64,000 nucleotides of DNA from Craspedostauros australis (lineage: Eukaryota). Numbering within the stretch: the stretch's first letter is position 1; each line of letters opens with the position of its first letter. The stretch covers positions 1 through 64,000 of the forward strand of contig JALAGF010004359.1 of NCBI GenBank assembly GCA_030167865.1, written 5' to 3'. A program made the translations under genes and the position numbers. Below the pieces are notes generated by a model. It was not told where the DNA came from. It ran no database searches and saw nothing but the letters and a program-made list of their open reading frames with translations. Shown here piece after piece: positions 1 through 64,000 of this stretch.

Positions 1-155
1 ACACGCACGTCACCATCCCCCTTTTTCACCGATTCGATCAACGCTGTTGGTGCTGCAACTACTTCTATGCCTGTGCCTGTGCCTATCCATTATCCTGTAT
101 TGCATATGCTTGCACGCTCCCATTGTCAAAACTCGACCAACGCATGCCACAACAG

Positions 156-1641
156 CTACTGGATCCGATCATCGAAGCGCTCATCCGACGAGGAGAGTGT
201 CACGAGCGAGGGTACCATCTCGGAGATTAACATTCACCTGACCGGAGGCGATGGAAAGACATCGGGCCACGGCAAGCATGCTCAAGGTGCGGCAGGGACC
301 GATTCCAAAGCCATGATCAACTACCGAGAGAAGACATCGCGGTTGGTGGAGTGGAACGTCGAGATGTTGCTGCACATCATCCGACACATCGTGGCTCGTA
401 GGGAGGCCACACAGCAGCAGCAGCAACAGCAGTCCCTTTCCCCGAAGTCGTCACAGTCGTTGCTGTCCAGGAACAAGAACTCCAGCCATGGCCAAGAGAG
501 TACGGCAGTTGTGGACAACTTCGATTCCAACCATCTCCATCCGCTCGATGAAGTCGAAGAGATCATCCACCTACCGGCATACGACCAACAGGTCGGGCGC
601 ATGGAGATGGATCCTGATCACGTTACCATCGATCTAACCATCGTGAACCAGCTTCGATCCTTCGTGTCCAACATCGCCATGATGTACAGAGACAATGCGT
701 TCCATAACTTCGAGCATGCGTCGCATGTCACCATGTCCGTCGTCAAGCTGCTGGCTCGCATCGTGGCACCTACTGATCTCGACGAAATCAAGCAGGCGAC
801 ACAGCACAGCACAGCAACCAACGATGACAATGGCAATGATGGCGATGGGGATAGGAGCGATAACAGAGACGTCGCAGCCACGTTGCATGATCACACGTAC
901 GGCATCACGTCCGATCCGCTCACCCAGCTCGCCTGCGCATTCTCGGCCATGATCCACGATGTGGATCATGCTGGCATCCCTAACGCGCAGCTCGTCAAGG
1001 AGAACACCCGGATCGCGAAGATTTACAACAACAGATCTGTCGCGGAACAGAACTCCCTGGCGCTGTCGTGGGAGCTGTTCGTGTCTGACGAATACAGGGA
1101 CCTCAGGGCGTGCATCTGCGCCACACCGACGGAGCTGAAACGCTTCCGGCAGCTTGTCGTCAACGGCGTCATGGCCACCGACATCGTCGACAAGGAGCTG
1201 AAGCAGCTGCGCAACAACCGATGGGACAAGGCTTTCGACAAGGTCCATCACGAATCGGTTAAGGATGCCACGAACCGCAGGGCGACTATCGTGATCGAGC
1301 ATCTGATCCAGGCCAGCGACGTGGCGCACACCATGCAGCATTGGCACGTGTATCGCAAGTGGAACCAGCGGTTCCTGCAGGAGTGCTACGCCGCGTACAA
1401 GGCAGGTCGGGCTGAATCGAACCCACTGGATGGTTGGTACGAGGGCGAGCTGGGGTTCTTCGACTTCTACATCATCCCGCTGGCGAAGAAGCTGAAGGAT
1501 TGCGGAGTGTTTGGCAAGTCGAGCGACGAGTATCTGAACTACGCACGCGCCAATCGCAAGGAATGGGAGTATCGGGGCAAGGAGATCGTGGCCGAAGCGA
1601 AACGATTGATGGATCAAGAGGCAGCAGCAGAAGAGGAGTAG
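156..1641 (+). CDS. 3' exon of a class I cyclic-nucleotide phosphodiesterase, probably the C-terminus of a diatom guanylate/adenylate cyclase-PDE fusion (5' part outside window)
   Basis: Motifs FHNFEHASHV, HDVDH, MATDI, QASDVAHTMQHW, GFFDFYIIP. Bases 1-155 look intronic and end in ACAACAG. The exon resumes C-TAC-TGG, giving the (T)YW typical of the end of class III cyclase domains, so the ORF-track start at 67 is probably intronic. Confidence 0.9.
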
Positions 1642-1888
1642 GGTCTGGAGGGGATGGCTGCTGTTACAGAGGAGTGAACAATGTGTATGACACCGCAAGG
1701 GTTGCTGTGACGACCGTGAAAGAAACGATGTTAAGTACGCTGTTGTAATGGAATGTATACTTTGATTTTCATGACGTCAAGAGAGGCTTGTTGTTGTGTT
1801 CTCGCGAGAGTGTACGCGTAGTGGTCTCATCATTGTTACTATTGCTGTTATGTGTAGTAAGTTACATACTCGTAGAGTACTGGTATGC

Positions 1889-3430
1889 TCATCGTGTCTC
1901 CGCCACGGACACAGTCATCGTTGACGTGGTGATTGTGGAGATGATCCTTGCGGAATGTCCCAGTCCGGACGGCAAAGAGGCTTGTGCGCCGCCGCAAAAG
2001 AAATGCTGCAGCTCTTGTTGCGATTGCGCAGTCGACTCCTGACGACGCCTGTGATGAAAGCGCCGGCGACGCAGGAATGCCCTGTCTAGTTGCGGTGCAA
2101 CCTCGTTGGGTCCCAAGGTGACGTGAAAGGACTCGAGGGTGCTGACCGAAATGCCGTTGGCTTGCGCAACGTCGCGAAGTTCGCGGGCTGCGTCATCGTT
2201 GGGAGACTGGAAGTACTCCATGATGTATCCCAGCAGTTCCCCTTTCGCAAATGCATCCGAAAAGTCCTGCTTCTTTGCGGTCTCCGTTTGCTGCGTTGAA
2301 CGTGGGGGGTCCGTGATGGAGAACGTGGTCGTGGCCATGGAGACGTCGGAATCGGCGCCTGGCACCCTGCTGAACTTGGTGGCGCACGGGATGTCCATCT
2401 TCCGCTTCATCCCATCGCCGACCGAATTCCAATGTTTCATGAAGACCTGCGATGTTGCATCTGACTGTGGCTGCGTGGGCGCGTTGTTGCTGCATCCCAT
2501 GAATTTCATAAAGTCGCTCATGAAGGGCTGATAGTGGTCGTCGGTGCTGCTGTGGTTGTTGTTGTGTGAGGGTGGCGTTGATTTGGATCGCTCATTCTTT
2601 TCCTGTGTCGGTGGATAATGGATGATGCCATTGCGCACGAGTCGCGTATCGGCGCCCATGGCGATGTTGCCGGCCGATGAGCGCACGCAGCATTCCGCGG
2701 CCTGGTTGAGAGCTTCGTTGCTGCCGAGGGGGGAGACGGACTTGTACGATATCCTTGCCTGCTGATGCCAAGCATTGATGCTGTTGTCGTTGTCATTGTT
2801 GGTGTTGCTGTCGATGGTGGCATTCTGGGTATCGGCAACGCTCGCGCGTGGTGGAGATGCTGCCGCTGCTGTGGAAGATGATGAAGAGGAAGAAGATGAC
2901 AGGGATGATGTGGAAGAAGTGCAAACTCCATAGCTTGGCTGATCAGAGCGGTCTTCATCCAACGGATTGAGCCAGGAGGCTGCCCTCATTCTGCTGTCGG
3001 GCTCGCTGCCCTTCACACCGCTGTGCAATTTGGATGCGTCGATGACGTACACGGTGCTCGGAGCACCATTGCGGTTGGCATTCTGTTTGCTTTTGCTTCT
3101 CCTCTGAGCTCTGGTGTTGACTTTGCTTCTGCTGGGGCCAGTCTTCTTGAATCTTCTGTTAATGTTGTTGCCGCTGTTGCTGTTGCTGTTGCCCCTAACC
3201 TTGTGGATGCTGTTGGTGTTGTTGACAGCCACATCATTCTCGCCACCGTCGCCATCCAGCAAACTGGACGTGTACGTTACTCTGGGTGGGCTGTATTCAA
3301 GCGATGAGCTGAGGCTGGAGTCGCTCTCGCTGTCCTCGGCTGGCCTCGTGAAGAAGGCTGCGTCGGGAGTTCTGATCGGCGTTTTCCTCATCTTTCTTCT
3401 CGGAGTTCGGTGGCTGGTCCCAAGATTCAT
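1889..3430 (-). CDS. Hypothetical low-complexity Ser/Asn-rich protein
   Basis: Long open frame; plausible ATG at 3430 (MNLGTSHR); no recognisable domain. Confidence 0.6.
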   Translation of the reverse strand: MNLGTSHRTPRRKMRKTPIRTPDAAFFTRPAEDSESDSSLSSSLEYSPPRVTYTSSLLDGDGGENDVAVNNTNSIHKVRGNSNSNSGNNINRRFKKTGPSRSKVNTRAQRRSKSKQNANRNGAPSTVYVIDASKLHSGVKGSEPDSRMRAASWLNPLDEDRSDQPSYGVCTSSTSSLSSSSSSSSSTAAAASPPRASVADTQNATIDSNTNNDNDNSINAWHQQARISYKSVSPLGSNEALNQAAECCVRSSAGNIAMGADTRLVRNGIIHYPPTQEKNERSKSTPPSHNNNHSSTDDHYQPFMSDFMKFMGCSNNAPTQPQSDATSQVFMKHWNSVGDGMKRKMDIPCATKFSRVPGADSDVSMATTTFSITDPPRSTQQTETAKKQDFSDAFAKGELLGYIMEYFQSPNDDAARELRDVAQANGISVSTLESFHVTLGPNEVAPQLDRAFLRRRRFHHRRRQESTAQSQQELQHFFCGGAQASLPSGLGHSARIISTITTSTMTVSVAETR

Positions 3431-3935
3431 TTTTGTGATCTGTGTGTTGATACAGTCGAGCCGATTGGGTTGACGACTGCTTGGGTTTGGAAGCCAAGCG
3501 CTGAAACGATGGTGTCGACTGTACTCCAAGAGAGACGGCCAAGTAAAGTACTCAACTCTAAGCTTCTGATGAAAGCTGATCGAGCAACGTTTGGGGAACT
3601 CGCGTCGAGATAGTGCAAGTATTATGTTGTTGTGTTGACTCAACCGTGCCTGGACAAGCGTGGAAAGAGTTGGGGTGTGAACAATCGTGGGAATGACGCT
3701 GGCAGGGGACGCGGGCAGAGGTGTTTGTATGGATGCGGACTGATGAATGAGAGAGTATGCGTATGTATTGGTGCAGGTCCGTCCTCTCTCGCGCACCTCT
3801 TTGAGATTTTGAAGATGTGTCGGTGCTTCTGTTCGCGCAACGCTCGTGATGTGAGACTGCGTGTTCGTACTCGTGGAATACTGTAGCGCTCTTTTCGTGC
3901 TCTCTCTTTGAATTCGATGTGGATGTGATGTGAGT

Positions 3936-3983
<48 letters not shown>
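3936..3983. repeat. (ATG)16 microsatellite
   Basis: Perfect trinucleotide run read directly. Confidence 0.95.
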
Positions 3984-5302
3984 TGTGAACCTTCACAAGT
4001 TGATTGTCTGCCACAAAGCTACGTTACTTCTCTTCTGCTTCTCGGTTGACTCCTTTGTGTTGTTGCACACTCTCTCGTGAACTTTGCCATCGGTGGATGC
4101 AGGAAAAAGGTCCGTCGCCATCAACAACACCAACGTCGACTTGGATGCCGGTGTTGCTGACACTGTTTTGGGCGCTGAGCAAAATGGCGGCAACGCGCAG
4201 TCAATCCAACGAGGAGCTGAATGATGAGCTCAACGAGGAGCTGAATGTCCGAACATGCCTCCACAACACCACACCCACACAGAGAAGCGCCCTCCTCGCC
4301 ATTTGGAGCCACAAAGCTGTCACTTGCCGCTCTCGCGCTCACTCGCTCTGATTTGAAGAAGGCAACCGATCAACCAGTGAACTAACGAGGACGGACATCT
4401 GGAATCGCGTGGGCAGTGATGTCTTTTTGCACAATCCAGAGACCGCCCCGTGCCTCATTCTTCTCGCCGGCCCGCCCGCCCACACACGTCTCCCTCCAAT
4501 TAGAGGCCTTTTGGCACCACATTCGCTTCTCCCACCCTTTTTACCTCTCCGGCATCGCCGCTATTGCGGTTTGTTTGTCTCGCACTGCCTTTTTCACTCG
4601 TGTTGGCGAGCGCGGGACATGCGACCGTTCGCCCTTAGTTCTGTGCCACCATCACAACAAAAGCAGAGCCAAGAATTTCGAATTCAGAAGACTTCGGCAT
4701 GACAATCCGTTTCAGGTCATTTGGCGGCAGCGGCAACTGATCCATCCACGTTTGTTACCACGATTGAGCAACCTTGGTCTGCCCAGTCGATATCAATCAT
4801 GATCGAGTCTTGCATTGACTCACAGGACCAACTCGCTCATTCCAAACTCGATCCCAAACACAGACACAGACGCGCCTTGTGTCGTCACAGAACAGGCATC
4901 ATCGAAAACCCGGAACAACGATGACACCAACGCGAACATGGCACAAGGTTCCGTCACGGAAGCACAACCAAGGTGAAGACCATCATCCTGAGAAGTGCAC
5001 ACAGAACAGAGACGGGCATCAACACAAACCACACTCCACCACCCTACCACATTCGACACCATTCATACTCGTGCTCGTGCTCACAGCACCATACAAATCA
5101 GCTTCCGTCTGGATCTTGCTTGCCTTGATTCGTCTTTTGCATCCTTCGTGAAGCCTCTCCATCGCAACATCCCATACCATACCAATACTCAGCGCTCGAC
5201 TCGGTGACAAGGCAATACGGTCGAGTTCCGAACGATCCATCAAAACCCGAAGCAGAGCAGCAGCAGCGGCAGCGGCAACGGCAACGGCAGAAAGGAAGAA
5301 CC

Positions 5303-6098
5303 ATGGCCAGCCGGTTGAGGCAGCTTGCCACCACTCTGTCCTCTCAGAGGGCCTTGAGGGTACGTTGGTTGTTGCATTGGCAACGTCACATTGGTTTGAT
5401 TTGAATTAAATTGGGTTGGGTTGTTCTCGGTGTTGATCTCCGTGATGGGATGATTTGTGATTGCTTGCTGTCAACAAACCTCACATTCTCGCCAATTGCC
5501 CCGTGCAATACCTTTTGCTATTCGTGTTCTGCCGCTTTACGTACCACCGTACATTCACACGCACACTCACGTATTCATACATCCACACATACATACTCCA
5601 TCGGATTCGTGCCCGTACCGGGACAACCACTGATCGTAGAACACCACCATTGCAAAGGCATGGTCGTCAGATTGCCGGGAGCTGTTTGCAAGCGCTGAAG
5701 GCGAGCGCAATAGCGAAGAGGATGAAGAGACCAACGATGTTGTTGACGAGGAAGTCGATGACCAGCGCATCCGACCCGCACACGTGAACAAAAGGACAGC
5801 TGGAGAGATCGCCGCGCAAAGGCAACATCTCACGATGCTGCAAGAATTGCAACATGTCAAGATGCGCCAGCCTCCGCCAGCGCCCATCCTGAGACCACGT
5901 GCCGTGCAGGAACGGCTGCGTTTCGGCCGGCATCCCACGAATGAAGGCTTGGCGCAAGCTGCTGCGCGCATTCCGCCAATTGGCCATTCAGCTGCCACCC
6001 TCCTGCATACCGAAGAGCCACAGCAACACGTCAACGAATGGCATCAACCTCCAAGCATTCAACCGCAGGATGATTCGTACATGTTCCTGGCACAGTAG
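5303..6098 (+). CDS. Two-exon hypothetical protein (~171 aa), join(5303..5359,5640..6098), possible mitochondrial presequence
   Basis: ATG 5303 gives MASRLRQLATTLSSQRALR; donor GTACGT at 5360; acceptor CTGATCGTAG ending 5639; phase-0 join is in frame with ORF 5784..6098. Confidence 0.65.
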
Positions 6099-9000
6099 GA
6101 TGCTGCACGATTAGAACATGGCATGGCATAGTATTGCTGAGTACTCCATATATGAAGATGACCGCATTCCTGCGTATGAGCGGGTGATGAGATCCCATGC
6201 TGCGTTCCGCAAGTTGTGCATGTGCACGGCCGAGATTTCGTGGTTCCTCCATGTGAGTTCTGACCCATCACGCAAGATTCCTGTCCCGAGAGCAAACCCG
6301 ACTTTGAGCAGCCCAACGGGGACGCACACTGCCGCACATCATGTGACAAACGTAGACTAGTACAACACTCGTAGAGTAGTAAATCCTTTCGCACTCATCC
6401 AGCTGTGAATACATCACTCGTACGCCACAACACTATGCACTGTTCTATTATTCATTCTACTCGTATCATGCGAGTGACATTCGAGTGTCATGCGAGTAGT
6501 AAGAAACATGAATGTATGGATGTTGCTGGCTGGCTGACATCAAGAGATATCAGCGCGTTGCAGCAATTTCATCCGAAGGTGAGCACAGCATCGTAAATCC
6601 TCCGACCGTGTGCGAGGACGACCTACTGCGCCGGTATCACATGCCCAATGCCACGCTCCGCACCCCTGCCGCATCGTCGAGTTGGTGGTCGTTCAACCGA
6701 CACCTCCACCGTCACAGGACCAGGATTCAAAGAGGGGATAGGCTTGCACACTGCTGTTCCGGCGAGACCGTTTTGCTGCAAAGGAATAGGAATGTGTTGG
6801 GTACTCCAGAGTAGATAGGTTCATCCTGCCGCCACCTCCTTTGATGTCTAAGCGTACGCCAACACCAAGGAGGAGTTTCATGCCTGTTGTCTTGGAATCC
6901 ATCCTTCGTGCGGTTTGCTGTCGTCGTTGGTGTATGCCGCGACCATTCGCTCCGACTATTCCGAGTATTCTACAATCTATGCGTGGCGGAATGTATAGTA
7001 TTTGGGTTCGTCGTCTCGCTGGATCTTCTTGGAGTATCGTGGCTGCCGCACATGCGTTTTCGCTGCCAGACCAGGAGAGGTCCACTGCCACTTCGGGGTA
7101 GAAGCAAGAGCATTGGATGTCTGCCCCCATAATCGCAATACCCTTCGATGCACCAATTCTCACATGCGGATCGCATCTATGACTTCGTTGATGCTCCTTT
7201 CGCATCCCGGCCCTTCTTCTCGGCGACGGGACATTTTCACAACCCTTCGGTCCCCTATTCGAGAAAGGGAAATGCTGAACTCCATGAGTACGAACACAAG
7301 TAGTCGTACGAATACGAGACTATACTCTCCCCAAACGGCATGCGGAGCAGTCATGGTAGATGCTACAAATATGACAACTCGCGGCGAGTGAACGGCTCAA
7401 TCGCTATGACTTCGCCGGTCGCGTTTAAGGTCACAAGACGGTGAGTCGGACAACATGTGTTAGCGGAAGACCGCGTGCCTTCCCGAGCGCATTCGTATGC
7501 AAGTATAAGTATTGTCCTCTTGGTTCTGCAGATCCATTGCGTCTTTCGATCGTGTGCGTCATCTTTGGAGTGTTCATTTGCCTCATCCTGTCTTGTCATG
7601 TCTTGTCATGTCTTGCCGTCTCTCTGTTGCTTTCGATAAGTTCTCTTGTCCGAGGCAGGGCAGGGGCGCGATCACTCCGTTTGACGACCAGGTCCCAACC
7701 CAGAAAGCCGAGGCATCGACATTGGAGTGGATACTTAGACTAAGTCGAGGCAGGAGCGTTGCATCGCGCATTGACCACCTCAGCGGCAGTCATGGAGACT
7801 ATGTGCGCGCTTGCTCAGGAGAGTCTCTTGTTTTGGCGGAAACGAAGCGAATCTAATGTCGAAGGTGCCGTAGTCTTCTGGGGCCCGAGATGCCCGTGTG
7901 CGAACCCAACTGTTGTGCCAAGTCTCGTGGTTTGTGGAGCACGGATGTTCAGCATAGGATGGGCACATCATACCCGCCGGCATTGGTAGTTGGTTCGGAT
8001 ATCGTATTTATTGGTGTGCTCCTCCGCTCGTGCTCGAAGGTACGAGTATGTATGTTGTCGAACACATTACTCTGGATGAAGATGTTCAGGTCTCGGGGAT
8101 TCTGGAGCCTTCCGTACCAAGACCAGTGGAGGACCAGCAAGAGGAGAAGAGAGCAGAACGCATGTATTCGAGGATGTCTTCCTCTCTCGGGTCACTGTCT
8201 AATGCCTGCGGCGGAACTAGCGGTGGCGACTTGCACAACAACCTTGCTTTGTCAGCGACTGCACTCCCACTCTTGTGCGTGGCGACAAGGCGATAAAGCA
8301 AGATCAGACATGGAGGCCCGTATTCGCAGGATGGAGAGCTCCAGCCGACAGTTTTTTTTTGCGCGCGGAATGCAGATTACTGTGCTTCCATCAAACGGTA
8401 TCGCGCAACTGAGTCCGAAACGACGCTTCACAATCTCGCGCAAGATGATGATCGCTCGTTGCGCTGTGTATCCGTAACCGTGTGCCTCGCGCCACACACG
8501 TCTAATCGTGATGCACGGCGAGAGCGCTTTGTTTTGCTGTGTTGCGCTGAGCTGGGCTCCGTTCTGTTCTGCTTTCCCTTCCCTTGTTGGCGGCTCTCAG
8601 CTCATGTCCCCACTGGGCTGTCATTCGTGTCGCGACTTTTTGTCTTGATTTGTGACGGGACAAGACCAATACGCCCAAGACGTATGCGAAAAAACGTATT
8701 TACGATCAGTAACTCATGGAAGCATCATGTCAATAGCCCAAGGTAAGTGGCCAGATTGGATCGGCTGTTTCGCACTACGAAGTCATTCTCGTTCGTTGTG
8801 ACTATCGAGGCATTGCCGTGGATGAAGGCGATCCAGCATCACGATTGCCGCTGTTACGTTCGCGTTTTTTGCGGATTGTGTCTGAATGACCACCACCGGG
8901 ACAAGCGTTGTGTTTCGCAACCACGTGAAGCCGTGTGCGACGATCGGTGGATTGACGCTACCCAACCGGACAGCTGCAAGCGGCAGTATAATTGTTGATC

Positions 9001-9639
9001 GAGCCGAAAACGACAACTTTTTAGAGTACTCGACTCCCATTCCCAAACACGAGAGGCGCCCCAACGTTCACCACACAACGAGACGAGCTGCAGCGGAGCA
9101 CCGTTTCTCACTTCCATGTCTGTCGTTGTTTGTGCATAAACGAATGCCAAGACATCAACAACGACGGCAAATGCCAGCAGTAATGTCAATCGCAGTCATT
9201 GAGCACCAGCAACACAACCCAAACAAACGCTGGTGACATGATGTTGGGATAGACCAACCAGGCCAACCAGCCACCAATCGGCTGACCAATTGAACAACCC
9301 ACTGGCCGCCCAACCAACCATCCAACCATCCGACCAACCAACCAACTCGCCAGCAAGTGCGTTCCCATCCTCCGGTCTTCCTCTCCGCCATCCACAGAGA
9401 CCCGTGGCTGTGCAGAAGACATCCTGCTCACATCTCATGTCCGAAGTCACTCGATCTCTGTCCCAAACGATCACTCCCACAATCCCGGCCAGTTGGACCA
9501 GACAGAGAAAACGAAACAACGACACAAGGCATCTCGCAAACAACAACATTGTCAGCAACCAGCCATAAAGCATCAACGATCGCCTTGACCTTGACCTTGA
9601 CTTTGACCTCTACCAGTGCCTCCTTCAACCGAAACAGAC

Positions 9640-10473
9640 ATGACCGCCCTCAAAGCCCAGCAGCAGCCCCACGCCAAGTCCCTCCCAACCGTGTCACCAC
9701 CATCATCGCCGCTGCCAACAGCAATCGCAGCCAACGCACCATCAACCACCCCCACCATCGCTAACATCGCAAACATCGCCATGACGAAGCCCGCTTCCCC
9801 AGTCAACACGCACCACGCTGTCAAAGCCACGCTCGCGACGAGATTGCCATCGGCGCCAGCAGGCTTCCCCTGCAAGCGCAAGGCTCAGTCGCAGGACCTC
9901 GATCAGCCAGCATCTGTGGCTGCAGGGGGATTCTCGCTGCATGCGCAGACGGCCCCACCTGTCTCGCCGACAGATGCCACCACCTCGGAGCCGGTCGTTT
10001 CGCAATCGCCGACGTCAGCTCTGCAGTGCACCAACAAACGACGACGGTACCACCGTCGCGGTTCGAAGTGCCAGTCCATGATGGTGGCCACAGCCGTCAC
10101 CTCCATTCGCCAAACCATCGTGGAGTATTCGACCGAGTATCACAGACAGCGGCAGCACGGCGAAGGCCCCCAAGGCCATCACGGCACCACGAACAACAGC
10201 CATTGCAGCAGCGGTGGTCTTCACAATACCGATCACGGCTTCGAGCAGAACCAGAATCACCAACATCGCCGTGCTTCGTTGCTCGCGCATCACCAGCAGC
10301 CTCCGTCAAGCCCGAAGCTGTCCCATCTGGTCGACGAAGCCTTGGAGGTTTCCACCGCGGCGCCAGCAGCACCAGGCATGGCAGATCCCCGAGTCCCTTC
10401 GACAGCGAGTGACTCGACGCAAGCAGCGCCCACCGCAACGAGATCGGGGGATTCTCTGATGGTGCGACCATGA
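9640..10473 (+). CDS. Hypothetical Pro/Ala/His-rich protein with KRRRYHRRGSK motif
   Basis: Open frame from ATG 9640 (MTALKAQQ); low complexity; short basic RRxYxRRGS motif. Confidence 0.6.
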   Translation: MTALKAQQQPHAKSLPTVSPPSSPLPTAIAANAPSTTPTIANIANIAMTKPASPVNTHHAVKATLATRLPSAPAGFPCKRKAQSQDLDQPASVAAGGFSLHAQTAPPVSPTDATTSEPVVSQSPTSALQCTNKRRRYHRRGSKCQSMMVATAVTSIRQTIVEYSTEYHRQRQHGEGPQGHHGTTNNSHCSSGGLHNTDHGFEQNQNHQHRRASLLAHHQQPPSSPKLSHLVDEALEVSTAAPAAPGMADPRVPSTASDSTQAAPTATRSGDSLMVRP

Positions 10474-11967
10474 TGCGGCAATGCTCTTCGACGCAAGCAT
10501 GGATGAGGCCAAGCGGAGACACCAACGAAATGGAGTATGGTGGAGCATAGCGCGTACTACTCTAAGCTTGTCATAGAACGCAGATTCTCGATTGGGGAAA
10601 CTTGAAGCAAAAGTCTCACAAGTATTCGTACGAACATGACAGGTGCCTTCGATGAGACGGTGGGTTGGTGAGCTTGCAGGGTACAGTACGAGCTGCTCGT
10701 ACGCGTACAACTATGAGTTCCTCCGGTTGCATCGTCTTACCGCAGGCGATGAAAGTGATTGATGCCTGTTGTTTGTCATCCTGAGTATGGGAAACGATAC
10801 TGGAGAATAGAGTAGTGCAGAATGGTATTCTCTTGTAATACAGACTCTTATTGAGCTGAGCCAACTCCGAAAGAGCGTTTAGTGCGAAGTATCGGCGCAT
10901 CGAACAAGCGGCGGCACGAGGACGAAGCAAACATTGACCCTTTGTGGTCATGACCTCTCGCTGAAATGGGAGTCGCTCGGTTGTCCCTTGGGATTGATTC
11001 GCTGTCATGTTGCTAAACGCTCTTTGTTCATTCGGAGAGAATCCGTTCTCTCCACATGACCAGGAACCGCGTCATTGAGGAGTGGATGACTCTTACTATG
11101 TGACACAAGAGCGGATATTGTGTGCATCGTACGTGCATACTCTACTCTACATTCAGGCAGAGCATGGTATTCTACATCAGAGCAGAATAAGAGGATCGCC
11201 ACAGCCATCTCCTTAATGAGTCTCTTCGCTCATCACCAAACCGTTGTTGAACGTAGGTATTATATCCCTGAGGATGACGCCACCTGTGATTAGGAGTGGC
11301 GCTGATAGCGTGGATAAAGTGTCTCCTCTTGATTACTCACACGAACAACGCGTCCAGCGGGGCTGTTGCAAATGTTGAGGGAATGGAGGAGCATACCCTG
11401 AAGCTCCAACACAAATACAACTCTCGATACTCTTTATTCCACGCTGCTGCGGGCTACTAAACAAGGACGACACCACAGTGTGCTCTTCTGCGCTCTGTTC
11501 TCCAGGATTAGTCGTGGCACGCTGGTACAACCTGTGGCAATGCCTCTGGACTTCGAGTACAACGAGCGACACGAGCGACACGCGAGAGCACAGTCATTGC
11601 CGTGGCCCGGAAGTCTTTGCTGGGCGATCCCAATGTGCTTCCGAAAGATCTCTTTCTCGTTCTCATACTCGGATGTGCGGTACGGCTCAAGGTTCAACTG
11701 CCCAAGTGTCCAAGCGTTCCAGTTCTGTGCCGCGTCGTGGTAGCAGCGACGACGTGGGCCGTCTCCAGAGAGCAGCCAAACGCAACTCACCCTCTCGGAG
11801 ACGTGGATTCCGCGGCTCCGTCTCTGTTGTTGATGACACCAGCTAGAGACTCCAGACTGTTGACCGGTTGGGCTGATGCCAAGTTCGCACCTTCTCCGGA
11901 TGACACTCAATACCGTCACGTTGACCGGTCTCGTGCTATACTATGAGTATAATAATACTCTATCTGC

Positions 11968-14672
11968 CTACCAATCGCTCGAGCTGGCATGGTAGCGCCT
12001 GACACCGATTTTCTGGATCTTCTTGAAGTCCCCAGTCACAGGATTGTACTGCTTCCATGCAACCAAACTGTTGCGGGCGAGGTATCGCAGCGGGATCGTC
12101 TTCGTGCTCTCGGCGGGCTTGTGTTTGTGCTGCGGCGGATGGGAGAGGAGGTAGTGGGCATACTTTGAGAGTTGGTCTTCATGCACCAGTTGCTTGGAAT
12201 CCGTGCCTGGTTCGGGCGGGCAGATGTCATGCTTCTTCATCAAATGGCGCTCCATCACCTCCATGTCCTCCATGCTCAAACGTCCCTTGAAGGCGACCAT
12301 CTCAGACATGGCACCTTCGCCTTCCCCATCCGAGCCTTGCCCGAAGCACAGGGACATGTTGAAGGTGTGATCAGAGCCGATCGTGAACCCGTCCAAGGTC
12401 GGTGGCACGTTCACAACCTCGGTGCCGGGCGGTGCATTATTCCAGGCGGCTTTGGTACTTGGCCGTTCCGATCGCAACTTCTCCGTCACGCCGTCGATTC
12501 GGATCATGCTGTCTGCACCGTCGTAGACGATCGTGTAGCAATGCCAGGAGCCAGGGCCGCGGTACCCACGATGAACAGTACGGCCCTCCAGGTTGTCGTC
12601 TTCGTTGCTGGTGCTGTCATCCTCGCCCCAATTCTTAGCGTGCTTGAATTGGCAGGTGCACGACAGCGCGATGTCATCGTCCAAACACTTATCCAAGCTG
12701 CTGTCGTCCGATAGCGAGACTGGCAACGGCCATCTTTGCTGCTGCACGTTGGCGTGGTCGTGAGAGTGATCCTCCTCCTCCTCCTCGTTGTTATCGCTGC
12801 AGTCATCATCATATTGCTCGGAGTTTTGCGCTTCCTCGTTCGTGTCATTATGATCGCTCCTCTCGGCGCCTGGATTGTAATTGTAGTACCTGCAGTCCTC
12901 CGTGCACATGCAGACCCCGCTGCGCTCGGTGGAAGTGTCCAACCTGCTCGACGGGTGCATGTGTCCAAATTCGAAGCTGTGGTTGAGGCTGGAGAAGAAG
13001 CAGCCATCCTCCGTGGCAATCCCCACGCAGAATACTGTGATGGGCGTAGCGATCGGTCCGCAGGCAAAGGGCAGCGTGATCAGCCTCACCGCGTGCTTGC
13101 AGTTCGCGTCAAGGAATTGGATGCACACATTCTCCTTGTTCGTATCATGCCATGGCGGCGAGGTCTGCACCTGCTCTTCGCCAGGCCTGTACCCGATGAG
13201 CTGGCGTCGGTATGGGTTTGTGAGTATGACCCTCGGAAGGACCTCTCGTTGCACCTCGCATCGGCGTACCAGCCGCCGTCGCTCGAACAGCTGTTTGCGG
13301 GTGGGGCTGTCAGCGTTGCTGCGCTCATCGCGCGTGCTCAGCAAGGAATCAGTATCCCAGCAGAAGCAGTAACCCTCCGGCCGAGCAAATGCTGCTCCTC
13401 GCACAGCTATCGTCGTTTCGATTCCATTGGTTGCTTGCGGATCGGATTCATTCCGTATCTGCTGTTCCTGTGCCTGTTCCTGTGCCTGCTCCTTCGCCTG
13501 TTCCTGTTCCTGTTGCTCCTTCTCGTCCTTCAGAGCTTGCTGCTCTTGCTGCTGACCACCACTGGCTGATTGCTTTAACTTTTGCTGGCACAGCGCGATG
13601 ATGCTCTGTCGCGATAATGTGATCGCGAGTTCATTGATAATTCAATAATTCATTCATTTCCGAAATCGCCACATATGCGTTTCGGGAGTGCCATTCACGA
13701 ACGTGTCGTGCGTCGATGCATTCGTCGATTGATCCGTACGATGTGATGTGCGTAGAGTGTGAGAGTAAGAGTTCGCCAAGAAATGGGGTTAGACTTCAAG
13801 TTACTCACGAGCAGCAGAACTGCATGTCAGGAGCATTTGAAAACATGTGATGCCATACGAAGTGCACAACAAAAGAAAGGCCAGCGCGTACTCCGCAACA
13901 ACTCGATGCGGGCCCATGCCACGCCATCTCCATCTGAATCAACACAAGATGATGCCGTTCCGAAGAATACAGAATACAGGTCTGCCCCAATCACACGAGC
14001 AAGCAAGCATGCCTGTATGCATGCTTGCATGAATGAACGCACTTCGACGAACGCCTCGGTGTAGCCAAAGGGTGCGAGAACATCCGCTGCCTTCGTGTAG
14101 CTGTCCCACTGATACATGCACAATGCATGCGATGAGGAATCTTGCACGCTGCGCGCGATCTCCACCAGCGAAATTGTCGGTATTGGATCGGCAGTGTTTG
14201 TCGGGGGCGAGTTAGAATGCCTCTGGGGTGGTGGGATCTCGTCCCCACCCGGGACATCGTCGTACCGATCCAACGCAACCGGCTTGAGCCGTATCCCGTC
14301 AGGATGAAACCAAGACAGACAAAAGGTGTGGTGCTTGTTTGGAGGCATCTTTGATTTCGTTTCCGTGCCTGCCATTCCTTCGTCGACAATCGAGGCGATC
14401 AAGGACGGCAGGAGCAGCATCGGCCTTCGTCTGGAACGCTTGCGTTGCTTCGATGGGGACGACTTCTCCGCAGCGCTGGCTGCCCTCGCCTTTGCGCTTG
14501 CCGCGTTCTCGACGAGCACCGTTGCCACACAACTGCGCCATTCACGGTTGATGTTCGTGAGAACGGCAAGCTCCGCGTTGGTGCTTGCATTCTCCACCAA
14601 CCACGGGATGACAACACCCGATGGGACTGATCCGCCCGGTTCCATCGTGTCCATGCTCGTGCTCATGCTCAT
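11968..14672 (-). CDS. Two-exon protein (~755 aa), complement(join(11968..13605,14043..14672)); F-box-like N-terminus and LamG/concanavalin-like C-terminus
   Basis: Donor GAA|GTGCGT at 14042; acceptor CGCGACAG ending 13606; phase-0 join fuses ORFs 13827..15119 and 11968..13404. N-term VVIPWLVEN...LTNINREWRSCV is F-box-like. C-term SWHCYTIVYDG..MIRIDG..FTIGSD..GAMSEMVAFKGRLS resembles LamG/ConA. Confidence 0.7.
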
Positions 14673-15588
14673 GCTAATGCTGGTGTCAACGATCTTCAAC
14701 CCTTGCTTTCTCACGCAACGCTCGGCGAAGCGTTGGCGAAGTGTGAGCGAAGTGTTGGCAATGAGTGGAGTTGCGCGAGCGAACGTATGTGAGTGGAACG
14801 GACAGGCCGCCAGAGAAAGGCTGGGCTCCGCGATGCGTCCGACGTGACGTGCCGAATTCACTGCGACAGTGCCAGCAGCAACTGCGCTGGTATCTTCGCC
14901 AATGTCAGAAGGGGACGCACGCCAGCCACAGCGCAAGTTCTCGGAGCGTGGAGCCCTGCCTGTGGTCTGCTTCGGACCGTGCGATTCCGGGACGATTGTG
15001 GAACGCGATTGCTGAGTACGACTATGGTGGCGGAGTGCGGGAAGAGAGCAGAGGAGCGCTGTGCCGAGCCACAGGCCAATGCAGGAGAGTGATGCGATGA
15101 GCTCGTGGGGCGCCTCCAACAGCCGCAGTTGATCGCTGGATACGAGGAGCCCGTCTTGTCGCCAATACCCTCGTCGCGTCTGTTGTCAACAGAGTGATGC
15201 CTGGGCTCTGTGTCTGGTCATGGTGACTGATGCGCGCAAAACGGAGGAGAAGGCGTTCAGGCGTTTCTGCGGGGTTGTTTGGTAGAGGAGAAAAACGCGC
15301 GGTGGAAGTGGAAACTAGGCGTATAGTACTGAATATGAATACCTTGCGATTGGTATCTTCTCAATCTGCACAGTCCAACGTAGAGTTGCTTCGCCACTGC
15401 GCTTTGCTCTCTCTCTCTCTCTCGGCAGTAGATCCGTCCCTCCATCCATGCCCATGTACAGCCATACCCATTGTCATCGTTGCTTGCATCCTCTACGTTG
15501 GTCCTAAATCCATCGTGCACGCTGTACTCTGCACATTTGTTTCAATTGCACCTGTAACCGCACACGAGGAGAGTATGGTAACATACGA

Positions 15589-16731
15589 TTAGAACACGCC
15601 AGTCAGCCATGCTCGGCTGAGCTGGAAGAGCATCGTGAGTCGTTCCTGCTCCAGCATCTGGGGGTCGAACATGTTGTATTTGAGCTTGTCGAGTTTGGAC
15701 AGATACATCATGGAGGGCACCACGGGCAGGAGACACTGCTTGGATCCTTTTGGCACGTGCCGTTGCAGATCCCTTGCGTGCGATAGATGGTGCATGGCCT
15801 CGGTGCTGATCGTGTGCAGAGCATGCTCGAGCTGTTCCCGCTCTTCCGCGGTGAAGGATTGCAACGGTTCCTCCGTGTTGGCCTTGTAGTACGGAAAGTC
15901 GGAAGGCAGCATTTGCTTGGGAATCGAGCATTCTCCCTGCACGAAACGGAATTGCGCCGATCGCAGCGCCATCGTGAGGCCGATGCCCACGCCAGCCTCC
16001 TGCGCGCACATGTCGGCCTCCTCGTTGGTGGATCCCGTCGTCTCGAGCGCCAGGTACAGGAGGCTCGATGACGTTGCCTCCGCGTACTGCTTCAGATCCT
16101 GCAAGGTCTCCAGCTGCGTCACCTCCAGATCGTTCTCGCGTGCCTCCAGCAATCGCTCCATGAACCTCCGCGTCAACCCGCTCTCGTTGACAGCATCGCG
16201 CAGAACCCGAAGCACGGGATTGCGCATCGACGTCTCTTCGATGTGGCTCATCGATCCCAATCCTCCCACCTGGCTCGATTCGGCATGCGGATCCATACCG
16301 CCGTCTACATTGCCATCCACATCCCTGTAGGCAACGCCCAACGCATCCCTCCACCACTGCATGCGGATGCGCAGCGCGAACGATGACGAGCTGGGTCCCT
16401 CATCCGATGACGCATCGTCGGCACCACGGCGATTCATCATGCTGCTGCTATCCTTGATGGAGGCCAACTCCACGTTGAAGGCCCGGATGGCAAAGTAGGA
16501 CCGCCGTGCACTCGATGGCATCAGCAGCCCGCACAGGTAGGCCTCGCGATCGCGATTCTGCACGAGATCCACGCAGTACTCGAAATCGCCTTTCTTTTGG
16601 TGCACCGTTGGTTGCGAAGCCATTGTACGGCGCCCGCTGTTGGGGCGTTCAGTTTGCCAAGCGGAGCATGGTGACAAGTGTGCACGCCGCGTCAGCAGCG
16701 ACGCTCTCTGCAGGATGGTTCTCGTCGTCAT
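15589..16731 (-). CDS. NDUFAF6: Mitochondrial complex I assembly factor 6 (squalene/phytoene synthase fold)
   Basis: YCVDLVQNRDREAYLCGLLMP, YFAIRAFNVELASIKD, RMQWWRDAL, LKQYAEATSSSLLYLALE; Arg-rich presequence from ATG 16731. Confidence 0.88.
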   Translation of the reverse strand: MTTRTILQRASLLTRRAHLSPCSAWQTERPNSGRRTMASQPTVHQKKGDFEYCVDLVQNRDREAYLCGLLMPSSARRSYFAIRAFNVELASIKDSSSMMNRRGADDASSDEGPSSSSFALRIRMQWWRDALGVAYRDVDGNVDGGMDPHAESSQVGGLGSMSHIEETSMRNPVLRVLRDAVNESGLTRRFMERLLEARENDLEVTQLETLQDLKQYAEATSSSLLYLALETTGSTNEEADMCAQEAGVGIGLTMALRSAQFRFVQGECSIPKQMLPSDFPYYKANTEEPLQSFTAEEREQLEHALHTISTEAMHHLSHARDLQRHVPKGSKQCLLPVVPSMMYLSKLDKLKYNMFDPQMLEQERLTMLFQLSRAWLTGVF

Positions 16732-17409
16732 CGCTGCACGGCTTCTGCAGCTGGCGCTGCTGTTGTCGATACTGTTCGAACGGGGATCCGACTGTTGATC
16801 CAGTGCCAATGGCGCTCGGTTTGATGAAGAGCAGAAGTACGAGTATCAACGGAGAAAGTGGAATGCCAGTGGTTGTTGCTGTGGTTGTGGCTGTGGCTGT
16901 GCCTCCGGATCGGATCCTTGGTGTCCCAGGATGCCTCTCTCTCTCGCTGTGACTAATGGGTGTGTTTGTTGTGCGAGGAGGAGAATTGTGGTTTGGTGAT
17001 CGCTGACGTCACAACGACCGAATTGCGATCTTGGATCGGCTGACGATACCCTTCTACTCGTATCATGCTCTGTCCACAGGCATTGGCACCCTGCTGGGAT
17101 GTTGTTCTCGATTCTGCTCTGCGATGCTCTTGTCGAAAGGGCTGCTCAGTCTCTGCACAGCAGTTGTCTCTTGTGAACTGTATTGTATTATTCTATATTA
17201 TATTATTCTACATTATAGAATGCGTACGTAATGTTTGTTACAAGTGTTAAAGTCTGCCGCCAACATTGTCCTCGTTTTCCATGTTGCACAATATGTATCA
17301 TAGACAACAACTGACGAACATGACAATCTGTGATGTCGATGGAAGAGAGTTTTCCACCGGCAGAGTGGCATTGATCGAGTGCATGATGTACGGCGTACTC
17401 CCTGCAAGT

Positions 17410-18417
17410 CTACACGGCGCAACGACAGCAGAATGGGATCTTGCAGCATCTTTGCCTTCGGAGGGGTGGCCTGTCAAGGAGCAACGGCGCATCCCTCTTG
17501 GCGATCGTCACATTCTCAAAGTCTGGCAAGAAATAGCCATTCGTCAACCAACGCACGGGAGATGGAAGGGAAGAGAGGAACTCGTCCTGGTACTCCGGCG
17601 TCGTCCAAGACCGCATGGACACGAGGATCGCGCACAAATAGTTCTTGAGTCCATTCTCGACGCCATCTTTGCGACCGATTGCTTGAATAACAACCTCCTC
17701 CTCCTCTTGGGTGAAGTACTTGCGCAGCAACGGCGCAACCGTTTCTTCCTCCTCTTTCAAATGCTCGCGAAAGATGGTCGCGAACTGCGGAAGCATTTGG
17801 TGAAGTCGATGGATCTCAGAGTGACAATTCTGTCCACGTTTTTGGATCATCGCTCTGCACACTTGCTCGATGTCACCGAGCTGCTGCACCAGATGTTCGT
17901 GATCAGCACTGTAACGGTCCTTCCGGGCCTCCACCCACGCGGGGTCATCATTTGCTTTCGTATCGATCCATGGGAAGTACAGCTCCTCCTCGTTGTCGTG
18001 GTGGGTGTGGATCATTGGAGAAAAGGCATCCAACACCCATTCGCAGAAATACACCACCCTCCAGCTGCAGTCCTCGTTCTTCGCGTCGTCGCATTCGTCG
18101 CCTTTTGCAGCGGCGGCGCTGGTGCGGTTGAGCAGTGCCTGCACGCTCTCTTCCATGGCGCTGAGACCCTCCCTCAGTGGCTCATGAGGAATCAACAGCG
18201 ACAGGTCCGCCCAGTCCGTGGGTGGGTTGCTTTTGTTGTACACCTCCGATGTCAACCCAGACACGACGATGCCTGGGTGGCAGGTCGGCTCGCTATCAGT
18301 CTCATTCATGCTGTCGGCCATCTTGCTGAACTCGTCTTGTCTTTGCTGCGCTCTTGCTGTGGTTTGATGTGCTATGGTGGTGTCACGATTGTCGCTATTG
18401 CTTCTTTGCTCCTTCAA
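17410..18417 (-). CDS. Hemerythrin (HHE cation-binding) domain protein with Cys-rich C-tail
   Basis: His/Glu ligand pattern PHEPLR...HTHHDNEEE..FPW...DHEHL...EHLKEEEE; ends RCCKIPFCCRCAV; start could be a downstream Met. Confidence 0.85.
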   Translation of the reverse strand: MKEQRSNSDNRDTTIAHQTTARAQQRQDEFSKMADSMNETDSEPTCHPGIVVSGLTSEVYNKSNPPTDWADLSLLIPHEPLREGLSAMEESVQALLNRTSAAAAKGDECDDAKNEDCSWRVVYFCEWVLDAFSPMIHTHHDNEEELYFPWIDTKANDDPAWVEARKDRYSADHEHLVQQLGDIEQVCRAMIQKRGQNCHSEIHRLHQMLPQFATIFREHLKEEEETVAPLLRKYFTQEEEEVVIQAIGRKDGVENGLKNYLCAILVSMRSWTTPEYQDEFLSSLPSPVRWLTNGYFLPDFENVTIAKRDAPLLLDRPPLRRQRCCKIPFCCRCAV

Positions 18418-19370
18418 TCTTCGTCCACGGTCTGTTTCTTATGTGGCCATTGGGCTGTACCGCGCGAGGAGTGAACATCAACACAGACAGAACCATCAAT
18501 GAACGCCATCGATGGACACCTTCGCTGACAGGGATCAAAGAGGCGCCATCAATGAACATTACCGGCGGCAGGGACCAAAGTTTCGCCAACAAGTCGATGC
18601 CTTGTGGCTGAGGTCATTGCGTTTCACTTCTGTTGGATTGTTGTCGGAGTTGGGAGAACTTTGTGAAGAACTCTTTGGGCGGGTGGTGACTGGTGAGTGG
18701 AACCCTGCATGCGGCTTTTCATTCATTGTTGAATATACACGACTGAATCTCAGCGTACGCACATCAGACGTGAATAGTCTCTCATGACAAGTCAAGGCCT
18801 CAGATGCTTCAGAATCATTGTTAGGCCACCAACGCGCCAATAAAAACGAATGAACTTGTCCCAGGTGCGCGACTTCGATGATGCGAGGCATTCCATCGCA
18901 CACCTTCTCTGTGACATGCGAGCAGAATGAGACGGTTCAATAAATCATAAAGAGGGTGAGAACGACAGAGATGTTTCGATTGCGAAGCACGGGTATGCAA
19001 CGACAACGTTGTACCCTACTGAATGACATGTGATCGACATCGCTTGGTCGCGCTGGATATGCACCTGCCCGCTTGGTACGAGTAATCAATCATATTTGTA
19101 TCATGCTGTAATGTTCTATAGAATATGTAATATTTTATATTACTTGCTGTATCGTGGTCCGTGATCAAGGTACCACTCCGCGAGGGATAATGTTTTTGGT
19201 GTTGCCGTCTCCGGCAACGTTTCAAACTGTTGTCAACATCATGCTTGGGTCAGGTCGTTCCCTGTCGATTCATACTTCATGCTTCTCTTGCGTCGCTCAC
19301 TTGTGTGTGGCTTGGACAACTGGCTCCACCAAAATGCAGCTCGTTGCCAGATCACCGTGAGAATTCGTCT

Positions 19371-20747
19371 CTAGGAATGGAAGTGATCCATGATCTCCTG
19401 CATGCGGCGATGCTCCATCTCGTCGGCGCTTCTCCCACCGTCATCCGATTCGCTGCTGCTCTCCCACTCGGAGTCGATGCTGCGCTCGGAGACCGATTCC
19501 TGATCATCGAGAGCATCCTGCAGCTCTCTCCAAACATGGTTGTCCTCGGTGGGATTGAGCGTGCGCATCTCTTCCTTCTTGACTTTGGCCTTGACGCGTT
19601 TCATGGCCTTGGCAGCCTGCTTTCGGAAGTCCGTGGCGGCCTCGACGCAAAGCATCGCGGCGCTCGTGCGAATCTCTTCCCTCTTTTGGATCTCGCGTCG
19701 CTTCTGCTGTTCTTCCTGCTCCTGCTTGCGACGTACGGCCAAGCGCTCCTTGTCGGCCTCTTTTTGCAGAGTCTTACGGGCCTGATCCTGTTTCTGTTGC
19801 GCCGCCAGGGCCATTTTAGAAGCGCGGCGTTCCAAGAACTGCTTGCGTTCGGCCGAGTAGTTCTTTTCGGATTGGACTCGGGCCGTCTCGGCGGATTGTT
19901 CCAGGTGGCGCTCCAGCAGCTCCTTCTGGCGGGCGAATTCATCCGGCAGCCGCGGCTTCAGCGAGCGGCTGGATCTCTTCGAACGCTTGGGAGATGCGAC
20001 GATCACGATCTTGTTGGACGTCATGGTGATCGGTGTGAGAGGAGGTGTGACCGATCCTCCTCGCGATTTTGCATTCGTCTTGGGCGTCGACCACGACCCC
20101 ATCGTTGGTGGTGGAGGTGGTGGCGATGATGAGGACGAGGATGTCCACGGTGATGGTGGCGTGGTTGTGCTGGTATTGCCCATGCTGCTTCTGCGGCTGA
20201 CATTGCTCTTGCTGCTGTGGGTACTGCTATTTCGGCTGGTTCTGCCGGTCTTTGAATTGCATGTGTCAGAACTTTTGACCGAGTGCGACGATGACCTCAA
20301 GGATAGGGGCGGGGCAGGCACGTTCACATTCTTCTGCTTCTTTTGCTTGCGGTTCATTTGCTGCGCCGATTTGGGTGATTTGAGCGGCTTCGGTGACGCA
20401 GCAGGCCGAGAGGTCTTTGCTTTCTGTTTGGGAGATCGAAGGCCTGTTCGGGATTGCTGTTCGCAAGCTCCTTCTGATGGATGTTGTTGCTTCTGCTGCC
20501 TCTGGGCTTGCTTCGAAATGCTCGACGCCTTCCTGGGTTTGTACTTTGACGGTGGCGCAAATTGGAACATGGACGGCACCTGGAGATCCGTTTGGCCTTC
20601 GTTTGCTCTATTGTTTCGGCTGTACCTTGGCGTTGGGTCGGCCGCAGACGCAGATTCAGATGCAGACAGAGGTGTCCCTCGTTTTCTGCCGTCGCTGGTA
20701 GTGGTAGTGGTCGTGGTCATGGCGGTGGTTGCGGTGATCGCTGACAT
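19371..20747 (-). CDS. Hypothetical basic protein with C-terminal coiled coil
   Basis: ATG 20747 (MSAITATT); Ser/Pro/Lys-rich N-half, E/K/R/Q helical C-half. Confidence 0.65.
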   Translation of the reverse strand: MSAITATTAMTTTTTTTSDGRKRGTPLSASESASAADPTPRYSRNNRANEGQTDLQVPSMFQFAPPSKYKPRKASSISKQAQRQQKQQHPSEGACEQQSRTGLRSPKQKAKTSRPAASPKPLKSPKSAQQMNRKQKKQKNVNVPAPPLSLRSSSHSVKSSDTCNSKTGRTSRNSSTHSSKSNVSRRSSMGNTSTTTPPSPWTSSSSSSPPPPPPTMGSWSTPKTNAKSRGGSVTPPLTPITMTSNKIVIVASPKRSKRSSRSLKPRLPDEFARQKELLERHLEQSAETARVQSEKNYSAERKQFLERRASKMALAAQQKQDQARKTLQKEADKERLAVRRKQEQEEQQKRREIQKREEIRTSAAMLCVEAATDFRKQAAKAMKRVKAKVKKEEMRTLNPTEDNHVWRELQDALDDQESVSERSIDSEWESSSESDDGGRSADEMEHRRMQEIMDHFHS

Positions 20748-22703
20748 GGTCGCTTGGCTCCAAAGTGAAAATCGGGCAGCGTGGTACCAATCGTGTGGCA
20801 ATCGTTTGGATGCCTCTTTCGTATTAGTATTGTATTGGACTATTATAGATGAGTGTGAGTACTCGTGGGCACGTTGCGCTTTGGTTGGGTGGCAGGAATG
20901 GTTGTGGTGTTTGGGTTTGAGACCGTGTGAGGAAGAAGTGGTTCCGTGTCCCTTCTTTTTGTGGTGCCCTTCTTGACATCTTGGATGTTGGTGCGTCGCT
21001 GGTGGAAGTGAGTGAAGTCGTTCGCCCTTTGCCCACGCACCCTCTGATTCCACCTTGCACAAACTCTTGTTCATGGTATGGTCGCATCATTCCGGAGCGT
21101 CTGGGTGGTCTTGCCTTTTCCGTCCCTCTTTGCTTCTGCTTCTATTTCTGCACCCGCGTTCGCTGTGATTGCCGTTTCGCCTTCTTGAACGGGTTTCGAT
21201 CGCAGTCACAAAATGGCCGCGGTGGCGCGACTGTGTTTTCTGTTTGTTTGGGACGAGTGAGATAAAAAATCCACGTTTGGAGTGCCTGTGAGAATTATCA
21301 ATCGTTTCACTGATGCCGAGACAGTCAGTTAACCCCGAACTCGAAACGATTGTCCGTGAAATGAAGGCACTCCTTGTCGGACAAATGTATATTGGGACTA
21401 TTTAAGTCTATTTATCAACACGGACAACAAATTCATTAAATTATAATATATAATAATTTACCGCATGTTACAGATTAATACTGAAAATACAAAGATGTAT
21501 GTATTTTACCATGTATCGTATTGTCCCAGACTTGGACAACAAGTAAGAAGTACACGCGACGAATCGAGATAAAAGAGACAAAGGAGAACGTCAAGACATA
21601 TTTTGACATCGGTTTGATGTGAACGGATTGCGGAATCTGGTTTCTCTCTGCCAGGGCCATTGGAACGATGACTGAAAAAGCCGTGACAAGTGATGAGCAA
21701 CCAAGGTCAAGGCGATGAAACACGCGAAGAGGTAGCCGAACAGAAGGAAAGGAAGCGAACGACACGCAGACATGCCATCCTTCGCCTTGCCACAGCGCCA
21801 CGTCTGCCCAAGGCTCCCGCCACCACCTGTGATCCTGCCATGATGCACGCCGAAGCATGAGGATTGTGCTCCTCTTTGGCAGCAATCCACGAACCTAACT
21901 CACCCAAATGGAAAGTTCGTATTTGTGATCGTAGTTGTTGTGCTTCTTCGCAGCGAACACCATGGAGAGCCACATGTGGCCATAGATGTTGGATGATCAA
22001 TGTGCTGCACAATTCGATACGATCACGTCAAGAAGGAACGCTTCGACAGACGTCGTCGATTTGCTCCGCCATCACGAGTATCGGCACACATGCCAAAGTC
22101 AGCGACAGGAATGGAATTGGAGACAGTGCCAAATCGAGCACTAGCCACACCACCACAACAGCTCTTCTCTACGAAGATTAGGCAGCACAGCTGTCGGCTC
22201 TCTATCAGATCGGGCAGGGGAGAGGATTCCAGGATCGCGTCCGCTGCCAAGCCAAAACGAGAAGCTGTCGACGTGGTGTCCAACTCACCCGCCAACACGG
22301 GGAAGGATGCATGCGTGTCATGGTGCACACATCAACCTCAAGGCCAACACCGTATGCGAACTTTGTTGTCTTGATGCCGTTGTTCTTCCTGATTTGCTTT
22401 ATGGACGAGAACGACGGTGACGACTTTCTCCGCTTAGGATGGACCTTGCCACAACGCGAAAATGCTTATGTCCTCACGTTTCGCAATTGGGTTGTGGCTG
22501 ACGACGTGGTGGAGTTGGTATCGCAATTGCACACTTCCTCCTTCCCCTCCTCCTGTTGGCTTCCAAACCCGATTCTTGGTAGGTTGCCTTGTGTGTGACA
22601 ATCGCATGAAGGATTTATCTAAGGTCGCTTCGTACAGAAACATCCATGAGTGCCGGCCAAAGTCGATGCGCTTCCTACTCTTTCAGAAGACCCATCTGTC
22701 TGT

Positions 22704-22707
<4 letters not shown>

Positions 22708-22747
<40 letters not shown>
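22708..22747. repeat. (CCTG)10 microsatellite
   Basis: Read directly. Confidence 0.95.
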
Positions 22748-23260
22748 CTGCTTCACTTCCCTCTGTTTTGGTGACGCCGAGAAAGCAGCCCACCATTCGT
22801 CATGTTCAATGAGGCCATGGCTGCAGCTATGAACTCAAAGGATGGGGAAGCCTGCTTCCTCTTCCCATTTGTTCGAGACGATACCACTCACAAGGCAACT
22901 TGTAGACGTATCAGTACATACACCACACTCCATTGCTCAGCTCTTCTCCACGCTCTGTTGGTAATACTGACTGTACTTCCACATCCTCATACACAAGGCA
23001 ACTTCCCAAGAAGGGCGATCCCCCTTGGCAAAAGCACAGCCTGCTTACCTCATAACAACTTCCTGCTCAGGACAACCGCCCAGACAAGGAGCAATCACCC
23101 AACAAGGTGAAACCGACAAGAAGAACACGAACGAAGAGGCTCCCCAGAGATCCGCAGAGAAGCACCAGCGAAACTGCGAATAGCATCGCGCGGATACTCC
23201 ACGAGCTGGAAAGCGCCATAAAACCAGCAAAAAGTATCAGTCGAAGCATCGACCAGCACC

Positions 23261-23851
23261 ATGACAGCGGTGACCTTCGCATCTTTCACGACGGAAATCC
23301 CCCACGGGCCTGACTCGCCCACGCAGTCAGCCACAGCGCAGCGCTCGTGCTGTGACGGCAACGATGCCATCGATCGCAATCATCCCACAATGGGGCGCTC
23401 CTGCAATTGCAACTGCGATTGCGACGCCGAAGACCGCCACAGCAGCGGGAGCTGGTACTCGCGCAGCGACATGAAACGATTTCGAGAAGACGCCATTGAG
23501 GACTGCTGCGACGACTGCAGCGACAGCGGTGTCTGCAAGCTGTGCGATGGAGGCAACGAGCAGCACATCCGAAGGACATGTCGCCGCAATCTCATCCAGA
23601 GCCTCCTGGCGCAGCAGGAACAGAGCATCCTGCTGGGCATTCCCAACGATCCCAAGGGACTCGCCAAGCTCTCCAAGGCCTGCAGCAAGTTCTCGCAGCA
23701 ACGAGCGCGTGCAAGCGCCATCGCGCTGGCGAAGGAGATGGGATACGCCGTGGCCAAGCCCGGCAAGCACTGCAGCGCTGGCGTCTCGCCAAGGAGACTC
23801 GGCATGACGAAGGCACCGAAGAGACGAAGCATCGTCGCGCCTTTGGCGTAG
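23261..23851 (+). CDS. Hypothetical protein of a diatom-type small family (VxF...WY...F; L.Q.Q...DP..LA..S..A)
   Basis: 196-aa ORF with AVTF, SWYSRSDMKRFR, SLLAQQEQ, DPKGLAKLSKACS, RARASA. Confidence 0.7.
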   Translation: MTAVTFASFTTEIPHGPDSPTQSATAQRSCCDGNDAIDRNHPTMGRSCNCNCDCDAEDRHSSGSWYSRSDMKRFREDAIEDCCDDCSDSGVCKLCDGGNEQHIRRTCRRNLIQSLLAQQEQSILLGIPNDPKGLAKLSKACSKFSQQRARASAIALAKEMGYAVAKPGKHCSAGVSPRRLGMTKAPKRRSIVAPLA

Positions 23852-24621
23852 ACGCCATGGCCAACTATCCGCCATCATTCTCCGCCACACAAGGTATTCG
23901 CATCATCAGCGGAGACCCCATGTGAGAGGACGCATCGCAATCTACAACTACAGGTCCTCCTGCTGCGCCATACTCCTCCCTCCTCTGCATGCGTGGAATG
24001 CGCGGGGGCATTCTCCACGTGTTGGGCATGGCCAGGAGAAGCAACTGACTGCAACAGCAAAAACAGTAGCAGCAGCAACAACAACAACATTACGAATCGA
24101 AACGACAAGTACAACAATCACAGGCGCTTGCGCTGTTCGCCCTTCCGCAAGAGGGACTGCAGCAACAACACACATAGAGCACACCACAACGACACCACTG
24201 ATATGATCATTATCAACATCGTCATCATCACAATCATGGTCGTCACCGCCACCGTCACCAGCCTCAATTGGCAGTGTGATGGAATCACTCACGGCGACCG
24301 TGACAAGAAGCAAGCATAATCGAACACAATTTTGATCGTCCACGATGGCAAACGCAAACGCGACCACAAACATATCGCTGGAACGAAGCATCAAATAGAA
24401 CGCTTTACTCTACAGTCCTATGGATACACCACTACAGACCACGGTATGGTGTAGAGTACACGAACGAGCAAACGCAACAATAGAACCTATTATAGTATCA
24501 TAGTATACCAATGTATTCCTACTAATATGAATCTCAACTACGAAGAGGCCAGCCTTTTTCACCGCTATTGATTGTGGTGGGGTCTTCTTCGAACCAGGCT
24601 GGTCCTTTGGGTGGGATGGTC

Positions 24622-24647
24622 TGCACTGCACTGCACTGCACTGCACT
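24622..24647. repeat. (TGCAC)n pentanucleotide repeat
   Basis: About five tandem units read directly. Confidence 0.85.
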
Positions 24648-24780
24648 GTACGGTGCGGTGCGATTGCTGCAAGTATTGGATGCGGATGATGTTGACTGCA
24701 TTCGGTCAGGACGGAGTAGCAAGCAGAGTACGTTGGGATACTGGGTCCACGCCGGCGTCATCAGTATCTGCATGCAGTTC

Positions 24781-24783
<3 letters not shown>

Positions 24784-24811
<28 letters not shown>
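24784..24811. repeat. (CT)14 microsatellite
   Basis: Read directly. Confidence 0.95.
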
Positions 24812-24815
<4 letters not shown>

Positions 24816-24988
24816 CTGTCTGTCTCTGAGGTACAGCGGTGCGGCACTGACGTGCACAAATTCAATGCGTTGGCCGCAGAAACAGCTTCATCCCCACTTC
24901 ATTCCTCCTTCTCCCCCATCACACGACCACACGGTCACACGACCACACGACCACACGGTCACACAGCTGTCCCGCTCATTCACCTCAA

Positions 24989-25504
24989 TCATTCGTCATC
25001 CACCGGGACCATATCCACGGTCAACCCTTCTTCCCGCAGCGTCTTGTAATACAGCTCCGCAATCTCAAAATCGTACCGCCCGATGACGCCCATCCCGTTC
25101 TTGTGAGCGTGCATCATGATCTGGAAGCTCTCCGTGTCGGACTTCCCGCACACCTCCGCCAGACACCGCGCGACGAATTCGCGCTTGTTGAATGGATCGT
25201 TCCATAGCCGGATCTCCCACATGGGCGTCTTGGCGCGGACCTCGTCCGTCGTCTTGTCTTCTTCGGTCGTCTTTTCGATAGTGGGGCTGTCCACCACGGA
25301 GGGTTCGGCCATGGCGAGCTGCGTGGTGGTTGGCAGCGGCGTCGCGAACGTGATGTGGGACGTCGGGAGCGGCGATCCGAACGAGGCAGATTGGGGAGGG
25401 GCCCTGACCGCTGGCGAGAATGCAGATGACGGGACGATCAGCAGGGCCGAAAGTCCGCACAGCATGGCCAGCATCAGCGTGAATTGCGTGTACAGCTTGC
25501 TCAT
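24989..25504 (-). CDS. clpS: Plastid-targeted ATP-dependent Clp protease adaptor ClpS
   Basis: Signal peptide ending SSA-FSP (ASAFAP-type), Ser/Thr/Pro transit peptide, core RLWNDPFNKREFVARCL...MMHAHKNGMGVIGRY..EIAELY. Confidence 0.92.
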   Translation of the reverse strand: MSKLYTQFTLMLAMLCGLSALLIVPSSAFSPAVRAPPQSASFGSPLPTSHITFATPLPTTTQLAMAEPSVVDSPTIEKTTEEDKTTDEVRAKTPMWEIRLWNDPFNKREFVARCLAEVCGKSDTESFQIMMHAHKNGMGVIGRYDFEIAELYYKTLREEGLTVDMVPVDDE

Positions 25505-26675
25505 CTCTCTTCTGCTCTTGTTTGTCTGATACGTAATGGTGTCGGTTGCGATGGAGGTTGCTTTGGATATCGTTGCTACTTTTGTGATTGTGATTGTAAG
25601 TGTGAACGTGAATGTGGCTATCGCTGAGGTTGCGAGAGGCTGCTATGCGACACGTTCACTCTGCTTTTGCTCCACGCTATTCCAACGCGCTGGTGTATGT
25701 AATTGATCCACGGCGATGTGATGAATGGTATTCTACTATTGTATGTCCTCCTTCCCGTAGACTATCGTGGAATGCAATGGAGCCGAGTGGTGGAAGGGAG
25801 ACGCTGACACTCTGTGGGTGATCTTGGTGGCAATTGACGTATCGTGTCTTGCAGCTTCGGAGACACTGCGATGGAGGCTTGAACTTGTGCTGCAGCGTGC
25901 TTTGCGGAGTATCAGGTTGGTTGTTTCGTTGCTGGGATGGTTGATTTGTTAGTTTGTTAGTTTGTTGGCTTGTTGGTTTGCGTTTCGGTGATGGAGATGC
26001 AGATGCAGATGTGTGCACCACCCACATCACCCATCTTGCACACATCTTGCACACATCGCGGCATCAATCCAACTCACCTCATGAGAATCGCCACGAAAGA
26101 TTGCGTTCGATTTCGATGCGACATCGATTTTGGTTGGATCTGCGCGAACTGTGTGACGTGAACTGTTCTGCGCTGGCGGAGAACATGAACAACACGGCAC
26201 ACACGCAAATGCATCAACGAGTCGTGTGATTTGCCTGTAGACTTTCTTTCCAGATTAGAAGTCGCTTCGTCTGAATGAAAGAACGCTACATGCAGCAGTA
26301 GAAGTGTGTATTGTTACGTAGAGTAATTCGTACGTACAACATCCAAGTTAAAGATATCACTCTGCTCCTTACTTCTGCAGACACATGATATTGCTCTTTT
26401 TACATATTATATACTGCTTTTCCCCACGCACACCACATCACGGCACGACTGTCGAAAATAAATGAACAAACAACGAGCAGAGTGCTCGTCCTGTTCCTGG
26501 TAGGAGTGTGCAGCGCTGCGATGCAGCGTGTACAAGTGTGTGCATATGAGATCACCATCCCATGCTGTCGTGGTCTCCCTCTCTTTTCTCTCTCGCACCA
26601 TCAAAGAGTACGCATCGTCCATATGGTCGAACGCTCTCTGTGCGCACTCTCTGCACACACTCTCTCTCTCTCCCC

Positions 26676-27371
26676 CTAAATTGTTGTCCAAACCGTACCA
26701 TCCGGGAAGACAAGATCTCCGAGCTCCCCCGTTTCTTTCTTGGACTTCTTCTCGCCGACCAGCTTCACCAACGCGCGCTTGGGACCACCTGCCGGAGCCA
26801 AGTTCAAGGTCAGAACCGACGTCTTCTTGTTCCAAATACCTTCGACGGTGAAAACGCGACTGTCAAGCCGATCCTGCCATTCTATCTCAACCTTGATTGC
26901 CGCGCTGGGATCCGGCTGCGATGGCGACAGGACAGGGTGCACAATGCGGTAGCCCATCTGATTCGTGCGCGCATCCCGGTAGAGCCCGAACAAGGATTCC
27001 TGTGGCACCTTGGACCACGCCGTGCCATCCAACAGCGTGATGGTGCGGTCTGCGCGACTGGCGACGGCTGCCCGCTCGCCGTCTGCCATCGCGATCGACG
27101 TTGTGTCCGATGCGGCATCGTACTTGATCTTCACGGAGGTGTTTGGCGCCGATTGCATCATGCCCGTCATGTCCACGGTGACAATTGCACCGCCGTCCTT
27201 GTAGTTTGGACGCACCACTGCGTACCCGCTTGGGTACCTGGCGTCATAGTAGTACCCAGCATACGTCTCGGGTTCTGGTTGCGGCTCCGCTGGTGACGGA
27301 ATCGGTTCGGCGCGCGATGACTTCTTCGATGCTTTGCGGTTGTTCCTCTTGTCGTTTTGTTGATGCGCACA
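26676..27371 (-). CDS. Uncharacterised protein with two tandem beta-rich repeats; main exon only, 5' exon unresolved
   Basis: Frame stays open upstream of the ORF call to a CGTAG at 27372-27376. Repeats YAGYYYDARYPSGYAVV...ITLLDGTAWSKV and LFGLYRDARTNQMGYRIV...APAGGPK...LVFPDGTVWTTI. Candidate micro-exon 27567..27581 (ATG..AGA|GTAGGT). Confidence 0.65.
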   Translation of the reverse strand, partial: CAHQQNDKRNNRKASKKSSRAEPIPSPAEPQPEPETYAGYYYDARYPSGYAVVRPNYKDGGAIVTVDMTGMMQSAPNTSVKIKYDAASDTTSIAMADGERAAVASRADRTITLLDGTAWSKVPQESLFGLYRDARTNQMGYRIVHPVLSPSQPDPSAAIKVEIEWQDRLDSRVFTVEGIWNKKTSVLTLNLAPAGGPKRALVKLVGEKKSKKETGELGDLVFPDGTVWTTI

Positions 27372-28432
27372 CTACGCGTCGTATGTATGAAGATGTCGAC
27401 GAGGCGAGTCCTCTCGTCTGCTGGTCCGTACGATTCACAACCGCATCCTCCACCTTCCACGACGTCCAGCCGACGCGCACATCTCTATCAAGGCTGATGG
27501 GCAGAGGAGAATGCTCCACTCTGACCTACCTCTTCGTTCCAGTACTCTCCCTACGTTGGTACCTACTCTGTGCCGAATCATGGAGAGAGCCAACCCAAGA
27601 GAAGAGATTAGTGGGAAGTACTTCTGCGGACTCGCATCTGGTCCATCGCCACTGATGTCGCCAACACAAACACGTCAGCCGACTGCTGTTGATGATGGGC
27701 TTCCCAGTTCTCTCTGGCTCCGTGCGCGGGTTCTGCTTTTTGGTGTTGTTCTCATTTTTGTCTGAGAATCTTGGTTCGCATGATGACGTCATGACATCAC
27801 ACATTGCGTGACTATTCGAATGAGTCTCCCGGACAATTGTCCGTTTACGAGATTCACTTGCTTCAGAAAATTAGACTTTGGCTTGTTGCTACTATTCTGT
27901 CTGGCTTGGGAGCGACGAAGATTAGGGTAGACCAGAGCGGAGTAGGTCGCACTCCACAAGTGCTCTGTCTTACAGAGCGAGTGATTGTGACGTGAGAAGA
28001 CTCTGGTGCATTGGCACCAGAGCAGTGCAGAATCCCTGGACACACGCACGCACGCAAACACGCTTACCTCCAAGGGAACATTGAGAGCTCTCTCGTGTTC
28101 CTTGGTTCACTTCACCCAAGAATGTTCCTAATGTTCTTGTTGCGACGTTCGACATTGAATCAGTGGTGCTCTTGTGCGACAAACAAGGAGCTCTTGCCGG
28201 ACAAATTGTTTTGTTTGCACCAAACTTGAGTTCACTTGAACACTCTCAAGCACGAAAAAGTCATACAGTTGAGAAACTCCTGAGTTAAAAATGGAACGTT
28301 TCGCTCCTTCGTGTCTTGTTCTGACACTGGCAGCGGGCTGGCATCCAAGCAACAGGAAGCTCGTATCGCCTCAGTCTTTGAGACAACATGGAGTGCTTCA
28401 CGCTACGCTGCTCTAATCTAACACAATGCCCG

Positions 28433-29554
28433 TCAGCAGTGCGTGCAACACATGGATTTGGCCACTCTTTGGTTGCTTTTTGCGATGAAAGCTGCCTGGA
28501 TGCTGTCAGTGGTCGGGATGTCGGTGCCCTCCACAGCATCGCGTATCCCTGACTGGTCCACCATCTCCCGAAGTGCGTCCTGCGTGACGACGGTCCCGCA
28601 GATTGGGCACGTCAGCGTGGGGACGTTTGGTGGGCGTGAGGTGCTGGACAAGCGCACCATTCTGTTGGCCGTGCGAGCAACAAGGCTGAACTTGTTCCGG
28701 GCCAGTAAAAGAGGATCCTGCTGCAACGCGGACGCCACGAAACACTCGAGGAGGCAATCGTAGTGATGCATGTGTCCGCACGGGAGTTGCGTGATGTAAT
28801 CCTCCATCTTGTACGGAAGGTCGCAGATCGAGCACGTCTCCTCCATCTTCAAAGGCATACGTTTCAGCTGCAGGACCATAAGGTTCATCGTGATGGGAGA
28901 GATTCTGTTGTTGACGGTCTCCAGGATCGTCTGTACGTGCATATCCTCTGCTGTTCGAATTGTCTGCGGATTCATCTGCCGGAGGCGGTATCGAGCGAGC
29001 CGTTCAGAGAGCCCCATCTGCTCGGCTTGGGGCGTGTGCTGATGCTGCTGTTGCGTCGGTCGGCCGATGGTAGCATTCGTCGAAGGAACGCGAGCATTGG
29101 ACGTGGGAGAGGTGCTCGATATCGTCGATGTTGCTGTTGCCGTGCTCGCCACAGAAGTTCTTGGCGCGGCGGTTGATGGTGTGCTCCTCGAACTACGGGC
29201 GAATGGTCTCCGGAGGCGGGAGAATGACCAGCTTCGTCTCTTCCTTGATGGGTCGGCGGCGTCGGTTGCCCCGCTGCTTGCCACTTGCGCATGCGACGCA
29301 GCCTGCGACGTCGTTGATTCCGGTCGCCAGGGCTGCTCTCTTCCGTGCGATGCAGATCTGGCGCACGACGATGGCGCGCATCTGCTTTCGTCGTTCATCT
29401 CGTGTGTTCTGGTGGTCGTCGTCGGACTGTGCGCCGATACAACACTGCGAGGTGAGCTTTGGCGTCTGCTCCCCGTTGACTGATGCTGTGTGGGTGATGA
29501 TGCTTGGGAACCACCAGCTCGGTTGGGAAAGAAGACCTTTTGGAACAAGCTCAT
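28433..29554 (-). CDS. RING-H2 zinc-finger protein (putative E3 ligase)
   Basis: CSIC...LPCGHMHHYDC...CPIC; Ser/Thr/Arg-rich N-terminus. Confidence 0.8.
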   Translation of the reverse strand: MSLFQKVFFPNRAGGSQASSPTQHQSTGSRRQSSPRSVVSAHSPTTTTRTHEMNDESRCAPSSCARSASHGREQPWRPESTTSQAASHAQVASSGATDAADPSRKRRSWSFSRLRRPFARSSRSTPSTAAPRTSVASTATATSTISSTSPTSNARVPSTNATIGRPTQQQHQHTPQAEQMGLSERLARYRLRQMNPQTIRTAEDMHVQTILETVNNRISPITMNLMVLQLKRMPLKMEETCSICDLPYKMEDYITQLPCGHMHHYDCLLECFVASALQQDPLLLARNKFSLVARTANRMVRLSSTSRPPNVPTLTCPICGTVVTQDALREMVDQSGIRDAVEGTDIPTTDSIQAAFIAKSNQRVAKSMCCTHC

Positions 29555-31128
29555 GTTGGTGGAGAGATTGGCAATGTGACTGCGAGCAATTTATGCGTGT
29601 GTGTGTGCTCGGCCCTTGGTGATTGCTCTGTGATGTGTGGCAATAGTCACCTCCTCCGCCACAGTATCCATGACAACTTTGGTTTTATGATTGATGTGCC
29701 ATTCTCTCGCTCCAGACATGCTCTGCCTCGTTTCTGCCAAACCATACTCGTGCTCACCCTCAATGCCGCTGACTGTTCGATGCGTCCGTGGCTCTTCCAA
29801 ACGAACAACATGAGTGGCGCAACAAACAGCAGCATTTGCAGCGGAACACCCGAAGAGTAACGTACTCTATGGCAGAGTGCCTCGTAATTATTCTTTTCAT
29901 GGCAGAATAGATGCTAATCGCGCATACGTAGGCCATTGATGGAGTTGTGGTGCGAGTTATGGTAAGAACTCCGCAGCATCGGGTGTCTTCGTATGGTACG
30001 TATGTTTGCAAGGGTAGACGCAGCAAGTTGAGACGACAGGGGCACGCTCTTGCTCCCATTCGTCGCCGTTGTCACCTGAAGGAATCAACTCCATAACATC
30101 ACCCAACACCAGGACAGAAGAGCCGGGAGAACGCGGATGGGCTGCAAGAATCGCTAACCAGGAATCGGTAGCCAGGAATGGTGGGCATTGTCCTCCTTGT
30201 ACGCGCGAACAACAAAGGTAAAGAGACATTCCTTCGAGGGTGACGGTGCGCGAAGTGCTGTGGTGCCGTGTTGCTGACATCTTGTCCCCCCACTTGTTCT
30301 TGGCGATGCGCACCTGTCCAATTGTTTCGGGCCGATCTCTCCCCATCCACAGCAACCTTTTGCAATTTCCTGCACAAGAGTTCCAGTCACAGTTTTGTCC
30401 ACCAAAGACCTGATCCAGGGCAAGACTGACTTCAACAGCCTCGCCTGGCAAGCGATAAATATAGTGTTCGTTGCTTTCCGAGATGTTCACAAGGCGATAA
30501 ACAACGACCTCTGGAGTATTGACTGGACACCGCTAGTTGCGTCCGCAAGTTTGGGTTTCTCTCGTCGAAGAGCGATCCGGCGTGTCCATGCGACGGCAAG
30601 CGGACGAAGGTTCCACTCGCAGCTCACATTTCTCGGGGTGTGTGGAAGGCACCGAGATTCGGGACGCTTTGCGCATGCTGCGACTTCGTCTCGGCCTGGA
30701 TTCGTATGGTATGCACCGACAGTGTCGCAACAACAAGAGAAACCAACATGTAGAGGAGAGTTGTTGTCTTCATGCGAGTTCACTACCGTCAGTTAAGATG
30801 CAAAGGCACTGAGAAATCCTCGCCACCAATTCCACCACCCGGCCGCTGCCAGTTTCAACACGACCTTCACTCCGAACATATCGCTGGTGCCAGCGGAGGA
30901 ATCTCTTGTGTGAGGATGGTACCCACAGCGCCACGCAAGATGCGATAGGCCATCGACTGTTCCGTGTTTGTTTGTGGCGTGCCTGGTGCTTCGAACTCTG
31001 CACCATGCTAGAATAGAATGCAATACGAGGTCCCTCTCCAAATGCTGCGACTTGCTGCAGCTCTCTGCAAGCCATTTGGGAGATCCCCATACCTGCGAAC
31101 GAGCTTGTGCTAAATAGTATAATATGCT

Positions 31129-33228
31129 CTAGAAGCCCATGGCGGCCTTGAAGTCGTCAAGTGCGTCGATCTCGTTATACAAAATCGGCGAAAGGGCCAC
31201 CCACTGCAGAATTAACGCCACCGTCGCGGCCACCGGGATGACGGCTGTGGAGATGATACGGAATCTTTCCCGCCCTCTGCGAACGAGAGATGTTTCGCTG
31301 TTGTGACTGTTGCTATTGCTGTCGCTGTCACCATCGTTGTCGTTGCTCGTGTTGCCCGCCTCCAAGCCGTGTTCCTCATGCAGCAGTCCGAATGTTGTTG
31401 AGTAGACCTGTATCGCATGGAATGAGAAAAAGAAGACGACTGGAATCAACGTGACGAGCGTGACCGTATCGTACGCGGAGAGGTCGATCTGGTGACCCGC
31501 TACGAAGTCAAGAATCTCATCGAGCGTCAAGCCGTCTTTCGTTGTAGCCGTGGTAGTCGCGATGGAACCATCGTTATCTGCCAATGCCGTCGCATTGGAT
31601 TCGGCATGGATTTGGAATCGATCTTCCTGCTCGTCCTCACACACGCGAATCATGTCATCGTCCGGCGTTTTGCCGTACATGCCGACGCAGATGAGAGTGG
31701 TGGCATTCGTGAAAAACCAAGCGAGCTCCAGCAGAAGCATCTGGAGGAGATGGTGAGGAAGTTTCTGATTGGAAGCGCTGGCTGTGCCGCGGGATGTGCG
31801 TTGGTAGCTGCCGCTCTGCTGTTGTTCTGGGTGCAGGAACGCTCCTAGACACAGATGTGAATGTATCGTTACGATTGCGGTCGCCGTGAAGCACGCGATG
31901 AGCGCTTTTGCACGCAGCTTTTGCAGATGGAGCCTCATCTGCTCCACCTCATGCCAGCACGATGGGATGGGCGTATCCACGACGTTGATTTGCTCGTCGC
32001 CATCATCACTATCGGCCGTATCCGCGGGATAGTATCTTCGATCGATATCAATCATGACGCCGAAGATGACGAACAGCAGCAGCGTGTACGCAGCGATCGT
32101 GAGGAAGACCAGGAGGAAGTGCAGGAAGAAGCCGCCGCTGCAACTGCACGGCGATTGTCCATTGGAACCTTGTCCGTCGTCCGCGTTCTTGCGCCGGCCA
32201 TTGCTGGACCCGTCGCTTCCATCGTGGCTCCCATTTTCGTTCGCTGGAACGAATGCGCCATCACCATGTTGCGACGCACCCTCCTCATCGATGTCCACTT
32301 GTTGGAACTGGTGGTGTTGCAGCATGGATAGCCGAATTTCTTGTTCGCCTGTCGAACGCAGAGAATGCGGGTTACTCGCCGGAGAATCGCTGTCATTCTC
32401 ACGCTGTGATGTCACAGATGGGTTCGCAGCTGATGCGCTGCCGCGAGATGGCGACGCGGGTTCGGCCGATTCCAGGTCGGATCTGGTCGTAGCGATGCCC
32501 GCTTCTGCGTGGCCACGTTCATCCCAGGGCTCTGGTGCGGAGTGCGCCATGGTATCAGGGACGGAGGCACCGTACTTGTCGATGCTTTGAGTCGCTCTCT
32601 CGTCGTCTTGAGAGCAGTTGTCGTCGATGGTGGAGGCGTAAGCCACCATTTCCGAAGCCCGAGCGGCATTCTCATGGTCGTGTTGCGCCGTCTGGTCCTG
32701 ATCCTGGCGTTGACGTACGGCAGCGTTTGTCCGTTGCATCATTTCGTCGTCAGCCATGATGAATGGAACAGCAACGACCTCGATGAGGGGAGTTGCCTCC
32801 ACGATGATCATGTCATCAGCGACCGTGATTGGTATTGCGGCTGCCTGCTCGTCGTGAAGTTGACCGACGGAGCAGCTGGCTGCGTTGGTCTGATCTGCGA
32901 CGATGTTCTCATTTTCATCTGTCTCAAGGTCCGCGCTCTTTTCGCCGGCTTGATCGGCTTCGTCGGCCTCCCTGCGGTCGGATCCAGCGGTCTGTTCCTC
33001 CTCCTCTTCCTCAATGCCATCGTCGTCGCCATTGTCATCAATCGTAGCTTCCACGTTGCTTTGGATTTCGTCATGATTCTCATCGGCACAATCGATCGTT
33101 TCCTCTTCCGCGCTGCCGCTGTCTTCGCTGGCGTTGCCAACGGCATGATTGCCTCCGTTTCTCCCATCCTGCATTTCATCATCTGCGATGCTGCGGCCTC
33201 CTTCGTTCTCTGTCAAGGTGTCGGACAT
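31129..33228 (-). CDS. Hypothetical multi-pass membrane protein with long acidic N-terminus
   Basis: 699-aa ORF; about five hydrophobic segments in the C-half (FFLHFLLVFLTIAAYTLLLFVIFGV etc.). Confidence 0.75.
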   Translation of the reverse strand: MSDTLTENEGGRSIADDEMQDGRNGGNHAVGNASEDSGSAEEETIDCADENHDEIQSNVEATIDDNGDDDGIEEEEEEQTAGSDRREADEADQAGEKSADLETDENENIVADQTNAASCSVGQLHDEQAAAIPITVADDMIIVEATPLIEVVAVPFIMADDEMMQRTNAAVRQRQDQDQTAQHDHENAARASEMVAYASTIDDNCSQDDERATQSIDKYGASVPDTMAHSAPEPWDERGHAEAGIATTRSDLESAEPASPSRGSASAANPSVTSQRENDSDSPASNPHSLRSTGEQEIRLSMLQHHQFQQVDIDEEGASQHGDGAFVPANENGSHDGSDGSSNGRRKNADDGQGSNGQSPCSCSGGFFLHFLLVFLTIAAYTLLLFVIFGVMIDIDRRYYPADTADSDDGDEQINVVDTPIPSCWHEVEQMRLHLQKLRAKALIACFTATAIVTIHSHLCLGAFLHPEQQQSGSYQRTSRGTASASNQKLPHHLLQMLLLELAWFFTNATTLICVGMYGKTPDDDMIRVCEDEQEDRFQIHAESNATALADNDGSIATTTATTKDGLTLDEILDFVAGHQIDLSAYDTVTLVTLIPVVFFFSFHAIQVYSTTFGLLHEEHGLEAGNTSNDNDGDSDSNSNSHNSETSLVRRGRERFRIISTAVIPVAATVALILQWVALSPILYNEIDALDDFKAAMGF

Positions 33229-34851
33229 GGCTTGATGTGGCAGCTGGAGTTGCAGTTGGAGTGCGGAGCAAAGGCTGCCTGCTTTCGTTCGTTCCTTCGT
33301 TCGTTCGTGACGTTGTCTGTTCTGCTGTTACTGTTGCTTCTGTCAGTCTCTCAACTTGCCTCCACAAGTATCGCGTGTGTGCGAGGACGAGTGGCTGGTA
33401 ATGGAGAGTCGTCGACCAGAGGAGAGGCGAATCGGAGAACGCTCTGGCCAACGAATTCCCTCTATCGCTTTGCTGCGGAGACGCCTCCTTGTGCTATCTC
33501 CTCCTTTCTTCCCTTCCCTTCGCTTGACTTCACTTCCTGGTCGCTTCCGCGCACAAAGGTGATCGTCGATTCGCGGGCTCTGGCACAAATCTTTCCTCTC
33601 ATGTGATGTGACCTAACAGTTGGTACCACATTGAGGCTTCTTGGGTGTTCCCAAAATGTGAACACGACTCCGCGAACGCCACCAAACTACCACAATGCAA
33701 TCTAGAGAGTGAGAGACAGCAGATCACCACACCAATCTCTCCAGCGTTGACACTGCAAAGTGTGGCACCATAACTTCTCCAAGCAATGCTACAAATGTGA
33801 CGATCACCAATGCTCTACATTCGAGTGCTCCTAGTGATTGTGCGGTTGGTGTGATGGTAACCAACGCGATCGACACGTCGGACATACTCGTACACTGTGC
33901 CATGGCGTTTGCTGCGGATCACTTGCGGTGCTCGACTATTTTTGAGGCTTCTCTCGAAGTCTTGCATCAGAAGGGAAGGTTCGCACTCTGGAGAGCACTC
34001 CACTATTTGTGCTGTTGAAAGTTGAAATGAGGGTGGCGTACGTAGCATCAATGTGTCCAACGCATTCTGCGATGTGAGCATTCTCATTTCAGCTTCAGTC
34101 CGACCGACTATTCCATGTGCAGACCATCGACGTAGTTCTAATGTTCTGACGTTCTGATATCTCTACACCTGCATGCGCACGAACTTATGGTACGTACGTA
34201 TGTAAGCATCAGAGGCGACTGCCAGGAGAAGTTGCGAAGCAGCATTCGTTGCAGACAGTCGCATGAAGTAGATCTGTTCCACGAATTCGAACAGACGAAG
34301 TGTTCCAGTGGAACTTCAGCACCGGTAGAGGAGTCACACAGATGTCTTGCGTTGAGGGGATGTGCCTGGTCGAGATGTCGCTCAACCATTCGATGCATGC
34401 ATGCGTGTTCGTGTGTGTTGGGGGATTTTTGAAACATTGCAGCCCAAGTGAACATGGGATGCTGCCGCCGGAGATTCCGAAGCGTCACTCCCGACAACAC
34501 TGTTCCGTTCTTGCTTCGTCTCCCTCCTGGCTCTTGTTCGCAGTGGCAGCGTTTGGACGTACAGTAGAGTTCCCTCCCATGAGGATTCGCAGCAGCACTC
34601 CTCTCCTGAAGTGCGTCAGTCCCAAGCAATGCACCCCCTTCAATCACCTTGGAATCGATCGAGTGATCTGCCCTGCGTGCTCCACCAATCCTGGCGAAAA
34701 GAACTAGAGAGGCGGATCTGGCGGTGCTTGTCCTCGTTAGTCCCTCTCTCATGAAGCTTGCATCGCCATGGGTGAAACCGCGCATCAATAAAGAGGCGCA
34801 ATCGTGTCGTCGCCAAGGCGAGCGAATACTCGTGCGTAGGAAACGAGTGAG

Positions 34852-35469
34852 CTACCTGACATTCCTCTGTTGAACTTGATGCCTGGGCACAAGCGTCAAG
34901 GTCGGGTTGAGCCTGCGGTAGGTCGGGTCCCAGGGCGCCGGTTGCTCCCACCTGCCCGTCGTGGGGTTCTTCCATGCCTGCACCATGTTGGCCGTCCCGC
35001 CGTGGAACTGGTTCTTCTTGTGCTCCGCGGTCGATCCATTGCCGATGCCCAGATACGAACCGACCATCACCAACGTACTGAAACCGACGGCTCCCAGGAA
35101 CATGTACCGTGGATTCAGGACGGTCTCCATGGCCGAGTGAAAGCCCGTCCGCGCGGGACGTCGCACGCGACCATCGAACGGTCGCTGGAACCCACCCGCG
35201 TCGGCACCGAAACCACCTGGTCGACGGTTGGGGTTGCTGCGCCACATGACCTCCTCCTGCAGCTGACGGTCATACTTGGCACGCAACGTCGGAGTGCACA
35301 GCGCGGAGTGCGCCTCCGAGACGCGCTTGAATCTTTCGACGCTGCCGTCGCCCTCCTTCGAGGTGTCGGGATGCGTGGCCAATGACAGCTTTCGGAAGGC
35401 GGTCTTGATCTCATCTTGCGTTGCTGTCTTCAACACCCCCAGCGTCTCGTAATGCGTCTTCCCTGCCAT
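34852..35469 (-). CDS. J-domain (DnaJ/Hsp40 type III) protein with TM segment
   Basis: THYETLGV...IKTAFRKLSLATHPD...FKRVSEAHSAL...RAKYD; hydrophobic YMFLGAVGFSTLVMVGSYLGI. Confidence 0.9.
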   Translation of the reverse strand: MAGKTHYETLGVLKTATQDEIKTAFRKLSLATHPDTSKEGDGSVERFKRVSEAHSALCTPTLRAKYDRQLQEEVMWRSNPNRRPGGFGADAGGFQRPFDGRVRRPARTGFHSAMETVLNPRYMFLGAVGFSTLVMVGSYLGIGNGSTAEHKKNQFHGGTANMVQAWKNPTTGRWEQPAPWDPTYRRLNPTLTLVPRHQVQQRNVR

Positions 35470-36401
35470 CGTGATCGCGCAGTTGTGTTATCTGGAGTAC
35501 TCGTCGTGTGATGCGTTCCTCTCTGTCGTGGAGGATTTCCTCTCGCAATGCAACAGCAGAGTATCGCTGAATACAGGAGGGGAGAGTGGAGGACGTACGG
35601 GCTACACAGCAAATGCCAACGATGCCAAACCAAGTAATCAACTGAAAAACAATCCGCCGACGATGGCGATGGCGAGGATGATGAGGATGAGGATGACGAT
35701 GACAATGGCGTTGTTGATGACGAAGAATGAGTTGAAGAACTGTTGTTGGTGATGTTTGTGCGTCACCGTGACGAGACAACAGTCCTTTTCATCTTACGGT
35801 CCAATTAGTCGTACATCTTAGTCAGACCTAGACCTCAATCGCACGCAATGCAGACACAGTCCAACACAGGAATGGTAGAACAATGACGATCACGACCCAA
35901 ACGACGAAGCTGAGACGAAAAGAAGAAAGGAAACGAGGGTCAACATGATGGATCATGAACACCGTCTTGATTCATTCGACATGCAGCCAAGGCTTGTTGA
36001 TGGCATGCACAGTCATCCACCTTACCTATGGACTGATAAAAGCAAATCAAAGAAAGGCAAAGTAGACAGAGGATCGCGTCAAGCATTTGGTTTTTGGGCT
36101 TTCAATCGGCACACGGCATCAGGATTCCTCATGAAGGGCATGGCACCGGATTGTCGTCCTGACCCGTCTTAGATCTTCCGCTGAGTCTGGACGTTGGGAA
36201 CTCCTTTGCATTTACATGCAGCACAGGTGCAGGCGCGATTTCCATTGCAGCCACAAGTACGGGCACGATTCCGGTCATCGACTCTGAACTAGTGCGAAGA
36301 CCTTTCGCCGTGTCTTTCAAACGACAGTTGAGGAGAGCACGTACAACTACTCTTCTACTCTGCTCTCATTCGTACTTGCGCAGGCATTCCAATACCATAG
36401 C

Positions 36402-39212
36402 ATGTCACCAGAAGTCGTGCGTCATGTGGTTCGAAGGACCCTGCGGAGCAATCGCACAACAGCAAAGGCATTCCTGGGATGTGGAGTTTTCATGCTGATC
36501 TACATCATCGTTCTTGCGATGCACTTGAATCAGCTGGAATTGGCGCCGTCCGCTGCTTCAATGGGTTCGGGGCTACCGCCTCCGTCTGTTTCGAAGCAAA
36601 GAAGAAACAGCAACGGCGGTGTTCATGATGGGGTTGGTGCTGGTGTCGGTACTGGTGTCAAAGCTCGGGTTGGAAATGCCAGAGGGATCGATCAGATCGG
36701 CGGGCTCATCAATGACTTGATGAGGTGGAATCATGCACAATTGGTCAAAGCCAAAAGCCATGGCGCTTCCACCACGAGGATGCCACCGCTCAAGGCTTAT
36801 CTCGAACCCCCAATGAAGGATACCGTGGAAGGTACAGGCAATCAGAAGGAAAATGTCCCTCCGCAGTACATTGGACCTCTGCCTCTCCGAGAGACGACGC
36901 CGAATGACCTACGTCCAGTGGTCTTTCCTCACATCAAGTCCTGCAAGGACATGCCGCACAACCTCCCCATCGATAGGGGTCTTGTCCTTGACCCAGCCAC
37001 GGGCGAACGGATCGAATGGAACATCTTCGCGCAAGATGAAGTCCTTCCGCTCGACCTGCCATCGGTCTGCCCTGTCGACACAGATCCGTTCCTGCCTTGG
37101 ATTCACGACGTCTTCCCTTCTTCGGATGGCGAACGCATACAGTTCATTGCGCAGAACAAACGGCGGTGCAATTCCCTCGATTACTCATTCGTTCAGAAGT
37201 TGGAACCTCAAGTCGCTCTCTTCCAACCCGTCAGTGTCCAACGCATCCCTGACTCAATGGCCAACAAATTGGCGCCGTCCTTGTGGCAGCCGTTTGCCAC
37301 CGATGCCGCAACTGATGAGACTGCAGAAAGCAATCAACACACTAGTACACAAGTACAGCAACAATACACGCAACGATACCGCCTGATCCCCTACGACGAA
37401 GCTGATTCCGATGCGCGGTACACGCGCTTCATATGCCGCTTCCACATGGCCAACTACACCTTCGACTCGCAGAGCCAAACGTTTGCGGCCGAACAATCGC
37501 ACGTCATCGCCGAAACGCTCAGCACGTACGATTTCAACTATGAATTCATCGTCTGGAGAAAGAATCACAAACGCATGTTCACTCAGCAAGGACGCGACAA
37601 CGGGCAGTATTATCTCAGCACGTTGCGATTTGCTTGCCCTGTTCCCGCGCAATTGCAACCCATCGCGTCGGGAGGATCCAATGTGCTTCCAGCTCACGAA
37701 TTGCCGATGCTATTCGTTGACGTGGTCCCCATACGAACGCCTCCGAGGCATGAAGGCGAGTTTTACTTCAACGAAGAACTGGTTGGACCGACCTACTTGC
37801 AACGGTACCGAGAGGATAATCATGGCGGATTTGATGCCGGCAAGCGGTGGGGAACCAACCAAGTTCTCCCACGCGTTGAAGCCAGCGGGAGGTGGGCCAA
37901 CATACCCATTTGCAGACCACCAAAGGTGGCTCCATCTCCACCGCCGCCACCACCGTCTTCAGCAGCACTGTCAGCAAACCTGCATGCCAATGGAATCCAA
38001 TCCAATCCAGATCGACCAGCCCTCCGTAATCTAAATGCCATCAACGACAGCCATCAAGGCAACGTCGTCAACCACAGCATCGGCAAAACTGCAAGGAATA
38101 AACAGAAGACGAAGCACATCCAGAAGCCGCACTTCCTCTCCGCCTGTCTTTGGGCTGCATCGTCCTTCCATGATCCTACCCGAGTCGACGGCGGTGCGCA
38201 AATCACGGATTCTGAACGCAGGCTGAGAGAATGGCTCGACTTTCACCTCATGGTGGGCGTGGATCATGTCTATCTTTACGACAACAGCATGTCCAACTCC
38301 GCGACGAACCAATCCTTCGCAAAGCTCATCGCGCAGCGGTATGCGCCACATCAGGTCACCAGGATCGAATGGTCGCCTTTGGAATGCAACAATAACCCAC
38401 CGACAGGAGAATTCTACTCTCACGAGGGTTCCAGCCAGTATGCTGCCGAGAACAGCTGCAGGACGCGGTACGCGCCCTTCACCGAATGGATGACCCATGT
38501 CGACATCGACGAATATCTCGTGCCCATGGGACAATATACCAACCTCAAAGACATGCTGCGCGACGTCGCGGAGGCTTCCGGCACCAAGATCTTGAACTTC
38601 CGCAACATCGGAGGCAAGCTGCGCGCCGACATGTCGAATCCAACGGGACTTGGTCGTCGGCAGAAGGCCAACACGACCTTCCTGCAGGCGTACAACTGCG
38701 ATACGTACAAACCTCCCAAACCGGAACGGCCTGGCGATCGGTCGAAGAAGCAGATCTTCCAGGCCGGCTACATGAGATCGCACTACGTCCATTACACTCT
38801 CGTGACAGAGTCGCTGATGCAAACCTACAAAGATCTTCGGCACAAGTTCCAAAGACGGTTCCCGAAGGACCCGTTCGAAGGGTACGTGGACGAGCTCACA
38901 CAGGCGACACTGGTCCACACGAAGACCTTGCCGGTGGAGCTATCGGTGGGGTACGAATCGGCCTGCCATTACAAATCCTTCGACCCATCCGAAATGTGCC
39001 GCATTGGATATCCATGGCCCGACACGACGGACGAAAGCGCGACAATTTCGCAAGACGCCGCGCCGCGTCAAGGCAGGCCGACGAGGCGGAAGCAGAAAGA
39101 CCACAACGCGGATGGGAAGCGATACAATTGCTATGTCAACTCGCACATTGAGAAACACTGGGTTCCAAAGTTGGAGCAAGCATTGAGACGGAACCTTCGA
39201 CGTGGAGACTAG
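36402..39212 (+). CDS. Type II membrane glycosyltransferase, GT92/DUF23-like
   Basis: N-terminal anchor FLGCGVFMLIYIIVLAM; LREWLDFHLMVGVDHVYLYDN; QYAAENSCRTRY; WMTHVDIDEYL (DxD). Confidence 0.85.
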   Translation: MSPEVVRHVVRRTLRSNRTTAKAFLGCGVFMLIYIIVLAMHLNQLELAPSAASMGSGLPPPSVSKQRRNSNGGVHDGVGAGVGTGVKARVGNARGIDQIGGLINDLMRWNHAQLVKAKSHGASTTRMPPLKAYLEPPMKDTVEGTGNQKENVPPQYIGPLPLRETTPNDLRPVVFPHIKSCKDMPHNLPIDRGLVLDPATGERIEWNIFAQDEVLPLDLPSVCPVDTDPFLPWIHDVFPSSDGERIQFIAQNKRRCNSLDYSFVQKLEPQVALFQPVSVQRIPDSMANKLAPSLWQPFATDAATDETAESNQHTSTQVQQQYTQRYRLIPYDEADSDARYTRFICRFHMANYTFDSQSQTFAAEQSHVIAETLSTYDFNYEFIVWRKNHKRMFTQQGRDNGQYYLSTLRFACPVPAQLQPIASGGSNVLPAHELPMLFVDVVPIRTPPRHEGEFYFNEELVGPTYLQRYREDNHGGFDAGKRWGTNQVLPRVEASGRWANIPICRPPKVAPSPPPPPPSSAALSANLHANGIQSNPDRPALRNLNAINDSHQGNVVNHSIGKTARNKQKTKHIQKPHFLSACLWAASSFHDPTRVDGGAQITDSERRLREWLDFHLMVGVDHVYLYDNSMSNSATNQSFAKLIAQRYAPHQVTRIEWSPLECNNNPPTGEFYSHEGSSQYAAENSCRTRYAPFTEWMTHVDIDEYLVPMGQYTNLKDMLRDVAEASGTKILNFRNIGGKLRADMSNPTGLGRRQKANTTFLQAYNCDTYKPPKPERPGDRSKKQIFQAGYMRSHYVHYTLVTESLMQTYKDLRHKFQRRFPKDPFEGYVDELTQATLVHTKTLPVELSVGYESACHYKSFDPSEMCRIGYPWPDTTDESATISQDAAPRQGRPTRRKQKDHNADGKRYNCYVNSHIEKHWVPKLEQALRRNLRRGD

Positions 39213-39531
39213 CATTGCAACGGCAGGCTTGGATCTGACATTGTGCAGCATGCTGATGGGACCTGTAAAACTAGAGAAGTAGAATGCTAGAGCGTAAAGT
39301 AGTGTTTGTACGCTCAGCCGACGACCTTCTCCAACAGAAATCATTGCTCGTCCGAGCACAGTACATGCAGGGACTGCACACTTCGAATAGGGGTGTCAGA
39401 CGAACTCTGTGTGCTTGCGATGCTATTACGACTTGTAGCAAAGCGGGGTGGGAATCTTCAAGTTCTTCGTTCTCTTTTTCCCATTCTCTCTCCCTCCCAA
39501 GCCGTACTCGTTCTAATACTCGTAGCTTGAC

Positions 39532-40509
39532 TCATGGCTGCACAGTCTGCAGGATGGACCGAATGGTTGCGTAGAACTTGTCACGATCGGAACCGTGGAT
39601 GGAGTGGTCAGCATCCGGGTATCTGTGAATCGTGAGCTGGTCGCCCAGGATCGTCTTCATTTCCTGAACGCTGTCTTCGATGCAGACGGTTCCCTCCGTG
39701 CCGGCCACCAGCACATGGCAAGGAAAGGAGTGCGGCACGAGCGCCTTGCAATCCGCCTTGCCCTGCTCGGTGCTGAGCACGTGAGGATAGCAGAATTTGC
39801 GAAAGTCCGGGTTGATCTGCGACCACCAGGCACCGCCGTCGCTGTTTGGGTCCGGCCCCATCCTGCCGCTCGCGATGTAGCGATCGATGGAAGATGCAGG
39901 ATAGCCGACCTCCACGAACGCCCGGGTCAGGCTCTCCTTGCTGTCGCTGCGCCGATCGAAGGGGCTTTCGTACGGCTTGAGCTGAACGTAGCCATTTTTG
40001 GTTGGCTGGCGCGGTTCGATGTCCATGTCTTCGATGATGCAGGCTGCCACGTTCGACGGGTACTTGGCCGCGTACCCCATCACGATGCGCCCGCCCAGCG
40101 AATGGCCCAGCAGCATGACCTTGCGCGATGTGCCGCCATGCCTCCGGACGGCCTCGTGCAGATCCTCGACGAGAGCATCCTGCGAGAAGTCGTCGATCTG
40201 CCCCAGCTCCGAAAACCCGCAGCCCCGTTGATCCACCGCAAGGCACGGCACATCCTGCTTGAATGCGTCGATGGTGGCCGTCCACGTGTGGCTCGACGAG
40301 TCCAGTCCGTGGACCATCACCAGCAGCGGCGACTCGGATGTCTCCGCACCAGGGGGAGCCGTGCGAACGCAGTGCAAAGGAACGATTGTCATGGCGCTGA
40401 CTGTGCGGAGCGTACAAGTGGTTGCGAGGAGAAGCGCGGCGAGGATCAGGGGAAGGCGGTAAGGATACGATGTGGCGGAAACGAATTGTGTTGATTGCTT
40501 TCGCGGCAT
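39532..40509 (-). CDS. Alpha/beta hydrolase with N-terminal signal/anchor
   Basis: VHGLDSSSHTW, AVDQRGCGFS, nucleophile elbow GHSLGG, catalytic His in ADHSIH; ATG 40509 followed by LPLILAALLLATT. Confidence 0.9.
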   Translation of the reverse strand: MPRKQSTQFVSATSYPYRLPLILAALLLATTCTLRTVSAMTIVPLHCVRTAPPGAETSESPLLVMVHGLDSSSHTWTATIDAFKQDVPCLAVDQRGCGFSELGQIDDFSQDALVEDLHEAVRRHGGTSRKVMLLGHSLGGRIVMGYAAKYPSNVAACIIEDMDIEPRQPTKNGYVQLKPYESPFDRRSDSKESLTRAFVEVGYPASSIDRYIASGRMGPDPNSDGGAWWSQINPDFRKFCYPHVLSTEQGKADCKALVPHSFPCHVLVAGTEGTVCIEDSVQEMKTILGDQLTIHRYPDADHSIHGSDRDKFYATIRSILQTVQP

Positions 40510-40917
40510 GCTGTTCGATGGGTGGATCGTGCTCGTGGACAAGTGGGAGGTTCTCGTTTTGGAGTCTGCACAGCCGCAACTGTTTTGGGCAGAGAGAGCA
40601 GAGGATGGACACAACCGTGTGTTGTCATCGTGGATTCTCACTCCCCAAGGAGGCTTTGTCGGGGCATCACAAGCAATGGCGCTAACGCATCCAGCGAACT
40701 TCACTCCGACAAGTGCAATACATTCGAGTAGTCGTAAACACGTGGGTGCAGCCACTTGCTCTTACATTGGCTTCCGTAGTCCAAGCAGCCACATTCAACA
40801 ATTATGATGCTAATGGCAACCGAGTATTGGGGCAGAGTAGAGTCTTGTTGCATTACATTACATGCGCGCCAGGCTTATCCTCGTTGATCTCTTGCTCAGT
40901 CCCTACTCAACCGTTGC

Positions 40918-43900
40918 TCAGCCCTCCTTAGTGAAGCTCTCGCTGTCCATCTTCTCGTGCTTCTTCTTGGACGTGCGTCGCGACAGGCCTGGCAAACGAA
41001 GCTTGCTGAGCCGCTTGTTTGACTTTCCGGACTTCGTCGATTTCGCTTTGGATACTTCGTCGCTGTCGGAATCGTCTTCATCGCTGTGCACGTCCTCCAC
41101 AACAACCGGCTTGGGCGACTTCCACCCCAAGAAAGATCGGCGAGGTGTCTTCGGCGTCTTTGGCGAATCCTCACCGCCGGAATCGGAATCTAATCGCGAC
41201 GTGCTATCGTAAGCTGGCGCTGCTTCGTCCGTTTGCTTGCGTCCCGTGAACAGCCCCGAGATGCGGCGCGAAGATTTGGAACCCTTCTTCTTTTTCTTAT
41301 CACCTCCATGCTCGCTGCGGCTGAATGGCGATTTCGGGACGGGGAAGAGGCTGCTGCGGCGCGATCGCTGCGTCTTGTTGTCGTCGTCCTCCTCCTCCTC
41401 GGGCAGATCATCCAGCTCACGTTCGATGGCAGATTTGCGCGTCGTGTCGTACTTCGCCCTCCAGTCGGATGCGCTCATGCGGCGACTCAGACGGTCGTTG
41501 ACCTTCAGGTACTGCGGGAACTGGACTTCCAGCAAGCTCAGCTTGGCGTGGCAGCCCCACCGCTGGTACGCTCGGTACGCGCGCGTGAGGTAGGTCGAGG
41601 CCCACCCGGGAACCTCCGTTTCCACAAAGTACAGACCAGCTCGTTCGTTGGCCCACGCCTCCAGATGCAGCATGCCCTCCGACTTGGCATCCTCGATGGC
41701 TTCGTCCCAAAACTTCCTCATCTTCAGAGCGGATCTCTCCTTCGCCGTCAGAATCTCCAGCTCGGCCTCGAGGAAGTTCACCAGGACGCTGCAGTTGACG
41801 GCACCGTCGTTGTGCCACCCGGTCATCTTGTACAGGATCTTGTCCGCCCTGTCCTGCAGCCTGGCCTTCTTCTTCTTGTCCTTCGAGCTCTTCACTCTGG
41901 ACAGCAGCATCAGGCACTCCAGGAAGGAGCGGTATGGAATCCACACCCCATCCGGCTTGTCGGTCAGCTTCTTCTGCATCTTGTGGGCTGTCACCATGTC
42001 GTTGAAGATGCACGCGATGAACATGCGAGCGAAGTAGAACAGCTGGCAGCGTCTCGATACCGGACCGCCGCCGCCTTCCTCTGCCTCCTTCTCCCATTCG
42101 CCGACGATGGCGTCCTGTTCTTCCATGGATTGCCCGAACAGCAGGTCGGGATCGCCTCGCCTGCCCATGAGGTTCAGGGTCATGCGCTGCGGGATGGCGA
42201 CCTGCCACTGCTCGTCCAGCTGGTAGTCCTGGAACACGCCTTGGAACAGGTTGAGGTTGTGCTCCAGCTGCTCCAGGTCGCAACCGCTGGCCAGATGGGT
42301 GTGCACGTAGGCCATGATGCTGAATGGCGCGTGCTGGAAGTCTCCGACGTCGATTTGGTCGTTGTACAGCTTCAGGAGCGGCGCCAGATTCCGAATGTAG
42401 GAACGACCCCAGTGGCTCACGTTCCAATGGTAGTGGGCGAGCGCCTGACTCGCGTAGATGCAGCCAGGTCGTGCCGTGGCCAACCGCTCTGCTATGCGCC
42501 CCAGGCGGTATGCCTCCTTGTAAATCCCAAACCGGGCCAGCGTGGAAGCAAACAGGGAGTAGGCAAAGGACGTCTGACGGCAGTAACCGTTTCGCAGGGT
42601 CAATTTCATCATCTTCAGCGTTGCCAGGGTTCGGTATTGGCGCTGGGCCTTCGGATAGTACTTCGCGCACTCAGCGAGTTGCGCAAGCACCGCCATGGAA
42701 TCAATGCCCTTTCGGTCCGTCATGTTCGGCGGCTGCAGCAGCTCTCTATTTTTCTTGCCGCGCACGTACTCACGGATTTGATCGATTTCCTTTGATATAT
42801 GCTTCTTAACGTTTTCCGTCGGAACGTCCTCTCCCAACTGGAAGAGGATGAAGAGAATCAGATCCAACGCCTCGCGGAACTTCTGCTGCTCGATCTTGAG
42901 GAGGATCATGCACTGGTAGGCTCCCACCTTGTCCTTGAAGCACATGGCATTCTTCAGCACGATGTGAATGGTCGCCTCCGCGATCGGGAGCTGCCCGCAG
43001 CAGTACTGCGTTCTTGCCAGCAAGAGATGCATCCGCAGCGTCAGCTCGTACAACGGTCTGCGCCAGCGGATCCTGGGGTCCACGATGGAGATGCCCGTTT
43101 TGAGGTACTGGATGGCGGTGTAGAATGCGGATTTCATTATGGCGGCCTCGGCGGCCTCCATGTTCAACTTCGACAACCGCATTCGCTGTTTTTCGTCCAC
43201 AACGCCGCTGGAGCAGCGGTTGAGGTTGTCCACGGCCAAGAACTTCAGCCTGCCCTTCTCTTCGGCATCCTTGATCTGTACGCTGAGACTCGACACCGCG
43301 CTGCCGATGCGGAAGTGGATGATCTTGCCTTTCTGCCCCTTCGGCAGCAGACTGAAGGCGGCGTGGCGCACGGAATCATGAGAGAACTTGAAGTGCCCGT
43401 TCGACAGATACTCCAGCAAACCGCGGCTCGTGATGATGTTGAGGAGGTTCGACAGCTCACGCTCGTTCGCGATGGGGCATCGCACGTCTCGGTTGGCATT
43501 GTTGGCGCCGCTGAAGGCAGCCGCCACTTCGCGGTACAGCGTGCTGACTTGAAAATGCGTCATACCTGCGCACGCGGCCGTCGTCAATGCCAGCCTCATC
43601 TTCTTGGGCATGTCCTGCACCTTGTTCTTGAGGAGGAGGACCGCTGTGTCTGCGGCAGTGTCCATGAAGTCCTCCAGCTTGTCGCAGTTCCAGAGCCAGA
43701 GCTTCTTCTGCGACGAATGCACCAGCAGCTCCTTGTCGTGCAGAACGCGGAGCAGATGCAAGACAAACAATGGATTCCCTTCGCATTTGGCGAACAGAAT
43801 CTCTGCCAGCTCCTCGATCTTTTCGTCGTAATTGTCGTCCTCGCCTTCCTCGATGAGCGCGATGGAGAGCAGCTGCTCGGTCTCGTCGTGCGACAGCGGC

Positions 43901-45828
43901 TCCAAGGTGATGTGGGTTGTGCGGACGCCCGTGTTCTCGATGGTCTCCTGCATCTTTCGCAGCGCTGGTGGGACGAAGGCTGACGAATTTGCGTTGTTGA
44001 TGTTGGAGTGGACGCTGCTGTTACCAATCGTCTGAAGACCATGGACACCGCCGAAACAGCCAATGATGAGCAGATTTTGGACCGACTTTTCGGTCGCCAA
44101 GGACTGGAGCATGTAGAGGGAGTCGAGATCGGCGTGCTGCAAGTTGTCGATGACCATGACGATGGGGTAGTGTTCCGCGATGGCCGACAAGAAGTCCCTG
44201 ACGGCAAAGCCCAGACGCTCCGTGCGCTTTGGCATGTTTGAATCGAAGAGAAGCAACTGCCGTCTGGCCTCGTTGCTGTTGGGGTTGCCAACGTTGATAC
44301 TGCCTGGGGCATTGCTGTTCCCGTTGGGATGTCCATGTCCATGTCCATTGGCATTGCCGTTGACATGGGGTTGGAAATCGCCCAGGTCCATGATGTGCTG
44401 GAGATTGGGGATGACGGTGGACAGGAATGGTCCTTCACCTCCCAACGCCTCCTCCAGCCTGGTCTTCCAGATGGGCATCCCGCCATCCTCATGCATGCGC
44501 TCGACGAGGTCATTGAGGCATTCCGTGAGACCTGAGAAGGGCTTGGCGCCTGTCGTGTTTTCCTCGAAGGCACCGTAGGCGCAGTAGACCGTGTCGAAGA
44601 CCCTGTCGGAGGTTTCTAGCGCCAACGCGGTCTTGCCCACTCCCTCCGGGCCCGTGATCCATGCAATTTCATGAGCATTCTCCATCCATTCCAAGGATAC
44701 GCGCTCCACGGCCTTCGTGAGAGATTGCAATTCGCGGTTGCGGCCGCAGAAGGGGACGTCCTGGAAGAAGTCCACACCTGGCTGCCATGGCTTCTTCTGC
44801 TTTTGCGGTGGCACAGAGTCAATTTCGACGGAACCATCCACAGAGAGAGGGAGCTGGGTTGGACCGTGCTCCGAGTCCAGCATCGATCCCACGGCTGCTG
44901 CCGTCTTGGGAAGACGTCGACGCGGCGTTTTGACCTTCGGAGTTCGGAAGGCCTCGAGGGGGATTTGGCGGAATGCGGCGTCCTCTTCATCGTTGAGACC
45001 TCGTTCGAAGACGGATTCTCGATCGTCTCCGTCATCTCCATCGCTGTCATCGGCATCATCGTCGTCACCGCTCTCGTTGTCGCTGGCATCGAAGCTCTCC
45101 TCGTCGCTGGCCAAATCCATGAAGGCCTCCTGATCATCGTCATCCAAGCGGTCCCCGTCGAGACCTTCATCATCATCTTCATCGGTCGTGTACTCCTCCT
45201 TCGGTGGCTGCATCCTCTGCTTCTTGGGCTTGAACCGCTTCTTCTTGGGTTTCTTTTTGCCATTCTGCTGTGCGCCATTCGGCTGCGCCGATGAAGGTGA
45301 CGATGCGGCCCTGTCCGCGTGTTGGTCGGGAGCTGCTGCTGCCTTCTTGCGAGTCTTGGCCCGCATGCTGCGGCCCTTTTGCGGTTGCGCCTTGGCTGGT
45401 TGCGATTCATCGTCGGCTTCATCCGACAGATCCTCTTCTTCTTCGCTGCTACTGCTGCGACTGCTGCCATCATCACTTTCATCGTCGCTTTCATCATCTA
45501 TGTCATCATCCATTTCATCATCCATTTCATCATCGCTGCTGATCTCCTCTTCGGAGCTGCTGATCTCGCTGGATTCGTCTTCGTAAGCGTCGCTGCTGTC
45601 GTCAGACTCGGAAGCCGATTCCACCGAGGACTCCAAAGATGTGGCGTCTTTGCGGTTGCCATTGTGCGTTGCGTCCTTGTTCCCAGGCATCGTTTGCGGA
45701 GGAGGCACGTTGATGGCAACGCCTCGCTTCTGCACATGCATCATCCCGACTTGCGATGCGCCATCGTCGTCATCGTCGCTGCTGAAGCCGAAGCCGCTGC
45801 TGTCGCTGGAACTGTCGTAGCGCATCAT
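40918..45828 (-). CDS. STAND-class AAA ATPase + TPR-like superhelix (COG3899-like), paralog 1
   Basis: FCGRNRELQSL, Walker A GPEGVGKT, Walker B region MVIDNLQHAD, GNPLFV, FKFSHDSVRHAAF, ANERAG, AYQRWGCHAKL; acidic N-term and Ser/Lys-rich C-term IDRs. Confidence 0.9.
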   Translation of the reverse strand: MMRYDSSSDSSGFGFSSDDDDDGASQVGMMHVQKRGVAINVPPPQTMPGNKDATHNGNRKDATSLESSVESASESDDSSDAYEDESSEISSSEEEISSDDEMDDEMDDDIDDESDDESDDGSSRSSSSEEEEDLSDEADDESQPAKAQPQKGRSMRAKTRKKAAAAPDQHADRAASSPSSAQPNGAQQNGKKKPKKKRFKPKKQRMQPPKEEYTTDEDDDEGLDGDRLDDDDQEAFMDLASDEESFDASDNESGDDDDADDSDGDDGDDRESVFERGLNDEEDAAFRQIPLEAFRTPKVKTPRRRLPKTAAAVGSMLDSEHGPTQLPLSVDGSVEIDSVPPQKQKKPWQPGVDFFQDVPFCGRNRELQSLTKAVERVSLEWMENAHEIAWITGPEGVGKTALALETSDRVFDTVYCAYGAFEENTTGAKPFSGLTECLNDLVERMHEDGGMPIWKTRLEEALGGEGPFLSTVIPNLQHIMDLGDFQPHVNGNANGHGHGHPNGNSNAPGSINVGNPNSNEARRQLLLFDSNMPKRTERLGFAVRDFLSAIAEHYPIVMVIDNLQHADLDSLYMLQSLATEKSVQNLLIIGCFGGVHGLQTIGNSSVHSNINNANSSAFVPPALRKMQETIENTGVRTTHITLEPLSHDETEQLLSIALIEEGEDDNYDEKIEELAEILFAKCEGNPLFVLHLLRVLHDKELLVHSSQKKLWLWNCDKLEDFMDTAADTAVLLLKNKVQDMPKKMRLALTTAACAGMTHFQVSTLYREVAAAFSGANNANRDVRCPIANERELSNLLNIITSRGLLEYLSNGHFKFSHDSVRHAAFSLLPKGQKGKIIHFRIGSAVSSLSVQIKDAEEKGRLKFLAVDNLNRCSSGVVDEKQRMRLSKLNMEAAEAAIMKSAFYTAIQYLKTGISIVDPRIRWRRPLYELTLRMHLLLARTQYCCGQLPIAEATIHIVLKNAMCFKDKVGAYQCMILLKIEQQKFREALDLILFILFQLGEDVPTENVKKHISKEIDQIREYVRGKKNRELLQPPNMTDRKGIDSMAVLAQLAECAKYYPKAQRQYRTLATLKMMKLTLRNGYCRQTSFAYSLFASTLARFGIYKEAYRLGRIAERLATARPGCIYASQALAHYHWNVSHWGRSYIRNLAPLLKLYNDQIDVGDFQHAPFSIMAYVHTHLASGCDLEQLEHNLNLFQGVFQDYQLDEQWQVAIPQRMTLNLMGRRGDPDLLFGQSMEEQDAIVGEWEKEAEEGGGGPVSRRCQLFYFARMFIACIFNDMVTAHKMQKKLTDKPDGVWIPYRSFLECLMLLSRVKSSKDKKKKARLQDRADKILYKMTGWHNDGAVNCSVLVNFLEAELEILTAKERSALKMRKFWDEAIEDAKSEGMLHLEAWANERAGLYFVETEVPGWASTYLTRAYRAYQRWGCHAKLSLLEVQFPQYLKVNDRLSRRMSASDWRAKYDTTRKSAIERELDDLPEEEEDDDNKTQRSRRSSLFPVPKSPFSRSEHGGDKKKKKGSKSSRRISGLFTGRKQTDEAAPAYDSTSRLDSDSGGEDSPKTPKTPRRSFLGWKSPKPVVVEDVHSDEDDSDSDEVSKAKSTKSGKSNKRLSKLRLPGLSRRTSKKKHEKMDSESFTKEG

Positions 45829-47050
45829 CTTGGAAACTTCGTGTTGATTGCTATTGGTTACTGTCGAGTGCTGTTGGTTGCTGTCGAGTGGTCAAGGAAG
45901 GAATCGAGGATGTTGATGATAGTGCAGTCGTACGACTAGCAATGCAGGATGACAGGATGACAGGATTATAGAATTCTATTGAGTGTGCAGACGAGACTGA
46001 TGGTCTGTGCAACTCTACGACTATGATTGCAACTGTGCGAAGGTTCCTGTCCTCCCAGTATCGTATAATACGAGCAGGTCGCAGGTATGCTGTGGTCTGT
46101 GTTGTGTTGATCGGAATGGTGATGTCTTGTCTCTCTCTTTTGTGTCTGCAACGGTTGCTGATGCTCTGCTGTTGCCCTTTTCGGCTGCGAGCGTTTCGGT
46201 GTTGTTGTGGCTCTTGTGCGAAAGATACAATAGTCGACTGGAACTTGTGCGAATGACCTCTGCACGCCAGCAACTCTCATTCATTCGTGTCTGAACGGAC
46301 ACAGTCCATGTCGATGTGACAGAAAGCGAATGTCCACCTGACAGAATCCGTGATTGCGATTTCGGCGAACGACATGTCAGATGGTCGGCTTGATCGATCC
46401 AACGTCTAGACAAATACTGTTGCCTAAATACAGGACTTGGTGTAAAACGAATGACCCAATCGACTAAGCCTCGGCTTTGAATCGTGTCTGATTCAACTGA
46501 TTGCATGCTGGATGGCGAGCAACTGTGACTGCTTGTCCTTCTCCTGCGCCAGAACGTGCCTGTCGCACTGGTGGCGGCCAAACACTTCGACCTTCTCGTA
46601 TTCGCCCCGCACGGACATGATTGAGACATCTGACCCCCAAGACATGCGCCCAAGACGCTACATGCGACGCGTCTCATGATGCCAACGCTCCAGGGCCTTT
46701 GCTTCAAGAATCTCCATCGATCGCGGATAGATCCCACGGAGGATCGATCGACACATCGTCGAATCCGACCTGTGTCGTGGTGGTCTCTGTTTTGCTGTCT
46801 CTCTGTTGTGTGTGGTCAGGAGCCATGCGCCTCATTCCTGCATGGCACACACTTCGCCATTTCTCTTGAGTAGGTTGTACTCCGCACTGTCGAATCTCGC
46901 AGCAAGAGCTTCTCTGCACTCAGTTGGCACAGGCTGGTGGAGCGCTGTCCCTCGCAAAGCAACGATGTGGACAGGGCATCTCCTCTTGCAAAAGTGTGCG
47001 ACCGTGGCTCCCAGAACAATTGACGAAGCATCAACATGAGTGAAAAGTGT

Positions 47051-47690
47051 CCGGGTTCAAGCCCGGCAGGGAAACCCTGGGTAAACAAACAGTATCATGT
47101 CTTGGTTGATAGAACACAGACAAAAATGGGTACATACCTCAAAATTGGGAGTGATCAAGTCTGTCAATGAAGTAGATCAAAGCTGGTTGAAAGTTGCTAT
47201 TGTGCTCTGAGTGTTTAAACAATTTAGTTGATTAATAGCTGGCCCAATTCAGATCTGTTGAAGTGTGAATTGTGAGCAGATGGGGATGCAATGATGTGAA
47301 TTGATTCTGAGGCAACATGTGTTGCAACACAGCAGAGCATGAAATGCAGAGCATGAAGTTGTTATCGATTTTGAAATAATAAGGAGGTCCATTGGTGCCA
47401 TCACTACCAACCTTGCTTCTTAGAACAACATTGATGCATGCAACAAATCCGATCATTGCAGAAATGTGATCTTGTCAAATTTGACAGGATTGCTGCGTCT
47501 TATATCTGAGCCAAGATGCTCAGATACATTCACTCATCAAGACAGTAGGCATGCCTCGTGAAGGTGGATTCACAGGGATGTAGATATACATGTTCATGTG
47601 CACATAAGGAAAATGACAGGCAGGGCCTGACATCCATGCATTAGCTCGCTACCATCCTCAGACACCAAGATAGGTATCTGAGGACGTACG
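47051..47690. mobile_element. Probable decayed non-autonomous element (CpG-depleted, palindrome-rich island)
   Basis: Only 4 CG counted in 47101-47640 versus CG-rich flanks; at least seven hairpins or palindromes; no transposase or RT motif seen. Confidence 0.4.
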
Positions 47691-48135
47691 GGGGTTGCGG
47701 TAAGTTATATTATCAAAGAAAGCGAAAATGGTTCAGGACCAACAGTCCCATGCGTGACCAAACGCATTCTATGGAGAACAAGATTAGACGTAGGCTAAGG
47801 TGAATATAGATTTTTGATCTAATAGTGCTCATGTCATGGCTGTATCAGTATCCCTCTTCAGTGTTTTGGCATCTCCCTGAATTCGCAGACTGGACTTCGA
47901 TACCACACCTGCGAACTTCGAGGATATGTGATGCTGGTGCCGTTTTCATTACCGTCACGTGGTGAAGGGCATGGAGTAGGCAAAGCAAGGTGCAAAGTAT
48001 GCTCGAGTATAGTGCGCGAACCAGGACATGAAGAACTTGTGGAGCAAAGAATATCAGTGTCGCTCCATACCACGGTCGATGACTGCGGATAGGCTTTCGC
48101 CCAGTATGCACAAGTACGCCATCCGATTTCGATGA

Positions 48136-51100
48136 TCAGCTGTTCACAAATGAACCAAACGAAGCCGCGTCGTCATGATCGTCGCCATCGTCCTTCTTCC
48201 TTGCGCTCCATCGTTTGCTTGATCTTTTCTTTTTGCTGGAACCATGAGAGCTTCGTTTGTGGAGACTCCCTCTGAGGCTGTTACCCAAGCCGGACAGCGA
48301 CCTCAGAAAGCTTCTCCGGGCTGGAGTTGGCCTTTCGGCACGGGCAGAGTCTGAAGGGGGAGACGGGGCGTTCATCGCCGCGGCCACTGCTTTCAGTCTA
48401 CCATCCACGCTGCTCGCAGCATCATTTGATTTGCCTTCGCTGGATTTGGTCGGGGTGGACAGAATGTGTGGCGCACCAACATCCGCGCGGAATGATTGCA
48501 AAACAGATTGCGGCGTAGTGCCGCGTAGTGCAGGATGCAGTACCATGCGTGTACAGGACCACAGAACAAAAGCACCAGAAGAGTAGACAATACGCGACGA
48601 AAGAGAAGAGGCAAGTCGGCAGGGCAGCAATTGATAACGAGGAACCGCGACGGTTAGAGAGAAAACTGGAGCATCCATACATATCTGGAGACACAATGGT
48701 GATGGCAGGCTAGTTTACTGCTTTGTCCAGATGCTGAATATGATACCTGTTATCACAACTACTCATGGTACTCACTCGTTGGGTGACGGTTTTGGTGATG
48801 TTGAGCCTTGGTTGTTCGTTTCCTCGTCCTCCAGCAGGTCGGTTAAAGTGATGCCAGAGGCTTGGCTCGCATTCAGTGCTGCGGCGTTCATGTCGGAATG
48901 AGACGACGATAGCCTGTCGTAGTTGGGCATCTTCTTCTTTTTCTTCTTCTTCCCACCTCCAAGCAATTTCTGCCGCAGCGATTTTGGCTTGTAGGACGTC
49001 GGCTCTGGTTCGTTGATTTCGCCATCTTCGGAGGATGCAGCGAAGCTTGCGTTGAAGTCGGCATCCCCAAGCCTGGAGGATGAATTGGTATTGTCGACGG
49101 AATCGCTCTTCCTCGAGCCTTGTTTTCCCTTCCTTGAGCCTTTCTCGTTGTTTGCGCCCGCTCCACTGTCGCCTCCCTTTCCTGACCAGGGCATCGCTTT
49201 CCGAAAGAATCCCTTCTTCGTCGATGACTTTTGCGCAGGCGCGTCGTCGCCACTGCTATTGGGATGGGCACGCGGCGATTGCAGGCTGTCTTCGCCGCGA
49301 TCATCTTCCTCCGAATGACCTGGCTTGGACAGAGAGGATCCTCTCCACGACATCGGTTTCCGAGCCACATCGTCGTTGCCGTCGTCGTTGCCTCCATCAA
49401 ACGGTGTTGAGAAGTCTTCGTTCGACATGGCACGCCGTCGACCTTGGAACAGGCCCTTCGCAACTCCACCTTTATTGCCTTTGGGAGACTTGGGTGCGGG
49501 TTTGTTCTTCTTCTTTTCCTTTTTCGATTTCTTCTTGCTTTTCTTTGCCACCTTCGCTGTATCGTCGTTGTCGTTATTGAGGTCATCCTTGTCCTTGCCC
49601 TTCTTCTTGCCCTTTCTCCATCGTGATTTCTTCTTGTCCTTCTTTTTCATACCACTCAGCATCTTGGACAGGTTTCCACCTCCCGCATCGTCGCCCTTGA
49701 TTTCTGCGGCCTTCATACGGTGCGAGCGACGTCCTTTCTTCTGCGCATTCATTGCCAGATCACGGAAGCTCTGTCGGTTGACTTGGTTGATCGACGGCCG
49801 ATGCATAGGCACATCGATATGTAGACCAGGTGCAGTAGGACGCAAGGCGCGGCTGCTTTGCCTTCTGTTGTGCATCATGGCACCAGGTCCCAGTGGCACC
49901 CCGGGGATGTTTCTACCGTCCATTGCAACAGGCATGCCGTTCGGTCTCACCGGGCTGTTCGATGGTGGGCCGCGATTCTGTGGACTCATGGGATGCTGCT
50001 GCTGCTGCATCATTGGCATCGCCAGGTGCTGTGGCGGGGGATGGGCCATTCCCATTGCTTGATTGGGGGGCATTTGCATTTGCGATGGGCGCATGGGAGA
50101 TCCATTCGGCGACTGGACCCGAGACATCCCAGGAGCCTGTGCTGGCGCATTTGGATTCATGCGAACGGGAGGTGGCGGCATGGGGTTCCTCGGGGCGTTG
50201 GGACCACCGGTGAAGATCCGCGGCCGACGGGTCCGCCGTGGCTGGCCTTGGTTGGGGTGACGTGGGGGATAGTTGCAATCCAAGAAGGCGCCAAATTCAT
50301 CCTCCAGCTGCTCGCACTTGCCGCTGGCTCCCCATTGGTGGTAGAGGTACCATGCCTCCGTCAAATACGCGGCAGCCCAGGCTTCGTCGCGCACGGTGAC
50401 GAAGAAGCGGCCCGCAAGCTCGTTGGTGAGGGCCTGCTGGAAAACGAGGCCGTGCTTGGAGGCGGCGGCGATTGCGGGATCGTACAGAGAGCGAACCTTC
50501 ATGGCGGACAGACCCTTTTTGTCGTTGGCCAACTGAAGCTCGGCTGATAGCAGTTTGGAGATGCAGAGGCAGTTCACGCAGCCGTCGGAAGCCAAGGTCC
50601 TGACATAGATGAGGATCGTGGCCGCACGTTCAAGATGTCGGCCCTGCTCTTTGAAGTGGGCAGTTTTGGCCTGGTACAATGCCAGCATGCCATCCACCAA
50701 GGCCAGGTACGGGCGCCAAACTCCATCGGGTCTCCATCCTATCAACCGCTTCTTCATCGCGGCGGCTTCGATGAAGTTGCCAAATGTGAATTCGGAGATC
50801 ATGCGGATGAAGTTCAGGTACTTCAAGGCTCTGATGTTCCCGCTCTCATTCCAACGCCGCACCCGCTGCTCGTAGTCGACCGCAAAGTCTTCGGCGGTGC
50901 CCATCAGGTCCAAGATCAGCTGGTACGGCACGAAGACCTTCCATGAATCCTTGACACGCCAGTCGAACATGAATTGCTGGAATCTCACCGATAGCAACTC
51001 GGCAATCGGCAATGGCTGGTTTCCAGATGCCAGTATATTGCAAACGTGCGTGCCAACGTTGTACGAAAGCTGTTCCGTCGATGCGATATCGAATGCGAAG

Positions 51101-54100
51101 TTGCAGACGCTGGATGTCACGTCCAAGGCTTGTCCGTAGGGCCGGCGAATGTGGCTGACCTCCCAGTGGAAGTTGGTCAGGGCATTGGCCCCGTGGAGAT
51201 TATCAGGCTTTGCAAGCGCTTCCGTGAGTCGTCCGAAGCGGAAGGCCAGGCGGTGCATGTTCCTGCGTTCCAACGCCATGGCGTATAGTGAGTAGGCAAG
51301 GGCCGTCGTGTGAGACAAACCGTACTGGACGGTGAGCTTCACCATCCGGGTGGCGCAGATCGTCTCGAACGAAGCGTCACCACGCAATCGACTGATCTCA
51401 GCCAAGATCGCTAGGAAGGTCATCTTGCTGATGGTACGTCGATGCGTCATCCTTGGCAGAGTGCATAGATCTGCGTTGGATTTCTCCTTGACCATGGCCT
51501 CCACCGCCATCATCTCCTGCCCGGCTGCCATGGGTAAATCGGCCGGGATCGGCTCGTCCAGACCATTCAGCACATCCACCGTCTTCGCGAGCGCGCCATT
51601 GAGGATGTTCCGCTCTATAAGATCGAAGATGAGGACCTGAGACGCACCCAACTTGTCTCGTTCGTTGGTGCTGTGTGCCAGAATCGTTTCTGCCACCTGG
51701 ATGGTCTCGGATGGTGCCATGCGCGTGCAGAACATGAGCCGGGCCTTCGCCAGCATGAGGCGCATTGCCAAGTCGTAGTGCTCGGTCCACATGCTGTCCG
51801 TGTTGAGCAAGTCCAGCCCAGCATCGACCTTGAAGAGGGCTTCTAGAAAGGCACCCTTGCTCATGGCGAGGTCAGACAGGTCGAGGTTGAGCTTCGCGAC
51901 CTGCGCATTGTCTTTCTCGCTGTCGCCCAGAGACACGGCCTGGTTGAGCTGATCCATGGCCAGGAGCTTGAACATCTCCTGCGTGTCGAGCTTCGTGCCA
52001 GAGCTGGCCAGTCCCATCTTACTCAAGACGGAACCAAGGCGGAAGTGCAGCAGCTTCATGTTTCGCGCTGACAGCGGGAAGAGTGCGTTCGCGCACTTGC
52101 GGATGACATCATGCGAGAAAGCAAAATCTGTGTCTGACAAGCGCTTCACGAAATGATGGCGCTCGCAGATCTGCAGGATGCTCTTCAGGTCGTCTTCCGA
52201 AAGCGTGACGGCCGCATCTCCCTTCTTCCGTGTGATATCGAACATGGGTTTGGTGAAGTGTACGAGGGTGCCGAGATCGAATTGCGACAAGCCCAACATC
52301 GCGGCGCATTTCAATACCAGGGCACACTTCTTGGGAATCCCCCTCAGCCGATTCTCGACGACCTTCGTGGTTGTGGTCGGCAAGGTACTTCCGTCGTCGA
52401 TGACGTCCATGTCGCATGAGAGCTCTTTGTTGGATAGATTCCATGTCACCACGTCGCCTCTCTGGACCAGGTACTCGACTGTCTGCACCAAGAGAAGCGG
52501 GTTGCCGGAGGTCTTTTGGGACAAGCTGGATGCCAGAGCATTCAATTGTGGGTTGTGATCAGGAATTGCATCCGAATCCAGCTGCAAGGCGTTCTTTAAC
52601 CGCAAGGCGACGAGATTTCGTGCTGTTTCCTCCTCGATGTTTTTCAGCATGATCTTCATGGATGGGACGCCACGCAGCCGGTTCCTGAAGACGGCCAACG
52701 AATGCGTGTTCTTCACAGCTCGATGGCAGCAGACGAGCATGCAGTTCTTCAGTGCCTTGGTAGATAAGAACGTCTCGATCATCCTCAAAGAGTCGTCTCC
52801 GGCGAAGTGGATATCATCCAGCACCATGACGACAGGCGCATGGGAGCAGACGGTGACGAGGAAGGCGCGGACGGCGAATCGCAGTCTGTCGTACCTGCGC
52901 TGCGTCGTGATATCGAAGCCGTGGATGACCCGTTCCACCTTGGTGTCCGTGCCAAGCAGCGTAGCGAGATTGGGAACGACTCGCGCCAGCAGGGAGGCGC
53001 TTTTGCCCAGGCTGCGTTGCAGGCGCGACTTCCACTCGTCGACCTCGAAATCTGCCAGCAGGCATTCCACCAGCATCGTCAAGCAGTTGACGAGTCCCGA
53101 AAAGGCCTTGCTGTTGCCTCTGGCCTCGTCGAACGAGCCGTAGCAGAAGAGAACATCCTGCTCCACGTGTTTGTAGAGTTCCTCGACGAGGACCGTTTTG
53201 CCGACGCCTGCGGGTCCGGAGATGTAGACGACCTCGCTGGCGGAAGGGGCTGGTGCAGAGACGCGATTAAGCGATTGCCGCAGCTGACTGAGCTCCTTGG
53301 AGCGTCCCGTGAAGAGCGACGTGTTCTTTTCTGGCTGCTGGTCGTCCATGTCGAAGTCCATCATGGTGGAGGCATTGAAGTCATCCACGGCTGGTTCTGT
53401 TGCGATGATATTTTGTGCGATGACAGGCTCGCCCGACACTTCGGCGCTGCGTGTTGGAGCTGCAACACCATCCTGGGATTTCTCGGCAGATTGAGTTGGA
53501 TCTGCTGCTTGCTTCTTTCCAGACTTGGGCCGCCTTCGCTTTCGTTTGTGGAAGATTGGTTTGGACTCCTTCTTGGACTTATCTTTGGTCTTGTCCTTGC
53601 TCTTCTCCTTGTCCTTGCCCTTGTCTTTGTCTTTGGTCTTGTCCTTCTCCTTCCCTTTCTTGCCGCTGGACGACTTGTCCTTCTTGGACTTGCTCTTACT
53701 CTTGCTTTTGCTCTTGCTGATGCTGCTGTCTTTCTTCTTTGCCTTCTTGGAAGATTTGTCCTTCTTGGATTTGGACGAGGTCTTTGACTTGGAGGACGAC
53801 TTGGTTTTGCCGCTCTTGTGCTTGCTCTTGCTGGACTTTTTCGACTTGGACTTCTTTGGTGTGTCGACGGTGGCTGTGGCAGTGGTGTTCGTGGCCGTTG
53901 ATGCAGCAGTGGTTGGCTGCGAGGACTCGTCCAATTTGGTGGTGGATTTCTTCACTGTGGCCTCCAGTTGCTGTGGCTCATCGTCGCCCGATGAATCTTG
54001 ATCGACCGATGCCTCCGCAGCTGCCATCTTCGCTTGTTTCCCGGTGCCATCGTTCTCATCGTCGGCATCATCGTCTTCATCTTCATCCTCCTCGTCGCTG

Positions 54101-55047
54101 TCATCGTCTTCATCATCATCCTCGTCGTCGTCGTCTTCATCTTCATCCTCGTCGTCGTCGTCATCCTCCTCCTCTTCAGCATCGGCTTGGCCGTGATCGT
54201 CGGGTGTTTGCTTTGCGGTGATGAAGGTTTGCGTCTCTTCTTCCGCCATTGCCTCATCTTCGACGACTTCCTCCTCATCCATGAGTTCCTCATAGGTTTC
54301 AAAGAATCCCTCGACCTCCTCCACCTCCATGAACTCATCGCCGGCATCGTCGAACGTCCAATCCGCGGATTGGTGCATCTGGTTCCATTTAGATTGGTCG
54401 ACGTCTTGCGATATCTCGATGACCTCCTCCTCGTCGTAGTCATTTTCATTTTGGCCATCGGCGTTTTTTTCATCGGCGTACATGACCTCTTCGATGATGT
54501 AGGCATCATCAGCATCTGCTTCGTCTTGACCGTCGCCGTAATCTTCAGGCTCCAACGAACTGATGTCATCCATCGTCGTGAAATCCGTCAAGTTGAGAAA
54601 AAACGCACCTGCTGCATTTGCGCCATCGTTGTCGTCGTCGTCATCATCGTCATCCTCCTCTTCATCGTCGTCGTCGTCTTCATCATTGGTGCCTTCAGTG
54701 GTGCCTTCTCCGCTTCCTTCTACGCCACTCTTTTTGGCCTCCTTGGAACCGTCCGGTATGCTGCTGTTGCAATCCTCCGAGGTCGAGGAGGAGCTTGAAG
54801 AGCCCGCTGATGAGGATTCAACCTCGTACTCGTCGTCGTCGTCGTCATCGTTCTCTTCGTCGATGGAGTAGTAGGACTCTTCTTCCGATACCATGGCGGC
54901 TTCGTCCGATGGCGTTGTTCCGTAACCAGCATCTTCCTCGTCCTCCACTTCCTCGACTTCGATCGAGTACTCCTCGCTTTCCTCCACGATCTCCATCACC
55001 ATGTCTTCTTCGTCGCTGCCGCTGGCCACACCAGGCGTTGCTGCCAT
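48136..55047 (-). CDS. STAND-class AAA ATPase + TPR-like superhelix (COG3899-like), paralog 2 (~2191 aa), complement(join(48136..48439,48776..55047))
   Basis: FTGRSKELSQL, Walker A GPAGVGKT, Walker B MVLDDIHFAG, GNPLLL, FAFSHDVIR, TNELAG, LYHQWGASGKC. The apparent stop lies inside a GTGAGT donor; acceptor AAATCCAG ending 48440 keeps the frame. Confidence 0.88.
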
Positions 55048-56501
55048 GATGCCGGTCGCGGTTGGTTGGGCGGCCGCAGCAGCGGAAGATGGGGATGGCA
55101 CTCAGCGGCGCGTGGCGCTGGTCAGCTTGTATTCGCGCTCGTGCGATTGCGTATTGCGCGACGGCGGAGTCCGATGTGTCGCTGCTGAGCGAGAATACCA
55201 GCGTGTGTCTCAGTCGGCTCGGAGAGAGTATGACCAGGATCGTGTGCAACTGCTCGCAACTCCACTATGGATGAGTACTCGTACTCGTATGTATGGTGTG
55301 CACAGTCCAGTGTCGCGATCTCTCCAAAGTATTATAGAAAGGGACGCAACGTGACACGAGGTAGCGTCGCTCCGGATTGCTGCCGTTGCTGTTGCTGCTG
55401 CTGCTGCTGCTGTTATTCTTTGTCACCTTTGCACGACCATGTGCAGCCTCTCTGTCGGTGCCGTTCTCCTCTCTCTGCCAGTCTGCCTCTGGATCCCCCT
55501 GGCTCGAGAGAGCGGTATCCACGAAGTCTTCGAAGCGGAGACCAGTGCGAGATGGCGCGTCTGGCGGTTGTGGTCTTCACGACTGTCATTTTGCGGTTTT
55601 TCAAGGCGATGAATGTCTCCCAAGATTCTATTGCATTTGGTCAAGCGAGTCGAGCCGGTCATCGCGACATAAATCTTCTGCAAATGGCATTCGCACCACA
55701 CCTCTTCGCGCTTTTCGGCATGTTTTTGGTTTCGGGACAACGCAGGTCAAACGGAAGGTATCCTTCCTATCTCAGTCTTGGAGGGACTAAATCGATAGCC
55801 TCGACCACTTCATGATTGAACCCAAACCGAACCATCATGTGTCGGAGGCATGTCGTTGATGCATCCACACCAATCAAAATCAGGTGTTGATGGTATCTGG
55901 GCGATTCATCGGTGGCCATCCCATCTCTTGGCAACCCTTCATCAAAAAGTGAGAAGGCAAGTTTTGCGCAGTTGTGCTTCCAACACGACAGCGACAGAGA
56001 AATGATGTGCGAACCGGTTTGTGCTCATAAAAAAGAGCAGAGAGACAGTCTCCACTTCTGGAACGATCGTGGAAAACGTCAGAGCAGTTGGTGCAACTGT
56101 CGGAAGTGGAGTGGATGCAACTCCAGCGGAGAACCCAACCTCCGACCACCCCCATCACATCATCTCTCTTGTATTATACGAGTGCGTATCTCGTCTCCTC
56201 TCCCCACCATCACCTCACAACCAGAGTCATCCACGCTTGCTGAAATTGCACCAAGGCTGACACCCAGCTTTCGCATCTTTTCAGAATCGCCTTCACTCGC
56301 ATCGCATTGGTGCATCTCGTTGGTGCACCCGTTCGCATTCCTCTTGTGCACAGCGCTGATACAGCTCTCGGACGAGAGACTGGCAGAGAGGCAAGCTGAG
56401 AGAAAGAGAGAGACACTCCACAAGCACACCGCAACCGCATCATCTCATACCATACGCTAAACACCAAACGCCAAGCAAGCTGAGGCAGCAAGTCCATCAA
56501 C

Positions 56502-59500
56502 ATGGTTGCGTACGGCATAACGTTGCGCAACGTCCAACGGCCAGGTTGGGAACAGGCGTACCTGAACTATGGCGGGCTCAAGGCCATCCTGGAGGACATG
56601 GAGAGGCTGCATCACAACGCCAAGCGCCCATCGCTTCTCGTGTATCCCTCCAACAAGCATGCTGCTGTGCGCCAATGCATGCACCGATTCCAGCAGTTGC
56701 TGCAACGAGAGATTGAGAAGATCTCTCTCTTCGTGCTGCAGGAGGAGGGCAAGCTGGCCACGGCGATTGGCACAATGCTGCGCATCAAACGGGACGGTGA
56801 GATGACGTCAACAAACATCTCTACCTCCACCTCCACCTCTATCCTTCCAGATCGGTCCCAACCACCAACGGAAGGCTCGTTGTCGCAGACTCCGCTGTTG
56901 CCATCATCGCCGTCGCCTTCACAGCCACCAACGCCGCAGGCGACTGCGAATGCGAATTTGTCCTCGAATCCGTCCTCGAATCCGTCAGAAGTCTTCACGA
57001 ACGGACTCTCCATCATCAAAGATTTGGGGATCGCATCGCTTCCGGTCGGTGATGCCATCGCCGAAGCAGACTGGAATGACGTTGGCTGCGCGCTGGGGGT
57101 GGAATTGATGCACCTGCTGCAATTCATCTGCCTCAATGCCATCGGAGTGCGCAAGATTGTCAAGAAGCACGAAAAGATGATCGTCCGCGTCATGCTGTGG
57201 TCCGACGCCTTGTCGGTTGGGCACGATAGCTCGAGACGCCTGCAACTGCCGCGGCCCCGGTCGTTGCCCGCCGCCCTCGAAAGTGCGTCATCGGACGTGG
57301 AAGCGTCCGTGGGTTTCAGCGAAGTCGATTTGCTCAGCGAACGGAGTGAAACCATCACGATGACTCAAACAAGTGCAGTGGCCGCCGAGAGGGGGCAGAT
57401 ATTCAATCATGCCAACGCGATCAATGCTGTCCATTTGCAGCATCTGGCCAATTCCGAATCCATCTCGGCGCTGTATACGTCGTTGCACACCGCGCTGCTA
57501 GAGGAGCAACAGAGGGTGCACAGTCGCAGGCTCGAGGCATCGCACACGGACGATCAATACTCCGAGATGACTCCGTCGAGGTCGCAGCGGCTTCTGCATT
57601 CCGCATCGTCGTCGCTGCACCCGACACACAAGACATCCCTCCTGCGATTTCACTACGTCATGACCTCCATTCAGAAGATACGCAAGCATGCGGATCACAT
57701 CGTCAACGACGAGCCCTTCCGCACCTACCTCTCACGCAAGGCCATGATTTTGACGGGGAAGAATTTGGGGAAGATCGAGGGCAACGCGCTGAAGGCATTG
57801 GAGAGCATGCTGGTGCTGGAGCCTTCGTCGATCATCAGCATCACCCGTGCCGAGCTTCAGGATTGGCACCAAACGCAAACCTACTTCAACATCGCTCAAG
57901 AAGCACCCATGGAGTGCTTAACGAAGGAGATGTTCTTGGAAACGGCCAAGGTGGTGTCCAGAGAACCAAGCGTGTCGCCACCCGAAGGTAACTTGGTGTG
58001 GGGTGGCGTGGATTCCATGTCACTCGTCATCAACCTCCTCTCAACCTTGCTTTACACCGTGAACTACTACGTCGTGGCTCCGACTGCCAACCACTACGCG
58101 ATCTTGCTGGGCACGGATGGTGCCTTCGGCGCAACGCTGCTCGGGGCGTCCTCCTTCGCTGCCATCTTCGCGGCATTCCTCTACTCCTACTGGTACACGG
58201 TGTCTTCATTCCGATCGGTGCTGATCTTCTCGGCGCTGTGTCCCCTCGTCGGGAACCTGCTGTACTCCTTGGCCATTTCATACCACAGCATGCCGATGGC
58301 GTTGGTGGGACGTGTCTTGTGCGGCTTCGGCAGTGCCGAGGTCGCCAACAGGCAGCTGATATCGGTCTGCGTTTCCTTCAGCACCATGACCCGTGCCAGC
58401 GCTCTGTTCGTGGCGGCCGGCGCCCTCGGCATGAGCGTGGGACCGCTGCTGGCGGCGATCCTGGACATGACATCGGGACGGGATCTCCAGGTCGATTTCC
58501 AACTCCCGTTCTCACCGGCGGGTGGAATCATTTACGATCACGTGACAAGCCCTGGTTTCCTGATGTCTGTGATTTGGTTCGTCCAGTTGATGCTGCTCAT
58601 CGTTTGCTTCCGCGAACCAGAACGCATCAACGGGAAAGGAGCGCCCGAGTTGTCCGCGGAACTCACGGAGACGGAGGGATGCGCCTCGTTTGGCGTGATC
58701 AACTATGACGAAGACGCATTCGGTATCCAGCCCGAATCGAGGCCTAACGGCGAAGGCGACGATGAAGAAAAGCACTACTACTATGAGGACGATGTCGACG
58801 ACAACGTCGTCCAAGGGGGTGGGAATGGAGATGATAACAGGAAGGCTGACGGCGGCCCTTTTGGCCAGATTAATGAGAGCAGCCAGACAGACTTCTTCCG
58901 GCATTTGCACTCGACGACCAACCGCACAGATTATGGTGCACTAGGCTTGGCGCACGAAAATAGCGCTGATGAGTTGATTTCGTTTCAGAACGCAACACCA
59001 CCATCAGAGACAACGTCATTCGGGTGGTTGGGCCAAACTACGGCGAAGAAAAACCGTGAGAAGCCGAAGCAGGGGAAAATGAGGACCGCCTTCGAATCCG
59101 TCAAGTTTGCTTGTCAGATGCTGCGAGAAAATCCGGCACTTCCGCTGACTCTGCTTCTATTCGGGTACATTGAGATGGTGGATGAAGTGCTGATATCCTC
59201 GTGCTCCATGATCTGTCTACGGTACTTTGGTTGGCCAGGTTCCGTGGCAGGGTTGCTCATTGCGAGCTTGGGATCGCTGGTCCTTCCAGCCGACTTCTTG
59301 GTGCAAAAGGCGACATCGCCGCACCATGGATCCGTCAGATACTCCGAACGAAGGATCATGAAGGTAAGAAACAACCATGGAAGGCAGCATCGACGTGCAC
59401 AACGCGTTGGGCGCCGGCTATCTTGCTCCTCGCTTACGATTTGCGATATATGATTTGCCCCTCACCCAATCTTCTCTTTGCATCCCAACCATAATATCAT

Positions 59501-60089
59501 ATCACACGATGGTCCCGCATCTCTTGGTATGCATGGCATGGCATGTCGGTGGCTGTGGCGTCACTACCTGCGTTCAATTCGATTCGATGTCCACTCGCTA
59601 CAGTACTCCGTGCTGTTCCTGATTTGTAGCTTGATATTCATCCTGAACAAGTCGGCCATATGGTATGACGCTGTCGGTATCATTGAGAACATCGATGATG
59701 AATCGGATAACCCGGAAAGGCTGTCGATCGCCCACAGCAAGGTCGAGGTCCTGCTGAACGATCAGCAGGAATTCCCGTACAGCAGCCTCCTGTACATTCC
59801 TGCCATGTCCATGGTCTTCCTGGGTACGATCGTTTTGGAGAGCGTGGATACTTCGTTGATGTCCAAGGTCACGCCAAATCGGTTGAACGTCACCTTTCTG
59901 AACTGCGGTCTGATGGCCACCTTAGTGGGAACAGTGGGACGCGTTGTGGCAGACTCCATGATCACGATCTCGGCGTTTCTGGATGCTCACATCTTTGTGG
60001 ACTTCGTCAATGTCACCTTCCTTCCGTTGTTGCTGCTGACGGTGATCGCCTACTACTATGTCAGGAAATACTACGACCATCTTGAGTGA
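56502..60089 (+). CDS. SPX-MFS (vacuolar phosphate transporter, Vpt1/PHT5-like), join(56502..59363,59604..60089), ~1115 aa
   Basis: SPX: MVAYG...GWEQAYLNYGGLKAIL...LNAIGVRKIVKKHEK. MFS: INLLSTLLYTVNYYVVAPT, GRVLCGFGSAEVANRQLIS, GMSVGPLLAAIL. Donor AAG|GTAAGA at 59364, acceptor CTACAG at 59603, phase 0. Confidence 0.9.
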
Positions 60090-61603
60090 TGACGAGCCCC
60101 CAGCATCGGGCGGGCATGGCCCATCATGGGTGGTATATGTAGTTCGCTTGGTGCATGTACAACACATGTACATCATATCGTGTCATGTTCTATCTGATTG
60201 CTACCACGAATCGTCAAGGGGGATAAGTATTGGCAATACATATAATACAATACATACCATATGTACATCATGTCACACTGTGCCAACACCCAACGGGCAT
60301 ACGTACGAGTGTCCCGTTCCGGGAAAGTGTGCCATTGCTCGTGCAATACTCTGCGACAGAGGATCTCTGTAGATGTTGCATCATCGGCACGCTCCCTGTT
60401 TGCCCCACATGGCGTGGTAAATGCTCCTCCATTGGACGAGAGCAGGGTACGGAGAGAGCGCACTCTCGGGAGGCGAATCAGACGAATGCAAGCCTTTGTG
60501 GCAGTATAGTGTTGCTTTGTATTATGAGTATAGTAGGTCGTATGGTGGCATCGGAAAGTCCATCTGCGTGCTCGCACAGTTGCTGCCGCTGACTTTGTTG
60601 ACCAGCACATCGGTTCAGTTTGTGAGGAGGGAATGCGTCCCAAGGAGACAAGGAGATAACGGAGCCGTAGCAAGATGGTCACCGAAGCCGAGGTCCGAGC
60701 GTCTCGTCTCTCATTCGCTGGTGCCGTTTGACATTGCAGTCGGAAATCACAAAGAGACCGCACGGAAAGCACAAAGAGAACCAAAGTCAAGAAGTCGCTC
60801 GGGGCATCCCCAAAGCTCACTTTCTCCGCAGCCGCGCAGCGGTGTTAATGGAGTTGGGCCCTCGAAAAGTCTGACTGTGTTGGAGGCTTGTTTGTGCTGT
60901 CTCCGAACGACGATGAAGCAACCAGTATGTGTGTATGTGATGGCGTGGCGGTTCTTGCGGTTGTGCTTGTGCGATGAGGCTGTCGGCGTGGAGAGGTGGG
61001 CAGGTAGCTGCGGACTTGTGCTCACCGCAGAAGGAGGAATAGGGTCTAGGAGCATTGATGTGTACTCATACGACGACTAGTTCGAGCGTGATGGTTGTCT
61101 TCGTACTTGTACTGCGAGTAGTGTGGCCTGCTACATGTGTAATACTATCCTTACATGTACTGTGATGTATTCTATTGTACTATATTGCATTCTATTGTTA
61201 TTGTACTCTATGGTGATGTGCAGTTGTTCCTCTATTGGTCTCGTCTTGTCTTGTGTGGTTGATGTTGCGTACAGGTGCTCGTCTATCATGGTGAGCATCC
61301 GCGCCAGTGGTGTTCTCGTTTCCCTCCCTCCCTCTCTCTCTCTCTACTCGTAGATGTGGTATTCTATTCCCTATCTGTCCTCCCCATGCGCTGCGGATGA
61401 TGTTGCCCTTCTGGCTTGGTCCCCGCAAGTCTCCCGCTCGTATTTGTCTATTGATCTTGTTTGCTGTTGGTTGCTGTTTCTGTTGCTGTGGTTGTCGTTG
61501 CATTGGTATGGAATGTACACGAAAGTGTGTAGTGCACACTTGTCACTGTCACTGAAGCTATCACTGTGGCTATCGCTGTCGGTGACTGGCTTCGACGCTG
61601 CGT

Positions 61604-62119
61604 TTACGCTGATCGGGCTCGGAAAGACTTCTGCTTCGGCATGATCTTCCTTCCCGCTGACACGACGCCGCTGATGATGTCCTTCGGGAGCTTGCCCGTG
61701 TTCTTGAGGAGCAGTCCGAGGCGTTCCCAGCCGTCGGCCTTGGTCAGGCTCTCGGCGCGGGACTTCTTGATGGCCTCGACCTCCATGACGGCGTTGGCAA
61801 TGTCAGTCAGGGAGTACCCGGCTTGCAGGACGATGCGTCCGCGCTTCTCGGTGGACATTTGCAGCTTCTTGCCTCGGCGGCGCTTGCTGCCACCGTCGTT
61901 GTTGCGGATGTACTCGTACAGCTCCATGGATTGCGTGACGGTGTCGACTGCCTCCCAGTCCATCTGGATTGGCGCGCCCTCGGAGACGGCAGGGTTGTCA
62001 CCGAGGATCATGGGGTACGTGACGATGGTAATGTCACCGAAGTGCACGCGCTTCTGAGCACTGCTGCCGCTGCTGATGCTGCTGCTTCTTCTTGTCGATG
62101 TGGAGGATGGAGTGGACAT
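61604..62119 (-). CDS. Hypothetical protein of the diatom-type VxF..(Y)..ILGDNPxxxxGxP..W family
   Basis: KRVHFGDITIVTYPMILGDNPAVSEGAPIQMDWE...YEYIR...KRGRIVLQAGYS. Confidence 0.75.
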   Translation of the reverse strand: MSTPSSTSTRRSSSISSGSSAQKRVHFGDITIVTYPMILGDNPAVSEGAPIQMDWEAVDTVTQSMELYEYIRNNDGGSKRRRGKKLQMSTEKRGRIVLQAGYSLTDIANAVMEVEAIKKSRAESLTKADGWERLGLLLKNTGKLPKDIISGVVSAGRKIMPKQKSFRARSA

Positions 62120-63413
62120 GATTGATGTGCGATGAATGGATTGGTTGGTTGGTTGGTTTGATGTTGCGGTTGGGATTGGATTATGTGATCGATGTGTGGG
62201 ATTGAAGCAGACGATGTCTTCGGGTCTCCCTGTTTGTGCGTTGCTGTTTGTGGGCGGTTGCAGGCCCGTAACCGTTTGTGTGCACTGCTGCAGTTTTTAA
62301 CTGGTGTTGTTGCAGTTGCAAATGGTGTTCGACATCGTTCGTGGTGACAAGTATCAAAATCATCGGCTTGCGCTTCTTCTGGCGCGATAGGTCTCCACTG
62401 CGCAGTCTTGCCACGCCAGACCCACAATGACTTCGTTTTGCTTCGTTACCCTTTCTCGCTGTGCCCATGTTCTCTCCCTTGAGGAGAACGCGCCACCTCG
62501 GCGAATGAAGACGCACTGCGGCAGGCGGAAGCTGCGCAAGCAAACACGAAGAAGGTCTTTGATAACTTTCCAACCAAACGCACACTTCGTTGGGCCTGGG
62601 TCATTCCGCATACCGATCGCGGGATCGCTGTGCCACTCGCATTCCTGTTACGCCCCAAGTGAGTCGCGTTGCTCTGCGAAACTCCGCAGCCACAGAGAAA
62701 CACTCCGACGAGGTTTCTCCATGCCCAGAAACTTGCATGCCGAAGACCAAAATCACTCCCAACGACACATCACGCCCAACGATATTTCTCCGCAGAATCC
62801 AAACACAACCATTCACCGATTTCGATGATCATCCTTTCCCCTGTGTTGAGTTTTCGGAAGGCCTATGGAAGTACATGTGGTGAGTCCTGTACTTGCGTCA
62901 CAAGCGTGATTCGAAACAGTATCACAAACAAAGAAGTTCGCTGAAACTCATCTTTCTTCCGTGTCATGTTCGCGCCCTGTGTGCCTCGCCCAGAGCAACA
63001 CAACACATGCGTCAACGGAGCACAGCAAAGATCCACCAGCCACCATTCTGACATCCACGTGAAGATCCCACATCAACCTGTGCTCTCACTCGTGCGCATG
63101 GTGGGTGCGCATCAGAAAGCGATACTGCGGAGTAGAATACGCGCTCTCCAGTGCAACGCAACGCACCCGACCATCTGTGCACACCAACTCGACTTTCTGT
63201 TGGAAACTCCAGCGTGCAACAGGCGTGAAAGACTTTGGTTGGGGTGTGCTTCCTTCCATCCATCGCTGCCGACGATCTTGGTGATTGGATTGCTATTCCA
63301 TTCAAAGAACGCTGGGACTCTGCAACATTCCGGAGTGCACGATACAATCAGCACAGCATCGCACTCTCCTCTGAATTTTGATACTGCAGTGCAGCAGAGG
63401 CAGCAGGAGGGCA

Positions 63414-64000
63414 ATGAGAGTCCTGTTGACGGGGGCGTCGGGGTACTTGGGACAGCACCTGCTGCACTCCTTGATTGTTTATCCCATCCACACATTGGAT
63501 GGAACAGAGACAGCCACTATCGTAGACAACGGCGATGGTACCGACGAGGCAACGACGACGCAACCCATGCACGTAACTGCACTGATTGGACGCGCTGCCA
63601 ATTTGGATGCATTTCGCGGGGTCGTTGACGAGTTGCTCTCGGCTGCCGCGCAGCCGAAATGTCCGCAGGTCATCGTGCAGTCGCTGGACATCACAGACGC
63701 CGCTGCAATTGATGACTGGAAAAAGCCAGGAACGATGACGGCAGGATCAGAAATGGAGACGGAAACGGAGCAACCCGCGAGGTTTGAGGTGTGCATACAT
63801 GCTGCTGCGATGTCCAGCCCACGCGCATGCCAATCCAATCCAGAACAGGCAGCCGCCATCAACGTCCCCACATACTTCTTGGACACTCTCATGAAGGACG
63901 GCACTCACATCATAGCGCTGTCCACCGATCAGGTCTTTGATGGAAAGCCGATGAAGCCGTTGACATCATCGTCGTCATCAAGTGAGGGAAACTTTTACAA
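63414..64000 (+). CDS. RmlD/dTDP-4-dehydrorhamnose reductase or MAT2B-like NAD(P)-binding protein (5' part, runs off window)
   Basis: Hand translation: MRVLLTGASGYLGQHLL (GxxGxxG)...SLDITD...VCIHAAAMSSPRACQSNPEQAAAINVP...IIALSTDQVFDG; open to the window end and absent from the ORF track. Confidence 0.88.
   Translation, partial: MRVLLTGASGYLGQHLLHSLIVYPIHTLDGTETATIVDNGDGTDEATTTQPMHVTALIGRAANLDAFRGVVDELLSAAAQPKCPQVIVQSLDITDAAAIDDWKKPGTMTAGSEMETETEQPARFEVCIHAAAMSSPRACQSNPEQAAAINVPTYFLDTLMKDGTHIIALSTDQVFDGKPMKPLTSSSSSSEGNFY

What the first reader, a model, noticed from the sequence alone, without database searches (positions are those of the whole stretch)
40918..55047. Tandem pair of giant kinase-less STAND ATPase/TPR proteins: candidate diatom NLR-like switch system
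Seen: two same-strand paralogs about 2.3 kb apart, each with F.GR..EL, Walker A GxxGVGKT, Walker B, GNP, FSHD and a long helical region ending Y..WG..K. Established: this core matches bacterial COG3899 multidomain kinases (Ser/Thr kinase-AAA-TPR-GAF-His kinase), where the WGA.K motif directly precedes the GAF domain. STAND NTPases are signal-triggered oligomeric switches such as NLRs, MalT and Avs. Seen: the positions of both kinase modules are filled only by disordered low-complexity sequence, and the two cores are highly diverged. Inference: a bacterially related, nearly intronless STAND family repurposed as effector-less sensors or scaffolds, possibly in innate immunity or stress signalling.
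Basis: partly seen in the sequence, partly recalled or inferred. Interest (0 to 1): 0.7.

Follow-up and report, generated by a model that had tools for sequence, protein, structure and literature searches.

The report
Conserved diatom switch pair, one disabled
Two neighbouring diatom genes encode old sister copies of a bacterial-type signalling switch protein; one copy has lost the parts needed to flip the switch, so the pair looks more like a conserved cell scaffold than a fast-evolving immune sensor.

Summary
The two ORFs are real: A (40918-45828, 1636 aa) and B (48772-55047, 2091 aa), 2.9 kb apart. Each is a COG3899-type STAND ATPase-TPR core between disordered tails, with no kinase, GAF or His-kinase domain. 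Lacking the kinase is not special to them: the genome holds over 100 such places, none of 53 scanned frames showed a kinase, and COG3899 abundance in diatoms was tabulated in 2012. They are single-copy members of two sister clades also found in other raphid pennate diatoms. The A clade lacks the sensor-1 Arg (0 of 21) and mostly has Asn for the second Walker B Asp (19 of 21), but keeps the P-loop Lys, so it is a predicted pseudo-ATPase. B mostly keeps both residues. In both clades the TPR part is better conserved than the ATPase, the reverse of the expanded family and of bacteria. That argues against an arms-race immune sensor. The one long foreign contig with an A-type gene shows no B beside it. 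Best reading: a conserved scaffold and switch acting on a host partner. No earlier scan note covers this pair.

The parts
40918..45828 (-). Gene A, single open frame, 1636 aa: STAND-TPR protein, predicted pseudo-ATPase (start codon inferred as the first ATG)
44752..45828 (-). A, disordered N-terminal region (aa 1-359), 27% Asp/Glu with Lys-rich patches
41506..44751 (-). A, folded core (aa 360-1441): NBD, helical domain, winged helix, arm, TPR-like superhelix
   Evidence: (pLDDT 84.5, pTM 0.80)
44629..44652 (-). A Walker A, intact, Lys kept
44128..44154 (-). A Walker B with Asn for the second Asp (19 of 21 A-type rows)
44047..44067 (-). A sensor-1 position at the end of strand 4; Arg absent (Gly here, Glu or Asp in 19 of 21 A-type rows)
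40918..41505 (-). A, Lys/Arg/Ser-rich disordered C-terminal tail and stop codon
48136..48546 (-). Small Ser/Lys-rich ORF between B and A (136 aa from this ATG; another ATG at 48678). No family or relative found. May be a small gene or untranslated sequence
   Evidence: GC3 0.54 against 0.64-0.77 for seven other ORFs
48772..55047 (-). Gene B, single open frame, 2091 aa: STAND-TPR protein with canonical catalytic motifs
53317..55047 (-). B, disordered N-terminal region (aa 1-577): about 400 very acidic residues, then a Lys/Ser-rich block
50281..53316 (-). B, folded core (aa 578-1589): NBD, helical domain, winged helix, arm, TPR-like superhelix
   Evidence: (pLDDT 83.7, pTM 0.72)
53194..53217 (-). 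B Walker A, intact
52798..52824 (-). B Walker B, both Asp present
52717..52737 (-). B sensor-1 with Arg kept (16 of 17 B-type rows)
48772..50280 (-). B, disordered C-terminal tail: Pro/Gln/Met-rich, then Lys-rich; RG-rich in several orthologues

Best explanation
A and B are sister genes from one old duplication within the kinase-less COG3899-type STAND family of diatoms. They have been kept as two distinct conserved proteins and still lie together in this genome (shown by trees and own-genome searches). A binds nucleotide but cannot run the ADP/ATP cycle, so it is a fixed-state scaffold, probably closed and ADP-bound. B is a working switch in most lineages. These two points are inferred from motifs, using established STAND biochemistry. 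Both use a strongly conserved TPR superhelix to bind a conserved partner of the diatom's own cell rather than a changing pathogen molecule (inferred from conservation). With no enzyme domain, output would be through assembly, with the charged disordered tails recruiting proteins, RNA or cytoskeleton (inferred). The two probably work in one complex or pathway, A as the non-catalytic subunit (inferred from co-retention and divided motifs; binding not tested with a result).
For: Clades: A (21 rows) and B (18 rows) each have support 100 and are sisters (39 rows, support 100) in a FastTree of 239 cores; IQ-TREE on 46 and 31 rows gives the same. Single copy: each gene's best other hit in the genome is the other gene, at 32%. 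Motifs: sensor-1 Arg in 0 of 21 A rows, against 16 of 17 B, 25 of 27 sister-clade, 52 of 53 expanded-family and 25 of 25 bacterial rows. Second Walker B Asp in 1 of 21 A rows, against 14 of 17, 26 of 26, 51 of 53 and 24 of 25. Walker A Lys in 20 of 20 A and 16 of 16 B rows. TPR identity exceeds NTPase identity in 51 of 55 A pairs and 48 of 55 B pairs, against 70 of 1326 expanded-family pairs and 5 of 300 bacterial pairs. Acidic N-termini and basic C-termini recur across orthologues. STAND fold: PH0952 and MalT are the top NOD matches.
Against: No partner, location or phenotype is known. Adjacency is not seen in 1 of 1 long foreign contig (L092: 4.3 kb upstream, 6.5 kb downstream). 3 of 17 B rows, including Pseudo-nitzschia multistriata, also have Walker B DN, and 1 of 21 A rows has DD, so the split into active and dead is not clean. 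Both clades have also lost a Lys found after strand 2 in nearly all other rows (0 of 20 and 0 of 16), so B may not cycle normally either. The two changes in A point in opposite directions (an ATP trap versus loss of ATP sensing; recalled from MalT and Apaf-1 work), so A's resting state is a guess. Pair counts are not independent, and the A set includes one near-identical pair.
Confidence: 0.5

Rival explanations
1. A and B are the conserved hub (helper) of an NLR-like network in which the 100-plus fast-evolving family members are the sensors. The conserved TPR of A and B reads activated sensors, and the disordered tails are the output.
For: The expanded family shows the pattern of immune receptors: a genome-specific burst (42 own rows in one clade), tandem copies on 5 other contigs, TPR more variable than NTPase, catalytic motifs intact, and no effector domain shown in 53 frames, so they need a downstream partner. 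COG3899 counts range from 2 to 48 among four diatoms (PMC3491386 Table 1).
Against: No link between A/B and the expanded family was tested. The named A/B members are all raphid pennates, while centric Thalassiosira carry 42-48 COG3899 genes; whether centrics have A/B is unknown. A and B have no recognisable death or pore domain and no PADLOC match.
Confidence: 0.15
2. A and B are a dedicated, genetically linked sensor/helper immune pair like plant paired NLRs, with A as the ATPase-dead sensor.
For: They are neighbours in a 66 Mb genome, sister clades, one with degenerate motifs. Degenerate Walker motifs occur in a bacterial sensor, KpAvs8 (bioRxiv 10.64898/2026.01.04.697583, figure legend).
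Against: The TPR is the most conserved part of A. The genes are single-copy and tandem, not head-to-head. B is not beside the A-type gene in L092. There is no effector domain.
Confidence: 0.1
3. A and B act independently as ordinary small-molecule or stress sensors of the MalT type. Their adjacency is only a relic of the duplication, and A is fixed in an on state.
For: A conserved TPR groove also fits a fixed metabolite, as in MalT (PMC6468293). A and B share only 26-27% identity in the TPR, so their ligands may differ. Linkage is missing in L092.
Against: It does not explain why both kept the same unusual tail layout, nor why A lost two switch residues if it still had to switch.
Confidence: 0.25

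Closest known systems
Bacterial COG3899 multikinases (CP1 Ser/Thr kinase-AAA_16-TPR-GAF-His kinase), e.g. Nostoc PCC 7524 P0032
   Same: Core of about 1000 aa aligns end to end at 21-27% identity; same motif order; the WG..K motif closes the core just before the GAF domain. CP1 kinases are tied to COG3899 (PMC12599244, passages).
   Different: No kinase, GAF, HisKA, PAS or receiver domain. Disordered tails instead. TPR rather than NTPase is the conserved part. A lacks catalytic residues. The kinase-fused rows form a separate clade.
Stand-alone diatom COG3899 / 'Orc1-like AAA ATPase domain' proteins
   Same: Same kinase-less, single-frame layout; counted in four diatom genomes in 2012 (PMC3491386 Table 1); two diatom-dominated Atlas clusters; 126 places on 115 contigs here.
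   Different: Those copies are lineage-specific bursts with variable TPR, intact motifs and mostly very short C-tails. A and B are conserved single-copy clades with long tails.
PH0952 (PDB 6MFV) and MalT (8BOB): STAND proteins with a TPR-type sensor
   Same: NBD-HD-WHD-arm-TPR fold. A: 6MFV E 6.7e-10. B: 8BOB Z 18.1, rmsd 4.6, 381 aligned; 6MFV Z 16.8, rmsd 7.4, 612 aligned.
   Different: 12-16% identity; no DNA-binding output domain found; longer TPR; A is predicted not to cycle.
Fungal group X histidine kinases (Chk1 type)
   Same: Eukaryotic relatives with the kinase-GAF-HK layout (PMC6324907, passages); the TPR_CHK1 model hit 1 of 53 own-genome frames.
   Different: A and B have no kinase, GAF or HK module and no TPR_CHK1 hit. 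Fungal sequences were not placed in my trees.
Paired or networked NLRs (plant sensor/helper pairs, NAIP-NLRC4) and heteromeric AAA+ rings with inactive subunits such as ORC (comparisons recalled)
   Same: Division of labour between a catalytically altered and a canonical paralogue.
   Different: No N-terminal effector domain, no head-to-head layout, conserved rather than variable repeat domain.

Membership tests
STAND NTPases | NBD + helical domain + winged helix + arm + repeat sensor fold | tested here: met
   AlphaFold2 models; best matches PH0952, MalT, Apaf-1, NRC1
STAND NTPases | Walker A, GxP and winged-helix HD motifs | tested here: met
   Present in A and B
STAND NTPases | Catalytic Walker B acid and sensor-1 Arg, gene B | tested here: met
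   DD and Arg in B; 14 of 17 and 16 of 17 B-type rows
STAND NTPases | Catalytic Walker B acid and sensor-1 Arg, gene A | tested here: not met
   DN and Gly in A; Asp in 1 of 21 and Arg in 0 of 21 A-type rows. A is STAND by descent and fold, but not a working switch by motif
STAND NTPases | Inducer-triggered ADP/ATP exchange and oligomerisation | not testable with these tools
   Needs biochemistry
COG3899 / CP1 multikinases | Homologous AAA_16-TPR core of about 1000 aa | tested here: met
   Bacterial hits cover up to 100% of the core, E down to 4e-67
COG3899 / CP1 multikinases | N-terminal Ser/Thr (pseudo)kinase | tested here: not met
   No Pfam hit; N-termini are 27-32% acidic low-complexity sequence
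COG3899 / CP1 multikinases | GAF plus His-kinase or other output domain after the core | tested here: not met
   No hit; transcript-derived orthologue has none inserted; 1 GAF match in the genome, on another contig (1 candidate only)
SWACOS clade of STAND | Placement with reference SWACOS sequences | not tested
   Name recalled from Leipe et al. 2004 (seen only in a reference list); no reference set was placed
Paired NLR immune receptors | N-terminal effector domain (TIR, CC, CARD, enzyme) | tested here: not met
   None in Pfam; no PADLOC hit; NCBIfam hits only far below cut-off
Paired NLR immune receptors | Fast-evolving, variable repeat sensor | tested here: not met
   TPR more conserved than NTPase in 51 of 55 A pairs and 48 of 55 B pairs
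Paired NLR immune receptors | Conserved genomic linkage of the two partners | tested here: inconclusive
   Linked here; B absent beside A in 1 of 1 long contig; too few contigs
Paired NLR immune receptors | Activation by a pathogen molecule | not testable with these tools
   Needs infection assays

The most novel reading that the evidence does not exclude
Raphid diatoms have built a eukaryote-specific STAND heteromer out of a bacterial multikinase core: a nucleotide-locked pseudo-ATPase (A) with a switch subunit (B), signalling only through disordered tails. This conserved pair is the common hub for an independently evolved NLR-like repertoire of more than 100 effector-less TPR sensors, which would be the first receptor network of innate-immune type in diatoms.
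Probability: 0.15. Interest if true: 0.88.

Novelty: new variant of a known kind. Interest (0 to 1): 0.52.

Why it matters
The COG3899 family is one of the most abundant domain families in some diatom genomes and appears to be functionally unstudied. This locus splits it into a fast-evolving crowd and two conserved single-copy genes. That gives a tractable target: two knockouts rather than a hundred. A clade-wide pseudo-ATPase with a conserved TPR would be an unusual use of the STAND scaffold. If A and B serve the expanded family, diatom pathogen sensing becomes directly testable. If they do not, they mark an unknown conserved process, possibly specific to raphid diatoms.

Tried and rejected
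Complex prediction of the TPR halves of A and B: no verdict (score 0.00, alignments not used); this is neither support nor evidence against. The NOD-NOD pairing was not run. No run on record as RNA was listed; the one run laid has no cover over either core, which says nothing about expression or introns there. Synteny scan of metagenomes: 4 loci from 238 pattern matches, 2 of them A-type and only one long. B-type patterns: 21 loci from 38 matches in prokaryote genomes, all scoring far higher with the bacterial multikinase; 0 of 29 in viral contigs. By eye, no A-type and B-type entry shared a contig length; this is weak because the lists are incomplete. No solved relative by sequence beyond P-loop hits. 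No tRNA in the window and no Rfam match in 39000-57000. Repeats there are only low-complexity codon runs. The small ORF has no Pfam, BLAST or Atlas match. The careful bootstrap tree did not finish; one search is the quick mixture-model tree. A link to gliding motility was considered because all five named A/B members are raphid pennates, but passages of PMC11420354 gave nothing on this family, so it stays a guess. Extra exons supplying kinase or GAF domains were rejected. Short ORFs between 55047 and 56500 were not scanned against Pfam.
Full report
OBSERVATION. The window is G000:C4359:1-64000 of a 65.9 Mb assembly. Two uninterrupted minus-strand frames are present: A, 40918-45828, 1636 aa, and B, 48772-55047, 2091 aa. 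Both hit Pfam AAA_16 and nothing else above cut-off. PADLOC gives no match and NCBIfam only hits far below cut-off. The cores align at 29% over 1105 columns. The gap is 2,943 bases and holds a small ORF. In one run guessed to be RNA, the eight longest pieces have no differences and no gaps. They include 40872-41415 (across A's stop), 48732-49262 (across B's stop, unspliced) and 47851-48641. If that run is DNA, this says nothing about splicing. Stronger evidence that B is complete: an MMETSP transcript product from Stauroneis constricta aligns over B residues 13-2062 at 53% identity, 70% in the core.

WHAT THE CORE IS. Of 166 homologues (120 listed), nearly all listed ones are bacterial kinase-AAA_16-GAF proteins with a His kinase or another output domain, at 21-27% identity. 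AlphaFold2 folds both cores confidently (A pLDDT 84.5; B 83.7). The best structural matches are STAND proteins: PH0952, MalT, Apaf-1 and NRC1. The STAND cycle (closed ADP form, open ATP form, oligomer, usually an effector domain) is taken from PMC6468293 (Introduction and passages read).

KINASE-LESS IS THE FAMILY NORM. A search of the genome with B's NTPase scored 97 of 272 candidates, all matching; A's TPR matched 61 of 137. The union is 126 places on 115 contigs, which includes near-identical contigs and split frames, so it is not a copy number. I fetched 60 loci for the 94 non-window matches, leaving out duplicates and short frames. Of 53 frames scanned, 53 hit AAA_16 (52 above cut-off) and none showed a kinase, GAF, HisKA or cyclase; for one frame 3 of 8 families were not displayed. 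Same-strand tandem copies occur on five other contigs, and three other members have low-complexity N-termini of about 400-670 residues. The family is on record: COG3899 counts of 42, 48, 11 and 2 in four diatoms (PMC3491386, Table 1 passage).

A AND B ARE DIFFERENT FROM THE CROWD. A phmmer search of 1.84 billion representatives (best 150 of 13,196 listed) and two TPR-region searches gave orthologues. In a FastTree of the 239 rows with at least 650 of 992 columns filled, A-type (21 rows) and B-type (18 rows) are sister clades with support 100, apart from the 53 own-genome rows and from the kinase-fused clade. IQ-TREE subsets of 46 and 31 rows agree (SH-aLRT 100; no bootstrap finished). Named members are Cylindrotheca fusiformis and C. 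closterium (A) and Stauroneis constricta and Pseudo-nitzschia multistriata (B); the rest are unnamed metagenome proteins, so the range beyond raphid pennates is unknown. Each gene's nearest relative in this genome is the other.

A IS A PREDICTED PSEUDO-ATPASE. One search counts rows with a residue at each site. Walker A Lys: 20 of 20 A, 16 of 16 B. Second Walker B Asp: 1 of 21 A (Asn 19, Gln 1), 14 of 17 B (Asn 3), 26 of 26 sister clade, 51 of 53 own expansion, 24 of 25 bacteria. Arg at the end of strand 4: 0 of 21 A (Glu 10, Asp 9, Gly 1, Asn 1), 16 of 17 B, 25 of 27, 52 of 53, 25 of 25. Its position as sensor-1 follows from the strand order in the models. The A set holds one near-identical pair; cluster mates P0276 and P0306 were left out. 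That the second acid is the catalytic base and the Arg senses the gamma-phosphate is recalled from MalT, Apaf-1 and plant NLR work; the MalT paper was not held and searches found no paper on it. Against a clean split: three B rows also carry Asn, and both clades lack a Lys that 24 of 24 sister, 51 of 53 own and 24 of 25 bacterial rows have.

CONSERVATION RUNS AGAINST AN ARMS RACE. Using only rows from the whole-core search, and dropping the close Stauroneis row, TPR identity exceeds NTPase identity in 51 of 55 A pairs and 48 of 55 B pairs, but in 87 of 325 sister-clade, 70 of 1326 own-expansion and 5 of 300 bacterial pairs. Restricting to pairs of 30-50% mean identity gives the same picture. 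Pairs are not independent. The tails keep their character across orthologues: acidic in front, Lys/Arg-rich behind, RG-rich in many B.

SYNTENY. One long foreign contig could be read (L092, 15.4 kb). Its A-type gene has no B within 4.3 kb upstream or 6.5 kb downstream; upstream lies a head-to-head, frame-broken copy of the canonical type. So adjacency here is best read as a relic of the duplication and is not shown to be required.

MECHANISM. Shown: two conserved sister clades, STAND fold, no enzyme output domain, clade-wide loss of two switch residues in A, conserved TPR. Inferred: A is a nucleotide-bound fixed scaffold, B a switch, both bind a conserved host partner and act by assembly through their tails, probably together (0.5). 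Rivals: independent sensors (0.25), hub for the expanded family (0.15), dedicated immune pair (0.1).

LITERATURE. I found no description of these clades or of a diatom STAND pseudo-ATPase in searches; the library lacks most subscription journals. Seen as passages only: PMC12803021, PMC3491386, PMC12599244, PMC13236601, PMC6324907, PMC11420354 and bioRxiv 10.64898/2026.01.04.697583 (its supplements are closed and may place this clade among its 589). PMC7335047: passages, part 1 of 2 of one section, and 3 supplement files searched with no hit. PMC3478156: passages and 12 of 13 supplement files; it reports two 'multi-sensor multi-kinases' up-regulated in silicon starvation, which I did not check for membership. 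Earlier scan notes had no look-alike of this stretch; one note on a bacterial output-less member pointed me to the CP1 name.

VERDICT. A real feature and a new variant of a known family. The kinase-less layout and tandem position are ordinary for this genome. The conserved pseudo-ATPase/ATPase sister pair is the new part. Interest 0.52.

Noticed in passing
G000, at least 115 contigs (loci L031-L090, L095-L102): Large expansion of effector-less STAND-TPR genes with intact catalytic motifs, variable TPR and tandem copies; 42 rows form one genome-specific clade. A better candidate for an NLR-like repertoire than A and B.
   Followed up: partly
window 48136-48714 (-): Small Ser/Lys-rich ORF covered by its own contig piece (47851-48641) in a run guessed to be RNA; no relative found; GC3 is low.
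   Followed up: partly
window 48775-48685 (-): A GT-AG pair 91 bases apart overlaps B's stop codon; splicing would add 10 residues only. The one contig piece there is unspliced.
   Followed up: partly
L092 253-3425 (-): Frame-broken canonical family copy lying head-to-head with the A-type gene in another diatom.
   Followed up: partly
P0158 (VEU43311.1), P0186, P0266: A sub-branch of B that includes Pseudo-nitzschia multistriata also has Walker B DN while keeping the sensor-1 Arg.
   Followed up: no
P0138-P0230, 28-29 rows: The sister clade of A+B is made of mostly compact 1000-1150 aa stand-alone proteins with short tails; none of the own-genome rows fell in it.
   Followed up: no
L046 2371-6513 and L101 1185-6099: Family members split over two frames (intron, frameshift or decay).
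   Followed up: no
window 67-1641, 15589-16731, 17410-18321, 28433-29554, 34852-35469, 36402-39212, 39532-40509, 56502-59453: Ordinary neighbours by Pfam: cyclic nucleotide phosphodiesterase, squalene/phytoene synthase, hemerythrin, RING finger, DnaJ, glycosyltransferase 92, alpha/beta hydrolase, SPX-MFS transporter. No defence-like cluster.
   Followed up: no
window 1889-3430, 19371-21074, 31129-33228: ORFs of 513, 567 and 699 aa with no Pfam match at E 0.01.
   Followed up: no
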